A stretch of 64,000 nt of DNA. Origin: Methanobacteriota archaeon (GTDB lineage: Archaea > Methanobacteriota > Methanobacteria > Methanobacteriales > Methanobacteriaceae). Positions within the stretch are counted from its first letter, which is position 1; every line of letters begins with the position of its first letter. Positions 1-64,000 of the stretch are shown here, in pieces. Position numbers and translations under genes: made by a program. The DNA lies in the NCBI GenBank assembly GCA_963718335.1, contig CAVQYT010000007.1, positions 356,122-420,121 on the forward strand, written 5' to 3'. The notes below the pieces were generated by a model that was not told the origin of the DNA, ran no database searches, and saw only the letters and a list, made by a program, of their open reading frames with translations.

Positions 1-364
1 TGACATCATGCCGGAACAGATACAGTTGGAGTACATGGGCGGTTCAATGAGGCTGGGATCTTATCCCTGCAGCATTATAAAAGGAACACTGGCCCATGAT
101 GCCTACGGGGAAAAATCCATAGACGAAAGACACAGACATAGATTCGAATTCAACAACGATTTCCGTGAAATCTTACAGGAAAAGGGTCTGGTGATTTCAG
201 GTATTTCACCCAATTATCTACTGGTGGAGATGATTGAACTTGAAGATCATCCCTGGTTTTTAGGATGCCAGTTCCATCCAGAATTTAAATCAAGACCAAA
301 TAAAGCACATCCAATATTTGTTTCCTTTATGAAGGCCGCACTTCTAAACAAGAATAACGGATGA
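1..364 (+). CDS. pyrG: CTP synthase, C-terminal glutamine amidotransferase part (5' end lies outside the window)
   Basis: The frame is open from position 2. The translation has [24 protein letters not shown], the class I amidotransferase segment of CTP synthase. Confidence 0.9.
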
Positions 365-370
365 TAACCC

Positions 371-1528
371 ATGGTAGAGATACCGTTTTTATGTACAGTA
401 ATCGCTATCTTAGCATGTTTTTTTGCCAGTTACACCGATATTAAATGGGGTATAATTCCCAATAAATTAACTTTTCCTTTAATTTTTCTGGGTATAGTTT
501 TAAATGGTTTTTATGCCATTGTGGCAGGTAATATCTGGCTATTGTTTTATAACTTAATTTTTACTGCAGGGATCTTTGTACTGGGATACCTTCTGTGGAA
601 ATTAGGAGCATGGGCCGGTGGAGATGTTAAGTTGTTCACCGCACTGGCTGCCCTCTTACCATTTTATCCGGCCATAATTAGTTACAATGTATGGGGTGTT
701 GAATTCCCCATTACAGCCGTATATCCCTTTCCCTTAACTTTAATCATAAACAGTATTCTGGCCATATTTCCCTTTTTGTTAATATTCATATTTTACATTG
801 CATTTAGAAAAAAACGTTACCTCATGGACGAGCTAGTTGCACCGGTCAATGAATACATGAAAAATTTTGTTTTAACCCTGGTAATAACTTCTGCAGTTTC
901 ATTAACCCTTTTTATCACACCATATCTACCATTCCAGATTATTTTGATCTCCCTTATTCTAATTTACATTTTGACCCTGATTATTTCCAAACTCCCCAAT
1001 AGAATAAAAGCTGTGCTGGTATCTGTTCTGGTGGCGTTCGCTCTTTTCAACAATTTATTCTTAACACTAAGCAGCATCATCATATTATTTATTTCTATAA
1101 ATGTAATAGAAGTTGTAAGGAAGCTTTTAACCACAGTAAATAAGAAAGCACTTCAAGACGATGTGGAAATAGCGAATTTAAAGGAAGGAATGATATCTGC
1201 CTACAACCTTTATAAGGTGGATGATGAAGTTATAGTGGATGATAAGGGATTTTTTGATAAGTTAAAGGGATTATTTAGAGGAGGAGACCTTTCTGAGGTT
1301 TCCGGACCTCCTGGAAAACTTCTTGTAAGTAATATGGCAGCAGGAATATCTAAAGATAATATAGAACTTATAAAAAAGTTACATGAAGATAATAAGATTT
1401 CTAATCACATCAGGATTAAAAAAGGAGTTCCATTTGCACCTTCAATTTTAATAGGTCTTATCATATCCCTTTTTATTGGAGATCTGGCGGTAATACTACA
1501 GAAAGTGCTTTATTTTTTGTTTATATGA
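371..1528 (+). CDS. Archaeal A24-family class III signal (prepilin/preflagellin) peptidase, EppA/FlaK-like
   Basis: Polytopic 385-aa membrane protein. The two catalytic Asp contexts are SYTDIKWGIIPN and GAWAGGDVKLF, and the C-terminus has GVPFAPSILIG. It starts 6 nt after pyrG and sits directly upstream of the pilin-like genes. Confidence 0.8.
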   Translation: MVEIPFLCTVIAILACFFASYTDIKWGIIPNKLTFPLIFLGIVLNGFYAIVAGNIWLLFYNLIFTAGIFVLGYLLWKLGAWAGGDVKLFTALAALLPFYPAIISYNVWGVEFPITAVYPFPLTLIINSILAIFPFLLIFIFYIAFRKKRYLMDELVAPVNEYMKNFVLTLVITSAVSLTLFITPYLPFQIILISLILIYILTLIISKLPNRIKAVLVSVLVAFALFNNLFLTLSSIIILFISINVIEVVRKLLTTVNKKALQDDVEIANLKEGMISAYNLYKVDDEVIVDDKGFFDKLKGLFRGGDLSEVSGPPGKLLVSNMAAGISKDNIELIKKLHEDNKISNHIRIKKGVPFAPSILIGLIISLFIGDLAVILQKVLYFLFI

Positions 1529-1590
1529 ACAAACTTTAAAGCAATTCCATACCAAAATGTTATATAGTTAAAATCCTAATTTTTTAATTA

Positions 1591-2025
1591 GTGAAAAGAA
1601 TGGATATTAGAGGGCAGATATCGGTTGAATATCTTCTTTTGATTGTAGTAATTTTGATTATTTTAGGTGCTGTTACCATTCCATTGGCAGGAAAATCTAT
1701 CGATGCCAGTAACGATGTTTCATGGACTTCAGATGCAAAGGTAGCAGTTGAAAGTGTTGCAAATGCTGTAGACATTGTTTATGCCAATGGACCTGGCGCA
1801 AAAAGAACCATAGATATTTACATTCCTCAAAATAACATGGCTTTACAAACAAAGGGTAATAACATATTTATTGCAACTTCCTTATCGGGTAATACACAAA
1901 AAAATGTAACTGCAACTACTGGATACACTTTAAACACAAATTCCATATCTCTTAATAAAAATTGGCATAAAATACAGGTTACATGGCCAATTGGTGGCAG
2001 TATAAGTATTACAGCATTGAATTAA
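1591..2025 (+). CDS. Type IV pilin-like protein with class III signal peptide
   Basis: N-terminus MKRMDIRG/QISVEYLLLIVVILIILG: a short basic leader, the Q-x-S-x-E-x-x-x-L pattern (Class_IIIsignal/DUF361 type) and a hydrophobic helix. Confidence 0.75.
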   Translation: MKRMDIRGQISVEYLLLIVVILIILGAVTIPLAGKSIDASNDVSWTSDAKVAVESVANAVDIVYANGPGAKRTIDIYIPQNNMALQTKGNNIFIATSLSGNTQKNVTATTGYTLNTNSISLNKNWHKIQVTWPIGGSISITALN

Positions 2026-2036
2026 TAGGTGATTAT

Positions 2037-2948
2037 ATGAGATTCTTCACTATATTTGGAGATTTAATCTTAAAAATGTTAAGATTTTTTGGTACGTTAA
2101 TTTTGGATATACCAAATATTCCTAATAGAATACGAGGCATTAAAACCAGTAATTTAAAGAAAAAAATGGATATGGGAGTTATTAAGGAAAATATATCCAA
2201 AGTAAAGAATAGTGAAGTTATACAGAAGAATAAATCAAAAATTTCCAAGGTAAATGCTACTCCCACTGATCATAACATAAAAACAGGTGAATATAAAGAA
2301 AATATAACCGATAAAGCTAAAATAGAAAGGGGTTTTGGAAAATTCACATCAGAAGAAAAGGAGAGAACTGTTTTTTTGCTTCAAATTATATCTGGAGCTT
2401 TTTTAGTAATAAATATGCTTTATATTTTTAATTTCATTTCAATTATTATTTACGGAATTTTAGGGGTTCTTTCAGTAGCATACATAATTTATGTCCTGTT
2501 TACAAAAATTAAATTGATGTATGGAACTGATTTTAACGCATATCGTGATTTCTTTTTGATGTACGTTGGTGTAGGCATTATTCTTGTACTGGTTGGAACA
2601 AATCCCAATTTTGTAATGACTTTATCATTCCAATTTTTCCCTTCACTTTCAGTTTTAATATTTGCCTTAATAGCTGTAATAACTGTATTTTTAATTTTTA
2701 GAATTAAATATCACCGAGATTACACCTTTGGAAAAGTAATTGAAGCCGGAAAAAAAACTGCTTATGTTAAAGTGGACTATGATATTTGCTCTAATGTTAA
2801 ACCTGATATCTATATGGTGAAAAATGAATCCGGCGCTCAAGATGGAGATGTGGTTAGACTTAAAATAGAAGAGAATATTTTAAGTATGAAGGGAAATAAG
2901 CCAAGTATAATAACTGATATTTTAAATAAGTCTCAATTTTCGTCTTAA
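2037..2948 (+). CDS. Membrane protein of unknown function embedded in the pilin locus (possibly DUF2101-like)
   Basis: ATG at 2037 is preceded by AGGTGA. It has a Lys-rich N-terminal region, several hydrophobic helices and a soluble beta-rich C-terminal ~80 aa. The track ORF start at 1983 overlaps the pilin gene and is probably not used. Confidence 0.55.
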   Translation: MRFFTIFGDLILKMLRFFGTLILDIPNIPNRIRGIKTSNLKKKMDMGVIKENISKVKNSEVIQKNKSKISKVNATPTDHNIKTGEYKENITDKAKIERGFGKFTSEEKERTVFLLQIISGAFLVINMLYIFNFISIIIYGILGVLSVAYIIYVLFTKIKLMYGTDFNAYRDFFLMYVGVGIILVLVGTNPNFVMTLSFQFFPSLSVLIFALIAVITVFLIFRIKYHRDYTFGKVIEAGKKTAYVKVDYDICSNVKPDIYMVKNESGAQDGDVVRLKIEENILSMKGNKPSIITDILNKSQFSS

Positions 2949-2982
2949 AAAAAAAATTTTAATAGCTTATTTTCAATTTTGA

Positions 2983-3393
2983 TTATACAATAACAACGCT
3001 GTATGTATGTCTACTTGTTATTACAACATCATCGAATGGATTGCCTGAATCAACAGTGTTTATCTGGTATTTACCCACATTTGCAATTGAATTTATGACA
3101 GCATTGAATATAGTTATGTTGGCATTGTTGGAAACAGGTCCAGATAAGTTTATTAATAGGGTTAAATTTTGTCCATTTCCAGTCATTCTTATATCATTAA
3201 CTCTAATCGGATCCATATTTCTGTTTAAAATAGTTAAATTAGTCACAGAATCCATTGCCCCTGTTCTTGCAGCTGTTGTAACTGTATTTATTTCGTTACT
3301 ATCACTGATATACGATCCCATTAAAATTACAATTACCAACATAAAGGCAATGACAAGTACAAACTCCAGTGAAATTTGCCCTTTTTGATCCAT
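2983..3393 (-). CDS. Type IV pilin-like protein with class III signal peptide
   Basis: N-terminus MDQKG/QISLEFVLVIAFMLVIVILMG matches the Q-x-S-x-E-x-x-x-L class III pattern. It is divergent from the 3709-8176 operon. Confidence 0.75.
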   Translation of the reverse strand: MDQKGQISLEFVLVIAFMLVIVILMGSYISDSNEINTVTTAARTGAMDSVTNLTILNRNMDPIRVNDIRMTGNGQNLTLLINLSGPVSNNANITIFNAVINSIANVGKYQINTVDSGNPFDDVVITSRHTYSVVIV

Positions 3394-3708
3394 TTTATCA
3401 TTATCTTCTTTTTAGTTAGAGTGTTATATTATTTTCTATTGGCTAAAGTAGATAATTTTATTTCATTTAATAAAAAAATCGACTTTTATTCAAATTAAAA
3501 ACTTTTTTTAATGACTGATAGTAAATAGATATATTCACAAATCAAAGTAGGTATTTGCTTCTTTAATGTGAAAATAATCACGTCATAATTATGACATCAT
3601 ATATGATTGTGATTAATAAAATATAAATCGATATGTGTTAATATTGTATTGCTTAAATATCGGTTAACGGTTTAAAATGTGCATTAGTCATGAATTCGGG
3701 GGATACTT

Positions 3709-4599
3709 TTGGGACCATTAAGAAGAGATTCTGAAGGCCAAATTTTTTCTATTGATCTTTTGCTTGCTTTAATTCCAATTGTCCTCTTATTAGGTATGGC
3801 TGCTTCAGATATGGACAACATATATTATTTGGTCCAGGGAACTGTTTTTCAAAGTTCAACAGAGAGAGTGGCTTCAGATTCTGTTAATGCACTTGTTGAA
3901 ACGTCTGGAAGCCCTAATAATTGGGAAATTGTGGGGAACTTATCGGTTGTTGGACTGGCCAAGTATGATACTAAAAAAAATATGTCTGTTGAAAATTATT
4001 TATCTCCCTATAAATTAAATGCATTACAGCCCCAATATGTCCAGAATCTCCTGGGTCCAGAATATGGATTTTTTTTAAATTTAAGCAGAGTGGATAATAA
4101 AGCGGTTACCCTTAAAACAATTGGAAATTACAATAACACTGCTCAAAATATAATAAAAGTGGAGAGATTAGTAGTTACATCAAATCTTCAATTAGAAGCG
4201 TCTTTAGAAGGTTTAATACGAGCTACTGGTCAGCCACGAACATATGAAACCACATTTCAAAGTAATGGCGCTACCGTAGGGGCATATGACTACTGGGTAC
4301 TGGTTCTTAATAGAGGCTATGATTCAGCCAGTGTAGATGTAAATTCTAATCCTGTTGTAACTCAAAGTGAGATTAAACACGATATAACCGAAATTAAGAA
4401 ATTGATAAATAGTTCATATTTAAAAAATCAGACCCAATTAATGGATAATATTGTGACAGTCAGGGGACAAAGTACTCCTGGTAATTCCATGGATGTTTAT
4501 ATAATCTCTGCACCTAAAGGAACTCCTGAAAGTGAAATTAGTCTGGAAAATACTAAATTAAGACAATGTAATTTTGAATTTTTTGTATGGGTGAAATGA
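3709..4599 (+). CDS. Prepilin-like protein (variant class III signal peptide), 296 aa
   Basis: TTG start. The N-terminus ..RRDSEG/QIFSIDLLLALIPIVLLLG is followed by a globular region with several N-x-S/T sequons. First gene of a tightly packed four-gene set. Confidence 0.6.
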   Translation: MGPLRRDSEGQIFSIDLLLALIPIVLLLGMAASDMDNIYYLVQGTVFQSSTERVASDSVNALVETSGSPNNWEIVGNLSVVGLAKYDTKKNMSVENYLSPYKLNALQPQYVQNLLGPEYGFFLNLSRVDNKAVTLKTIGNYNNTAQNIIKVERLVVTSNLQLEASLEGLIRATGQPRTYETTFQSNGATVGAYDYWVLVLNRGYDSASVDVNSNPVVTQSEIKHDITEIKKLINSSYLKNQTQLMDNIVTVRGQSTPGNSMDVYIISAPKGTPESEISLENTKLRQCNFEFFVWVK

Positions 4600-6671
4600 T
4601 GGACGATAAGGGGTTTATCTTTACAACTGATGCCACATTGGCACTTGTTGTATTTATGGTGTTTACAGTTTCATTGGCTACTTATTTAATATTACCCAGT
4701 TATTTGGGTAACGATCATCAGCATCTTGATCGATTAGCTGCAGATGCACTACGAATAATGCATCAGGATGGCACATTATATCTGGCTTCAGTGCAGTATC
4801 AAAATGGAAATGTAACAGGAGCTCAAAACACGTTAAATTCAGCTTTAAATAATTTAATACCTGCAGATATCGGTTATAGGATCACATTAGCATCTTATCC
4901 CCCAGCAGAAAATGATAGAGGTCTTCTATATGCTAATAATATTGTAACCAGGACAGATGTAATATCTGGACCTAAAGAAGGTTGGATGGGAAGGGCTTGG
5001 TATAAGGTTGAAAAGGCAGAATTTGTAGATCAACCTACCAATGTTACCACAACCCTATGGAACTTCCACAACTGGCTTACCAATTTTGATCCATGGAATA
5101 GCAATAATCATTTAAGCAGCTATCCTTACTGGGGAAGGGGCAGCACACCTCAAAATATTGCATTTTCCGTCCCTTCTGGAGCAACAATTAATAGCTTCAC
5201 CTTTTTATTGGGCTCTTCAAGTCATCAGAATCGGGGTAAATCATATGCAGCCGATGTTGTAATCAATAATTATCACAACGTTATATCTAATTCAAGTTTC
5301 ACATTCTTGAATTTGAGACCTGGAAGCCAGGAAACCATGTTTAATTACCAGGGATTCCCCAATGTTGGTCAAATTCACACCGGTTCAAATGGATTTTATG
5401 TAAATTATTTAAATGCAACCAGTTACAGTGATATGCCATGGTTTTCAATCATAGCTAACTACACTACGTCTTTTAAAGTTCCTCAGGGCGTATTAAACAG
5501 TAGAATTGACTTTGATAACGCAGCGGGATTAGCGGTCCCTAATGCACAGGATTTAGGTGATGGAACAAACGCATATGGAAGGATATATAATTTAAATATG
5601 GGTACTGTACAGTCTTTTTATAATAGTAGAATAATGAGTTGGAATTCATTTGTATCAAACAGGAATACTTTAGATAATTATGATGATGGAATACCCTTTG
5701 TAATTGATAACGTCAATGGAGAAGATGGAAGTGCTGTAAGTGTAGTAAAGGAATTTAATATACCCACAGATAACGTGAGAATTCTTGATGCATATCTGGT
5801 TACAAATATTTATGGAGCTGCAGATAATGCCATGGTTGAAGTATGGGATGGTACTCAGTGGAAAACGGTTTTCTGTTCATTTGATTTTGATGGAGTGGAC
5901 TACAGTGGAACAGATGGTTACGGTAATATACCCGGCATATTGTACATTGGGGATAAATTAAGAACAGGACAAAATAAAGTCAGGATAACTTTATGGGATA
6001 ATGCTCCAGCAAATGATTATGACCTTGTTGGAATCGTTAACTCATATGTATCTTTTTCGTACACCCGTTTACCAATAAGATGGGAAAATTTTGCCTTTAA
6101 CAGTTACCAGGATACAGATAACAGTAATCAGCAGACCCGTACTTTTACCATTGATAACAATGCTAAAGAAGTTTATTTATTCACAGGATCAGGTACTGAC
6201 ACAAGGCATATAAAAGTAGAAGTTAGGACAGGAACAGGTGGGACCTGGAGAACATTATACGACAGTGATACTGTACCTTATTCTTTAAATTTAGCTTCAT
6301 TAGATGCAGGTTCATCTAATAAAGTATTTACAACAGGTAATTCAGCAAATTACACTATTATACCTGGAAATTACAGGACAAGAGTAACTATAACCAGTCC
6401 TTCCAATGGATGGGAATCAGGAGATTCATACGCAGAAATATTTTCAGGTACACGGGTTTCTGTTTTATATCCCGAATTTCTGGAAAATAGGTGGACAGCA
6501 TCCTATGCCAGTGATCCTGAAACAGCTAAACAACAGGCACGTCAGGAACTTATCAATATATTAACTCAATCCGGTATAACACCAGATCCAAATTTAATCA
6601 GGGAAGAAGCTTTATACACTGGAGATTTACCCAATTCAATACCAGTGAGGTTAGAATTATGGAAGCATTGA
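4587..6671 (+). CDS. Large prepilin-like surface protein (~690 aa), candidate adhesin / tip component
   Basis: N-terminus (M)MDDKG/FIFTTDATLALVVFMVFTV. The likely start is ATG 4596, which forms an ATGA overlap with the upstream stop. The body is long, Asn/Thr/Ser-rich and has many N-x-S/T sequons. Confidence 0.6.
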   Translation: MGEMMDDKGFIFTTDATLALVVFMVFTVSLATYLILPSYLGNDHQHLDRLAADALRIMHQDGTLYLASVQYQNGNVTGAQNTLNSALNNLIPADIGYRITLASYPPAENDRGLLYANNIVTRTDVISGPKEGWMGRAWYKVEKAEFVDQPTNVTTTLWNFHNWLTNFDPWNSNNHLSSYPYWGRGSTPQNIAFSVPSGATINSFTFLLGSSSHQNRGKSYAADVVINNYHNVISNSSFTFLNLRPGSQETMFNYQGFPNVGQIHTGSNGFYVNYLNATSYSDMPWFSIIANYTTSFKVPQGVLNSRIDFDNAAGLAVPNAQDLGDGTNAYGRIYNLNMGTVQSFYNSRIMSWNSFVSNRNTLDNYDDGIPFVIDNVNGEDGSAVSVVKEFNIPTDNVRILDAYLVTNIYGAADNAMVEVWDGTQWKTVFCSFDFDGVDYSGTDGYGNIPGILYIGDKLRTGQNKVRITLWDNAPANDYDLVGIVNSYVSFSYTRLPIRWENFAFNSYQDTDNSNQQTRTFTIDNNAKEVYLFTGSGTDTRHIKVEVRTGTGGTWRTLYDSDTVPYSLNLASLDAGSSNKVFTTGNSANYTIIPGNYRTRVTITSPSNGWESGDSYAEIFSGTRVSVLYPEFLENRWTASYASDPETAKQQARQELINILTQSGITPDPNLIREEALYTGDLPNSIPVRLELWKH

Positions 6672-6680
6672 GGGATTAAA

Positions 6681-7745
6681 ATGGATGAAGGAGGCTATGT
6701 ATTTACTCCAATGGCATTTTTACTTTTTATACCGGTTATTATAATTGCGGTGAGTTTTAGTGGAATTGTGAATGAAGCTAATAACATTGCAGCCATAACT
6801 ATAGGTGGAGATGTGAGTTTTTCTGCAGTGTCAAATATTGTTTCAGCTACGGAAAAGGGAGCATCGGATGCTGGTAGAAATTCTGCTTATAACGCCACCC
6901 GAAAGGTAATTGACAGTAGTAGTGTTAATGGATCAAACCCATTTTTTGCCAATGGTCAAAGTAAAACTTATATCCTTAACAACATCTTGCCAGTTTTAAA
7001 TAGTCATGTTATCACAACCAGTAAGGAAATAGAATATCAAACGGGACGACAAATTTACATCAACAACATTGCAATAGATAACTACACAAACTCAACCTTT
7101 AGCGCCAGCGACCTTGAAATCACCCAGAGTGATCCATTTGGTTTTACTGTTAACATTAAAGGTGGAATACCAATTAAAATAGTTCAAAAAGACCAGGTAT
7201 ATGAAGGTAAGATGCCTCCAATTTCTGCCTATGTTTCTATTGAAGGATTGGAAGATCCATATATATGGGTTAACTCCAGATATAGACAGAGTAATATCAT
7301 TTATAAATATCCCTATTATAGGGAATATGGAAATGAGTACTTCTTTGATGATTCTGTGGATGATGATAATCATAGGTTATATTTCCTGTGGGATTGCCTC
7401 AATGGGACTGGAAATCCAAGTAATATTTATCCCAGACCTTTTTATTTCCCAAATCAATATGGGTTAACATTCTTTGACCGGTTGGAAAATAGAAGTTCGT
7501 CTGGTGATGCAAATGTAAAAAACAGGATGAGTACATTTATAATTGAAGATCCATTGAGGGAAAATCATGGCACTGAAGCTGTTTCTAGATTGGATCAGGA
7601 ATATTTTAATAATGTAGCCGGTACGTCCATAGAAATAGGTACGGGGCAGAATAGGGAGCCAATGCAGGATCCTTCAGGAAATGCTATATTTTACCTTTCA
7701 ACATTCTATAAAAACTACTTTGGTCTGCAAAATAGGTATAACTAG
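6681..7745 (+). CDS. Prepilin-like protein, 354 aa
   Basis: N-terminus MDEGG/YVFTPMAFLLFIPVIIIAV. It starts 9 nt after the preceding gene. Confidence 0.55.
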   Translation: MDEGGYVFTPMAFLLFIPVIIIAVSFSGIVNEANNIAAITIGGDVSFSAVSNIVSATEKGASDAGRNSAYNATRKVIDSSSVNGSNPFFANGQSKTYILNNILPVLNSHVITTSKEIEYQTGRQIYINNIAIDNYTNSTFSASDLEITQSDPFGFTVNIKGGIPIKIVQKDQVYEGKMPPISAYVSIEGLEDPYIWVNSRYRQSNIIYKYPYYREYGNEYFFDDSVDDDNHRLYFLWDCLNGTGNPSNIYPRPFYFPNQYGLTFFDRLENRSSSGDANVKNRMSTFIIEDPLRENHGTEAVSRLDQEYFNNVAGTSIEIGTGQNREPMQDPSGNAIFYLSTFYKNYFGLQNRYN

Positions 7746-7759
7746 AGATAGGAGTTAAA

Positions 7760-8176
7760 ATGATTTTAGATGATAAGGGAATTGCAACTGCAGAATTATT
7801 ATTGGTAACTTTAATATTTTTGATAATTATAGGTGGATTTATTAATTTAACTGGTTCTGCCCTTAATAAAACCCAGACTGGAACTCTAGGTGAGGTTAGG
7901 ATGATTGGTGAAAGAATTGCTGAAACCATTAATACAGTTTATCTTAATGGTAATGGATATTCAATCAATATGACATTACCTAATACAACTAACAATCAGG
8001 TAAGTTATACAGCAATGATAAATAGTACAAATAATACTGCATATCTTAAAATGCAGTATGGTTCTAATATTACTATTAAATTAATTCCTAACAGTGTTCA
8101 AAGTGTAGTATTAAATAAAGGACAGAAATATAGGGTTTATAATGAGAATGGAACCATAAAATTCCTCACATTATGA
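7760..8176 (+). CDS. Type IV pilin-like protein, 138 aa
   Basis: N-terminus MILDDKG/IATAELLLVTLIFLIIIGG. It starts 14 nt after the preceding gene. The body is Asn/Thr-rich. Confidence 0.6.
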   Translation: MILDDKGIATAELLLVTLIFLIIIGGFINLTGSALNKTQTGTLGEVRMIGERIAETINTVYLNGNGYSINMTLPNTTNNQVSYTAMINSTNNTAYLKMQYGSNITIKLIPNSVQSVVLNKGQKYRVYNENGTIKFLTL

Positions 8177-8240
8177 TCTTAGTAAGATTTTTTAACCATA
8201 AAAATTATTAATTTTAAATAAAACTAGAAGGAGATAATTT

Positions 8241-8678
8241 ATGGACCTCGGACCAGGATGGGAAAAGAAAGGTTTAATAATTATTGTCATAATCACTTTA
8301 ATTATTGTAGTTTATGCTTATGGACCATTTAAAGGTGATAGTAAAGCAGAAGTTCAGAATAATACATCACAGACTCCAGTGCCCGCTCCAATATCAACAC
8401 CAGCGGTAAATAACAACGTCACCAATTCTACAATAGGCAACGTAAATGTAACTGGTGGGTCTAATGGAACGTACCAGATAACCTCAGAACAGGCCAAAAA
8501 AATTGCAACACAGCCTGGATTTACAACTGGACAACCTACAAAGGGTAATGTAATGATGAATAACAACAACATACCGGTTTGGATTGTTCCTCTTATGAAG
8601 GGTAATGTTGTGGTTAAAAGAGTCTATGTTGATGGAATAACCGGAGTAATCGTTGGTAGTGAAGAAGTTAAAAATTAA
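8241..8678 (+). CDS. Membrane-anchored protein with C-terminal PepSY-like domain
   Basis: Signal anchor MDLGPGWEKKGLIIIVIITLIIVVYAY, an N/T/S/P-rich linker, and a C-terminal ITSEQAKKIA...VYVDGITGVIVGSEEV that resembles PepSY. GGAG lies upstream of the ATG. Confidence 0.5.
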   Translation: MDLGPGWEKKGLIIIVIITLIIVVYAYGPFKGDSKAEVQNNTSQTPVPAPISTPAVNNNVTNSTIGNVNVTGGSNGTYQITSEQAKKIATQPGFTTGQPTKGNVMMNNNNIPVWIVPLMKGNVVVKRVYVDGITGVIVGSEEVKN

Positions 8679-8911
8679 CTGTAAAACATTAACTAAAACC
8701 AGTAATCATGCTTGATGCTATTTTTCATGTTTAATTTATTTACAGATGCAAAACATAATAATAATGGAAATCTTCTATATTTGTATGATAAGAATTGGGG
8801 AATGATTTGGGTAAATTTTTAAATATTTTAAAATTAAACTACAATAAAGTTTCATCTTTTTTAGATAAATTAAAATTAAATAATGGAATAGATTATTATG
8901 GAGATTTTTAG

Positions 8912-9181
8912 ATGAATTTAGGACCTGGCTGGGAGAAAAAGGTGTTAATTGTACTGGCGGCAATAACCCTAATTTTAATTATCTATGGATTTGGATCATC
9001 AAAAATTAACACCAACAACACCACTAATCAAACCATAGAACAGCCATCAGTGGCTCCAGAACCTGCTACAACATCAACAGATCAATCAAATTCCAATAAT
9101 CCAACCAATACTATTTCAAATAATACCAACAATAATACTACCGTTCAGGTGAATGCGACAGATCAAGCTGTTGCAGACTAA
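8912..9181 (+). CDS. Truncated paralog of 8241..8678 (anchor plus low-complexity linker only)
   Basis: The N-terminus MNLGPGWEKKVLIVLAAITLILIIYGF is nearly identical in pattern to the neighbour. The ORF stops where the PepSY-like domain would begin. Confidence 0.4.
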   Translation: MNLGPGWEKKVLIVLAAITLILIIYGFGSSKINTNNTTNQTIEQPSVAPEPATTSTDQSNSNNPTNTISNNTNNNTTVQVNATDQAVAD

Positions 9182-9351
9182 AAAAAGCACAGATTCATTT
9201 TTAAATTATTTTAATCAATTGCTATTATTATCAAAAGAGATATATGTTAAATTATCAAACAATAATTTAGAAATCTATTCTGGCTTAAACTAAAATTTAA
9301 TAAAAATAATACCAGTACAATTAATATAACTTACATAACAGGGAAGAGATC

Positions 9352-10155
9352 ATGGAAACAATTGTAGTAATACTAATGGTTGCATTATTTGTAATTTTAA
9401 TGGCATTTGTATTTTCAACGGCCCTTCTAACCCCAATAATTGGTAAAAAAAATTTATTATTTGTACTGGCCATAGGATTTGTGGTGGGAATAATTGGAGG
9501 ATTATTCTTTATTGCACCGGTGGTGGAAGATATACCTGGACTGGCCACATCTTTCTATCTTTCCACATCCAATTCAGTAGAAACATTGAACGTGGACGTT
9601 TCCAGTAATTTAGATACCAATCAGTTCATAGAAAAAACCAGAAGTCTTGATGGGGTTAAAAGCGTCACTGTTTATGGGGTAACCATAAAAACAGCGGCTT
9701 TCAGTGATAGCTGGAAGACGACATATCAAAACCGTATACCCGTAGCGGTGAAGGGGATCAAATCAGTGCAGATACCCTCCAACGATATCCTTGAAGTTCA
9801 AATTCAAGATGGGTACAACACACCAGATACAATTAAAAAACTGGAAGACTGGATGATGCTGGTCTCAGGGATTGCAGTTAGATACAGTCTGGCCCATGCG
9901 GCTGTAGAGGTGGAATCATCAAAGGTTTATTCGGTTTCCAAGGAACTATCCAAAGATGCAGTTGTTAAAGATATTAAAGGGCCGACACAGGATAAGATAA
10001 ACTTCATTAACTCCATTTTACCCAACAAGTTCAATGTGGTTCTTTTATGTGGATTTATTGGACTTTTAACCGGACTTGCCGGCGTCTTCGTGGACACCCT
10101 TATCGGTTTTATAAACAATCTCAGGGATAGGCTGAAGAAGAAGGATAAAAAATAA
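9352..10155 (+). CDS. Membrane protein, unknown function
   Basis: Two N-terminal hydrophobic helices, a ~150-aa hydrophilic middle region, one C-terminal helix and a basic tail. No motif recognised. Confidence 0.5.
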   Translation: METIVVILMVALFVILMAFVFSTALLTPIIGKKNLLFVLAIGFVVGIIGGLFFIAPVVEDIPGLATSFYLSTSNSVETLNVDVSSNLDTNQFIEKTRSLDGVKSVTVYGVTIKTAAFSDSWKTTYQNRIPVAVKGIKSVQIPSNDILEVQIQDGYNTPDTIKKLEDWMMLVSGIAVRYSLAHAAVEVESSKVYSVSKELSKDAVVKDIKGPTQDKINFINSILPNKFNVVLLCGFIGLLTGLAGVFVDTLIGFINNLRDRLKKKDKK

Positions 10156-10170
10156 TTTCAGGTTGTTAAG

Positions 10171-10851
10171 ATGGAGGTCGCAGTACTTTTTTCAGGCGGT
10201 AAAGACAGCACTATGGCCTGTTATGAAGCAATAAAAGAGGGTCATAATGTAAAATATCTCTTATCTTTAATTTCAGATAATCCCGCATCCTACATGTTTC
10301 ATGTGGCCAATATAAATATTGCAGAGCTATGTGCAGAGGCCATGGGAATAAAATTCATTAAAAAAGTAACCAAGGGAATAAAAGAAGAAGAATTAAAGGA
10401 TTTAAGCGATATTTTAAAAGAAATTAGTGATGATGGTGTTGAAGCCATTTATTCCGGTGCATTGCATTCTGTTTATCAAAAATCCAGGATTGATAGGATT
10501 TGTAAGGAACTGGGAATCCTTTCATGTGCACCCCTCTGGCACCGGGATCCTGAAGAATACATGAAATGGATAATAGATCTGGGATTTGAAGTCATCATAA
10601 CCAGTGTTTCAGCTTATGGGCTGGATGAATCATGGTTGGGTAGAAAAATAGATCATCAGGTCTTAGATGAGATCAAGAATTTAAATAATAAGTATGGTAT
10701 TCACATGGCATTTGAGGGTGGAGAGGCTGAAACGCTGGTTTTAGATGGCCCTGTTTTTAAGAAGAAAATTAAAATTGTTGAATCTGAAACTGTCTGGGAT
10801 CGGGACAGCGGATGCTTTTTAATAAAAAAGGCGGTTTTAGAGGATAAATGA
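10171..10851 (+). CDS. Diphthine--ammonia ligase-type ATP pyrophosphatase (Dph6 / MJ0570 family)
   Basis: VAVLFSGGKDST PP-loop, SAYGLDESWLGR and FEGGEAETLVLDGP. It appears colinear with the MJ0570 family. Confidence 0.8.
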   Translation: MEVAVLFSGGKDSTMACYEAIKEGHNVKYLLSLISDNPASYMFHVANINIAELCAEAMGIKFIKKVTKGIKEEELKDLSDILKEISDDGVEAIYSGALHSVYQKSRIDRICKELGILSCAPLWHRDPEEYMKWIIDLGFEVIITSVSAYGLDESWLGRKIDHQVLDEIKNLNNKYGIHMAFEGGEAETLVLDGPVFKKKIKIVESETVWDRDSGCFLIKKAVLEDK

Positions 10852-11232
10852 TCACTGGATCATGGGAGCAATGGTATCTATTAATTTTTGGGTATCCCTG
10901 GTCTTTATTGTAACTTCAATTTCGCCCAGTGGAGATAGATGTTCTTCTACCAGATTTAATACCCCTGCATATGCTGCCTGTTTACTTAATTTAAACTGAA
11001 TTATACCCTTACCTGATCCCTTTAACATCATTATCCGGGCAGCGCCCCTTATCCTACGCTCCTTTAATTCTTCCCCCAGATTTTTAATGGTCTCCATCTC
11101 ACCTGATGCACAAACGTAATCATCACCAACCTCAATTTCATAGTAATCCAGAAGGTTGGAAATTGCTTCTATGACCTTATCCCTATCTTCTGTTGGATTT
11201 ACATCTGCCCTGGCCCAAATTTCACATTTCAT
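10852..11232 (-). CDS. Small conserved archaeal protein, UPF0201 (COG1931)-like
   Basis: 126 aa, MKCEIWARADVNPTEDRDKV... Size and pattern fit the UPF0201 family. The assignment is from memory of the family, not a search. Confidence 0.5.
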   Translation of the reverse strand: MKCEIWARADVNPTEDRDKVIEAISNLLDYYEIEVGDDYVCASGEMETIKNLGEELKERRIRGAARIMMLKGSGKGIIQFKLSKQAAYAGVLNLVEEHLSPLGEIEVTIKTRDTQKLIDTIAPMIQ

Positions 11233-11246
11233 GTTTTCAAGTCCAT

Positions 11247-11783
11247 TTAAACCGCTTTTTTCAATATGTTTTTTATGGTTTTTTTAAGCTTCCATAAAGG
11301 GCCTTCGTTAACGATCATATAATCTGAAGTTGCAATAACATTACCAATACCGAAATTAAGTTCTCGATCATCCCTTTTTTTAAAAACAGATATATCAGGG
11401 GAATCATCAGATCTCTGACGTCTTTTTAACCTCATAAATCTGGTCTGGGGGCTACTGTAAACTGCAATTACCTTAAAATGGGGGAAGTGTTTTTTAAATA
11501 TCTCCACTTCTGCAGGGCTTCTAATACCCTCGATAATAAATTTTGAATTAATATTGCTTTCAGATATTATTTCTACACATCTCTGGGCAACCACATATTT
11601 TCCGTATTCCGCACGGAGTTTTACTGCAGTATCACCGATATCTGCATTTCTTTTCAATGCTTCATCCCGTATTACATCTCCCATTCGAATAACACTCATT
11701 CCCAGATTACCGGCCACCCTGGCCACCACACTTTTTCCTGATCCGGGCAGTCCTGTTACCCCCATTACCTGCATTGGTATCAC
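11247..11783 (-). CDS. P-loop nucleotide kinase, UPF0200 / CoaE-like
   Basis: GVTGLPGSGKS Walker A, GDVIRDEALKR, IEGIRSPAEVEIF and RFMRLKRRQRSDD..RDDRELNFGIGNVIATSDYMIVN, typical of archaeal UPF0200 proteins. Confidence 0.65.
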   Translation of the reverse strand: MIPMQVMGVTGLPGSGKSVVARVAGNLGMSVIRMGDVIRDEALKRNADIGDTAVKLRAEYGKYVVAQRCVEIISESNINSKFIIEGIRSPAEVEIFKKHFPHFKVIAVYSSPQTRFMRLKRRQRSDDSPDISVFKKRDDRELNFGIGNVIATSDYMIVNEGPLWKLKKTIKNILKKAV

Positions 11784-11784
11784 T

Positions 11785-12534
11785 TCACTCTAACCTCTTT
11801 ATTGATTCTAACATGACCTTTAAAGACTCTTCAAGGTTTTTTTGGTTATTGAAATTATCCCTTATATCCTTCAATTCATTCATTTTCATTTCCTTCAGTT
11901 CAATTGATTTTTTTATTAATAGTTTTATGGCCCGGGTGATATTATCCACCATGGTAATGGAAGCTTTTTTTGATGTTCTACTCATGGGATTCAGGTCTAT
12001 GGCTATTACCAGTTTTCCAGATTCAACCAGTTTTTCGGTTCTATCTCCGTCTTCAAGTGGTACCAGAATAACATCAGCGTTGTAAATTCCACCGGGGCTG
12101 ACATCACCACGAGGATGATTTATACCTTCAAGATGTATTAAATCCTCATTATCGGTTCCCAAAACATCAACAGCACCTTCTTCATTCAACAGTTTCAAGA
12201 TTGCACTCACCCTTTGGGGGTTTCTATAGAAAAGGTTGATCTCTATCTTTGCATCCAGGATCCTGGCCAGTTCCACCACTTCACCGGGAACAAGAGCAGC
12301 GGTATTGCCATTAACGGATATAACCGGATTTTCAGCCAATAATAATGCTGCAGCAGAAGCTTCAATAGATTTATAGGAAGTTTCGCTTGTTTTTTCTCCT
12401 AAAAGATAATCAAATGCTTCTCCCCTTCCATGGGCTATCATTCCTGCATCTGCCAGAATTCCCCTTCGGTGGGCATTTACAATTTTTTCCCTTAAAATAA
12501 GGGATTTGTATCGTGGATGATCCGGAGATACCAT
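11785..12534 (-). CDS. 4-phosphopantoate--beta-alanine ligase (archaeal phosphopantothenate synthetase)
   Basis: N-terminal DHPRYKSLILREKIV...AHGRGEAFDYLLGEKT, characteristic of the COG1701 PPS family. It ends 1 nt before the next gene. Confidence 0.75.
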   Translation of the reverse strand: MVSPDHPRYKSLILREKIVNAHRRGILADAGMIAHGRGEAFDYLLGEKTSETSYKSIEASAAALLLAENPVISVNGNTAALVPGEVVELARILDAKIEINLFYRNPQRVSAILKLLNEEGAVDVLGTDNEDLIHLEGINHPRGDVSPGGIYNADVILVPLEDGDRTEKLVESGKLVIAIDLNPMSRTSKKASITMVDNITRAIKLLIKKSIELKEMKMNELKDIRDNFNNQKNLEESLKVMLESIKRLE

Positions 12535-12863
12535 TTAATCACTCTGTTTGATATGAATGAGTTCTTGGATTATTAAATAACTTAACACTTATTAAAATCT
12601 GTAATTGAGACCATATAAAATTGTTTTTATTTTAGATTTGATTCTGTTTGAATTGTGTTGATAAGTTTAATATATTAGTTTTATAAAAGTAATGATGACC
12701 CCAGAAAAATTTAAGAGGTTAAAGAAATAAGATTCTGAAAATACACGATTTTTGATACATACAAAACTGAAAGTTTTGTAGCCGTAAAAACCAGTGGTTT
12801 TTGCTTGTTACCAACATAATTGGTTCTGAAACCACCAAAATCAAGATTTTGGAGGGGCTGGAT

Positions 12864-13157
12864 ATGAAAGATACAATAGAAATAAAAAGAGATGATCATG
12901 AGGAAACTTCCAGTGAAAGAGTTGAGAAGAGACCTTTAAGAAATGAAAAACAGGAAAGGAAAAAACCAGAGAAAAGGAAACCTAGAAGAAGTAATACAAA
13001 AAAAGCAGGCATCATTATAAGTATTGCTTTTATAATCGCTGGTTTAATATGGTATGGCGTTAATATAGGGCTTATTCCTACCCAGTTCATCGTTCAACAG
13101 GCAGGACCCATATTGATCGTTATTCTGGGATTATTAATTTTAATCAAGTCCCTGTGA
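12864..13157 (+). CDS. Small membrane protein, unknown function
   Basis: ATG at 12864 follows GGAGGGG. It has a highly basic/acidic N-terminal half (KRPLRNEKQERKKPEKRKPRR) and two C-terminal hydrophobic helices. Confidence 0.4.
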   Translation: MKDTIEIKRDDHEETSSERVEKRPLRNEKQERKKPEKRKPRRSNTKKAGIIISIAFIIAGLIWYGVNIGLIPTQFIVQQAGPILIVILGLLILIKSL

Positions 13158-13199
13158 TGGGGCACCATACATATGATTTATCACTAAAGAGGCTTTTAA

Positions 13200-14243
13200 A
13201 TGACCGACTTGTTAGAAAAACTGTCCAATGCTCCAGGAGTATCTGGCTTTGAAGAAGAGATCCGTAATATAATGACCCTTGAATTAAAGGGTCACGTTGA
13301 TGAGATAGAGATTGACAACATGGGTAATCTGATTGCAACCAAGAAAGGCAAGAGGAAAGCTAAAAAAATAATGCTAGCTGCCCATATGGATGAAATAGGG
13401 TTGATGGTGCGTTTTATTGATAAAGAGGGATTTATAAAGTTTTCTAAAATAGGTGGAATAAACGATCAGATGCTTCTAAATCAGGAAGTCATTATCCACA
13501 CTGAAGGGGAGAAGGTACTGGGAGTCATTGGGGCCAAGCCACCACACAGGATGAAAGCTGCCGAGAAAAAGAAGGTGGTTGATCATGAAAATATGTTCAT
13601 CGATATTGGAGCTTCAAAGAAAGATGCAGAGAAGCTGGTAAGTATTGGAGATCCAATCACCATAAAACACACCTTTTCCAATCTCCAGGGAAATCTGGTA
13701 ACAGGTAAGGCATTTGACAACAGAGTTGGTTGTTACGTTCTGATAGAAGCTATAAAACGCGCTAAAACCGATGCAACCATCATCGGTGTAGGTACCGTTC
13801 AAGAAGAGGTTGGTCTGAAGGGTGCCAGAACTTCAGCATTTAAAATTAATCCAGATCTGGCCATAGCACTTGATGTGACCATAGCTGGAGATCATCCGGG
13901 GATAAAATTGGAGGAAGCTCCAGTAAAAATAAACAGTGGTCCAGCCATAATACTCACTGATGCCAGCGGTAGAGGGTTAATCACACACCCCAAAGTAAAA
14001 AAACTGCTCATAGATACGGCCGTTCAAGAAGAAATTCCTCATCAGCTTGAAGTAGGTGAGGGAGGAACCACTGATGCGACTGCAATTCATTTAACCAGGG
14101 AAGGTATAGCTACAGGAGTTTTATCGGTTCCCACCAGGTACATACACACCCCGGTGGAAGTGGTAAGTCTTGAAGATATAGAAAACACAATCAATCTTCT
14201 GGTGGCAGCATTAGAAAGTTTTACAGATAAAAATCCTCTTTAA
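13200..14243 (+). CDS. M42 family metallopeptidase (TET/FrvX-type aminopeptidase)
   Basis: [42 protein letters not shown] and the length fit the M42 family. Confidence 0.85.
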
Positions 14244-14974
14244 ATATTTTCTTCGTCTCCAGATAATATTTCCAGTCCATTGGAGTTTATTTCATAGGTC
14301 ATGAATTGGGTGGGGGTACGTGTACTTCTCATCTTAACGATGTCCATAATCCTTTCCCTTCTACCAGTATATGGATTTTCACGTTTCATGAGTCTGATAG
14401 CCCCATAAACTGGAAATAGGGCAAGTTCATTGAATTCGTTGGAGGTGGCACTGTCCAGTATGATCAGAGCTGTGATGTCTCTTTTTTTTAATTCAAAAAC
14501 CAGATGATCGAAACGATTTCTAAACTCATAGGGCGTTAGTTTAGCGGTGTAATTTCCTAAATTATCAATAACAACAACGTTAAAATCAGGGGGTATATAT
14601 TCCAGTATTTTGGTAAAGCTTCCCTTCATGGTATCGATGTCTATGCTTATCTCTGCTTCGGTGACCTTTGCTCTGACTCCAGCCAGTTCAATGAATTTCA
14701 AGAGATCTTTTTCTTTGTACTCTCCTAAATTCCAGTTGAAGGTGTCTCCCTGCATATTGAGGTCATAAGCATCTTCTTCAGTGGTTATATACGCGGTTTT
14801 AAGCCCCTTTTCGCAGCTATTTTTTGCAAATTGGAGTCCGAATATAGTTTTTCCTGAACCAGCATCACCAGTGATGAGCATGGTTCTTCCCTTTGGAAAT
14901 CCACCTGTAATTTGGTCAAATATTGATATTCCTGTTTTTATCCTTTCCATTTCATATCTCCTTTTATGATACAT
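14240..14974 (-). CDS. KaiC-like RecA-superfamily ATPase (single domain)
   Basis: [40 protein letters not shown], a KaiC/RadA-type Walker A context. An alternative start is ATG 14950 (MERIK). It lies directly downstream of the response regulator. Confidence 0.8.
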
Positions 14975-14987
14975 GGATTATAATCAT

Positions 14988-16274
14988 TTAAAACCTATTA
15001 TCTTTATTCAATAATTCATTGAAGTTATTTGAGTTCCCCTCAGTGGATATATTGAACTGGAACATACATCCATCATTTCCATCAGCCATACTTGAAATCT
15101 GTTCCACATGTCCTTTAATTGATGTCCATGTAAAACTGCGAATCACAATGATCCTGCAGATCAAACAGAACATGGGGCTGTACTTGGCCTCATTTTCCCA
15201 TGGGCAGTTGGTAAAGGTTATGGTGTTGTCGGATACCGGTGCCTTCTCCACATCGATACCTAAGTTGGATAAGAATTCTTCTATCCATTCCATATAACAG
15301 TGGAAATTTTCCAGAGTTTCATGGGTAAAATTGATGCATTTGGCAAAATCTCTTTCAAAGCCGGGTCTCATATTTTTTTCAAAACGGTCAGCAAAACTTT
15401 TGGCGATGTTATTTCTTATCTGGGGAGGAATGTTAGATGCAAAAACGGGCATGGCACTTAGAAGAAAACCAAAAAGTTCACTTCTGGCCTTTTCCTTCAG
15501 TAACTGCTCCCTTTCTTTTTCAGCTTTTTTACGCTGACTGATATCCTGAAAAACCAGCACAACTCCTGTATTATGGTTATTATCATCTATTATAGGGGCA
15601 TTGGTACTGTTAATATGTATTTTATTCCCATATTTGTTTACCAAAATAATATTTTCATTGATGTTGCTTATTAAATTATTTAAGGATAAATCAATTGATT
15701 CTGCAGTATCTGCATTATATATCTGCATGATTTCATGGATAGGATTTCCAATTGCTTCATCCTGTTCCCAGCCCGTTAATTTTTGGGCAATGGGATTCAT
15801 GAAGGTAATTTTTCCCTCTTCATCTGTGGTTATAACGGCCTCACCAATACTTTCCAGTGTTGTATAAAGCCATTTTTCATTAGCCCTTAATTTACTTTCC
15901 ATTTCATGTTTGTAAAGGGCCACTTCAATGGCACTGTGTAATTCACGATCTTCAAATGGTTTAATAATGTAGCCAAATGGACCGGTTATCTTGGCTCTTT
16001 TTAAGGTTTTTTCATCAGAATAAGCAGTTAAATATACCACAGGGATGTTATATCTGTCTTTAATTACTTGAGCAGCTTTAATACCATCTACTTCTCCTCT
16101 TAAAACTATATCCATCAAAACTAAATCAGGTGATATTTGTAAAGCTTTTTCTATTGCTTCTTCTCCTGAGGATATTATTTCTGGAACTTGATAGTTCATA
16201 TTCTCAAGTCTACGTTTAATATCCATAGCTACTATACTTTCATCTTCTACCACAAGAATTTTAACAGGAAACAT
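14988..16274 (-). CDS. Response regulator: receiver + PAS + Cys-containing C-terminal output region
   Basis: Receiver: [31 protein letters not shown]: [29 protein letters not shown]. The C-terminal ~170 aa carries CPWENE..FCLICR, reminiscent of methanogen-specific output domains. The output-domain assignment is uncertain. Confidence 0.85.
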
Positions 16275-16353
16275 ATCAAATGTAATTTTAATAATTTACA
16301 TATATTAATTTATGCATCTAATTTCTGATTTTCCTTCAAAATAGATTAGAAAC

Positions 16354-18114
16354 CTATATTTTTTGATCATGTAGATGATTGTAAATCACCCTTGCTAAAT
16401 CTTTATTAATCCCCTTAACCCCAGCAATCTCATTGATGTCTGCCTTTTTTATTTTTTCTACATCCCCGAAATGCTTCAGTAAATTTATTTTCCTTCTTTC
16501 CCCTATTCCTTTAATTTCATCAAGTACGGAATGTTTTAACCCTTTAGATCTTAATTTTTTATGATAACTAACTGCAAAACGATGTGCTTCATCCCTGATC
16601 CTTTGCAGGAGATGTAATGCTTCCGAGTTACGCGGCAGGATAACTGGATCTGATATTCCAGGTACGAAAACATGTTCAAATTCTTTAGCCAGGCCAATTA
16701 CAGGTATATCCAGCTTCAGGGATTTAAGAACGCTTAAAGCTGCATTCAACTGCCCCTTTCCACCGTCCACAAGTATGAGCTGTGGGGTTTCATCAACCTC
16801 TCTAATTTTTGAATATCTTCTGGAAAGTACATTTTTCATCATGGCGTAATCGTCAGGGCCGTCCATCTTTATTTTATATTTACGATAATTGCTTTTTTTA
16901 GGCATGGCATCAATAAAAACCACCATGGATCCAACGGAATGTTTCCCACTTAAATTGGATATATCGAATGCTTCAATGTACCTTGGAATTTTGGGTAGAT
17001 TGAGATATTTTTGTAGTTGGAACATGGCACCTCTAACTTCTCTTTCCTGATTTTTAATTATTTCAGCATTTTTAGCCACCATCTGAACCAGACGGCCTTC
17101 AGTATCATTTTCAGGGACTCTTAAACTCACCTCATCCCCTCTGTTTTCAGATAACCATTCAATTATGATCTTTTCATCGTATGGTCTGTATTCAATTATA
17201 ATCTCTCGGGGAATATGCCGGGGAGTCATATAATACTGTTTGCAGAATGCAGAGAGTATTTTTTGAGGGGTAGTGCCTTCTGTACCGCTCATTAAAAAGT
17301 CATCTTTTCCCACAATCTTCCCCTCCCTGATGGAGAAAACAACCACAACCGCTACTTTTTCATCAAAGGCACAGCCTATTAAATCCTGTTCAAGGCCTCT
17401 GTTAAATTCTATCTTCTGTTTTTCCAGAATCCCATCCACCGATGTGATCTGATCCCTTAAAACCGCTGCTTTTTCAAATTCATTGTTACTGGCGGCTTCA
17501 ACCATCATATCATTAAGCATCTCAATTAGCTCGCTGTACTTACCCTCAAAAAATAGATTGATCCTATCTATCATCTGATTATAAGATTTTTTAGATATTT
17601 TACCATCACAGGGGGCATTGCAAAGATTTATCTGATAATTGAGACATGGTCCATCCATTTTTTTACATTCTCTTATTTTAAATAGAGATTTCAATGATTT
17701 AACCATGCTCCTAATTGATCCAGCATCGGTAAAGGGACCGTAGTAATATGAACCATCATCCATAACATTTCGGGTAATCAGTATCCGGGGAAAATCTTCG
17801 TTGGTTATCTTGATGTAGGGGTAACGTTTATCATCTTTTAATCGTATGTTGTAACGTGGTTTGTACTTCTTGATTAAATTGGACTCCAGGATTAGGGCTT
17901 CTTTTTCAGTATCAGTAATTATATATTCCATGTTATGGAAATGGCTCATCAAAAGCCTGGTTTTTAGGGGTTGTTCACCAGAAAAATAGGATCGCACCCT
18001 TTTTTTTAGGGATTTTGCTTTCCCTACGTAGAGTACTTCATCATCTATGTTACGCATTATGTAAACGCCGGGTTTATCAGGCAAGTTATCGGGTTTGGTG
18101 TAACGATGGGGCAT
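16354..18114 (-). CDS. uvrC: Excinuclease ABC subunit C
   Basis: GIY-YIG N-terminus GVYIMRNIDDEVLYVGKAKSLKKRVRSYF, a UVR domain (FEKAAVLRDQI), an endonuclease V-like region and C-terminal HhH. Confidence 0.95.
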   Translation of the reverse strand: MPHRYTKPDNLPDKPGVYIMRNIDDEVLYVGKAKSLKKRVRSYFSGEQPLKTRLLMSHFHNMEYIITDTEKEALILESNLIKKYKPRYNIRLKDDKRYPYIKITNEDFPRILITRNVMDDGSYYYGPFTDAGSIRSMVKSLKSLFKIRECKKMDGPCLNYQINLCNAPCDGKISKKSYNQMIDRINLFFEGKYSELIEMLNDMMVEAASNNEFEKAAVLRDQITSVDGILEKQKIEFNRGLEQDLIGCAFDEKVAVVVVFSIREGKIVGKDDFLMSGTEGTTPQKILSAFCKQYYMTPRHIPREIIIEYRPYDEKIIIEWLSENRGDEVSLRVPENDTEGRLVQMVAKNAEIIKNQEREVRGAMFQLQKYLNLPKIPRYIEAFDISNLSGKHSVGSMVVFIDAMPKKSNYRKYKIKMDGPDDYAMMKNVLSRRYSKIREVDETPQLILVDGGKGQLNAALSVLKSLKLDIPVIGLAKEFEHVFVPGISDPVILPRNSEALHLLQRIRDEAHRFAVSYHKKLRSKGLKHSVLDEIKGIGERRKINLLKHFGDVEKIKKADINEIAGVKGINKDLARVIYNHLHDQKI

Positions 18115-18155
18115 TTAATCGACTCAGTTTTTTTAAAGAACAAAAAAAATAAGGA

Positions 18156-18986
18156 TTAAGGGAGTTTAATATCTTCTCTTGATGAGGGATAAGCCACTCC
18201 CGGTCTTTTAGAGGCGAAGGAATTTTCAAGGTCATGGTGCATTCTACGGGCAATACCAACTGGTATGCCCAAGGCCATGAAATTAGGTGGAAACCATGAA
18301 TTTCCAGTAGGATCAACGGGACCAACAAATGCAGTATTGGGGGGAGTTTTTTCAGCCATTGCAGCAGGATAGGTAACAAAAGTAGCGCATGCTGGTCCAA
18401 AGGGCATCTTGATAGTTTCAAATGGGTTTTTTGCACTGAAATGGATTAGACTGCTTAGATTTCGTATCTGTTCCCCATTACCAAAGCAAAGGAAAGATTT
18501 TACATCTCTCTCATCTCCAACTTCATCACACTTTTCAATGATCAAATACTTTCCAGGTGTTTTAATTTTTCCAATGGATCTCTGAAACTCCTCCACCAGT
18601 TCAGGGCTGGCCTTCAAATATTCAGCTTCCCCACCTCTAAATTTGGGATTACCAGTGGAAACAAAGTATTTAATGAATTCAAGAGGTTCCTTAAATCCCA
18701 TATAGGTCATTGCTCCAGGACAGCATCCTCTTAGACTATCATTTCCCAGATATATGGGAGGGGCTTTTTTATCCATTGCATTCATTAAAATGGATTTGGC
18801 CACGCATCCATCATTAGAACACATTGGAGTGGATTTGGGGGGTAAATTATGTGAACCATATACAGCCAGCGGAAATGTATCCAGTCTTGCAGCCTTTTTA
18901 AGGCTTGCACCGATTTGTTTTATGGAAGCATTTGATATCTTCATCACCTTTTTTTTAATTATATATATAAACATCTTCTTAACCAC
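18156..18986 (-). CDS. Conserved hypothetical protein, possibly DUF169 family
   Basis: A ~260-aa soluble protein with Cys-containing segments (GCCPGAMTYMGF, GPACATFV). The likely start is MKISNAS at 18944. The family call is tentative. Confidence 0.45.
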   Translation of the reverse strand: MVKKMFIYIIKKKVMKISNASIKQIGASLKKAARLDTFPLAVYGSHNLPPKSTPMCSNDGCVAKSILMNAMDKKAPPIYLGNDSLRGCCPGAMTYMGFKEPLEFIKYFVSTGNPKFRGGEAEYLKASPELVEEFQRSIGKIKTPGKYLIIEKCDEVGDERDVKSFLCFGNGEQIRNLSSLIHFSAKNPFETIKMPFGPACATFVTYPAAMAEKTPPNTAFVGPVDPTGNSWFPPNFMALGIPVGIARRMHHDLENSFASKRPGVAYPSSREDIKLP

Positions 18987-19051
18987 TATTAATCATTTTC
19001 ACCAACTTTTTATATGGTTTCAATTAAAATACAATAGTGGAGGAATAATGC

Positions 19052-19210
19052 ATGGATTTTAGATTAAAAAATGCCATATTAATCATTGTGGGCTTAATAG
19101 GAATTTACAGTGCACTTTTTACCCAACGTTCCTTCATGGTGTTTTTGATACTACTGGTTGCTGGTTTGTTTCTACTGTTATCTGGAATTTACAACCTTTA
19201 CCGCAGTTGA
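19052..19210 (+). CDS. Possible 52-aa two-helix membrane peptide (below the ORF-track cutoff)
   Basis: ATG 19052 lies 8 nt after GGAGGA. The translation is MDFRLKNAILIIVGLIGIYSALFTQRSFMVFLILLVAGLFLLLSGIYNLYRS, ending at TGA 19208-19210. Confidence 0.3.
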   Translation: MDFRLKNAILIIVGLIGIYSALFTQRSFMVFLILLVAGLFLLLSGIYNLYRS

Positions 19211-19254
19211 TTAACTTACAAAACAACTGGATAAACCCATTTGATGTGATTAAG

Positions 19255-19698
19255 ATGCGAAAAATTCTTTTAATATCAATTTTTATTCTTTTAATGCTGA
19301 TATTTGTTTGTGGATGTTTATCATCATCCAAACAGTATGATAACAGTAAATTTTCATTTTCCTATCCAGTAACCTTCAAAGTAAATGAGACCAATGAGGT
19401 GGTAAGCATAAAAAGTACGGATATAAGGAAAGGTAGTGTTTATACCCGTAATTTAACCGATACATCATCAGGGACAGTTGAGAACTTCCTTAAATCTAAC
19501 TGGGGGAATTTTAACTGGAATGGGTCCCAGCAATTAAATGGAAATACTTATTATGGAGGTTTTATTAAGGATGAAAAGCTTGATTACAATGTGGGTGTAT
19601 TTTTAAAGGGAAATACTCTTTACATCATTGAAATTGATGGTAATTCAGAAGCTACCAGAGGTTTTAATCAAATGAGGGATACTTTTAAAATTAAGTGA
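19255..19698 (+). CDS. Putative lipoprotein / secreted protein, unknown function
   Basis: The ATG at 19255 gives MRKILLISIFILLMLIFVCGCLSSS, a signal peptide with a lipobox-like Cys. The TTG-extended track ORF from 19207 is unlikely. Confidence 0.5.
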   Translation: MRKILLISIFILLMLIFVCGCLSSSKQYDNSKFSFSYPVTFKVNETNEVVSIKSTDIRKGSVYTRNLTDTSSGTVENFLKSNWGNFNWNGSQQLNGNTYYGGFIKDEKLDYNVGVFLKGNTLYIIEIDGNSEATRGFNQMRDTFKIK

Positions 19699-19946
19699 AT
19701 AGGTTTTTTTGATCAAAAAATTATTTAAAGATTGAAGATAAATGTAATTTATTAATCATTTGATGACTTATTTTTGTAAATTTTTGGGAAAATGATGACT
19801 GATATTCCAAAACATAAAAGGGCTTAAGAGCCCTATTAATGAAATTATGACCCATCTTTTATTACTTTTCAGATGCTCTTGGCTAAAATCTATTAAATAA
19901 AAGATATAAAAATATCAAGGAGAATTGTATTAACGAGGAAAGATAA

Positions 19947-21899
19947 ATGACTGGATTTAAACTTTTTTCAGGTTATAAGCCGTTGGGAGATCAGCCCAAG
20001 GCAATTGGATCCCTGGTTAAAGGATTCAGCAATGGATTAAAGCAACAGACCTTACTTGGTGTCACCGGCTCTGGAAAGACCTTCACCATGGCTAATGTAA
20101 TCAAAGAAGTTCAAAAGCCAACCCTTGTCATTTCACACAATAAAACACTGGCTGCTCAGCTTTATGATGAATTTAAGGAATTTTTTCCAGAAAATGCAGT
20201 TGAATACTTCGTCAGTTACTATGATTACTATCAGCCCGAAGCTTACATTCCCCAAACAGACACCTACATCGATAAAGAAGCGAGTATAAACGATGAAATA
20301 GACCAGATGAGGCATTCTGCCACACAATCACTGCTTTCCAGAGATGATGTCATAGTGGTCTCCAGTGTGTCCTGTATTTATGGTATAGGATCCCCCCAGG
20401 ATTATGGTGATCATCTCTTGCACATGAAGGTGGGGGAGAGATATACAAGGGAGGAAATACTATCCAAACTGGTACATATACAGTATCAAAGAAACGATAT
20501 AGACTTTAAAAGGGGTAAATTTAGAGTAAGGGGAGATGTAATTGAGATATTTCCAGTTCATGGCTCCTTACCAGTTAGAATCGAGTTATTTGGCGATGAT
20601 GTAGAAAACATATCCTACATCGATTATGTAAGGGGAGATGTAGTTAAAAAAATTGACAGGATAACCATATTCCCGGCCAAGCACTTCGTTATCTCCCCAA
20701 GTAGAATGCAGAAAGCATTAAGAAATATAGAAAGGGAATTGGAGGATCGATTAAACATACTCCATTCCCAGAATAAACTCTTAGAAGCACAGCGACTGGA
20801 ACAGAGGACCAGATTTGACATGGAGATGCTCCAAGAAATGGGTTACTGTCCTGGCGTGGAGAATTACTCACTTCATTTAAGCGGTAGAAAATGGGGAAGC
20901 ATGCCCCATACGTTGATAAAATACTTTCCCCGGGATTTTTTAACCATTATAGATGAATCACATGTTACAGTGCCTCAAATTGGTGGTATGTATGCTGGAG
21001 ATCGTTCCAGGAAAGATACTTTGGTAGATCATGGTTTCAGGCTTCCTTCAGCCAGAGAAAACCGTCCTCTGAACTTCCAGGAATTTGAGAGTCTTATCGA
21101 TAAAGTAATGTACGTATCAGCCACCCCGGCAAGTTATGAACTGGAGATAAGTGAAAATCATGTGGAACAGATCATAAGGCCCACCGGACTGGTGGATCCA
21201 GAAGTTATTATTAAACCGGTTAGAGGCCAGGTTGATCATCTTTTGGGAGAGGTTCAAAAGAGAATTGAGAAAAATCATAGGATACTGGTAACCACCTTAA
21301 CCAAAAAGATGGCCGAAGATCTCACTGATTACTATGCCAAAATTGGAATTAAGGTAAGATATCTGCACTCTGAAATAGATACGCTGGAGCGAATCGATAT
21401 AATCGACGATCTGAGACGTGGAGAATTTGACTGTCTGGTAGGTGTTAATCTCTTAAGGGAGGGACTGGATCTTCCAGAAGTTTCCCTGATTGGTATCCTT
21501 GATGCCGATAAAGAGGGTTTTTTAAGGTCAGAAACATCCCTTATTCAGACCATTGGAAGAGCATCTAGGAATGTTCATGGCCAGGTAATTATCTATGCGG
21601 ATGAAATCACCAAATCGGTGCAAAGAGCGGTGAATATAACCAACCAGAGAAGAAAAATTCAGATGGAATACAATAAAAAGCATAATATCACCCCTAAATC
21701 GGTTTACAGGGCCATTAAAGAGAAGCCACAAAGGGATGAAATTGAACTTATTGATGATGTGGATTCCATCCCTAAGGATGAGCTACATCTAATGATTAAA
21801 GATCTGGAACGCGAAATGAAACAGGCAGCATCCCAGCTGGATTTTGAAAGAGCTGCCAGGATAAGGGATAAAATAACGGTATTAGAAGGAGTTTCATAA
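19947..21899 (+). CDS. uvrB: Excinuclease ABC subunit B
   Basis: [30 protein letters not shown] and the C-terminal UVR motif [12 protein letters not shown]. Confidence 0.95.
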
Positions 21900-21901
21900 T
21901 A

Positions 21902-23221
21902 ATGAAAACCAAAAAAGATAACATCGTAATAAAGGGAGCAAGGGAGCATAATTTAAAAAATATCGATATTACCATCCCCAGGGATAAGCTCATCGTCATA
22001 TCTGGAATCAGTGGTTCAGGGAAATCATCACTGGCATTTGATACTATATATGCTGAAGGTCAAAGAAGATATGTAGAATCCCTATCTGCATACGCCCGAC
22101 AGTTTTTGGGGCAGATGAAAAAACCAGAGATCGACTATATCGAGGGACTTTCACCAGCCATTTCCATAGATCAAAAAACAACCAAGATGAATCCCCGATC
22201 TACGGTGGGAACAGTTACTGAAATTTACGATTATTTAAGACTTTTATATGCTAGAGTTGGCATTCCACACTGTTATAATTGTGGTAAACCCATAGCACAG
22301 CAGACTTCAGGTCAGATAGTAGATAACATACTCCAGGAGGAAGAGGAAACAAGGATTCAGATACTGGCACCGGTGGTTAAGGACAGGAAGGGTGAACATC
22401 ATAAGTTACTGGAAGAACTAAAAAGAAAGGGTTTTGTACGGATAAGGGTGGATGGTGAGATATTAAGCATGGATGATGATATTGACCTGGATAAAAATAA
22501 AAAACATACCCTGGATGTGGTTGTGGACAGGCTGATTATAAGATACGATGTTGATTTTAAAAGAAGACTTGCAGATTCAGTTGAAACTGCCCTTGAACTT
22601 GGAGAAGGTGTGGTCACCGTTCTGTACCAAAAGGATGATAAAAGCAGAGAAAAAGTTTTCAGCGAACACTTTGCATGCACAGACTGTGGAATCAACTTCC
22701 AGGAGATAAGTCCACGAACATTTTCATTCAACAGTCCGCACGGAGCCTGTTCCACATGTAATGGGCTGGGAAGCAAAATGGAAATAGATACCGATCTGGT
22801 GATTCCTGATAAATCCCTTTCACTTTCTGAGGGGGCAATTTTGCCCTGGAGTAAATCTAAAAATAGGAATAATTATTACAATCAAATGCTTAAAGCAGTG
22901 GCCAGCTATTATGGCTTCAGCATGGATACTCCATTCCAGGATTTAGGAAAAAAATACCAGAACATTGTTCTTTATGGATCATCAGAACGTGTGGACTTTA
23001 CCTTCAGAAGAAAAAACAGAATGCATCATGTAAAAAGGAAATTTGAAGGTGTGGTAAGGAGGATGGAACGCCTCTTTATGGACACCAAATCCAATTACAT
23101 GCGTGGTTACATTGGTCAGTTCATGAGCGATAGAAAATGTCCAGACTGCGAAGGCACCAGATTAAGGCCTGAAAGCCGTTCTGTGACTGTGGGAGGTAAA
23201 TCAATTTCAACGGTATCGTAA
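21902..23221 (+). CDS. uvrA: Excinuclease ABC subunit A, N-terminal 439-aa fragment (ends at the in-frame TAA 23219-23221)
   Basis: [10 protein letters not shown], Walker [24 protein letters not shown] and zinc-module Cys pairs. It is in the same frame as the next ORF. Confidence 0.85.
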
Positions 23222-24790
23222 ATGCCCATCAAAGAATCTAAAAAGTTTTTTTCCCAGTTAAAATTAACAGAAATGGAGAATTTCATTGCCAAGGAGATAC
23301 TTAAGGAGATAAATGAGCGTTTAAAGTTTCTGGCCAATGTGGGTCTGGATTATATCACACTTGACAGGTCTTCAGGTACTCTTTCAGGTGGAGAAGCTCA
23401 AAGGATCCGTCTTGCCACCCAGATAGGTTCTGGACTGGTGGGGGTTCTCTACATTCTGGATGAACCCAGTATTGGACTGCATCAAAGGGACAATGCCAGG
23501 CTCATAGAAACCCTTAAAAAGCTTCGAGATATAGGTAACACTCTCATAATCGTGGAACACGATGAGGAAACAATATTGTCGGCAGATCATGTAATTGATA
23601 TCGGTCCTGGAGCCGGTGAACACGGAGGAAGAATAACCGCTTCTGGTAATCCTCTAAAGATTATGGATAACCCTGATTCTATCACTGGAAGATTCTTATC
23701 CAGAAAAGATACCATTGAAATACCAGATAAAAGAACAGAACCTAATGGTAAATACATAACTGTGGTGGGGGCCAGGCATAACAACCTTCAAAACATCGAT
23801 GTGAAGATTCCACTGGGGGTTTTCAGTTGTATCACCGGTGTTTCAGGGTCAGGAAAAAGTACACTCATAAATGACGTGCTTTACAAGGGACTTTCAGGTA
23901 AATTCAATAAAAGACATGTGATAGCCGGAAAACATGACCATATTGAGGGAACTGAAAACATCGACAAGGTAATTATCATAGATCAATCGCCAATAGGAAG
24001 AACACCCCGTTCCAATCCAGCAACCTACACAGGGGTGTTCACATATATAAGGGAAATTTTTGCAGATACAATCGAATCTAAAAAAAGAGGATATAAACCT
24101 GGAAGATTTAGTTTTAATGTGAAAGGAGGCCGCTGCAACGCCTGCCATGGTGATGGAATTATTAAAATTGAAATGCACTTTTTAGCAGATGTTTACGTAC
24201 CCTGTGAGGTATGTGCAGGTAAAAGATATAACCGAGAGACTCTGGATATTAGGTATAAGGGTAAAAACATCGCTGATGTTCTGGATATGACTGTGGAAGA
24301 AGCTCTCCACTTCTTCAGGAATATACCACGTATCCATAAAAAATTAAAAACTCTGGATGACGTTGGACTCAGTTACATCAAACTGGGACAACCCGCCACT
24401 ACTCTTTCTGGTGGGGAAGCTCAACGAGTTAAGCTGTCCAAGGAATTAAGCCGTCAGAGCACAGGTAGTACTCTGTACATACTTGATGAACCAACCACAG
24501 GACTTCACTTCGCCGATATTAAAAAGCTTTTAGATGTTCTGGGGAGATTAAGGGACTCTGGAAACACCATACTGGTAATCGAACATAACATGGATGTTAT
24601 TAAGACTGCCGACTACATCATTGACCTTGGTCCGGAGGGTGGAGATGAAGGAGGACTTGTTGTAGCTGAAGGAACTCCGGAAGATATTGCCTTAAGTGAT
24701 ACTTACACAGGTAATTTCTTGAAAAATGTTTTAAAGGGCAAATCACCAATCCAGGCTGGGGAAATGGAATTTAAGATGGTTTCTAAATGA
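23222..24790 (+). CDS. uvrA: Excinuclease ABC subunit A, C-terminal 522-aa fragment
   Basis: Continues colinearly: [29 protein letters not shown], second Walker [11 protein letters not shown], and a second [11 protein letters not shown] / [12 protein letters not shown]. Confidence 0.85.
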
Positions 24791-24839
24791 TCCTAAAATA
24801 AATTAATTTAAAGAACCCAGATCATAATGAAGGGATTCT

Positions 24840-25736
24840 ATGGTTGGAAGCAAGGTTTTTTTATTAAAGACCAGGGATAGAAATTATGGAATTGGCCGGT
24901 TGATGGAGGAATTTAACATATCCCCATTAGATGTGGCTATTAAAGCTAATTATAACAGTGCAGACCCTTTTCCAGCCTCAACCCACCTAGACACCCTGGG
25001 AGAGATTATTAAAAATCTACAGAAAAAGGGTATCTCTGACATCACACTGGCTGAGAGAAGTGGTATGGGTAAAACCAGGGAAGTTCTGGAGAAAATGGGC
25101 GTATTTAAATTGGCCCAAGAGTTGAACTTCAATGTAACTGTACTTGATGAAATGGATAGGGAAGAATGGATAAAAATAGAAAAGAAAGATACCCACTGGC
25201 TAAAGGGTTTTTATCTTCCAAGGCTTTTTTTAGAGTCACAGGGAGTGATTCAAACATGCTGCCTTAAAACACACAGATTTGGAGGTCATTTCACTCTTTC
25301 TTTAAAAAATTCAGTGGGGATGGTTTCCAAACGCCTTCCCGGCGGAATATATGATTATATGGCCGAACTGCACCTATCACCAAATCAGAGAAAGATGATT
25401 GCTGAGGTAAACAACCATTATGAGGTTGATATGATCATTATGGATGCAATAAAAGCGTTTATCAGTAAGGGCCCTGAAAGAGGTAGGATTGTGGGGCCCC
25501 AGCTTTTAATAGCCACCAGTGATCGGGTAGCAAATGATGCCGTGGGGGTTGCCCTCCTCAGAATTTATGGAAACACCTATCTTAGCAAGAAAAAAATCTT
25601 CCAGCAATCCCAGATAAGGAGAGCCAGTGAACTTGGAATTGGAGTAAATCATGCCCATGATATTGAGGTAGTGGCATTGAACCCGGAAAGCGAGAAGGAT
25701 GCGCAGAATATAATAAATCTCTTTGAGGATGAATGA
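24840..25736 (+). CDS. DUF362-like protein
   Basis: VAIKANYNSADPFPASTHLDTLGEIIKNL..ITLAERSG resembles the DUF362 N-terminal pattern. The call is tentative. Confidence 0.55.
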   Translation: MVGSKVFLLKTRDRNYGIGRLMEEFNISPLDVAIKANYNSADPFPASTHLDTLGEIIKNLQKKGISDITLAERSGMGKTREVLEKMGVFKLAQELNFNVTVLDEMDREEWIKIEKKDTHWLKGFYLPRLFLESQGVIQTCCLKTHRFGGHFTLSLKNSVGMVSKRLPGGIYDYMAELHLSPNQRKMIAEVNNHYEVDMIIMDAIKAFISKGPERGRIVGPQLLIATSDRVANDAVGVALLRIYGNTYLSKKKIFQQSQIRRASELGIGVNHAHDIEVVALNPESEKDAQNIINLFEDE

Positions 25737-26323
25737 AGGTAAATAACAAGGTTATTATCAAGCCCCATAGGCCAGATTTAAAGGAAAAACTGTTTTTCTT
25801 AATTTCAGGAATAATAGTCAGTATACCCATAACCCTCTTCTTTATGACCCTGGCCCAGAATCTTTATAAAGGATTACCCAGCTTTTTTATATTTTTACTT
25901 TCAGTGGTGATTTTTACCCCCTTTGTTGAAGAGTTTGCCAAGGCATATCCCTTATTTTACAGACATGGAGAAACTGAAAGGTCAATTTTTACATTGGGCT
26001 TTCTGGTGGGTCTTGGATTTGGAATATCTGAATTTATTCTTTACGTTTTTGTGTTGGAAGCGCCGCTCTTTTTAAGGTTTTCAGGCATTTTTTTCCATGC
26101 TGCTACCACCTCCATCGTGGCCTATGGTATAGCCAAAAAACAACCATTTATCTACTATTTAATAGCGGTGGGTCTTCACTTCCTGAACAATTTCTCTGCA
26201 TTGTTTGATGCAGGTATAATAGGCTATCTAATAGCCAATGTAACAGCATATTATCTTTCCTATACCCTTTATAAGAAAACTTCAGAGAATATGGTGGAGG
26301 ATAAGTACTGCACTCCTGGTTAA
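25733..26323 (+). CDS. PrsW/CPBP-like intramembrane metalloprotease
   Basis: Polytopic protein with FVEEFAKAYP (EExxK) and GLHFLNNF (HxxxN) motifs. Its start forms an ATGA overlap with the upstream stop. Confidence 0.55.
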   Translation: MKVNNKVIIKPHRPDLKEKLFFLISGIIVSIPITLFFMTLAQNLYKGLPSFFIFLLSVVIFTPFVEEFAKAYPLFYRHGETERSIFTLGFLVGLGFGISEFILYVFVLEAPLFLRFSGIFFHAATTSIVAYGIAKKQPFIYYLIAVGLHFLNNFSALFDAGIIGYLIANVTAYYLSYTLYKKTSENMVEDKYCTPG

Positions 26324-26638
26324 ATTCTGAAAGTTCTCTATCCTTTGTTTCAGGTAATATCCATATTCCAGTTAATAGCGCGATACATTGCAATAAATCC
26401 TGTTCCCAGAGAATATTTAGATGCTATCAAGGCAATTATTACTGTGAAAAATTAAAATCACATGGCATGGTTGAATGCAGAACCCGAGGCTGTGTTTCTT
26501 ACTGTGGGTGGGAAGAGTACTGAAAAAAGGGGCTCCCTAACCACCAAAAAAACCGGTTCCAAATCCAACCAGGAATATGGAACTTGAATTATTTGAAAAA
26601 TAAAAATTAAAATAAAGGGAGTTTATATTATGCAGGCC

Positions 26639-26827
26639 TTATCCAGATCTATTACACAGCAATACGTTCCCGGTTCCAACGTTCTCGGAATCGACTTCTC
26701 TTATGATGGTAACCATTGCCATTACAGGAATATCCATTATTCTACTTGCGGTTTCACTGATTTCTTTTACCAGCTCAGCTTTTTGCTCTTTACTCATTTT
26801 AGGACCTTCGATTGTGATTACAGGCAT
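26639..26827 (-). CDS. 4-oxalocrotonate tautomerase family protein
   Basis: [25 protein letters not shown].. has an N-terminal Pro after Met and is ~62 aa. The track start at 26839 is probably too far upstream. Confidence 0.75.
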
Positions 26828-26912
26828 TATATTCACCATTTAACTTTTTATTTTAGTGTTATATACAGTTATCTTTTTTGGATTTAGATATAATTTAACA
26901 CATTGGAATCAT

Positions 26913-27860
26913 CTAATAATGGGCATGTAATTCATGTAAGCGGGAAAAGATCATGGCCACCGTTATTATATCCTGCTGGTTATGTTTAACTATGGGGATT
27001 AATGGGCCAGCGTTCCCTGTTTTAAGGTATGTTTCGTAGAATTCTGGTACCAGACCGCTGGGTACATCATCATCCCTTAAGATATTGAATAAATGAGTTT
27101 CCAGAGTTTGTAACTGGCAATTCATGGTTTCCCCACTCCACTGGCGCCTTGAAAAATGTAGCATGTCAAAATGGGAATGATTTATATTATCCTTTAAGTT
27201 GAAGTAACGTATTCTATCCTTAATAAACGGTAAGTCGAAGGTTTGACCATTAAAAGTTACAAAAACACTGCTGGGTTCAATGTCAGATATAAAAGAATCT
27301 AAAACCGCCTTTTCTTCCCCTGTATTTCGGGATAGGTACTGTTTTACGTTGATCTTATTATCAGATACACTTGCTATTCCCAGAAGGATGATGGGGCTTG
27401 AATGAAGGCCCATAGTCTCAATATCCAGGAATATGAACTCATGGTCATGTTTGAAACTGGATGAATAGAGTAAGAGTGGATGAGAACGAGGATAAAATCT
27501 GCAGATCCAGTCTTCAATTTCACAACTGTCCCTGTTTTTTAAGTGACTTAAAAATTTTGAGGCCTCACCGGCAAATTTCTCATGATCCCTTAAATCTTCA
27601 ATGGTGCAGTACCCTTCATCTTTGAGCCGCTGCTCTCTTACCTCACCAATTCCACTTAAGATCTTTAAATCGCTTAAGATTTTCTCCTCTGCTTTTTTAC
27701 TACTTAATGTATTTAATTTTATAGTGGATTCCTTTTCTATTTGGTAACAGAGACCATTGGCAGTTTTGACTTCTTCCCCTTTAATTAATTCATCCAGGGA
27801 TTTTCCTTCATTTTCAGTTAATAACCGTTGTTTTAATTTATAAGCGTTTAGATATTCCAT
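26913..27860 (-). CDS. RNase H-fold exonuclease (YprB/COG3359-like) with N-terminal helix-hairpin-helix
   Basis: LSGIGEVREQRLKDEGY (HhH), then FIFLDIETMGL and FNGQTFDLPFI exonuclease motifs. Confidence 0.6.
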   Translation of the reverse strand: MEYLNAYKLKQRLLTENEGKSLDELIKGEEVKTANGLCYQIEKESTIKLNTLSSKKAEEKILSDLKILSGIGEVREQRLKDEGYCTIEDLRDHEKFAGEASKFLSHLKNRDSCEIEDWICRFYPRSHPLLLYSSSFKHDHEFIFLDIETMGLHSSPIILLGIASVSDNKINVKQYLSRNTGEEKAVLDSFISDIEPSSVFVTFNGQTFDLPFIKDRIRYFNLKDNINHSHFDMLHFSRRQWSGETMNCQLQTLETHLFNILRDDDVPSGLVPEFYETYLKTGNAGPLIPIVKHNQQDIITVAMIFSRLHELHAHY

Positions 27861-27949
27861 GCATTTAATTCCTTGATAATTAAATTTTATAGTCAGTTTA
27901 TAATATTGGAGAGAAAGAATAAATAATTTAGTAAATTAAAAAAAAAATT

Positions 27950-28747
27950 TCAAGATTTAAAGGCATCTACATACTTGCTGAAAACACCATCCATGAACTT
28001 GGATACAATAACATCGCTGGTTAAATCATTTTCATAGGAATACTGTTCAATCACCCTTGTGGCCAGTTTCATAATTAACTTAGAAGTTTTAGAACTGGGT
28101 TTTTTTAGGATTATTGGATTTCTAGAAGCATTTGCAATCTGTAATTGTGGATCTTCAGGTATAATGGATAAAACAGGCACCTTGAGGATCACTTCAATCT
28201 CCTCAGTGGTTAAAAATACCTTATCCTCAACCTTCCTGTTTATTATTACCCCCAGAATTTTTATACCTAACTTTTCTGCCACTATCTTTGTTTTTAATGT
28301 GTCGCTTAAAGATGAGATTTCTGGAGTGGTTACCAGTATTATTTCATTGGATACTTCAATTGCGTTTATGGTATCTCTTTCCAGCCCTCCAGGAGCATCG
28401 ATAATCAGTATATCGATGTCTTCAGTTAGGGTTTCCAGCACATATTCCATCCTCTCCATTCTCATATCCTTCAATCCATAAAGTGATAGGCCGGCTGGTA
28501 CTATTTTAACCCCACCAGGTCCTTCATAAATTGCGTTATGGATCATGTCCCTTCCAGACAGTACTTCCTGCAGGGTAACTGGTTTATCTTCCAGACCCAG
28601 TATCAGCTCCAGATTTGCCATGGCTATATCCAGATCTAAAACCACCACATCTTCCCCGCGTAAGGACATGGCTATTCCTAGATTGGCAGCAATTGTGGTC
28701 TTTCCTACGCCCCCCTTCCCTGAGGCAACAGCTATAACTCTCGCCAT
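27950..28747 (-). CDS. minD: MinD/ParA-type P-loop ATPase (archaeal MinD)
   Basis: RVIAVASGKGGVGKTTIAANLG deviant Walker A, and DVVVLDLDIAMANLE. Confidence 0.85.
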   Translation of the reverse strand: MARVIAVASGKGGVGKTTIAANLGIAMSLRGEDVVVLDLDIAMANLELILGLEDKPVTLQEVLSGRDMIHNAIYEGPGGVKIVPAGLSLYGLKDMRMERMEYVLETLTEDIDILIIDAPGGLERDTINAIEVSNEIILVTTPEISSLSDTLKTKIVAEKLGIKILGVIINRKVEDKVFLTTEEIEVILKVPVLSIIPEDPQLQIANASRNPIILKKPSSKTSKLIMKLATRVIEQYSYENDLTSDVIVSKFMDGVFSKYVDAFKS

Positions 28748-28935
28748 TTTCGCACCGCAAGATCTAAACTTTGATCTATTTCTTGATTTAACCCCTATAA
28801 ATTTAGATATTAGTAATCTATAGTATTTATTCTATGACTCACATGCATATATCAATGGGGAAAAATATTGTGATTTAAATCACATGACCATAAATTCTTT
28901 TAACCAGTGCTTTAAAAATTTAATTCAGTGATAAT

Positions 28936-29388
28936 ATGGAAGATCATAATAAGTTCATGAAAGAGGCAATTAAAGAGGCAAAACTAAGTTTAAAAGAATC
29001 AGGAATCCCAATTGGTGCCGTGCTGGTAACTGGTGGTGAGATTATTTCCAGGGGACATAACAGATTGTTACAGAATGGATCTGTAATTTTACACGCTGAA
29101 ATGGATTGCATGGAAAAGGCAGGGAGAAGGGATGACTATCAAAATACCCTTCTTTATACCACCTTATCCCCCTGCGATATGTGTTCGGGAATGATTTTAT
29201 TGCACAAAATTCCCGTTGTGGTGATGGGAGAAAATAAAACCCTTAAGGGGCCAGAGAAATATTTAACTCAGAATGGAGTTAAGTTAATTAATCTGGATAT
29301 GGATGAATGCAGGGATATGATGGAAAAATTCATCAGAGACAGTCCACAGATCTGGAAAAAGGAGCTAAAAAGGGTGGGTTTTCAATAA
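28936..29388 (+). CDS. Cytosine deaminase, CDA-fold (yeast FCY1-type)
   Basis: HAEMDC and LYTTLSPCDMCSGMI zinc motifs. ..GENKTLKGPEKYL.. and the C-terminal FIRDSPQIW are colinear with FCY1-type enzymes. Confidence 0.8.
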   Translation: MEDHNKFMKEAIKEAKLSLKESGIPIGAVLVTGGEIISRGHNRLLQNGSVILHAEMDCMEKAGRRDDYQNTLLYTTLSPCDMCSGMILLHKIPVVVMGENKTLKGPEKYLTQNGVKLINLDMDECRDMMEKFIRDSPQIWKKELKRVGFQ

Positions 29389-29493
29389 TTCATCCCCTGC
29401 ATATACCTTTTTTTTTATGAACATTTAAATAGTTTCAAATTAAATTATATTGAATAAGATACAATACTTGCACCAATTTATCAGGGACATAAA

Positions 29494-30444
29494 ATGAGAA
29501 AGATTGTGCTACTAATAGTGGTAATTACCATAGCATTGGCAGTTTTAGCAACCTATAATTATTATACAACCATGGAAAAGACGGTGGTGGTAGGGTATCT
29601 ACCCAGTGATCATCATGCAGCTTTATTTGTGGCTAATGCTAAGGAAATGTATGATAATGAGGGTATAAGGGTTCAGCTGGTTCCTTTTAGGGCGGGTCCC
29701 GAAGTAATTAATGCATTAGAAAATGGCGAAATAGACTTGGGATACTGTGGGATATCGCCAGCCATCACGGCTATAACCAATGGAAAACCTATTAAAATAG
29801 TGGCGGCGGTAAATCAGGATGGATCTGGAATTGTGGTTAATGGAAATTCCAGCATCAAAACCATAACTGATTTAAAAAATAAAAAAATTGCAATACCCCA
29901 AAAGGGATCGGTTCAGGACGTATTGTTGAAGGACGCACTTATAAAAAATAATATAAGTCTGGATAGTGTTAACATTACTGAATCAGAGGTTCCTTACATG
30001 CCCAGATCACTTTTACTGGATAAATTTGATGCTTTTGTTGCATGGGAACCCTATCCATCAGCAGCAAAAATTGAGGATAATGAAACCGTACTGGCATATT
30101 CTGAGGATCTCTGGAACAACCATCCCTGCTGCGTCGTGGTAACCACCGATGCCTATATCCGGGATGATACAAATAAACTGCAAAAAGTATTAAAGGTTCA
30201 TTCCCTATCCACAGATTATATAAACACCCATCAGGATGAGGCAGCATTAATCATATCAAAAAAATTAGGAACGGACGTTGAAGTGGAGAAGGAAGGTTTA
30301 AATCATGTAGAATATATATCCAAACCTTCTGAAGAATTCATAGGAAATGTTTTTAAAATGGTGGAGATTCAAAATAAACTGGGATACATAAAAAAGGGAC
30401 TGAACAAAGAAGAACTGTTCAATCTGCAATATCTAGGGGGATAA
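29494..30444 (+). CDS. NMT1/THI5-like (SsuA/TauA-type) substrate-binding protein with N-terminal anchor
   Basis: An N-terminal hydrophobic helix followed by VVGYLPSDHHAALFVA..GEIDLGYCGISPAI..AWEPYPS. No adjacent permease or ATPase gene. Confidence 0.7.
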   Translation: MRKIVLLIVVITIALAVLATYNYYTTMEKTVVVGYLPSDHHAALFVANAKEMYDNEGIRVQLVPFRAGPEVINALENGEIDLGYCGISPAITAITNGKPIKIVAAVNQDGSGIVVNGNSSIKTITDLKNKKIAIPQKGSVQDVLLKDALIKNNISLDSVNITESEVPYMPRSLLLDKFDAFVAWEPYPSAAKIEDNETVLAYSEDLWNNHPCCVVVTTDAYIRDDTNKLQKVLKVHSLSTDYINTHQDEAALIISKKLGTDVEVEKEGLNHVEYISKPSEEFIGNVFKMVEIQNKLGYIKKGLNKEELFNLQYLGG

Positions 30445-30508
30445 ATCGAATGAAAAGGGAAAATCTGTTCAATAAAATTTAAATTTAATTTTTTAATTAA
30501 TTAGGTCT

Positions 30509-31961
30509 TTAATCATGGGGTATATAGAGTTCGTGTTCATCTGTCTTTTCCTTATTTTCCTTAGAAAAGAAGCTGAACAATAATATAGCAACGCTTAAAA
30601 CTATACCTACAATAAAGGCATTTTGAAATCCATCAACAAGGATTCCTGTGGGGGCACTGAATTGGAAAGCTCCTCTGGTGGGAATACTGGTTAACTGCAC
30701 AATTTCACTGCTGATTGTATAATCAAATATGGAGTTAAAAATTACCACCCCCATTACTAGACCCAAATACCTTGCAGAATTTAGGAGACTGGATACAGAA
30801 TCCCACCTTTTCTTTGGTACTGTGGCTCATAACCAGTTTATTGTTAGCTGGGGTGAACATACCCTCGGAGAGGGCACGAACTGCAAGTGCTATAAATATG
30901 AATAGTATGCCTATGGTTTCATCAAGTAAATAAAGCAGTAAAACGGCGATGATGAGACCTACACTGGCCAGTAGTATGGGCATTCTGCTCCCCACACGAT
31001 CGGATATATAACCAGAGAAGGGCCCAATGAAAATGACCGCCAGTGAGGGAATGAGTATGATTAAACCGGCAAAATCACTGGGATAACCCATAACCAGTTC
31101 AAAATAAAAAGGAATTAAAAATATAGTTCCTGTAAGTACCAATGAAGCTAAAAAAGCAGCAATAATTGAAAAGGTTATATGTACATTTTTAAAGATGGAT
31201 ATATCAAATAAGGGATTACTGTACCTGGATTCCCACCATATAAAGATGAATATCAGTACCAGGGATATTATGAAGGTAATTATCATAATATAAGTATCTG
31301 TAACAAAGTTTTTTTCCACGTTAAATGGTAGAATAAATGTAAAAATTGCTATAAAGATTAAAAATGCACCCACCAGATCGAAATTGGTATCTGCACTCCT
31401 CTTTTCAAATTCAGGCAGGTATTTGTAGGATAGAATTAATATTATTATTCCCAGGGGGAATACGGTTAAAAATATCCAGTTCCAGCCTAAATTTTCCACT
31501 ATCACTCCTCCAATTCCATATCCTGAAGCCAGTCCCAGTGTGGTGGTAAGGGATATGAAACCAAAGATACGGCCCCTTTCTTCATGGGGAAATGTGGTGG
31601 ATATTATGGCCGGGACCATGGAAAGTATCATGGCTGAGCCCAATCCCAGAATTACTCTGAACAATATGAGTTGGAAGATATCCAGGGCTATAAAACAGAA
31701 GTAACTGAAAACAGAAAAAATAAAGACGCCGGATAAAAATACATTTTTATGACCAACAATATCACCCACACGGCCAAAAATCAATAAAAAACTGGATAGA
31801 ACAATAAGATGCATGATCACTACCAGCGAAACCAAATTAGTGCTTATATCTAAAAACTGAGATATATTGGGGAGTGAGATATTAACGATACCAGCACTGA
31901 AGGACCATAGAAACATTCCCATCGCTAGAACCAGTGTAATAATATTCTTATTAAGTTTCAA
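30509..31961 (-). pseudogene. MFS (DHA2/EmrB-type) transporter interrupted by a frameshift
   Basis: The 408-aa ORF (31961..30735) has MFS motifs (FGRVGDIVGHK). The sequence ..KEKVG continues in another frame as SVSSLLNSARYLGLVMGVVIF.., which is the 85-aa ORF 30766..30509. The shift is near 30797-30803. Confidence 0.7.
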
Positions 31962-32223
31962 GTTGGCACCTATTTATGATTAAACATTTAAATGTATATA
32001 TTTATTTGTTGATATTAAGAACTTAAATCAAAACTTAAATTATATTTAGCATTATCTCTACCCGTAGAAATCCTATTTTTAAATAAATTTAAAAGGAGTT
32101 TTTACCATATAAAAATGTAGGAAAGTTTATAATCATATCTAAAATTTGATGAATTATTTAATAGGGTTTGAATGAAAATTCTTAATCTTCGCTGGGAAAT
32201 GGGATAAGATTCAAGGTTTTAAG

Positions 32224-33093
32224 ATGAAGGGTAATTATTTAGTTTGCCAGAGATGCAATGGATATTATGAACTTGGAGAGGAAGAATCTCCAGATGATTT
32301 TGAGTCCTGTAGGTGTGGAGGAGAATTAATTTTAGTTCATGATATTAATGAATATGTTTACCATCCTAAAAAGCAGGGTTCCAGATGGAATAAAGGTAAT
32401 ATCTTATTAATTTCAGTAATTATCGTACTTCCCCTTATTTTGTTTATTAACACATCACTTTTAGGTTCCATACCACAGCAATCATCCATAGAGGATCATA
32501 ATATCATAGGTTCAGATAACAGGGGTTTTGTTCTAAAGGACGTCTATGGAGGTTCCAATACAGATTCGGTTAAAACAATAGCCATTATAACCGGTATTCA
32601 TCCCAGAGAAACCCTTTCTAAGAATGTAACCTCTGATTTAATTGCTAAATATCCCCTTGGTTCAGATAAAAAGATAGTTCATTATGATATAAAGGTTACC
32701 AGCAACCCCACCGATTTTAGTGCCGGAAGAAACAACGGCGAAGGGCTTGCCGCTGATTATATCCTACCGGACATTTTAAAATCCAAGGATGACCTGGTTA
32801 TTATTTGCCATGATCACAGCCCCACCTATGGACAGGGATTTTATATTGCAACCCCTGAAATGGATGCACAATCGGTTAATTTGGCTGAATCTGTGAATAA
32901 ATCAATACCAGGATTCAGGTATTACCGATCAGATAACGTTCGAAAATCAAGTGCCTCCGCCATAAAGTTTTCCAAACCACTAGCTTCAGGTGGATACAAA
33001 ACATTTGTTTATGAGATCCCGGAATGGAAAAGCTACAATGAAGCATACAGCATTACCAAAACCTTTATTGATAAAAGCTTCAGCTTCCTCTAA
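32224..33093 (+). CDS. Zinc-ribbon / single-pass membrane protein with extracytoplasmic domain (weak H-x-x-E peptidase-like motif)
   Basis: [13 protein letters not shown] zinc ribbon, one TM helix, then a domain containing GIHPRETLS and ICHDH. The function is uncertain. Confidence 0.45.
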
Positions 33094-33157
33094 TATCTTT
33101 TAAATGATTTTTTTGAAAATATTGTTAAGTCCAGGGCTTAAATATAAATTAAAATAG

Positions 33158-33448
33158 TTACAATCCCTTCTCCTGCCTCAGGATTTTTCCCTTATCCATC
33201 ATTTTACCCAGGTAATCGGTAACGAAATTAAATAGAGTTCCATCACGGTCATTTTCAGCTAAAAAAAGTACTATATTAGCCATTTCCTGTGTAAACTGGA
33301 ACACATTAATCAGTTCACCATTTTTCTCCAGTTCCTTAATGTATTCGTCTACAATGGCTTCAATTTCTTTAGATTTCCTCAGTTTGTTTGATTTTTGCTC
33401 TATTATAATGTTTTCATCGTCTGGATTTTCATCGTTCAATTCAGGCAC
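33158..33448 (-). CDS. Hypothetical protein
   Basis: A 96-aa ORF with coding-like composition. No motif recognised. Confidence 0.35.
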   Translation of the reverse strand: MPELNDENPDDENIIIEQKSNKLRKSKEIEAIVDEYIKELEKNGELINVFQFTQEMANIVLFLAENDRDGTLFNFVTDYLGKMMDKGKILRQEKGL

Positions 33449-33574
33449 CCCAAAAAAAATTCATAGTACACCTTAAGATATGTAAATAATGATATTAAAA
33501 CTCTCTTAAATTTGGGAATATTGATATATTAAATTTAATAAAATAGAGCTTAAGTGAGGATTAAACACTTAAGG

Positions 33575-34417
33575 ATGAAAAAAATGAGGGAAGAATTCAA
33601 GCTGGCCATCTGTCAGATGAAAGTGGTGGATGATAAGAAATCCAATATAAAAAAAGCACAGGAAATGATAGAATCATCTGCTTTAAATGGTGCAGATATG
33701 GTTGTTTTACCAGAGATGTTTAACTGCCCCTATGATACCCAAAAATTTGTAGAATACGCTGAAAGTGAGAACGAAAGCATAACTTTAGATGCTGTTTCTA
33801 ACGCTGCAAGGGATAAAAATGTTTTCATCGTTGCCGGGTCCATTCCAGAACGGGATGGCAATAAAATATTCAATTCCTGCTTCATATTCAGAAAAGATGG
33901 GGATATCATAGGCCGATTTAGAAAAATGCACCTTTTTAATATTGACGCCCCTAACATTAAATTTAAAGAATCCCAGGTCTTAAGTGAGGGTAACCATTTA
34001 GGAATTTTTAATACAGAATTTGGGAAAATTGGAATAGCCATCTGTTATGATATCAGATTTGGAGAATTATTAAGACTAATGACCCTTAAAGGTGCCCAGT
34101 TAATAATCATGCCTGGAGCTTTTAATATGACCACTGGTCCCGCTCATTGGGAGGTGCTCATAAGAAGCAGGGCCATTGATAATCAGCTTTTTGTGGCGGC
34201 AGCATCACCAGCAAGAAATGAGGAACTTTCCTATGTGGCCTATGGTAATTCCATGATTGTAGGGCCCTGGGGAGATTTAATGGCAAGAGCCGGTGAAAAT
34301 GAAGATATCATCTATGCAAATATAAATTTAAAAGATATCTTAAGGGTAAGAAGAGAGCTTCCCCTTTTAAAAAATCGTAGAGATGATATCTACGGCACCA
34401 TTTTAAAAAATGAATGA
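33575..34417 (+). CDS. Carbon-nitrogen hydrolase (nitrilase superfamily, omega-amidase-like)
   Basis: [27 protein letters not shown] and [13 protein letters not shown] form the E-K-C catalytic triad context. ATG 33575 is preferred over GTG 33554. Confidence 0.85.
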
Positions 34418-34425
34418 TATACGGA

Positions 34426-34893
34426 TTATAAATTTTCTCTTTTAATCAGTTTCAGTGAGGCAGAGTTCATACAGTAACGTTTACCAGTTGGAGGCGGACC
34501 ATCATCAAAAACATGACCCAGATGTGCATCACATAGTGCGCATAATGCCTCTGTTCTAATCATAAAATGGCTGTTATCGGTTTGGGTTTTCACATTTTGC
34601 GGTGCCACCGGTTCCCAGAAACTGGGCCATCCAGTTCCAGATTCAAATTTAGTGGCAGAATCAAAGAGATCTGTGTCACAGCACACGCATCTGTAGATCC
34701 CATCTTCATGACAGTCATGGTACTTTCCTGTAAAGGCAAGTTCTGTGCCCTGTTTTCTTGCAACGTTGAACTCTTCAGTTCTTAATATCTCTCTCCACTC
34801 ATCATCACTTTTAATTACCTTATCCATCATCTCGATTTCCCCGGTTTTAACTGAATAGATGGGTATTGTGGAAGATCTATCACTATCTTTCAT
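34426..34893 (-). CDS. msrB: Peptide-methionine (R)-S-oxide reductase
   Basis: GIYRCVCCDTDLFDSATKFESGTGWPSFWEP, CALCDAHLGHVFDDGP and RYCMNSASL. The true start may be the internal MMDKV. Confidence 0.9.
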   Translation of the reverse strand: MKDSDRSSTIPIYSVKTGEIEMMDKVIKSDDEWREILRTEEFNVARKQGTELAFTGKYHDCHEDGIYRCVCCDTDLFDSATKFESGTGWPSFWEPVAPQNVKTQTDNSHFMIRTEALCALCDAHLGHVFDDGPPPTGKRYCMNSASLKLIKRENL

Positions 34894-35010
34894 GTTTATT
34901 ACTCTGTATTTTTTTAACTAAATAATTTACCTAACTATTTCCAGTTAAGAGATTTTAAGGAAGGGTTTCTTAAGCAATAAATAAATAGTAGGATGTTGTA
35001 ATGTCAATCA

Positions 35011-35649
35011 ATGAAAGATGAAATCCCTGTTTTACACTCAAAACTCAATAGATATGAGAGAAAGTTAAAAAGAAAATCTCAAGATGGTAAGACACAAATC
35101 ACCACCAGATACATGATTCCCATCCGGAAAGACCAGATTGAAGGCACTAAATTTGAGGAAGTAGAGGATATCATAATAATGAGTAGTGAAGATTTCCAGG
35201 ATGAGCTGCAGAAATCTCATATAATAAGCATAAGCAATGAAAAACTAAAACAACAATTAAACGATAAAAAACTGAAAATTAGAAGCCTCAACGATAAAAT
35301 CAGGCAAAAAAAGATGGATGAAAGGGAAGAATTAACTGCAGAATTTAATTTTAAAATTGAAAATAGGATAAATGAATATGAAGAAGATAAAATAGCGCTT
35401 CAATCTAAAATGGAAAAGGAAATAGCGGAACTTAAGGACCAGTTAAAAAGTTTAAGGGATCTGAGAATACTGGAGAAAGAATCTTTTAAAATAAAACTCA
35501 ATGAACTGGAGTTGAATAATGATGAGTATGCATCATTAAAAAGGAGCCATGAAATTCTGGGTGAAATGGTTCAAAGGAAGAATGAAAGGATTAGAGATCT
35601 AGAAAAGAAGGGGATGGTAAATAACCTCCTCTCCAAAATAAAAAAGTGA
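35011..35649 (+). CDS. Coiled-coil protein, unknown function
   Basis: 212 aa, heptad-like and rich in K/E/L (..LKQQLNDKKLKIRSLNDKIRQKK..). Confidence 0.5.
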   Translation: MKDEIPVLHSKLNRYERKLKRKSQDGKTQITTRYMIPIRKDQIEGTKFEEVEDIIIMSSEDFQDELQKSHIISISNEKLKQQLNDKKLKIRSLNDKIRQKKMDEREELTAEFNFKIENRINEYEEDKIALQSKMEKEIAELKDQLKSLRDLRILEKESFKIKLNELELNNDEYASLKRSHEILGEMVQRKNERIRDLEKKGMVNNLLSKIKK

Positions 35650-35650
35650 A

Positions 35651-36211
35651 CTATTTTTTATTGATCTTCTTTAGGGCCTTATTGGCCACTTTTTTAAAGT
35701 CTTTATCACCTGTAGCTGCTCTTCTGGCTTTTTTAATAGGGTCAACTGCTTTTTCATCACCCAGATCTCCCAATGCTTTTAGGGTGGCCATTTTAACTCC
35801 CCAATCATCATCATTTAAAGTGTCTATAAGTGGTTCTACTGCTTTTAGATCACCAATTTCTCCCAGTGCCTTGGCCGCGAATTTTCTAACTGCAAAGTTT
35901 TCATCCCTTAAAGCTTCTATGAGTGTATCCACCACAGCAGGATCTCCAATATCTTTAAGTGCAAGTGTGGCGTATTTTTTAATATTTTCATTTGCATCTC
36001 CTTTTAATGCATTTATAAGAGGTTCTACAGCAGGTTTACCAATTATGCCCAGTGATTTAGCAGCCTGAAATCTTACCTGAGGATTTTCATCGTTAAAGGT
36101 ATTTATGAGAGTATCTACTCCTGCAGGATCTTCAGATTTACCTATCTCTTCAGCAGCTTCTTTTCTTACATCCGGATCTTCGTTTTTTAAGTTTTTGATA
36201 AGATTTTCCAT
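35651..36211 (-). CDS. HEAT-repeat (PBS lyase-type) protein
   Basis: Repeated units D.DPxVRxxAAxALGxIGDPxAVxxLIxAL occur about six times. Confidence 0.8.
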
Positions 36212-36252
36212 TTTAAATCTCCATTAAATAATTGATCTTGGTTAACATAAAT

Positions 36253-37917
36253 TTATTTATGGGCGATCATACTGGTGGGTAGCCCCTGATGAACACATCT
36301 TTCCAGGGTTTTTTCCAGTTTTTTCCTTCCTCTTAATAGATATAAAAAGCTTCTTATTTTAAGCCATGATGATGGAGAAGGTCTTTTTACCAGTTCTATC
36401 ATATCATCTGTAACAGGGAGGTTTGCAAGATGGAGCATGTTTCTGACCACATCGGCATAATGAACTGATTCTGCAAATCCCCGGCCTATTAGATTTCCCC
36501 CTGCATCCTTTATATGCACCGCCCCCTCCGAGTATTGAATACCGCTGGCATTGAACCCTGATTGCCCTCCTGAAACTATGGGTAGCATTGTAAAAGTTCT
36601 GATATCTTCTGGAACCATGTCCTCAAATTTGAATTCCCATTTGTTGGGATACCATGTATTTGTAATCCAGTATTGCTCTGGATCTGATGATCTTTTGCAT
36701 TTGATCCATTCAGGTATCTTTAAAGTTCCAATGATATCATTAACATTATTAGTTTTATCAATTAACTGTCCTTTAACTTCAACGGTCATTGTTTCAGGTG
36801 GATTCTCTCCAGTTTGTTCATAGAATTTCAGGTTTAAATCGGTGTGCGGTGCATACATGGTTATCTCTCTTGCACCCTCAAATTGGGCCATGAACCAGTC
36901 CCATCCCCTGGAATGTGAGAGTGCCATGTTATTAGCAGCCCTCATTACTTCACATCTGGGATTTCCCGGGGGTTCCAGGGCGTTACCCCATTGATGATCC
37001 ATCCAGAATTTACCTTCAGTAAGTTTCACCTCTTCACCATTGAATTTTAATACACTCTCTTGGGGATCTAGGCTTAAATTAGTTGCAGAATAGTAGAGGG
37101 TACCTATACCACAGCAGCAGGGTAAACATCCCTTTTTGCCCTGCAGAAGAAATTCCTTGTTTGATTTAAGGGTGAGGTCAACTTCAAGCTCCACTGGTGA
37201 GTGTTCTAAATTCACACCCCATCCCCTTAAACGAATTGGGAAGAGATCATCTTCACCTTTAGATTGAATAGAATTATTTCCTATCCAGTATTTGTAGGGT
37301 TTATCGTTGAAACCAGCAAGACCTGTGGTTCCGGCTATAGCAATGGGTTTTGATTGATAATGTATATTTCCTGCCTCTCCCACAGCTAGCTGGAATTCAA
37401 ATATTTGATTTTCCAAACTGGAAAGTCCGAATTGTTCAGCAATATCAGGGGGCAGTAAGGAATAACGGTAAAATAAAACAAGAATCCCATATTCCTTTCC
37501 ATTTTCTCCCCTGCAGTTACCTACAAAGAAGTGCCATCCCACCTGATAATCCAGTTGAGGAAGATGGATTTGTGGAAATTTTAGATTAGCCTCATCAGGA
37601 ATCATTTTATATCCTTTAACGCTATCTAAACCCATAAGATGGGTCATGACATAGGCCTGGAGAGCATAGAGAGAGGATGAGTTCTGCAGGAATTTTTGGT
37701 AACGCTTTCTATAGCTGGGTGTAAAAGAGTCAGGATAGTCCATTAATTCCTGTAATCGGTACTGCATACGTTTACCAAAAGCCTCAGGGTTATTTTTATC
37801 ACTTTTTAGTTTGTTCAAGATTTCTGCAGGTATTTCAGCATCTTCAAATCTTCTTGACCACAGCACCCGGGCAATGTTATCTGCAGTGATATCATCCAGT
37901 TCTTTCAAATTTTCCAT
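36253..37917 (-). CDS. AttH/CrtC-like (carotenoid 1,2-hydratase family) lipocalin-fold protein
   Basis: FPQIHLPQLDYQVGWHFFVGNCRGENGKEYGILVLFYR and FWMDHQWG match the signature segments of the CrtC/AttH family. Confidence 0.6.
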   Translation of the reverse strand: MENLKELDDITADNIARVLWSRRFEDAEIPAEILNKLKSDKNNPEAFGKRMQYRLQELMDYPDSFTPSYRKRYQKFLQNSSSLYALQAYVMTHLMGLDSVKGYKMIPDEANLKFPQIHLPQLDYQVGWHFFVGNCRGENGKEYGILVLFYRYSLLPPDIAEQFGLSSLENQIFEFQLAVGEAGNIHYQSKPIAIAGTTGLAGFNDKPYKYWIGNNSIQSKGEDDLFPIRLRGWGVNLEHSPVELEVDLTLKSNKEFLLQGKKGCLPCCCGIGTLYYSATNLSLDPQESVLKFNGEEVKLTEGKFWMDHQWGNALEPPGNPRCEVMRAANNMALSHSRGWDWFMAQFEGAREITMYAPHTDLNLKFYEQTGENPPETMTVEVKGQLIDKTNNVNDIIGTLKIPEWIKCKRSSDPEQYWITNTWYPNKWEFKFEDMVPEDIRTFTMLPIVSGGQSGFNASGIQYSEGAVHIKDAGGNLIGRGFAESVHYADVVRNMLHLANLPVTDDMIELVKRPSPSSWLKIRSFLYLLRGRKKLEKTLERCVHQGLPTSMIAHK

Positions 37918-38154
37918 TTAATTCTCCACCTTGATCTTTAATTAAATCATATGTGTATCAAATATTCTTCTTTTAAGATATATTAACCTACCAAATGACC
38001 ATATTATCCTATGCTGGATTTAAATTGTTCTTAAATCCATATAAAACTTTATCATATGCAATTAGAAAGGTAATGTCATTAAAAAATTATGCCTGATAGA
38101 AAATAATATATACCGGGAATGAGTTCATAATGTTAAGTATTTGTATAACGATCT

Positions 38155-38877
38155 ATGAAAGAAAATGAAATCTACGGTGCCCATATTTTGGACGCCGCAC
38201 TTCAAATAAAAGATTATCTAATTATCTCTGACCTTCACCTGGGCTATGAATATGCTTTAAATGCTGAAGGATTCATGATCCCTCGTTTTCAGTACAAAAA
38301 GATAATAAATCGACTGGAGGAGATCATAAAGCTTTCAAACTGTTCCAAAATAGTAGTTAACGGCGATTTAAAGCATGAATTTGCCAGAATTACTTCTCAA
38401 GAATGGAGGGAGGTAATGAATTTTATTGAATTTTTACAGGAGAACTTCAAAGAAGTTGTACTCATAAAGGGAAACCATGATAATTTTACCACATTCATGG
38501 CAGAGAAGAACAACCTGGATGTGCACCAGCATTACAGCATAGAAAACTATCTGATACTTCACGGAGACAGGATTCCTGAAGATTTCAACTCCATGAAGGA
38601 GGACACGGTGATAATTGGGCATGAACATCCAAGTATTGGATTGAGGTCTGGTGAAAGGGTGGAGAAGCTCAAATGTTTCCTTAAAGGTAGAGTTAAAGGT
38701 AAAAATTTCATAGTAATGCCTTCATTTAACTTCATTACTGAGGGGTCAGATATCCTCCAGCAGAAGAACATTTCTCCCTTTTTAAAGGATGTATCTTTGA
38801 GAGATTTTGAGTTATTGGGTGTTGAAGATTTTGAAGTTTTAAATTTTGGTAAATTAGAAAATCTTTGGAAACTTTAA
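38155..38877 (+). CDS. Metallophosphoesterase, SbcD/Mre11-related archaeal type (MPE)
   Basis: ISDLHLGYE, NGDLKHEF, IKGNHDNF, LHGD and GHEHP are the calcineurin-like phosphoesterase motifs in order. Confidence 0.8.
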   Translation: MKENEIYGAHILDAALQIKDYLIISDLHLGYEYALNAEGFMIPRFQYKKIINRLEEIIKLSNCSKIVVNGDLKHEFARITSQEWREVMNFIEFLQENFKEVVLIKGNHDNFTTFMAEKNNLDVHQHYSIENYLILHGDRIPEDFNSMKEDTVIIGHEHPSIGLRSGERVEKLKCFLKGRVKGKNFIVMPSFNFITEGSDILQQKNISPFLKDVSLRDFELLGVEDFEVLNFGKLENLWKL

Positions 38878-39191
38878 AAATAAATAATATGAAATTTAAT
38901 TAAATTATTAAAAAAAGGACGTAGATTTTTTTCCCTGTATTTTAAAGCTTTCAATGGTATTATTAAAGTTTCTCATGTCCTTGTTTAGAGATATATGAGA
39001 AATAACTTATTTATTCAAAATCTTTATATGATATTATTTACTATAATATTATAACCTGATGAAATCTGTCAGGTTCACTTCAACAGGATGTATGTAGGGT
39101 AATTTGTAATTATATAGCTCTGTTGAAGCGTGATAACGAGATTCAGGGAGATCAATTATAATATCAATTTTTAAGTGGGGGTATAATTTAA

Positions 39192-40538
39192 TTGATTTTG
39201 GATAGTGTTAGTGAAATGGAAAGTTCTGGTGATGTAAAAGGACTTATTGAAATGCTCGAAGATTCAGATCCTCAGATAAGGTTTAATTCTGCCCAGAGCC
39301 TTGGATCTGTGGGTGGTTGTCAGCTTGATCTTTTGCATCAAGCTTTAAATAGTGAGAATCTATATTTGCGTTGGGGTGCAGCTTATGCTCTGGGAGGAGT
39401 AAAGGACCCGAAATCTGTTCCCTACCTAATCGAAGCATTGAAAAAGAATTATCATGAATTAAATGGCAGAATTACGCGTTGGATAATTTATGCAATTGGC
39501 GAGATTGGGGGTGAAGAAGTTTTAGATGCACTGCTGGAGTTAATAGATAAAAAAATAGAATATAACAATGATCTATGGACACAAGAATATGCTGTCCGTG
39601 TTTTAGGATTCATTGGTGGTAAAAAGGCATTAAAAATGTTAAAAAACAGGATTGATCATGATTGGAAGGGTTATGCATGGCTATATGCTGATGGTAAATG
39701 GGCTATTGGAATAATTGAGGATGAACTTCAAGATAAGAAAATGGAAACTGATCCTAATATTGAATTTGCTAGTTCAAATTTTAAGTCATTGAAACTAAGT
39801 CCTGCAGAATCTCACCTCCTCAAATCGTATAAAGTAAGGGATAAAGATGATATCGGGGAATTTATGATGATTTATACCTTATATGATCTGATTCTGAGGG
39901 GTGTTTTGATAACTGAGCAGCATATCAATTTGAAAACGAAGAAAAGATTTTTACGAGAATCGTATACCTTTCTACAAGAATTTTGCATTATCAAGCATGG
40001 TGAGAACTTAAAGAATACAGAACTTAAACCACACGAAAAGAAAATTGTTTCATATGTAAAAAAGGATAGGGGTATAGAACTATCAAAATTTTCATCAATA
40101 GCGGATAATGATAAGATTGGAGCTAAATTTCGAAATGATTATGTTAAATATCTTGCTGGGGAGGGTTATTTCAATAGTGGGGTTTCCAGGTTTGTAGGTA
40201 CCAAATTAACTGATAAAGGCAAAGAAGCACTGGAACTGTTGGGTGACGCCTTAGATGAAGGTAATAATATTAGAATTTGGCTAGAAAATGATCCTGGATT
40301 GGCTTTTCAATATATAAACAACATGGCAGGTAATATACTTTTAAAAAGGCATTGCACTACTACAGGTAATGATATTCCTGTAGTGTCAAGGAAAATTTTT
40401 GAAGCTAAAAATCACCAGGAATTATTATATTGCTATTACTGGTTGATAGAGGGGCCAAAAACAGAATCTGAACTAATATATTATTATTTTAGAGAAAAAA
40501 AAATTCTACATGAAGTTTATATTTTTCCAGAGGACTGA
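39192..40538 (+). CDS. HEAT-repeat protein with uncharacterised ~260-aa C-terminal region
   Basis: N-terminal DSDPQIRFNSAQSLGSVG / LRWGAAYALGGVKDPKSVPYLIEAL repeats. No motif was recognised in the C-terminal half. TTG start, or the internal MESSGD. Confidence 0.6.
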   Translation: MILDSVSEMESSGDVKGLIEMLEDSDPQIRFNSAQSLGSVGGCQLDLLHQALNSENLYLRWGAAYALGGVKDPKSVPYLIEALKKNYHELNGRITRWIIYAIGEIGGEEVLDALLELIDKKIEYNNDLWTQEYAVRVLGFIGGKKALKMLKNRIDHDWKGYAWLYADGKWAIGIIEDELQDKKMETDPNIEFASSNFKSLKLSPAESHLLKSYKVRDKDDIGEFMMIYTLYDLILRGVLITEQHINLKTKKRFLRESYTFLQEFCIIKHGENLKNTELKPHEKKIVSYVKKDRGIELSKFSSIADNDKIGAKFRNDYVKYLAGEGYFNSGVSRFVGTKLTDKGKEALELLGDALDEGNNIRIWLENDPGLAFQYINNMAGNILLKRHCTTTGNDIPVVSRKIFEAKNHQELLYCYYWLIEGPKTESELIYYYFREKKILHEVYIFPED

Positions 40539-40539
40539 A

Positions 40540-40913
40540 GAAGGAGACTTTATGGAGGCTTTTATACAACTTTTTTTTTAAGCAAATTTCAGGGGAATAA
40601 TGATTAAGGAAAATCATGATAATTTCACACCCTTTACAGCCGAAAAAGATATTGAAGTCCTTGGAAGTTACAGTTATAGACTATTAATTGGTTTTATACG
40701 ATATATCTACCTGAAATTTGATCAGATAACTGAAGTATCTAAATTATTGTACATGAACATACAAACACCGGACTTCGAGTGATGAACGGGTTTAAAATTT
40801 ACTGCAATAGAAAGGCCATTTCTCCATTTTTAAAGATGTTTCATTAAAAGATTTGTAGCATATTTTTTTGAGATTTTGAAGTCCTAAATTTCTAAAAATT
40901 AAAAAGTTTAATA
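40540..40913 (+). pseudogene. Decayed duplicate of the 3' half of the metallophosphoesterase gene 38155..38877
   Basis: Readable homology across frames: DFMEAFIQLFF*ANFRGIMIKENHDNF vs EVMNFIEFLQENFKEVVLIKGNHDNF; IIVHEHTNTGLR vs IIGHEHPSIGLR; ISPFLKMF..DFEVLNF vs ISPFLKDV..DFEVLNF. It carries stops, frameshifts and an internal deletion. Confidence 0.75.
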
Positions 40914-41015
40914 CCCAAATAAACTATAAAATTTTTATTAAAAAATATTATAAAAAAAAATTAGAAATAATAAATTAATTTTAAATGTTATTCAGACTTT
41001 TTTAGGATTAAAAAT

Positions 41016-43619
41016 ATGATAGAAAAACAAGAAAAGCTCTACAAGGACAGTTCTATTTATAAATTACTTCATCCATGGGTTAAGGAGTGGTTTAAGGGTA
41101 ATTTTGAAGGGTTCACTGAATCACAGAGCTACGCTTTAATGGATGTACATAAGGGAAACAACACCCTCATATCATCACCCACCGGTTCTGGTAAGACCCT
41201 CACCGCATTTCTTTCCATTATAAGCCAGTTAACCATGATGTCTGAAATGGGAAAGCTGGAAGATAAGGTTTACTGTATTTACATATCCCCTTTGAAGGCA
41301 CTGGATAATGATATCGAAAAGAATCTGGAGGAACCATTGAGGGAAATAGAAAGAATCGCCGGTCATGATCTGGGAATAAGAAAAGCAGTTCGAACAGGGG
41401 ATACCACACCCTACCAGAGAGCTAAGATGCTTAAAAAACCTCCGCATATATTAATCACCACTCCAGAAACTCTTTCCATTCTGCTCTGCGCCCCCAAGTT
41501 CCGTGAAAAGATTAAGGATGTGGGTTACGTTATCGTGGATGAGATCCACAGCCTGGCAGAAAATAAAAGGGGTGTTCATTTAAGTTTATCCCTGGAGAGA
41601 TTGCAGAAGCTTGCCGGTAATTTTACGCGCATAGGATTAAGCGCCACAGTTTCACCCCTAAATAAAATGGCACAGTATCTGGTGGGATATGAATATGGAA
41701 TGGAGAGAAACTGTAAAATAGTGGATGTAAGTTACCTTAAAGAGCTGGATATGAAGGTGATGTGTCCAGTTGATGATATCATCAATGAAGATCCAAAGGA
41801 AGTGACCAATGAAACTTACAAACTTTTAGATGAACTGATAAGTGAACATAAAACCACTTTAATATTTACCAACACCAGAAGCGGGACAGAAAGTGTTGTA
41901 TTCAACCTTAAAAAAAGATTTAAAGATAAATACAATGACTCCAACATCATGGCCCACCACTCCTCCCTGTCCAAGGAATTAAGACTGGACACAGAAAACA
42001 ATTTGAAGGATGGAAAGTTGAAGGTGGTGGTTTCTTCCACCTCACTGGAACTGGGAATCGATATAGGATACATCGATCTGGTGATACTTATAAGCTCTCC
42101 AAAATCAGTTTCAAGAGCGCTTCAGAGAATCGGGAGAAGCGGGCACCGTTTACATGAAAAATCCAAGGGCAGAATCATAGTGGTGGATCGTGATGACCTG
42201 GTGGAATGCTCCCTTATTCTCAAAAATGCGGTGGAGGGAAAAATCGATGAAATCAACATTCCTGAAAACTGTCTGGATGTTTTAAGCCAGCATATCTATG
42301 GAATGGCTATAGAAGAAAGGCAGGACATCGATGAAACCTACCAACTCATAAAAAAGAGTTACTGTTACAGGAATCTAACTGAAAACGATTATTTAAGTGT
42401 TCTAAGTTATCTGGCAGGTGAATATACTGATTTGGAGGATAGATATGTCTATGCTAAGATATGGGCTGATTATGATAATAACCAGTTTGGAAAACGTGGA
42501 AAACTGGCCAGAATGCTTTATTCAACCAACATAGGGACCATTCCAGACAGATCATCAGCCAGGGTAAAATGTGATGGCCAGGTGGTGGGACATGTGGAGG
42601 AGGATTTCATGGAAAAACTGCAGAAGGGAGATACCTTCGTTCTTGGAGGGAATATCTACCGTTTCAACTATGCCCGTGGAATGACCATCAATGTAACCCC
42701 CTCTTCAGGACCACCCAGCATCCCTTCATGGTTTAGTGAGCAGCTTCCCCTATCATTTGACCTCGCCCTGGAGATTCAAAGGTTCCGTGCCATAATGGAG
42801 GGAAAGTTCCAGGCAGATAGAAGTAAGGAAGATATAATGGATTTTATCCATGAACATCTCTACCTGGACTACAACGCTGCCAACTCTATTTATGAATATT
42901 TTAAGGAGCAATATTTGTATGCACTGATACCCAGCAGTAAGAAGATACTTATCGAGCATTATAAGGGATTTGGAGAGAGAAAGTTCGTCATATTTCACAC
43001 CTGCTTTGGAAGAAGAGTTAACGATGCCCTTTCACGTGCAGTGGCTTATATAATCGCCAGAAAATATAAAAGAGACATCATGATTTCCATATCTGATAAT
43101 GGATTCTATTTAAGCAGTGAGGGTAAAATAGGTGGATTGGAGGCATTTAATGATTTAAATTCAGATAATCTGGAGCAAATATTGAGTCAGGCCATTGAAA
43201 AGACCGAGACCCTGGCTGGAAGATTCAGGCACTGTGCTGGAAGATCCCTCATGATTTTAAGGCGTTACAAGGGAAAAGAAAAGAGTGTTTCCCGTCAGCA
43301 GGTTAAGGGAAAGATACTGTTGAAATTTGTAAAGGAACTTGATAAAGATTTTTCCATACTTAAAGAAGCTAGAAGAGAGGTAATGGAAGATTTTATGGAT
43401 GTTAAAAATGCTAAGAGGGTTCTCCGATTTATTGAAAGTGGCCAGCTTGAAATAAAACAGATAAATACCATAATTCCTTCTCCTTTTGCATTTAATCTGG
43501 TTGCACAGTGTTATCTGGATGTTTTAAAGTATGAAGAAAGGATAGAATTTATCCGAAGGATGCATCAGGCTATCGTTAGGGAGATAAGCACCAAAGATAA
43601 GGGATATCCTGAGATATGA
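41016..43619 (+). CDS. lhr: Lhr-type (Lhr-Core) ATP-dependent DNA helicase
   Basis: [25 protein letters not shown] and QRIGRSGH, followed by the long Lhr-specific C-terminal region (867 aa). Confidence 0.9.
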
Positions 43620-43649
43620 TAAAATAAAAAAAGGAGATATTAATTAAAT

Positions 43650-43976
43650 TTAACCCGTAAAATAGTGGATGAAATCATCGGCGTCCATTTCAATGAACCA
43701 TTGACCATTTCCAGTCATTATAGGGGTTCTGGTTATTACCACAGCAAGATCTTCGGCTTCGACATCGTTATCAGTGTCCATTTTTTCACATATTATACTT
43801 AAAGCGTTACTAAGATATTCTTTGGAGTCAAATCCGAGTAATATTTCTCTAACGTTTATTCCCACTTCTTCTGATGCATCTGGATTTTTTGCAATCTCAA
43901 CGCTTTTTAGATTATTAAAAGCCCTTACTGCAACGGCTTTAATTTCATTATCAGTCATAACATTCACCAAAATCAA
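43650..43976 (-). CDS. Hypothetical protein
   Basis: A ~100-aa acidic ORF (likely start MTDNEIK). No motif recognised. Confidence 0.4.
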   Translation of the reverse strand: MILVNVMTDNEIKAVAVRAFNNLKSVEIAKNPDASEEVGINVREILLGFDSKEYLSNALSIICEKMDTDNDVEAEDLAVVITRTPIMTGNGQWFIEMDADDFIHYFTG

Positions 43977-44307
43977 TTCAATAATTTTCTTTTTAATTAA
44001 TAGTTTTTATACTTATATAAAATTAACCTTGAATTTGTTCTCATGGATATTAAAATTATTTACATACTAAAGCATTGGAAATTATTAAGTTTAAGTAATA
44101 AATAATTTACCAGACTTCCTAATTTTTGATTTTTGACTAAAACATGGTTTTTAAATAAATACATATACATGTCTCCATGAATATTTGTACATTTCATTAA
44201 AAATGATATAATAAAATTTTTTTCACCTCTAAAATTTTAAGTTATGTAAACATATATAGTATAAAGTCACTCTAAAAAATGAATTTTGAAAATATTAAGG
44301 TGTTACT

Positions 44308-44961
44308 ATGGTTGATTTAGGGTTAAAGAAAAAAGATAGCAATACCAGTGATTATGAAACTAAATATTTAAGTGATCTTAAGCCCGGAGATGAAATAGAA
44401 GGTGAGATCCATATAGGTGATATAAAAGAGATAGAAATCAAAAATAGGGAAGTTCATGAATTTTTTGTCATACTCACCAACCATGAAAATGAGGAAAAAT
44501 GGATCTGTGGGATTGTAACATCATATTACCCCCAGGAAGGGAATATTTATGGGGAGAAAGATGGTAGAGTATATACATTGATTGACAGCCTGAATCACGT
44601 TTTTAATAAGACTCCTTTGAATGCAGAAGATAGTTACTCCGTATTATTCCATGTTTTTAGCGAGAGCACCAACAAAAATGTGAAAAAGTTAAGGGTTAAT
44701 GCAGTTCAATCATGGAAACCAGGGGCTAAATCGGTTAATTTAAAGGTTATGGACGGTGAACTGGAGTTAGATGAATCATCGAAAATAAATGATTTAGCAG
44801 ATTCCAATCAGGCGGTTAAAATAGCGTATAAGAGTCTTAAATCAAAAAGTAAGGAGATAACTAAAAAAACGGTGGCATTTGAACTTAAAACTTTTTTAGA
44901 TAAAGGGGAAATTACAAGGGATATGTTTAAAGAAGCGCTCCATGAACTGGATAAACTGTAA
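44308..44961 (+). CDS. Hypothetical protein
   Basis: A 217-aa ORF preceded by AAGGTG and flanked by long AT-rich spacers. No motif recognised. Confidence 0.5.
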   Translation: MVDLGLKKKDSNTSDYETKYLSDLKPGDEIEGEIHIGDIKEIEIKNREVHEFFVILTNHENEEKWICGIVTSYYPQEGNIYGEKDGRVYTLIDSLNHVFNKTPLNAEDSYSVLFHVFSESTNKNVKKLRVNAVQSWKPGAKSVNLKVMDGELELDESSKINDLADSNQAVKIAYKSLKSKSKEITKKTVAFELKTFLDKGEITRDMFKEALHELDKL

Positions 44962-45245
44962 TTCATCCAATGGGGGGCGAGCTTCATTTTATTTATTGAT
45001 AGAACCTCTAAAAGTGTATAGGTATAAGTTATAAGTAAGAAATGTCCAATTTAATTTTTTAATATTATCAAGAAAATAAGTATTATGTTCAATAGGATGA
45101 ATAATGGTCTAAATTGATAAAATTTACTTCGTTAAATCTATATATGACGAAGTAATTCAAAACACCACAAAAATCAAAATCAATGGTACTTATTCCATAT
45201 CATATTTATGTTATAATTAACTATTAATATTTAAAGGTGGGTGAA

Positions 45246-45489
45246 TTGAAGGGAAGCATTTTGGTTGTTGAGGATGAGAGGATCATTGCCAGTGGGATCA
45301 AAAGGGATCTGGAAAGTATGGGGTACTCAGTGGTAGGTATAGCTTCTTCTGGGCTGGAGGCAATTGAAAAGGCAGGCCTGGAAAAACCGCAGCTTTGAAT
45401 GGATCAATCTGCAGGGAAAAATAGAGGAAACCTCCAAGATCACCCATGGAGAAAATAAATGTTCTTACTGCTTCAGAGCAAGTGATTAA
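45246..45489 (+). pseudogene. Remnant of a response-regulator receiver domain
   Basis: (L)KGSILVVEDERIIASGIKRDLESMGYSVVGIASSGLEAIEKAGLEKPQL stops at TGA 45396-45398. It continues after MD in a shifted frame as INLQGKIEETSKI.. and ends about 80 aa in. Confidence 0.6.
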
Positions 45490-45510
45490 TAAACTATTTT
45501 TTTTGTAATT

Positions 45511-46194
45511 ATGAAGTCAAAGATAAAGGGCCCCATATTCACTGGAAGAAGCTACCAGGAATACCTTAAAATGTTCAATTTAAACCCTTATGATCTACGA
45601 GATGCCAGTATACTGGATTGTGCAGCGGGTGCAAGTTCATTTACAGCCATTATAAGCGAACTGGGAGTAGATATAAAAGCTCTTGATATGCTGTACAATA
45701 AGGAACCTTCCTATCTTAAAGAAAGATGTAGAGAGCACTTAAATGCCCTTGTCCATGCCCTTAAAGAGATGGAAAACTCATTCCACTGGGATTTTTTTAA
45801 AGATCTAGATGATCTAAAAAAAATAAGGATGAAAACATGTTCACAGTTTAACCAGCATTATACAAAGAACAGGGATTACTATATAATGGGGGATTTAACC
45901 AGTATTCCCTTTAAGGAGAATAAATTTTCACTGGTCCTCTGCTCCCATCTACTTTTTATTTACGATCATCGTTTGAGCTATGATTTTCACCGGCAAGCAG
46001 TTGAAGAGATGTTGAGGGTGAGCTCAGGGGAAGTCAGGATATATCCACTGGTAAAGCATCGGGCTAAAAAATCAGAATATGTGGATAGAATCAGGGATGA
46101 TCTGGATAAAAATGCAGATATATTGCTGGAAAAGGTTAACTATGAGTTTAGAAGGGGTGCCTTTGAAATGATGCTGATAATAAAAAATAAATAG
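45511..46194 (+). CDS. Class I SAM-dependent methyltransferase
   Basis: ILDCAAGASSF (motif I) ..DIKALD.. and FSLVLCSHLLF. Confidence 0.7.
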   Translation: MKSKIKGPIFTGRSYQEYLKMFNLNPYDLRDASILDCAAGASSFTAIISELGVDIKALDMLYNKEPSYLKERCREHLNALVHALKEMENSFHWDFFKDLDDLKKIRMKTCSQFNQHYTKNRDYYIMGDLTSIPFKENKFSLVLCSHLLFIYDHRLSYDFHRQAVEEMLRVSSGEVRIYPLVKHRAKKSEYVDRIRDDLDKNADILLEKVNYEFRRGAFEMMLIIKNK

Positions 46195-46242
46195 CCCTGT
46201 ATGGATAAATTATCTTGAGATAAAAATTGTAAATGTGATAAG

Positions 46243-46704
46243 ATGAATGAAGCATTTAAAGAATTGATCAGGGAACGTAAATATGGAGATCTGATGATGG
46301 AAACAGATCACTGGCTCATCTGTCTTGCTCCAAACCAGAGCAACATAGGAACATCTGTAGTTGCCCTTAAAAGACACTATGGAACTCTTGATGGTTTAAA
46401 AAATGAAGAATGGCTTGATTTTGCTGATATTGTTCAAAAAATGGAGTATTCACTGAAAAAATCATTCAAGGCTACCATGTTCAACTGGGGAGCCCTGATG
46501 AATGCTGATTACATCACCGAAAATCCAGACCCCCATATACACTGGCATTTCATACCCCGTTATAAACATGATGTTCATTTTGAAGGCCTTCTCTTCCAGG
46601 ATAAATATTTTGGTTCCATGCATCCACGGCCAGAGAGGGAGTTACAAACAGGGATTAGAAAAAGAATTATGGAAAGAATCATAGAAAATATGGAAAAAGA
46701 GTGA
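46243..46704 (+). CDS. HIT family protein
   Basis: Histidine triad PHIHWHFIPRY. Confidence 0.8.
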   Translation: MNEAFKELIRERKYGDLMMETDHWLICLAPNQSNIGTSVVALKRHYGTLDGLKNEEWLDFADIVQKMEYSLKKSFKATMFNWGALMNADYITENPDPHIHWHFIPRYKHDVHFEGLLFQDKYFGSMHPRPERELQTGIRKRIMERIIENMEKE

Positions 46705-46708
46705 AAAG

Positions 46709-47668
46709 ATGCCACAGTACTTCAGCTTAAAAAACTTTAAATTTGAATCTGGATTTCTTCTGCCCCAGTTAAAAATAGAATATTCCCTATTTGGCAGAAA
46801 AGAAATGGATGAATCCGGCAGAATTACCAATGCCATTGTTTATCTGCACGGATGGTCAGGCGATTACAGCTCAATCAAGCGTATTAAGGATGTGGTGGGA
46901 TCAGGTAAGCCACTTGACACTGAAAAATATTGTATAATCTGCCCCACTGCCTTAGGATCTCCAGGTTCATCTTCCCCTTCAAGCTCCACACTGGGCCACT
47001 ATTTTCCAGATTACACCATTAAAGATATGGTTAAGGCCATCTATACATTCTTAATGGAATGTTTCAATATCACACATCTTAGGGGGGTTATAGGTAATTC
47101 TATGGGCGGTTTCCAGGCCCTTGAATGGGCGGTAACTTACCCTGAATCTATGGACTTTGTAATTCTCATTGCCACCAGTCATGAGGTGAGGGGGAAAAAT
47201 CTGGCTATTTTTAATATGATGAACACATTTATCAGGGAAGATCCCGAATATAAAAATGGGGAATATGAAATAAATCCTGAAATAGGAACTCAAAATGCAA
47301 ACATGCTCTCCTATCTATTTGGATTTTCCAACCAGTACTATAAAAACTGTTCTCCTGAAGAGATCAAACATTCATTGGAGATAATGAAAAATGAAGGAAG
47401 AGAGATGGATGCAAACGATGTGGTATGGCGAAACCAGGCTGCAATGACCCATGATGTAAGCTCAAGAACCTCCAACATAAAATCAAGGGTTTTAATTATA
47501 GGAATAAATCAGGATGAGTACTTTCCACCACAAACAGATACCCTGCCATTATCAAAACTGATACCCCATTCTGAACTCTTTTTATACGACTCAAAACTGG
47601 GTCATGTTGGTTCCAGTGAAATAAAAAAGGCGGAAGGCTTTATCAGGAATTTTTTAAATGGAGTTTAA
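46709..47668 (+). CDS. MetX-like alpha/beta-hydrolase-fold acyltransferase (homoserine O-acetyltransferase family)
   Basis: FKFESGFLLPQLKIEYSLFG..NAIVYLHGWSGD..KPLDTEKYCIICPTALGSPGSS..IGNSMGGFQALEWAVTYPE. At 319 aa it is shorter than typical MetX. Confidence 0.7.
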   Translation: MPQYFSLKNFKFESGFLLPQLKIEYSLFGRKEMDESGRITNAIVYLHGWSGDYSSIKRIKDVVGSGKPLDTEKYCIICPTALGSPGSSSPSSSTLGHYFPDYTIKDMVKAIYTFLMECFNITHLRGVIGNSMGGFQALEWAVTYPESMDFVILIATSHEVRGKNLAIFNMMNTFIREDPEYKNGEYEINPEIGTQNANMLSYLFGFSNQYYKNCSPEEIKHSLEIMKNEGREMDANDVVWRNQAAMTHDVSSRTSNIKSRVLIIGINQDEYFPPQTDTLPLSKLIPHSELFLYDSKLGHVGSSEIKKAEGFIRNFLNGV

Positions 47669-47669
47669 G

Positions 47670-47948
47670 ATGAAGGTTGAAGTAAGTGATTATGGATTTA
47701 AGAAAGAGTTAAAAAAATATTTCATGACCTACCGGGTAGGGGATATAAACCAGGAGTGGCTGCGCAAATTAAAAAGCCGTATTGAAGATGAATTAAAAGA
47801 AAAAGCAGGGGAACTCTTTATAACCGTTTATTTTGATGGGGATTATTTTCCACTGGCAAGCCAGGAATCCACCATCATGAGAGAGGACTTCATAGCCAGG
47901 GAAGAAATTGAAATGACAGCATATTTACTGGGTCTTCTGGAAGATTAA
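47670..47948 (+). CDS. Small hypothetical protein in operon
   Basis: ATG 47670 lies 7 nt after GGAG. The track start at 47658 overlaps the upstream gene. Acidic, ~92 aa, no motif recognised. Confidence 0.45.
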   Translation: MKVEVSDYGFKKELKKYFMTYRVGDINQEWLRKLKSRIEDELKEKAGELFITVYFDGDYFPLASQESTIMREDFIAREEIEMTAYLLGLLED

Positions 47949-47950
47949 AA

Positions 47951-48790
47951 ATGACTGAAAAATTCAGAATTAGAAGGAAATTACAGCTGGCCATGAGCAG
48001 ATCAGTTAGTAAACTGGGAATGCAGGGATTTAATCCCAGCAGTTTTGAAATCGTTCCAGTGGATGTGATAATACCTGAACTTGACCCTGTATTTGAGGAT
48101 TTTAAGCTGGTACATATCACCGACATCCATTTAGGTCAATGGATATCAATGGAACGTTTAAAGGGTGTTATGAATCTTGTAAACGGGCAAAATCCTGATG
48201 TGGTGGCTATTACAGGTGATTTTGTATCTTATGCCATCGATCATATCCTGGACGATCTCACCAACTGCCTTTCCATCTTAAATCCTGTGTATGAATCCAT
48301 TGCTGTTTTGGGAAATCATGATCACTGGATGGGTGCACATAAAATCCGAAACTCCCTTAAAGAGAGTGGTATAAAGGATTTAAGTAACGATATCTATACC
48401 CTAAAAGAAGGAGATGCTCAGCTTAATTTTGCAGGTGTGGATAGTGTTATGCTGGGTCGCGACCGTCTTGATATTGTAATGGATAAATTACCCCCACAAG
48501 GACCGGCAATATTACTGGCACACGAACCTGATTTTGCTGATATTAGTTCAACCACAGGAAGATTCAGTTTACAGCTATCCGGCCATTCACACGGTGGTCA
48601 ATTTTTAATTCCAGGAATAGGAACATTTATCCGTGGATCTCAATTTTTGAAGTATCCTGCCGGTAAATACAACGTGGGAAACATGATGCAGTACACCAAC
48701 CGGGGTCTGGGGACCAACATATTCTGGATCAGGATAAACTGCGCCCCTGAAATAACTGTATTCAATTTAAAAAGAAATGCAGACCATTAA
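47951..48790 (+). CDS. Metallophosphoesterase (YkuE/YaeI-like)
   Basis: LVHITDIHLGQW, ITGDFV, LGNHDHW, LAHEPD and GHSHGGQ. Confidence 0.85.
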   Translation: MTEKFRIRRKLQLAMSRSVSKLGMQGFNPSSFEIVPVDVIIPELDPVFEDFKLVHITDIHLGQWISMERLKGVMNLVNGQNPDVVAITGDFVSYAIDHILDDLTNCLSILNPVYESIAVLGNHDHWMGAHKIRNSLKESGIKDLSNDIYTLKEGDAQLNFAGVDSVMLGRDRLDIVMDKLPPQGPAILLAHEPDFADISSTTGRFSLQLSGHSHGGQFLIPGIGTFIRGSQFLKYPAGKYNVGNMMQYTNRGLGTNIFWIRINCAPEITVFNLKRNADH

Positions 48791-48903
48791 TATGTATTTG
48801 AATAATACAGTCTTGTTTTTTTTCAAGACATAACATTGCATGAGTATTAACCTGATTTGTCTTTACTATTCCACGACCATTAAAAAAGTATGGAGAAATA
48901 TTA

Positions 48904-50133
48904 TTATATCTCTTTTACTTTAAGCGCTAATTTTTTACCCATTTCATAGAGATCATCCAATTCAGCACTAGTGGGTACGTAGTTAATCTGAACACTATCT
49001 GAAATCTCAAAACCCATATTTTCAAGGTCGGCGGATAATTTTTTAACCGCTCCACCAGCCCAACCCATGGATCCAAAGGTAAGTGCCAGTTTCTTAAAAC
49101 CAGTTCTGTTAAAGCTTAATCCATCAAGATAAAATATGAGATCGCCTATGCTGGGATAGGGTTTGTTGAATATGGTTGGAATTCCAAAGAGCACCGCTTT
49201 ACTGTCCAGGATATCGTTAACTATTTCACTTCTCTCGTCTGTGTGCAGGAAGAACATTTTAACATCCACATCTTCACTCATAACCCCCTCGGCCAGTGCA
49301 TGTGCCATTTTTTGTGTGGAACCATGCATGGTGTCGTAGACGATGGTGACCTTGTCTTCACATACTCCGGTTGCCCAGTTACTGTAAGCACCTATTATTT
49401 TCATGGGATCGGTCCATATCTGCCCATGGGATGGTGCAATAATTTTAATTTTATCCAATAAATCCAGATCTTTAACTTCCTGCAATTTTCTGAGGACCAG
49501 TGGAGATAAAGGTGTTATTAAATTGGCATAGAACTTTTGAGCAGCATCCATAAGGATGTATTCCGGGATTTCATTATCCATACGTTCCCGGAAGCATAGG
49601 TGCTGGCCAAAGGCATCGTTGGAAAAGAGTATTCCCTCCTCTAAAAGAAGGGTGAACATGCTGTCTGGCCAGTGGAGAAGGGGTGCCTCCAGAAATGCAA
49701 AGGTCTTATTTCCCACCTCCAGTTTATCACCAGTTTTAATCACATTAAAATTAACATCATCCAGTTTGTAGTGTTTTTTAAGGCCATCAACAGCTTTTGC
49801 AGTGCAGTAAATAGGTGCATCAGGGAATCTTTTCACCAGTTCAGTGGTTTCTCCGCTATGATCCTTTTCGATGTGGTTTTGGATTATATAATCGATTTTT
49901 AGATCCCTTCCCTCTTTCTGGAAGGCATCTCTAATTCTGCCCCATAACTGAGAAGCTGTTCCTGGATATGTATTATCAATTAAAACAGCTTTATCCTCAC
50001 TGAATACTAAATATGCATTGTATGTAGTTCCAGTTAGGGTGTAACCGTGATAGGATCTGATATCCCAGTCCAGAACACCCACCCAGTAAACTCCTTCCTT
50101 AATTTTAACTGCATCAGCCTTCATATAAAACAC
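48904..50133 (-). CDS. fprA: FprA-type flavodiiron protein (F420H2 oxidase-like)
   Basis: Metallo-beta-lactamase-like domain with HIEKDHSG, then a flavodoxin-like domain ([17 protein letters not shown]). The likely start is MKADAVKI at 50124. Confidence 0.9.
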
Positions 50134-50274
50134 CTCAACCTCTTTAAATTTTTCACAAGATTCTTTTTATCCTTGTTTAAATATAAAAGTTATTAAATTT
50201 GATTTATGCTGGTTTAATAATTATTTAAGACTTTAATTATAATATGGAATTTTATTGGATGAAATAAGCTGTAA

Positions 50275-51975
50275 TTAAATCCTCTGGGCGTATTCAAGTT
50301 TGTTGAAATTGATTTCGAATCTGGTTCCATCAGTTTTTATAAGATTAAGGGTCCCATACAACTGTGATATCAGTCCATTTACAAGCTGTAGTCCTAATGT
50401 ATCCGGATTTCTAAAATTAAAGTCTTCAGGAAGACCAATACCATTATCTGCGACTATAAGAGTATACTGACTGTCATTATGGGAATGAAGGCCTATATAT
50501 ATCTCTCCTTTCATATTTTGGGGAAAGGCATGTTTTAAAGAGTTACTGACCAGTTCATTCACGATTAAACCACAGGGTATGGAGGTGTTCAGATCCAGTT
50601 TAACATCGTCCACATCCATCTTCACATCTATTTTACGGAGATCAACCTCATAGTAATGGATTAGATAGGTCACCAGATTGTTTATGTAGTCTGAAAATTC
50701 GATGCTGCTGAAGTTGGATGATTGATAACTCTGCTCATGGATGAAGGCCATTGATTTAACTCTGCTCTGGCTATCCTTGAACAGTTCAAGATCGTTTTCA
50801 TCTTTTATATACCTTGATTGCAGATTTAAAAGACTGGAAATAATTTGAAGATTGTTTTTAACCCGGTGATGCACCTCTTGAAGCAGTATCTCCTTTTCTT
50901 CAAGGGATGCCTTAATCTCATTTTTAGCCCGGGTGATCTCAACTATATCACTGCCAATACAAACAATACCTAAAGTTTTACCGTCCTCACCTTCAATTGA
51001 GGAAATGGATAGGAAAACAGGGACTATTTTACCCTCACTGGTCTTGAAATAAGTTTCTTTGTTGGAAATAAACCCTCTTTTCATTAAATGATGATCGTAA
51101 TCCTTAAACAACTCATTTTTCTCTTTATCATCAGGAAATATCACTCCAATGGATTTACCAATTAACTGGGAATCTTCATAACCTAAAAGGTCTCTTGTGG
51201 CCTGGTTAACGTTCAGTATGTTCATTTCAGTATCCATTAAAAGAAGGAAGTTAGACATGGTGGATACAATTTCATCGGCAGCCACTGCAGCGGTAAGTGC
51301 TGGGAACCTGTATTTCCAAACCCCATAACTGATAAAACCTATCCCTACAGTGGACATGGTCATGGTCATTTCAGGAATCCTTACCGACATATTGGGAAGT
51401 ATGACATCACTTAATATGCTGATGGCAAAGGGAAGGTAAAGGCCGATGATGATGTATTTGGCCTGAAGTCTCTTCAGACTCTCTGACTTTAGATAATAGT
51501 AAAGACATATAAAAGCAGCTAAGAGGACGGTGAACACGGTCCAGAATCCCATTACATCAAAGAGTAATGAATTTTGTGGAAATATGTAGGTCCATCCCCA
51601 GTATTCATCGGTTATTCCGCTTAAAAGCAGGCCGGTAGTTACTGCCAGGTAGGAGATGATGAGTGCTGGTAGATATATAGCCAGATAGGTTAGTTTATAG
51701 GATAGAAGTTTGGATTTGGTAAATATCAGGGAGATATGCAGTAGAATTGCAGGTACAAGTGGCCATAGACCACTTATTTTAAGCCAGAAGAAAGCTGTCT
51801 CAAAGCTACCTGCCTGCCGATACTCAAATTCCACCAGGGCCAGTATTCCAACAAGCAGGCACAGAAATAGAATCATCACGTTTAACTGGTTTTTGGGATT
51901 TTTATGATAGATGAAGTTACCTAAAAAGAAACAAGTAATAAATGCCAGGAAGGATATGAGGGCAAATACGTTCAT
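50275..51975 (-). CDS. Sensor histidine kinase (multi-TM N-terminal domain, PAS, HisKA_2, HATPase)
   Basis: About 7 hydrophobic helices, PAS (NVNQATRDLLGYEDSQLIGKS), H-box EVHHRVKNNLQIISSLL, and N/G boxes ELVSNSLKHAF / DNGIGLPEDF. Confidence 0.85.
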   Translation of the reverse strand: MNVFALISFLAFITCFFLGNFIYHKNPKNQLNVMILFLCLLVGILALVEFEYRQAGSFETAFFWLKISGLWPLVPAILLHISLIFTKSKLLSYKLTYLAIYLPALIISYLAVTTGLLLSGITDEYWGWTYIFPQNSLLFDVMGFWTVFTVLLAAFICLYYYLKSESLKRLQAKYIIIGLYLPFAISILSDVILPNMSVRIPEMTMTMSTVGIGFISYGVWKYRFPALTAAVAADEIVSTMSNFLLLMDTEMNILNVNQATRDLLGYEDSQLIGKSIGVIFPDDKEKNELFKDYDHHLMKRGFISNKETYFKTSEGKIVPVFLSISSIEGEDGKTLGIVCIGSDIVEITRAKNEIKASLEEKEILLQEVHHRVKNNLQIISSLLNLQSRYIKDENDLELFKDSQSRVKSMAFIHEQSYQSSNFSSIEFSDYINNLVTYLIHYYEVDLRKIDVKMDVDDVKLDLNTSIPCGLIVNELVSNSLKHAFPQNMKGEIYIGLHSHNDSQYTLIVADNGIGLPEDFNFRNPDTLGLQLVNGLISQLYGTLNLIKTDGTRFEINFNKLEYAQRI

Positions 51976-52276
51976 CTACTTATCTCCATGTGATCATTGA
52001 TTAAAAGGATGATTGTTTATTTATACAACCATTCCCTTTAATTGAATATTTTATTACAATATATATATTATAGATGGGATAATCATCTATTTAAAGGTTT
52101 TATATTTTTTAAATTTGATTAAGGGAATTTATAAACGTTCTATATCCCTATTGATTACTATTAATTATAAATGGGATATGGGAGAGATTGTTTTTCATTC
52201 AACAACTTGATAATTACCTGAACAATAGAAATATTTATTAAAAACAATATATTAATAAGGAGGGATATGCTTGAAT

Positions 52277-53158
52277 ATGAACCTGTCATTAAACAACAAC
52301 TACTGGAAATATCTGTCCAACCTACAGAATGAAATTATATATGGCGGATACCTGACTGCAATAGGGGCACCTTCACTGGTACTCATGGTTTCCATCATAA
52401 TGAATGTGGCCATCAGCTGGCCCATACTGGTCATAGCATATTTAATTCCGTTAATAGTGTACAGTTTTGATTATTATAAAGATCTGGATAAGGATATGGT
52501 CACTAATTCAGAAAGATCCATCTATCTTAAGAAAAAAAAGAAGATGTATCCATATATCCTTGGATTTTACATAGCGCTCTTATCAATCCTTTTAATAATA
52601 TATACCAATATTTCACTGGTTTTCTTCATTTTACTCATGGTTTTAGGCGGGGTTTTATATTCAACCCTTCTTAAAAAAATCACCAAGAAAATACCCATAT
52701 TTAAGAACATCTATACCGATCTATCCTGGGCCTTATGTGGAACTCTCTTCGTTCCACTTTACTATTCAATAAGCATTAATATGGGGTATCTCTTTATTTT
52801 CCTATTTATTTTCCTCAAAGGTCTGGTTAATGTTCTTTTCTTTGATCTTAAGGATATTAAAAGCGATGAAAAAGAGAAGCTCAAGACCTTGCCGGTGATG
52901 CTGGGTAAAAATAGGGTAATTAATCTCTTATATTTAATAAACTTCCTCTCAGTAGTTCCATTGTTGCTGGGGATTTACATGCAGAATATCAGTTTATTTG
53001 CCGTTGGTTTAATTATATTCTACTTTTATGGATTTTATTATTTATTTAAGGCAAAAATTTCAAGCAATAAAGTAATAAGAACAAAAATAACCACCCTGGT
53101 TGATTTTGAATATATACTCTGGCCTTTAGTTCTTCTGGGATGCAAATTGTTTATTTAA
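52277..53158 (+). CDS. UbiA-superfamily prenyltransferase (divergent), substrate unknown
   Basis: Polytopic protein with Asp-rich loops FDYYKDLDKD and FFDLKDIKSDEKE, spaced as in UbiA-type enzymes. Confidence 0.55.
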   Translation: MNLSLNNNYWKYLSNLQNEIIYGGYLTAIGAPSLVLMVSIIMNVAISWPILVIAYLIPLIVYSFDYYKDLDKDMVTNSERSIYLKKKKKMYPYILGFYIALLSILLIIYTNISLVFFILLMVLGGVLYSTLLKKITKKIPIFKNIYTDLSWALCGTLFVPLYYSISINMGYLFIFLFIFLKGLVNVLFFDLKDIKSDEKEKLKTLPVMLGKNRVINLLYLINFLSVVPLLLGIYMQNISLFAVGLIIFYFYGFYYLFKAKISSNKVIRTKITTLVDFEYILWPLVLLGCKLFI

Positions 53159-53565
53159 AGATCACTGATGTGTATTCTTTTTTCATAAGCCATTCCCTGG
53201 AAAATGGCCAGCAATTCACCTTCACCATCAGTTATATCAACGGTATAGGTTGAAATTTTGGGATTTCTGGAAATTTCACGCGCCTCGGCAAATAAAACTC
53301 CTTCAACAGCTGCCTTCATAAAGGATATATTCACGTTTATGGCTACGGTAACCCTCCCATAGGAATTTGCCGCCACTGCAAATGCGAAATCGGCCAGTGT
53401 AAAGAAAACTCCGCCGTGAACGGTTCCAATACCATTTAAATGTTGGGGGGTTACCTCCATTTTGACTTTAGATTTCCCTTCACTAACTTCTAGAAGTTCT
53501 ATACCCACATGTTCTGCAAATTTGTCCTTTTTGAAGAATTTCTTTATATTATCCATTTTTACCAC
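53155..53565 (-). CDS. PaaI-type hotdog-fold thioesterase
   Basis: NGIGTVHGGVFFTLADFAFAVA motif, ~135 aa. Confidence 0.8.
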   Translation of the reverse strand: MVKMDNIKKFFKKDKFAEHVGIELLEVSEGKSKVKMEVTPQHLNGIGTVHGGVFFTLADFAFAVAANSYGRVTVAINVNISFMKAAVEGVLFAEAREISRNPKISTYTVDITDGEGELLAIFQGMAYEKRIHISDL

Positions 53566-53703
53566 TATTAATAAGTTTTTTAAATTTAATTAGGGTTTAA
53601 AATATCATATCATTATATATAATGAAATATATTAAAGAAACTAGTAATAGGGTGAAATTTTACTAAAAAGATCATTATAATAATAAATATTGAGGTTTTT
53701 AAG

Positions 53704-54699
53704 TTGGTTAGTGATGCAGAGGATTCTGTAGATTTATTGAAAATCACCACTAAAGTTCCAGTTTTTAAGATAGGCGATACATTTTCAAATATCAAAGATA
53801 CTCTTTTTAAGAAAGCTAATACCTTGGATACTATTGATTATATTTACATTACAGATGAAAATAATGTCTTAAAAGGAGTCATTTCAATTAAGACAATTTT
53901 TAGTGTGGAAGGTCAAGAAAGAGTGGAAACTTTAATGGAAAGAAATGTTATTACGATTCATAGAGAACTGGATCAAAGAAAGGTAGTTCAGCTTGCTCTT
54001 TCTAATGGAATTAAAGCATTACCGGTTGTAGATGATCAAAAACATTTTCTGGGAGTAATATCCCATGATGTTATACTCCAAATTTTCAATCAAGAGTACA
54101 AAAAGGAAATTTTTAAGGTAGGAGGTATTTCTGCCAGAGTGGGAGATGAGTACACTACTATCAGTTCCACTGCATGGATAATGATAAAATCCAGGCTTCC
54201 CTGGCTTGTATTAGGTGTTTTAGGAGGTACTTTAGCTGCTTCTGTAATAAGCGGATTTGAAGAAGTTTTAAGTAAAGTTCTGGCTTTAGCAGCATTTATC
54301 CCTGTGCTGGTATACATGAGCGATGCAGCAGGAACTCAATCTGAAGCTCTTATTATACGCAGTATTGCTCTTGAACCGGAATTACCTCTAAGATCATATA
54401 TTTTAAGGGAAATTAAAATCGCTGGCGTACTTGCAATAATCGTTGGATTATTAATGAGCATTGTTGCAGCTATAGGTTGGAATAATTATGTATTGGGGTT
54501 TATTATAGGATTATCAATGTTTTTTAGTGTAGTAATCGCTGTTTTAATATCTACTTTTCTTCCCCTTGGATTAAAAAAGCTGCACAGTGATCCAGCAGTT
54601 TCTACGGGTCCAATAGCCACAATAATCAGTGATATTGCTACAATAATAATATATTTCTCCATAGCAATACTATTTTTGGATTATTTCCAGATAATATGA
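53704..54699 (+). CDS. mgtE: MgtE-type Mg2+/divalent cation transporter (CBS pair + MgtE membrane domain)
   Basis: CBS-like repeats, then RLPWLVLGVLGG..AAFIPVLVYMSDAAGTQSEAL..DPAVSTGPIATIISDI. TTG start. Confidence 0.8.
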   Translation: MVSDAEDSVDLLKITTKVPVFKIGDTFSNIKDTLFKKANTLDTIDYIYITDENNVLKGVISIKTIFSVEGQERVETLMERNVITIHRELDQRKVVQLALSNGIKALPVVDDQKHFLGVISHDVILQIFNQEYKKEIFKVGGISARVGDEYTTISSTAWIMIKSRLPWLVLGVLGGTLAASVISGFEEVLSKVLALAAFIPVLVYMSDAAGTQSEALIIRSIALEPELPLRSYILREIKIAGVLAIIVGLLMSIVAAIGWNNYVLGFIIGLSMFFSVVIAVLISTFLPLGLKKLHSDPAVSTGPIATIISDIATIIIYFSIAILFLDYFQII

Positions 54700-54789
54700 G
54701 AAATAGGATTTAAAAGAATCTCCTTTAAATAGATGACAGATTAGGAATAAGAAATTAAATATACAAAATTTACTCATTCAGAGGGGTAA

Positions 54790-55332
54790 TCAAAGATTTT
54801 TTTCACTTTCACCAATGGTATATAAATAGATTCTGTCCTTATAATTAACACGTGTAGGTTCCCATCCATCAAAGGTCCAGACGTAGGATATAACACGGGT
54901 CCCTGGTTTTAATTCAGTTACCAGTTTTTCTTTAAGTTGTTGATTGGCCCTATCTCCCAAAAAGAGCGTTACTACAGTCGCTTCGCCGATATTGTGGTTG
55001 AAGAAGTTTCCCCATTTAATCTGGCATCTATTCTGCAGCCTGTAAAAAAATAGATACATACGTGACCATAAAAACCGTATAGGATCTGCTTCAATCCCTA
55101 CTGCCCGGGCATCATATTTTTTCACTGCTTCAAAGACGATTCTACCGTCTCCAGAACCCAGATCATAAACTATATCCTGGGGGCTAATTTTTACCATCTC
55201 CAGCATTTCTTTAACCTTTCTTTTGCTGGTGGGCTCAAAACCAGCTCCAATTACTGCTGTCCACATAATCCATATTATTATAACCGGTATAACAATAATA
55301 AATATTAAAATAGCTATTAAATATAAATCCAA
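54790..55332 (-). CDS. Membrane-anchored class I SAM-dependent methyltransferase
   Basis: An N-terminal TM helix followed by VYDLGSGDGRIVFEAV (motif I). Confidence 0.7.
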   Translation of the reverse strand: MDLYLIAILIFIIVIPVIIIWIMWTAVIGAGFEPTSKRKVKEMLEMVKISPQDIVYDLGSGDGRIVFEAVKKYDARAVGIEADPIRFLWSRMYLFFYRLQNRCQIKWGNFFNHNIGEATVVTLFLGDRANQQLKEKLVTELKPGTRVISYVWTFDGWEPTRVNYKDRIYLYTIGESEKNL

Positions 55333-55418
55333 CTTTAACTCCCCTAATTTCTTAAATTTGATTCATCAATTTTATGCCATGATTTTTTTTTTTAGTAATG
55401 GTAAATATATTGTAATCC

Positions 55419-56024
55419 ATGAAAAATAAAGATGTCATGAGAGGGATGGGCTGGGATTTACTGGAAAGTGAAGATATATCCATAGCTCCAAAACCGCCAC
55501 ATGGACGGATACCTAACTATAAAGGATCAGACGCTGCTGCCGGGATGCTTAGAGCCACCCCCGAATGGAATAACTGTGATGTAATTTTTTGCAGTCCGGA
55601 TACTGCACAAAAAAAGGTGCGTGAATATGCATTGAAGGATAAAAAGATACTCATCATGGCATCTCCTAAATTGAAAAGTGTATATCTTTTAATTGATCCT
55701 GTTAACACATTAAATAACGAAAAACTGGCATCTACTATTAAGGGAGCATTTAAGCTGGGTGGACCCCTGCAGGATTTAATTAAGGTGGATTTGGTGGTGG
55801 AAGGATCAGTGGCTGTTGATTTGGATGGTAACCGTCTGGGAAAAGGCGGAGGATATGGAGATTTGGAGATATCCCATTTGCTCAAGCAAAAAGCGATTGA
55901 TGGGAAAACCCCTATTGTAAGCACGGTTCATGAAAAGCAGATCATGGAAAGGGTCCCGGTTGAAGACCATGATATGAAAGTGAACATGATAGTTTCTCCA
56001 GAGCGTGTGATAAGGATTCTATGA
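55419..56024 (+). CDS. 5-formyltetrahydrofolate cyclo-ligase family protein
   Basis: GRIPNYKGSDAAA ... DGNRLGKGGGYGDLE is characteristic of the family. Confidence 0.75.
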   Translation: MKNKDVMRGMGWDLLESEDISIAPKPPHGRIPNYKGSDAAAGMLRATPEWNNCDVIFCSPDTAQKKVREYALKDKKILIMASPKLKSVYLLIDPVNTLNNEKLASTIKGAFKLGGPLQDLIKVDLVVEGSVAVDLDGNRLGKGGGYGDLEISHLLKQKAIDGKTPIVSTVHEKQIMERVPVEDHDMKVNMIVSPERVIRIL

Positions 56025-56029
56025 ATTGT

Positions 56030-56245
56030 TCAGTCGAAGTTGTTTTCCTTTATTTTTTTTATTTCATCCCGCCATTTCTTGCTTTTCTCTAAATTAATTT
56101 TAAACTCATTAATTGAATTAAAAAATTCATCCACGCTTTGGGCAGATAACACCACAACCAGTTCTCCATTATTAAAAACAGAATGATCTTTAAGTATCAC
56201 TCCTTCTGGACTTACGTATCCAACGGTTGACTTTGATTGTTTCAT
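56030..56245 (-). CDS. Hypothetical small protein
   Basis: A 71-aa ORF lying 10 nt downstream of the ferritin-like gene. No motif recognised. Confidence 0.4.
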   Translation of the reverse strand: MKQSKSTVGYVSPEGVILKDHSVFNNGELVVVLSAQSVDEFFNSINEFKINLEKSKKWRDEIKKIKENNFD

Positions 56246-56255
56246 TTTAACTCAA

Positions 56256-56678
56256 CTATTCAATATTTAGAAGCCGCATTCTGAATTCTTTCCTATGCCT
56301 CTTTTCCTCATCTAAGATGTGCTTTAAGACTCCAAGCACTTCTTCATCAGAGATTGAATCAATATGTTTCTGGTAAGCTTCTATTCCCTCACTTTCAAGT
56401 TCTATCTGTCTTTGGAGTTGAGACTTCAGGTCATCACCACCAAAATCAAGCTCCTTATGTTCCATGGTTGGTTTACCGCCCCTATTAACTATTAATTCTG
56501 CTAACCACCACATGTGCCTCATTTCATCCGCAGAAATGGCTTCGGTCACCCTGCTTGGATCGCAGGGCTCCATTATAAAGGAGTTCCTGGTGTAGATCAT
56601 GGTGGCTTCCAGTTCCCTAACAAAATGATAGTTCAATATTTTAATCAGCTCTTCATTATCCATGATGATTCCTCCCAA
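56256..56678 (-). CDS. Ferritin-like (bacterioferritin/rubrerythrin-fold) protein
   Basis: Four-helix diiron ligand pattern: RELEAT, ADEMRH, ELESEG and DEEKRH. Confidence 0.6.
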   Translation of the reverse strand: MGGIIMDNEELIKILNYHFVRELEATMIYTRNSFIMEPCDPSRVTEAISADEMRHMWWLAELIVNRGGKPTMEHKELDFGGDDLKSQLQRQIELESEGIEAYQKHIDSISDEEVLGVLKHILDEEKRHRKEFRMRLLNIE

Positions 56679-56743
56679 TTTAATATTATATTTGGATTTT
56701 AAATTTAATATAATTTTAAGATCATGGATAGAGATAAGTTACT

Positions 56744-57139
56744 TTAATCTCCAATTACTGTTATGATTATCTCCCTTAATCTTCCTGATGTATCTGCTTC
56801 AATAAAGAATAGATCCTGCCAGGTACCTCTTATGAGTTTACCATCCCTCAAGGGCATGGTTTTATCCGGCGGAAACAGCATGGATCTTAGATGTGAGTGG
56901 GCATTGAAACCATGTAACCATCCCTTTTGGGGAACTAAATCATCCAGCAACTTCTTAATATCACTTCGAAGATTACTTTCCAGTTCAGTTAGAGCAAACA
57001 CGGCGGTTGCATGGGGGGCAAAAACATGCACTATACCCTCTTTAATTCCTGATTCTCTAACTGCATCTTCAATTTGGGGAGTTAAATTAACTATATCTCC
57101 AGGGTTTTTGGTTTTAATATTTAATGTTTTGGTGAACAA
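56744..57139 (-). CDS. YjbQ/UPF0047 family protein (secondary thiamine-phosphate synthase-like)
   Basis: IVNLTPQIEDAV..GIVHVFAPHATA..NAHSHLRSML..GTWQDLFFIEAD. Confidence 0.8.
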   Translation of the reverse strand: MFTKTLNIKTKNPGDIVNLTPQIEDAVRESGIKEGIVHVFAPHATAVFALTELESNLRSDIKKLLDDLVPQKGWLHGFNAHSHLRSMLFPPDKTMPLRDGKLIRGTWQDLFFIEADTSGRLREIIITVIGD

Positions 57140-57169
57140 ATTTTAAACCTCCATCCACTATTATCGTTA

Positions 57170-59122
57170 TTAGTAAACCATGCTCAGCAATCTGAATGCT
57201 ATTCCTCCCATTATAATGGCAGTGGCGAAGTTGGCCAGGGTGATCATCCCTGCAGATCTCCATCCAAACTCCCGTGCCAGCACTGCAATTGTGGATGCGC
57301 AGGGCAGATAGAGCATGGCTACCAGTGCCAGTACTATAAACTGGACAGGGGTAAGAACCAGTGCTAGGTTGGTACCGAAAAAGGCCACCAGCATGAGCAG
57401 GATGAATTCTTTTCTGATGGCACCGAATATGAGCAGTACACCAGCTACTGCTGGAAGTCCCAGCCACCATACAGTAAGTGGGGTTAAAAAATTACTGATG
57501 GGTGTTAAGATGCCCATAACATATAGGGCCTGCACAAAGGCGGTACCAAATATATAGATGGGCAGTACAAGATATAAAAGGGATTTGGTTCTGACCCATG
57601 TTTGTCTGGTAATTATAGATAATGTTGGTACTTTAAAGGAATGCATTTCCATTATAAGTCCAGTGGATTCTCCAGGAAGTAGTTTTAAGGCAATTCGACC
57701 CACAATGAAGATGAGCAGTAAATCGAAGATGTAGAGCGCCAGTGCCCACCACACGTTTACAAAAACAGCCACCAGTCCAAGTATTACAATGGTCCGGGCT
57801 GCACAGGGGGCGAAGGTAATGGCAAAAGCAGCAAGTAATCTTTCTCTTCTAGTTTCAAGGATTCGGGTACTATCTATAGCCGGGACGTTGCATCCATATC
57901 CCAGTATGAGTGGTATGAGGGCCTTTCCATGCAGACCTATCTTGTGCATGGCTGTGTCCATCATGAAGGCCACCCTGGTTAAGATCCCAGAGTTTTCTAT
58001 GGCGCTGAGCATGAGATAAAAGGGAATTACAAAGGGAATTATAAGGGTTATCCCTGCTACAAGCCCCCCAACAGCCCCATTCCATATTATACTCACCAAT
58101 GCACCGCTTATCTGCGGATCAACTGGCTGGAAGAAGCTGAAGGCCCGGGTCAGTATATCTGAAAAAAATTTTCCAACCACAAAGGTCCATAGTAATAGAC
58201 CGCCAATTACCAGTGCAGAGATGATGTAACCAAACACCCGGTCTGTGGCCAGTTTATCAAACTTCTCTGAAAATGAAATTTCTATCTTGCTTTGGATCTG
58301 TGCCCCTGCCGTTATCTTGTTGGCCAGCGCATATCTTTCTGATGCTATAACTGAAAAGGAAGGCTCGTTGTGTATCTCTTCGATTTGGGCGGCCAGTTTA
58401 AAGGCAGCACTCACCACTTCCTCTGATTTTGATTCAACCAGATTTTTGATCTCAGGATCGTTTTCCAGTAGTTTTATGGCCACCCAGCGGGAAGGATATC
58501 CTAATTGGAGATTTTTTGAATTTATTAGATTGGAAAGTTCATCTACTTTATTTTCCACTTCAAAACCGTATTCAATATGGTTTTTCTTGATCTTACCCTG
58601 GATTTCTCTGTAGTTGATGACGGTGTCCATGAGTTGATGTAATCCCTCTCCCCTGATGGCGATGGTGGATACCACGGGAACTCCCAGAGCAGATTGGAGT
58701 TTTTTTATATCGATTTCGATACCTTTACTACGTGCGATGTCTATCTGGTTTACGCAGACAATTAAAGGAACCTCCATTTCCAATAATTGCATGGTAAAAA
58801 AGAGGTTTCTTTCTAAAACAGCGGCATCCACCACATTTATAACCACGTCTGGGTTTTCATAGGCGATATATTCCCGGGATACAATTTCTTCCATGGAGAA
58901 CGTGGAAAATGAATATATTCCAGGTAAATCAACCACATTTATTTCGTATCCTTCAAAATTCAGCTTACCCTCTGCCCTTTCAATGGTTTTACCAGGCCAG
59001 TTTCCCACTATCTGATTTGAACCGGTGATTTCATTGAAGATGACGCTTTTACCTACATTCGCATTTCCGGCAAGTGCAATGGTCAGATCACTGGACTTAC
59101 CAGATATTTTCAAAATCAGCAC
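57170..59122 (-). CDS. feoB: Ferrous iron transporter FeoB
   Basis: N-terminal G domain [33 protein letters not shown], followed by a large polytopic domain (650 aa). Confidence 0.92.
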
Positions 59123-59850
59123 CCCGTTTCTTCGCAGGACTCTACAAATACGTTTGAAGCTATATCATGACCTATTGCCAGTTTAGATCCTCTAACTGCC
59201 AGTTCTACTGGACCTCCCATGGGAGCGATTTTAATAACTTTTATTATTGCCCCGATGGTGATTCCCATGTCTAAAAGTCTTCTGATAATGTTGTAATCTC
59301 CCCTTATAAAACTGACCTTGGCACTGTTTTCTTCCTGGAGGTCCAGTATGGAGATGAGGTTCTGGTTACGTTTTCCCACCTCTTCGATATCATCCTCTTT
59401 CCTTTTAAAGCATTCTTCGCAGCTTGTAAATTTTAAATCGCATTCTGGAATCTCCCTTTCCCCTGGACATTTGTCCGGATGTTCTAATAATTGGCATAGT
59501 GCCCTTTCAGCATCGTCTGATAGTGAATGTTCCATTTCACATGCCTGATCATGTATCTTATCCCTTTTGATTTTCAGTACATCGCAGAGAAATCTCTCCA
59601 GTAATCTGTGTTTTCGGGTTATTTTTTTGGCTAACTTAAGGCCTTCTCGGGTTAATACAGCCCCCTTGTAGGGAGAATAATGGACATAACCATTTTCAGA
59701 TAATTTTTTCAGCATCTGAGTAACACTGGCCGGAGCTATATTGAGTTTTTCTGAGATCTGTGATGTGGTCACCACTTCCCCATTGGGGCTGAGTTTGTAC
59801 AGGATTTCTAGGTATTCTTCAACGTTTTCACTTATGGATTTTTCAGGCAT
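59116..59850 (-). CDS. DtxR-family metal-dependent regulator with C-terminal FeoA/SH3-like domain
   Basis: [53 protein letters not shown]-terminal FeoA-like [27 protein letters not shown]. It overlaps the feoB start by 7 nt. Confidence 0.85.
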
Positions 59851-59851
59851 T

Positions 59852-59865
59852 TTAGGTTCACCTAA
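59852..59865. promoter_or_regulatory. Candidate DtxR-type operator (TTAGGT-TC-ACCTAA)
   Basis: A perfect 6+6 inverted repeat begins 2 nt upstream of the regulator start codon (59848-59850, minus strand). The arms match the TTAGGT/ACCTAA half-sites of DtxR/IdeR boxes. The AT-rich ATATATAAAT lies ~30-40 nt further upstream. Confidence 0.5.
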
Positions 59866-60149
59866 TCTTTTTATTTAATCATTATGATCTGATTTATATA
59901 TATTTTTTGGTATGCCTAAAAATTTACCATAAGTTTAGAAGATGTTTGATGAATAAAAAAAAAGTTATATACATCACCATAAACTCAAATTCACTAATTA
60001 TTATTGAAAATTTTGCAGTTCACCCCATAAATATAAATAATTTGTTGAAAATCTTATTTTATAGAGTAATTTTCACTTTAAATATTCCCTAAATAATTTA
60101 AAGCTAAGAAACATGAATAAAAAAATTACTTAAACCAAGGATGTAAATC

Positions 60150-60620
60150 ATGGCTAAATTGGGAATGGGCACTGCAATAACCCTCAGTGTAATATTGAGT
60201 ATTATTTTGATATATCTATTAGGAATAAATGGAATGTTCGTATTAATTATTTTAGGGTTTGCAGCCACTTATCTAAGTGATCCAGACCAGCGATCCTATA
60301 AAATTGGAGGAATTGCTGGAATTGTCCTGGCAGGTTTAATATTTGTATACGAATTGTTTGTATGGCCCCCGTTACCCATAACCCCGCCGGCCATACCGGA
60401 TGCAGTGATGAACGGTCTTAGATTAAACGGAGTTTTTGATTTAATTTTTGGTTTGATTTTTTCAGTAGTGATTTTCTTTCTTTTAGGGGCACTGGGAGGT
60501 CTGGTTGCCCAGAGGTTGTTTAGAGAAAAGAAAGAGAAACCAAGGGCCCATGTTAGAAGAAATCTAGCTCCACCACCTAAAAAACCCAGAAAAACGTTGA
60601 ACAAAACTTTTAAAAATTAG
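60150..60620 (+). CDS. Membrane protein with basic C-terminal tail, unknown function
   Basis: Four hydrophobic helices and a K/R/P-rich tail. It ends 6 nt upstream of the oxidoreductase gene. Confidence 0.5.
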   Translation: MAKLGMGTAITLSVILSIILIYLLGINGMFVLIILGFAATYLSDPDQRSYKIGGIAGIVLAGLIFVYELFVWPPLPITPPAIPDAVMNGLRLNGVFDLIFGLIFSVVIFFLLGALGGLVAQRLFREKKEKPRAHVRRNLAPPPKKPRKTLNKTFKN

Positions 60621-60626
60621 GATATT

Positions 60627-61823
60627 ATGAAAACAGTGGTAGTAGGTTCAGGTGCCGGAGGGGGAACAGTTACTCGGGAACTGGCCAAGAAGGGATTACA
60701 AGTTACCCTCATTGAAAAAGGACCCTTAACCGAATTTAAGGAAGCTTATAAACATTATGACGTAATGAATGTGGGTACAGAAGTATCCAGAACCATCTGT
60801 GTGGGGGGCACTACCATGGTTTCAGCTGGTAACGCGGTTAGAGCATGCAGCAATGATTTTAAAAAACTGGGAATAGATCTGAGCCATGAATTTGATGAAA
60901 TTGAAGAGGAATTAGGTGTGGATGTTCTTCCAGACAGCCATTTTGGGGAAGGAACAACCAGAATTATGAAACAGGCACAGGAACTGGGTTTTAAAGTGAG
61001 CAAGATGCCCAAATTTATAGACCCCGATTCCTGTAAACCCTGCGGTAAATGTACATTTGGATGCGCCAGAAATGCAAAATGGACCAGCGCCCAGTTTGTG
61101 GAAGAATCTAAAAAAAATGGGGCCAATTTGATGGAGAACACTCCAGTTACTGATATAATTGTTTCTGGAGGTAAGGTCAAGGGAGTTAAATCAAAGGATC
61201 AAGTATTCCCGGCAGATAATGTGATATTATCTGCAGGAGCAATTGAAACCCCCCGGTTGCTTCAAAGGATAGGAATAGAAGCAGGAAACAATCTATTTGT
61301 AGATACCTTTGTGACTGTTGGAGGGGTGCTTAAAGGGATCAAGTTCAACCAGGAAGTTACCATGAACGCTCTTATAATGCTGGATGACATTGTGATGGCA
61401 CCTCACTTTTCTGAAATTCTATGGCGGAAACTGAAAAAGTTCAAGGCACGTAAAAAAGATATTCTGGGGATGATGGTAAAGATCAAGGACGAATCCAGCG
61501 GAAGGGTAACCGCTGATAGTGTTATTAAAAATAACACCGCCAACGATGTGGCTCTTTTAGCCCAGGGTTCAGCCATGGTCGGCTCCATATTAAGTTCTGC
61601 TGGCGTGGATCCAAAAACACTTGTTTCCACTCATGCCAGAGGTGCTCATCCTGGAGGAACCGCAGCCATTGGAGATGTGGTTGATAAGAACATGGAAACA
61701 GAAATCCAGGGGCTTTACGTTGCAGATGCCAGCGTATTTCCACAGGCTCCAGGAGCTCCGCCAATACTCACCATACTAGCCCTGGCCAAAAGATTATCCA
61801 CATATATAATAGAAAGCGGATAA
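60627..61823 (+). CDS. GMC-family FAD-dependent oxidoreductase (short form)
   Basis: VVVGSGAGGGTVTRELAKKGLQVTLIEKG dinucleotide fold, CKPCGKCTFGCARNAKW, and C-terminal LYVADASVFPQAPGAPP. Confidence 0.75.
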   Translation: MKTVVVGSGAGGGTVTRELAKKGLQVTLIEKGPLTEFKEAYKHYDVMNVGTEVSRTICVGGTTMVSAGNAVRACSNDFKKLGIDLSHEFDEIEEELGVDVLPDSHFGEGTTRIMKQAQELGFKVSKMPKFIDPDSCKPCGKCTFGCARNAKWTSAQFVEESKKNGANLMENTPVTDIIVSGGKVKGVKSKDQVFPADNVILSAGAIETPRLLQRIGIEAGNNLFVDTFVTVGGVLKGIKFNQEVTMNALIMLDDIVMAPHFSEILWRKLKKFKARKKDILGMMVKIKDESSGRVTADSVIKNNTANDVALLAQGSAMVGSILSSAGVDPKTLVSTHARGAHPGGTAAIGDVVDKNMETEIQGLYVADASVFPQAPGAPPILTILALAKRLSTYIIESG

Positions 61824-61841
61824 AAAAAAAGATTAAAAGTA

Positions 61842-62159
61842 TTACATCATATTTTCATCAAATTTATATTTTGTACCCATCAGGATCTTCTTAGCATCTC
61901 TTAGGTGATAGATCTTCTGGAAAATATCAACGTTATCCAGGGTGGCAAAGGTGATATTGGATTTAACTGATTCAAGAATCTCTTCTTCATCTTCCATTAA
62001 ATCAATTAAGCAGTCTAATTTGTCTATCATAATTTTTAATTGATAATTCACGTTCCCGGTATCAATTACTTCCTTGCTGGATTCATATAATATGTCCATT
62101 ATCTTATCCAGTCTGTCCATTAAAACATTCACTTCTTTTAAAATATCAGAGCAGTTCAT
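61842..62159 (-). CDS. Hypothetical helical protein
   Basis: A 105-aa ORF. No motif recognised. Confidence 0.4.
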   Translation of the reverse strand: MNCSDILKEVNVLMDRLDKIMDILYESSKEVIDTGNVNYQLKIMIDKLDCLIDLMEDEEEILESVKSNITFATLDNVDIFQKIYHLRDAKKILMGTKYKFDENMM

Positions 62160-62229
62160 ATATCAGTTTTTTAATTGAAGTTATTAATAAGCTTATAAAA
62201 ATATATTCAAATACAGATAATTTTAGGAT

Positions 62230-62256
62230 AAAAAAAAAAATTAAAAAAAAATAAAA
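62230..62256 (-). terminator. Oligo-T tract (T4-A-T9-AA-T11 on the minus strand) downstream of the acetate transporter gene
   Basis: It lies ~50 nt after the stop at 62308. Archaeal termination typically occurs at oligo-T runs. Confidence 0.35.
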
Positions 62257-62307
62257 GCCATCCCTTTAGACAGCTTTTATTGGTTTCTACACGGAGGCGT
62301 GTAAAAG

Positions 62308-62907
62308 TTATAATGGTACTATTTTTCTTCCATATACTTCGTTTAAAACCTCTCCCAGTCCTACGTAAAAAGCACTTAGTCCGGTAAATATTCCTTCCCA
62401 GCCAACTATCAGTTTTAATGTAGGATTTCCTGTTAATTCTGTCGCTGTTAATAGGAAGAACAGTATTGCCAGGGATAAGAATATAACCTGTAATCCACGA
62501 CTTATTTTCAGTGTTCCTATAAACATTACCAGTGTGAATACTCCCCACATGAAGAAGTACGCTGCCAGTGATACTGCATCAGCTGCAGTTGCCAGGCCCA
62601 GTTTTGGAAGTATCAATAAGATTACCAATGACCACCAGAATAATCCATAGGATCCAAATGCAACTGTGGCAAAGGTATTACCATTTTTATATTCCATTGC
62701 GCTTACAATAACTTGTGCAGCCCCTCCATAAGCTAATCCCATGGCCAGTATCATACTGTTTATGGGGAAAAAACCTGCATTAGCAAAGTTTAACAGGACT
62801 GTCGTCAATCCAAATGCTATTAACCCTAGTGGTGCAGGATTAGCCTGTGTATGCTTTAAAAGTTTTTGCCCATCTATGGTTATAGTTGAATATTCGTCTT
62901 CTGCCAT
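62308..62907 (-). CDS. GPR1/FUN34/YaaH-family acetate (succinate-acetate) transporter
   Basis: [18 protein letters not shown] signature and six hydrophobic helices. Confidence 0.85.
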
Positions 62908-63056
62908 ATTTATACCTCCTTTATGTTTTAATTATATGACTTAATAAGAGAATTACGCAATTGAAAGGTTTATATAGCATTTTAGCGTATATAAACCTTC
63001 ATCACGTAGTTCAAGCCATGAATTGTCTCCTAAAATTTCTCCTTTTTTTTTTAATT

Positions 63057-64000
63057 CTATTCTTCCAGTGTTGAGGTGTCTCCCAGATCTTTTCCTTCTT
63101 CCTGGGCTCTCAGTATTCTTCTCATTATCTTTCCACTTCTGGTTTTGGGAAGTGCATCCACCTGGGTGATTTCTCCCATGACTGCAACCGGTCCTAATTC
63201 ATGCCGTACATGTTTTTTGAGTTCTTCTATCAATTTACCGCTCAATTTAGTTCCCTGCTGCAGGATTAAGAATGCCTTAATCACTTCTCCTTTTATTGGA
63301 TCGGCTTTACCAATTACAGCCGCTTCCACAACTGATGGATGGCTGACAAATGCAGATTCTACCTCGGAAGTACCTATTCTATGTCCTGCAATTTTCAAGA
63401 CATCGTCTGATCTTCCCTGTATCCAGAAATATCCGTCTTCATCCTTACGGGCCATATCTCCTGCGGTGTAAACACCACCGGGAACTACTTCCCAGTAGGT
63501 TTTGAGGTATCTATCCGGATCCTTGTACAGGGTTCTGAGCATGGAAGGCCATGGTGTTTTAATTACCAGCAGTCCACCTTTACCCAGGGGAACAGGATTT
63601 CCTTCCTCATCCACTACATCAGCTTCAATTCCAGGAAGTGCCATGGTAGCTGAACCTGGTTTAAGAGGAGTTACTGGTAGAGGTGAAATCATATGCATTC
63701 CTGTTTCGGTCTGCCACCAGGTGTCCATAATGGGTATTTCTCCCCCTCCAATAGTTTCATGGTACCACATCCAGGCTTCTGGATTTATAGGCTCCCCAAC
63801 GCTTCCCAAAATTTTGATGGATGAGAGATCATATTTTTTGGGATATTTTTTACCAAATCTCATGAGATGTCTTATGGCTGTTGGAGCGGTATAGAATTTG
63901 GTTACTCCATATTTCTCCACCACGTTCCACCAGGCACCTGGATCAGGATAATCAGGAGCTCCTTCATACATCAAAGTTGTAGTACCTAGGAGCAGTGGTC
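63057..64000 (-). CDS. acs: Acetyl-CoA synthetase (AMP-forming), C-terminal part; the gene continues beyond the window
   Basis: The frame stays open upstream of the track start (..[18 protein letters not shown]). Also [43 protein letters not shown] and [12 protein letters not shown]. Confidence 0.92.

Follow-up and report, generated by a model that had tools for sequence, protein, structure and literature searches.

A probable peptidase and minor-pilin cluster of an Epd-type archaeal type IV pilus in a Methanobacterium species

Next to pyrG in a Methanobacterium species lies a prepilin peptidase gene followed by genes for class III signal proteins, with no assembly motor close by: is such a locus served in trans, or does it build a surface structure by another route? 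We analysed the window, a 64-kb stretch of DNA holding the locus (Table 1). We regard the locus as most probably the accessory cluster, encoding peptidase and minor pilins, of an archaeal type IV pilus of the Epd ('clade 1') type. The assignment draws on what was observed here: the genes present, the conservation of their motifs, their synteny, their homology to loci with the ATPase in cis and the local absence of an ATPase. A sequence-only reading had put the locus forward as its top candidate for undescribed biology, a view that finds no support: the architecture is that of the published Epd or 'clade 1' pilus system, catalogued for Methanobacteriales in 2016. What is partly new is the set of larger pilin-like proteins of 296, 691 and 354 aa. 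All ORFs stand where the sequence-only reading had placed them, and an independent gene call, made on a Logan assembly of this organism, yields an identical set of products (141, 321, 136, 296, 691, 354, 138, 145, 89, 267 and 226 aa).

Table 1. Features of the pilus-related locus, with the evidence for each
Feature	Coordinates	Strand	Evidence
Long-form (EppA-type) A24 prepilin peptidase	371..1528	+	Pfam Peptidase_A24 2.3e-14, Arc_PepC 8.3e-29, Arc_PepC_II 1.4e-8
EpdA-like small minor pilin, 141 aa (144 aa from GTG 1591)	1600..2025	+	PF04021 26.4 bits, above cut-off
DUF2101 polytopic membrane protein, 321 aa	1983..2948	+	Pfam DUF2101 2.1e-46; ORF and independent gene call
Small minor pilin, 136 aa	2983..3393	-	PF04021 22.6 bits (just under cut-off); TIGR04205 class III domain 2e-5
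AT-rich divergent intergenic region between minus-strand pilin gene and four-gene pilin block	3394..3708	.	Sequence reading
296-aa class III protein	3709..4599	+	Predicted site SEG/QIFSID; single N-terminal TM
691-aa modular pilin-like protein	4596..6671	+	Predicted site DKG/FIFTTD
354-aa class III protein	6681..7745	+	Predicted site DEGG/YVFTP; family consensus KG/YAFTP
Small minor pilin, 138 aa	7760..8176	+	Predicted site DKG/IATAEL; family consensus KG/QASAE
145-aa protein, N-terminal anchor MDLGPGWEKKG/LIII	8241..8678	+	Single TM; PepSY 0.0016
89-aa paralogue of the 145-aa gene	8912..9181	+	BLASTP against 145-aa protein 7.9e-11
267-aa membrane protein, TM segments at both ends	9352..10155	+	TM profile
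PP-loop ATPase, arCOG00035-type	10171..10851	+	Pfam Diphthami_syn_2 1.4e-88
MinD/FleN-like ATPase	27950..28747	-	Pfam ParA/CbiA; about 20 kb from cluster

The prepilin peptidase and its predicted substrates

The ORF straight after pyrG encodes, as the sequence-only reading had said, an A24 peptidase, here assigned to the long prepilin peptidase form. It is formed by an N-terminal catalytic membrane domain, a soluble Arc_PepC domain (about residues 239–349) and a C-terminal TM segment, with about 9–10 hydrophobic segments. D23 and D85, the two catalytic aspartates, do not vary among 83 diverse relatives, and the peptidase profile matches FlaK (3S0X, 3.4e-21) across the catalytic domain. Its relationship to Methanococcus maripaludis EppA is only distant (51.8 bits with the NCBIfam EppA equivalog model, cut-off 450).

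The six class III N-termini reported within 7.8 kb of the peptidase are likewise borne out, each belonging to an ORF whose cleavage-site glycine is kept in 77–100% of orthologues. Within Methanobacteriaceae this −1 Gly is found in 100% of orthologues of the 141-aa pilin (n=67), 77% for the 136-aa (n=22), 96% for the 296-aa (n=26), 97% for the 691-aa (n=49) and 100% for both the 354-aa (n=50) and 138-aa (n=52) proteins; K or R is the commonest residue at −2 in every one of the six families (50–90%). All six proteins have one N-terminal hydrophobic segment and no other membrane-spanning part. A rule-based six-frame scan of the window, with a hydrophobicity threshold, confines class III N-termini at true ORF starts to 1591–8176, the remaining matches being internal starts of polytopic membrane proteins and one ORF of 70 aa whose C-terminal tail is basic; the signals are thus clustered more than chance would give. 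The 691-aa protein falls slightly below the threshold, though its motif is conserved. With PF04021, the profile suggested for checking these signals, the 141-aa pilin is recovered and the 136-aa pilin narrowly missed (cut-off 23.7 bits).

Three substrates carry the EppA signature as defined by experiment, [KR]G/Q plus an acidic residue at +5, which is also that of the M. maripaludis sites (EpdA RGQI, EpdB–E KGQ[VLI]; PMC4371748, PMC4187195), where the +1 Gln matters for EppA cleavage (PMC4187195). The 141-aa pilin, which likely starts at ATG 1600, has the predicted site IRG/QISVEY (Q at +1, E at +5), with G, Q, S and E conserved in 100% of its 67 orthologues, and is present at 74 of 80 Methanobacteriaceae loci. 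The 136-aa pilin (QKG/QISLEF; Q, S and E conserved in 100%, n=22) occurs at only 24 of the 80, and the 138-aa pilin, whose E is 80% conserved, at 58. Those proteins of the cluster that are predicted to be extracellular show an enrichment in N-glycosylation sequons; the 138-aa pilin has eight, or 5.8 per 100 aa, against 0 in neighbouring cytoplasmic proteins.

Larger pilin-like proteins and accessory genes

The 296-aa gene heads a tightly packed block, overlapping the next gene and followed by gaps of 9 and 14 nt, with a ribosome-binding site (GGGGGA) 5 nt ahead of its TTG start; the intergenic region before it presumably holds divergent archaeal promoters. Besides the glycine, S (92%) and D (96%) of the 296-aa site are conserved (n=26; 53/80 loci), as are K (90%) and P (100%) of the 354-aa site (n=50; 54/80 loci). 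Neither protein has a Pfam match. Over its first ~135 residues the 296-aa protein shows a relationship to the 691-aa protein (hhalign over 109 aligned columns, 84.6%, E 6.8e-6), and the part common to the 354-aa and 691-aa proteins is the signal/TM region only. In two of the large proteins the +1 residue is F or Y in place of Q, and these two also lack the +5 acid.

The 691-aa protein, whose start likely lies at 4596, belongs to a family of 252 proteins, whose named members are mostly from Methanobacteriaceae and all 'hypothetical', and is found at 55 of the 80 loci. Its AlphaFold2 model (83 sequences; pLDDT 88.8, pTM 0.75), which is of high confidence, begins with a long α-helix (residues 11–58) and continues with β-rich sequence, predicted to form several β-sandwich/jelly-roll modules. 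Foldseek searches of the PDB with this model return only generic β-sandwich matches (glycosidase accessory domains, BcsB and PHM; TM ≤ 0.27). Among 39 homologues, DUF7262 is weakly matched in 13, DUF7288 in 13 and DUF2341 in none. We consider the protein a candidate adhesin.

The DUF2101 protein is a conserved partner of the peptidase (74/80 loci); alignment to relatives suggests that its gene probably starts at 2037, the independent gene call keeping the 321-aa form. Beyond the pilin block, the 145-aa protein has a KK[AG]L motif conserved at 93–95% (n=48) and a C-terminal domain only weakly PepSY-like, under the Pfam cut-off; it is possibly a seventh peptidase substrate, or else a plain signal-anchor protein. 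Its 89-aa paralogue shares its N-terminus and has an Asn/Thr-rich tail with seven sequons. The 267-aa membrane protein, which has no significant Pfam match, is a conserved cluster member (59/80 loci, median identity 45%), and the PP-loop ATPase (62/80 loci) stands at the end of the cluster, as in the 2016 census, in which arCOG00035-type genes are co-transcribed with clade-1 pilus loci (PMC4858521). The distant MinD/FleN-like ATPase is 48.5% identical (E 7e-50) to a MinD-family gene of Hydrothermarchaeota locus L086 that lies about 1.4 kb from a pilus ATPase with a PGK gene in between, a similarity by which we would place it as a likely pilus-associated regulatory ATPase (arCOG00589 type). A MinD-like gene is required for pilus-dependent transformation in M. 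maripaludis (PMC10133366).

The missing motor and complete loci in Hydrothermarchaeota

No secretion ATPase or platform gene is present in the 64 kb, in agreement with the sequence-only reading: tblastn, ORF inspection and Pfam searches on the membrane proteins yield no T2SSE or T2SSF (tblastn queries were a clade-1 ATPase, FlaI, two T2SSF proteins and FlaJ; best E 0.04). Nor does such a gene occur within 10 kb of the peptidase in any of 80 Methanobacteriaceae genomes. The possibility that a PilB/PilC pair sits upstream of pyrG found no support, the genes there being housekeeping ones in two complete relatives. The cluster is syntenic across these 80 species genomes, with pyrG at 79 of the 80 loci, and its motif residues are conserved while the remaining sequence has diverged to 40–47% median identity.

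Two loci of Candidatus Hydrothermarchaeota (L086 and L087) show a fuller arrangement. As here, a single cluster holds homologues of EppA (5.6e-34), of three of the four small [KR]GQ pilins and of DUF2101 (2e-28, adjoining EppA and the minor pilins), with spacing of the same order of magnitude. Homology between the 141-aa pilin and a minor pilin at L087:11645-12163 (E 5e-14) extends past the signal, the 138-aa pilin matches L087:12165-12653 (7e-11) and the 136-aa pilin L087:12653-13108 (1e-8). Unlike the locus here, both also encode in cis a T2SSE ATPase of the CpaF family (tandem-duplicated), two T2SSF genes and class III proteins of about 70 aa, candidate major pilins, after which come OB-fold and TctA genes; they lack the 296-, 691- and 354-aa proteins and the PP-loop ATPase. 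EppA-like genes also lie 3–4 kb from CpaF-family ATPases in several metagenomic lineages. By analogy with M. maripaludis, we infer that the assembly motor of the present locus is encoded elsewhere in the genome; a missing ATPase is expected rather than strange, since the motor of such clusters normally lies elsewhere.

Known pilus systems, a proposed mechanism and its rivals

The sequence-only reading had allowed that a characterised Epd-type locus might share this architecture; at the level of architecture one does, since the layout fits both the M. maripaludis Epd operon and the Methanobacteriales 'clade 1' of the 2016 census. The 11-gene eppA/epdA–C operon (eppA-epdA...epdI, MMP0231-0241) contains neither the ATPase (MMP0040/EpdL), nor the platform genes (MMP0038/0039, EpdJ/K), nor the major pilin (MMP1685, epdE), absences common to the locus here (PMC4187195, PMC3875500, PMC10133366); in strain JJ, eppA maps to ~762 kb, whereas epdL/K/J map to 967–970 kb (PMC10133366). 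In both, a dedicated long prepilin peptidase immediately precedes a small RG/QI pilin, a further gene occupies the position held here by DUF2101, and additional class III proteins come next, together with a large secreted protein and membrane proteins of unknown function; a MinD-like ATPase stands at yet another locus in M. maripaludis and is also distant here. The two differ in that one pilin gene here is on the opposite strand, the cluster abuts pyrG, and the large protein is built of β-sandwich modules other than the DUF2341 of its M. maripaludis counterpart. The 296/691/354-aa trio is found only in Methanobacteriaceae, and the likeness drawn here to the epdA–I set is one of architecture.

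The census of Makarova et al. is computational; its 'clade 1' covers methanococci, methanobacteria and thermococci, with features that in Methanobacteriales include a 9-TM EppA, five or more minor pilins at each locus, additional membrane proteins and a PP-loop ATPase that is co-transcribed, and its tables assign to three Methanobacterium genomes a single ATPase apiece, belonging to clade 1 (PMC4858521). It holds no functional data on Methanobacteriales. The view that type IV-like appendages of this order are poorly characterised stands: they are still without experimental characterization, the searchable literature reports no type IV filament for it, and the sole studied fimbria, Mth60, counted as a major pilin in the census (PMC4858521), is treated by later work as non-type-IV (PMC10370314). 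In bacteria, minor-pilin sets and modular pilins such as Streptococcus sanguinis PilB and PilC similarly include, within a co-transcribed pilin-like block, a large fusion of N-terminal pilin module and binding module, and the Phe at +1 in the 691-aa protein is reminiscent of G/F sites in bacteria. The parallel is one of function alone, with no detectable sequence or specific fold relationship, and the assembly machinery here would be of archaeal/Tad type, unlike that of bacterial modular-pilin systems.

Under the Epd-type reading, the class III proteins would insert into the membrane through their N-terminal hydrophobic helices and be cleaved after the conserved Gly by the EppA-type aspartyl peptidase. 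The three small pilins and the three larger proteins would then be incorporated as a filament priming or tip complex, from which the 691-aa modular pilin, a probable adhesin, may display its β-sandwich modules. Polymerization would be powered by an ATPase of the CpaF family with two platform proteins resembling TadC, all encoded, like a small major pilin, elsewhere in the same genome, as in M. maripaludis; the DUF2101 and 267-aa membrane proteins, the PP-loop ATPase and the MinD-like ATPase farther off may serve as conserved accessory or regulatory components. Against this reading stand the EppA equivalog score far under its cut-off, the F or Y at +1 in two of the large proteins, the lack of a DUF2341 domain, the absence of reports of a type IV filament in the order, and an ATPase, platform and major pilin not seen in these 64 kb. 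In the cell, such a pilus would likely serve adhesion, DNA uptake or both.

Could the pilus instead comprise only the small Q+1 pilins, the three large proteins being surface-displayed binding proteins that use a class III N-terminus for anchoring or processing? The Sulfolobus sugar-binding proteins, which PibD processes, would be the model for such a role. The large proteins depart from the EppA consensus in their +1 residues (Q/F/Y) and their motif (G-x-x-F-[ST]-x-D), the 354-aa protein has no acidic residue near +5, the modules of the 691-aa protein resemble carbohydrate-binding domains, and the trio's restriction to one family, its absence from the complete Hydrothermarchaeota loci and the absence of the 691-aa gene alone from Methanobacterium sp. 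ACI-7 all fit such a role. However, the large genes share one block with the canonical 138-aa pilin, their −1 Gly and −2 Lys/Arg equal those of the small pilins in conservation, and the 296- and 691-aa proteins share a pilin-like N-terminal domain of ~110 residues, with weak matches to the archaeal pilin-type DUF7262 and DUF7288. Large modular minor pilins with adhesin modules are, moreover, established in bacteria (PMC8179133, PMC9934059). We consider a pilus of the small pilins alone unlikely.

Of the two routes that the sequence-only reading left open, service in trans is well supported and already the published state; the other, a structure assembled without a VirB11/PilB-type ATPase or PilC-type platform and thus a new route for class III-signal proteins, we judge very improbable. 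The empty neighbourhood in the window and in the 80 related genomes suits it, yet that absence is the published norm in M. maripaludis, each Methanobacteriales genome of the census has one clade-1 ATPase, and in other lineages homologues of the peptidase, pilins and DUF2101 adjoin the ATPase together with a pair of platform genes. Equally little weight falls on a relic whose product is no longer made and whose motor was lost in this lineage: every ORF is intact, catalytic residues and cleavage motifs are conserved (22–67 orthologues per family) while the surrounding sequence diverges, and gene order is kept over 80 species.

A pilin cluster with its own peptidase

The pilin-rich locus that the sequence-only reading had proposed, an A24 peptidase with six class III (archaeal type IV prepilin signal) ORFs, is real: its cleavage motifs recur when 22 to 67 orthologues of each family are compared across other members of the Methanobacteriaceae. 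At a median whole-protein identity of 40-47%, these orthologues keep Gly at -1 in 77-100% of cases, with Lys or Arg commonest at -2 (50-90%); this conservation rules out chance ORFs as the source of the set. A six-frame rule-based scan of the 64 kb confined class III N-termini at genuine ORF starts to 1591-8176, and an independent gene call on a second assembly of the same organism returned the same protein set. Each of the six proteins has a single, N-terminal hydrophobic segment; the Class_IIIsignal Pfam model picks up two of the six, the one above its cut-off and the other just short of it. A single-sequence structure model of the 141-aa pilin (pLDDT 48) was too poor for use.

Genes of the cluster and other features of the window, with occurrence among 80 Methanobacteriaceae peptidase loci (some cut by contig ends) and similarity to the Hydrothermarchaeota counterpart
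Feature	Position	Strand	Remarks	Loci	E value
pyrG 3' end	8-364		precedes peptidase gene	79/80 (adjoining peptidase)	
A24 peptidase, 385 aa	371-1528		directly after pyrG		5.6e-34
141/144-aa pilin	1600 or 1591-2025		141 aa from ATG 1600, 144 aa from GTG 1591	74/80	5e-14
DUF2101 membrane protein	end at 2948			74/80	2e-28
136-aa pilin	2983-3393	minus			1e-8
AT-rich gap, 315 nt	between 136-aa gene and plus-strand block				
Block of 296, 691/694, 354 and 138 aa	3709-8176	plus	overlaps or 9-14 nt gaps	691 aa, 55/80; 354 aa, 54/80; 138 aa, 58/80	138 aa, 7e-11
Two small paralogues	8241-8678 and 8912-9181				
267-aa membrane protein	9352-10155			59/80	
PP-loop ATPase	10171-10851		Diphthami_syn_2 1.4e-88; 15 nt beyond preceding gene	62/80	
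KaiC-like ATPase (14240-14974)	14240-16274	minus	adjoins response-regulator/PAS protein		
uvrA, split	21902-24790		in-frame TAA at 23219-23221		
MinD/FleN-like ATPase (27950-28747), then 315-aa protein	26913-28747	minus	RNase_H_2/PolB-exonuclease-like, Pfam 6.8e-36		
MFS-type transporter	30735-31961	minus	TTG start		

In substrates of the peptidase EppA, position +1 is Gln and position +5 is acidic; EpdA is cleaved at RG/QI and the remaining substrates at KG/Q (PMC4371748, PMC4187195). Three families here combine a [KR]-G/Q site with an acidic +5 residue: the 141-aa pilin (RG/QISVE, preceded in the window by Ile), the 136-aa pilin (KG/QISLE) and the 138-aa family (KG/QASAE). The 296-aa protein fits the signature partially, with G/Q but Asp at +6, and the 691-aa (G/F) and 354-aa (G/Y) proteins depart from it. 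Against a threshold of at least five clustered minor pilin genes, the locus holds six, plus two possible ones at 8241 and 8912. These two paralogues, absent from the original list of six, have a common N-terminus, M[DN]LGPGWEKK[GA]L, that leads into a hydrophobic stretch; the KK[AG]L motif is 93-95% conserved in 48 orthologues, and the predicted N-terminus fits a class III-type site and also a plain signal anchor.

The peptidase contains the Pfam domains Peptidase_A24, Arc_PepC and Arc_PepC_II and about 9-10 hydrophobic segments. Its catalytic D23 and D85 are invariant across 83 relatives (22-58% identity) and its family profile matches the FlaK structure 3S0X over the catalytic domain; the enzyme is apparently active. 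The DNA is that of a Methanobacterium species, and the nearest named relatives of the peptidase come from Methanobacterium MAGs and isolates. The peptidase has the long A24 form with an archaeal C-terminal domain that is a feature of EppA (arCOG02300), and scores only 51.8 bits against the Methanococcus EppA equivalog (NCBIfam NF053826, cut-off 450 bits). None of the 83 diverse relatives reaches E 1e-25 with that model, and no Methanococcales EppA occurs among the best 150 representatives. The peptidase is EppA-type by architecture, outside the narrow Methanococcus orthologue group.

Scanning one genome per species with the peptidase profile gave 80 Methanobacteriaceae loci with 10-kb flanks, and the synteny comparison that the sequence-only reading had called for finds the cluster conserved across them. 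Upstream of pyrG, two complete genomes have housekeeping genes and not the PilB/PilC pair that might have been there. Two arrangements vary the theme: in M. ferruginis (loci L004/L015) the pilin block and PP-loop ATPase are inverted relative to the peptidase, and Methanobacterium sp. ACI-7 (loci L003/L008) is without the 691-aa gene, its reduced set coding for proteins of 131, 132, 141, 179 and 392 aa. The pilin genes are far less conserved, at 27-48% identity, than the flanking housekeeping genes, at 48-85%. A promoter/terminator scan gave counts below shuffled expectation; its models are bacterial and the host archaeal, so these counts are uninformative.

System assignment and the place of the motor

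No T2SSE (secretion ATPase) or T2SSF (platform) sequence occurs in any frame of the 64 kb, which bears out the initial observation, and neither gene is found in any of the 80 loci (1.41 Mb around EppA), so that a split arrangement is the norm in Methanobacteriaceae. What does not hold is that this absence is peculiar, since Epd-type systems are known to be arranged in this way, as in M. maripaludis. The M. maripaludis operon mmp0231-0241 encodes EppA, the minor pilins EpdA-C and several unknown genes, and the ATPase MMP0040, platform MMP0038/0039 and major pilin MMP1685 lie outside it (PMC4187195, PMC3875500). In strain JJ, eppA is at ~762 kb, epdL/K/J at 967-970 kb, and a MinD-like ATPase that pilus-dependent transformation also requires is encoded at 1,027 kb (PMC10133366). 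Makarova et al. (2016) assign a clade 1 system to methanococci, Methanobacteriales and thermococci, and credit three Methanobacterium genomes with a single secretion ATPase apiece, in every case of clade 1 (PMC4858521).

The window fits the clade 1 description feature by feature. Like the Epd/clade 1 loci of Methanobacteriales and Methanococcales, it has a co-located PP-loop ATPase, although it is without the DUF2341 (PilY-like) adhesin that is a feature of an Epd-type locus. An archaellum (fla/arl) is not indicated: the window has no Flagellin_arch-type (PF01917), FlaI or FlaJ match, and the peptidase is the long form, not the FlaK-type short one. Sulfolobus Aap/Ups and haloarchaeal pil loci place pilins beside their own PilB-type ATPase and PilC-type platform, whereas the window has neither. 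Searchable literature holds no experimental description of a Methanobacteriales type IV filament; for the Mth60 fimbria, the only studied appendage of the order, another assembly route is reported (PMC10370314).

Two Candidatus Hydrothermarchaeota loci (L086, L087) carry the whole system at one place: a CpaF-family ATPase, two T2SSF proteins, class III proteins of ~70 aa, EppA, four small [KR]GQ pilins and DUF2101. Five window proteins have counterparts there (see table). Of the two loci only L086 shows a MinD-family gene, separated from the ATPase by a PGK gene; the window's MinD-like gene is 48.5% identical to this L086 gene, which lies ~1.4 kb from the pilus ATPase. In several further metagenomic lineages, too, a clade-1-type ATPase and an EppA-like gene lie 3-4 kb apart. 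Together, the Hydrothermarchaeota homology, the MinD likeness and these metagenomic pairs tie the window genes to an ATPase-driven type IV machine. In the window the MinD/FleN-like gene is followed on the same strand by one for a 315-aa protein; pilus-dependent transformation of M. maripaludis requires the MinD-like gene there as well as the uncharacterised gene next to it (PMC10133366).

The Hydrothermarchaeota pilus ATPase (L086:1872-5207 and relatives P0276-P0342) is a tandem CpaF-type duplication of ~1,050-1,100 aa with two T2SSE domains, the N-terminal copy having a degenerate His-box region (NTGQNG versus NTGHDG). The EppA/minor pilin/DUF2101 block (L086:13282-17172, L087:13142-16018) is directly followed by an OB-fold (tRNA_anti-codon) protein, with a TctA-family transporter one or two unannotated ORFs beyond. 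MMJJ_13020 (OB-fold) and MMJJ_13030 (TctA-like) are transformation genes in M. maripaludis, and this neighbourhood thus links the pilus cluster to DNA uptake. The Thermococcus celericrescens EppA locus (L085:9824-20830) was discarded as clade-1 machinery because it adjoins an archaellum operon instead; there a 55-aa class III gene precedes the EppA-type peptidase, and FlaJ, FlaI, FlaH and archaellins lie ~3.7 kb off.

Searches for the motor itself started from a clade-1 ATPase seed taken from a Hydrothermarchaeota locus. Its best 120 relatives came from Hydrothermarchaeota, Thermococcus and others, with none from Methanobacteriales; among viral contigs two fragments turned up. In metagenomes, a degenerate and AT-biased DNA pattern encoding MNTGHDG[CST]MGT retrieved 53 loci; contigs L088-L140 include a large AT-rich clade of clade-1-like ATPases (lake, groundwater and digester contigs, GC3 0.07-0.18). 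The AT-rich loci have an EppA-like peptidase 3-4 kb from their ATPase, in at least six cases, and so are not Methanobacteriaceae. We infer, from the 2016 census and by analogy, that a CpaF-family ATPase and platform act in trans from elsewhere in this genome. No ORF of at least 35 aa in the 64 kb corresponds to a ~70-aa major pilin, as expected if that gene lies elsewhere, as in M. maripaludis; a 70-aa ORF at 60405 was rejected for its basic, cytoplasmic-type tail.

The large class III proteins and the competing readings

The 296-, 691- and 354-aa proteins were found only in Methanobacteriaceae and have no counterparts in the two Hydrothermarchaeota loci. The 691-aa family comprises 252 proteins, the named ones mostly from Methanobacteriaceae or Methanothermobacter and all annotated hypothetical. 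Predicted sites of the trio, G/QIFSxD (296), G/FIFTxD (691) and G/YxFTP (354), do not conform to the EppA consensus. A relationship links the 296- and 691-aa families, which have a common N-terminal domain of ~110 residues (hhalign E 6.8e-6); likeness of the 354-aa family to the 691-aa family is confined to the signal region. Some 691-aa homologues weakly match the archaeal pilin-type DUF7262 and DUF7288, and neither the 691-aa protein nor its 38 homologues match the DUF2341 adhesin domain. An AlphaFold2 model of the 691-aa protein (83-sequence alignment; pLDDT 88.8, pTM 0.75) predicts an N-terminal helix of 48 residues and, after it, beta-rich modules, for which Foldseek returned only generic beta-sandwich/jelly-roll matches (TM-score <=0.27), including glycosidase accessory domains, BcsB and peptidylglycine monooxygenase. 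On this model we read the protein as a putative modular pilin with binding modules. The modular minor pilins of Streptococcus sanguinis may be a functional analogue; the likeness is one of analogy only.

The locus probably belongs to an Epd-type pilus, with a priming or tip complex encoded here and motor and major pilin elsewhere. Its gene set, conserved cleavage motifs, conserved synteny and homology to machinery-linked loci are direct observations. The proposed route is one in which the peptidase would remove short leaders, and the small pilins and larger pilin-like proteins would then make up a complex for priming or for the tip. The filament would be built by a CpaF-family ATPase and two TadC-like proteins, with a small major pilin, all of them products of genes elsewhere, and, like that of M. 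maripaludis, it would function in adhesion, DNA uptake or both. The large proteins could instead be displayed on the surface and not be filament subunits; their divergent sites and restriction to one family sit comfortably with this, their conserved class III signals and the pilin-type matches less so, and we consider it unlikely. Assembly without an ATPase would agree with the lack of motor genes in the 80 loci, but the one secretion ATPase per Methanobacterium genome in the census makes it highly improbable. The notion that the cluster is a relic deserves equally little credence beside the retained synteny, cleavage motifs and catalytic aspartates.

Under the Epd-type reading the machine itself is of no new kind, and what is new is modest: the family-specific large pilin-like trio and a Methanobacteriales filament so far unseen. 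Methanobacterium and Methanothermobacter, methanogens that matter in digesters, peat and corrosion, would carry a full Epd-type minor pilin set including a large family-specific modular pilin. The M. maripaludis counterpart is required for surface attachment and natural transformation, and the cluster therefore gives deletion targets for adhesion and DNA uptake in these methanogens, among which M. thermautotrophicus Delta H is genetically tractable. More tentatively, and with some doubt, the 296/691/354 block might be a lineage-specific pilus-tip module whose proteins share a processing motif outside the canon, G/[QFY]-x-F-[ST]-x-D, with one member bearing carbohydrate-binding-like beta-sandwich modules. 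If so, EppA-type peptidases would take substrates that do not have the supposedly necessary Gln at +1. Methanogens with pseudomurein walls would also make a type IV filament not seen until now, one that bears a new adhesin and may be connected with natural DNA uptake.

Other genes in the window

The KaiC-like ATPase is single-domain (Pfam KaiC 6.5e-59) and has no archaellum context; as a FlaH-type component it was set aside, its similarity being generic (FlaH 7e-8) and its surroundings those of a response regulator. A single in-frame stop splits uvrA into ORFs of 439 and 522 aa, with a second ATG immediately after it (tcg TAA ATG ccc); nearby uvrB and uvrC look intact, and the break may reflect a pseudogene, an error in the sequencing or a gene that is genuinely split. 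The MFS-type transporter ORF ends in an atypical Cys/Gly-rich tail (FCIQSPKFCKVFGSSNGGGNF), a possible sign of a frameshift close to the 3' end.
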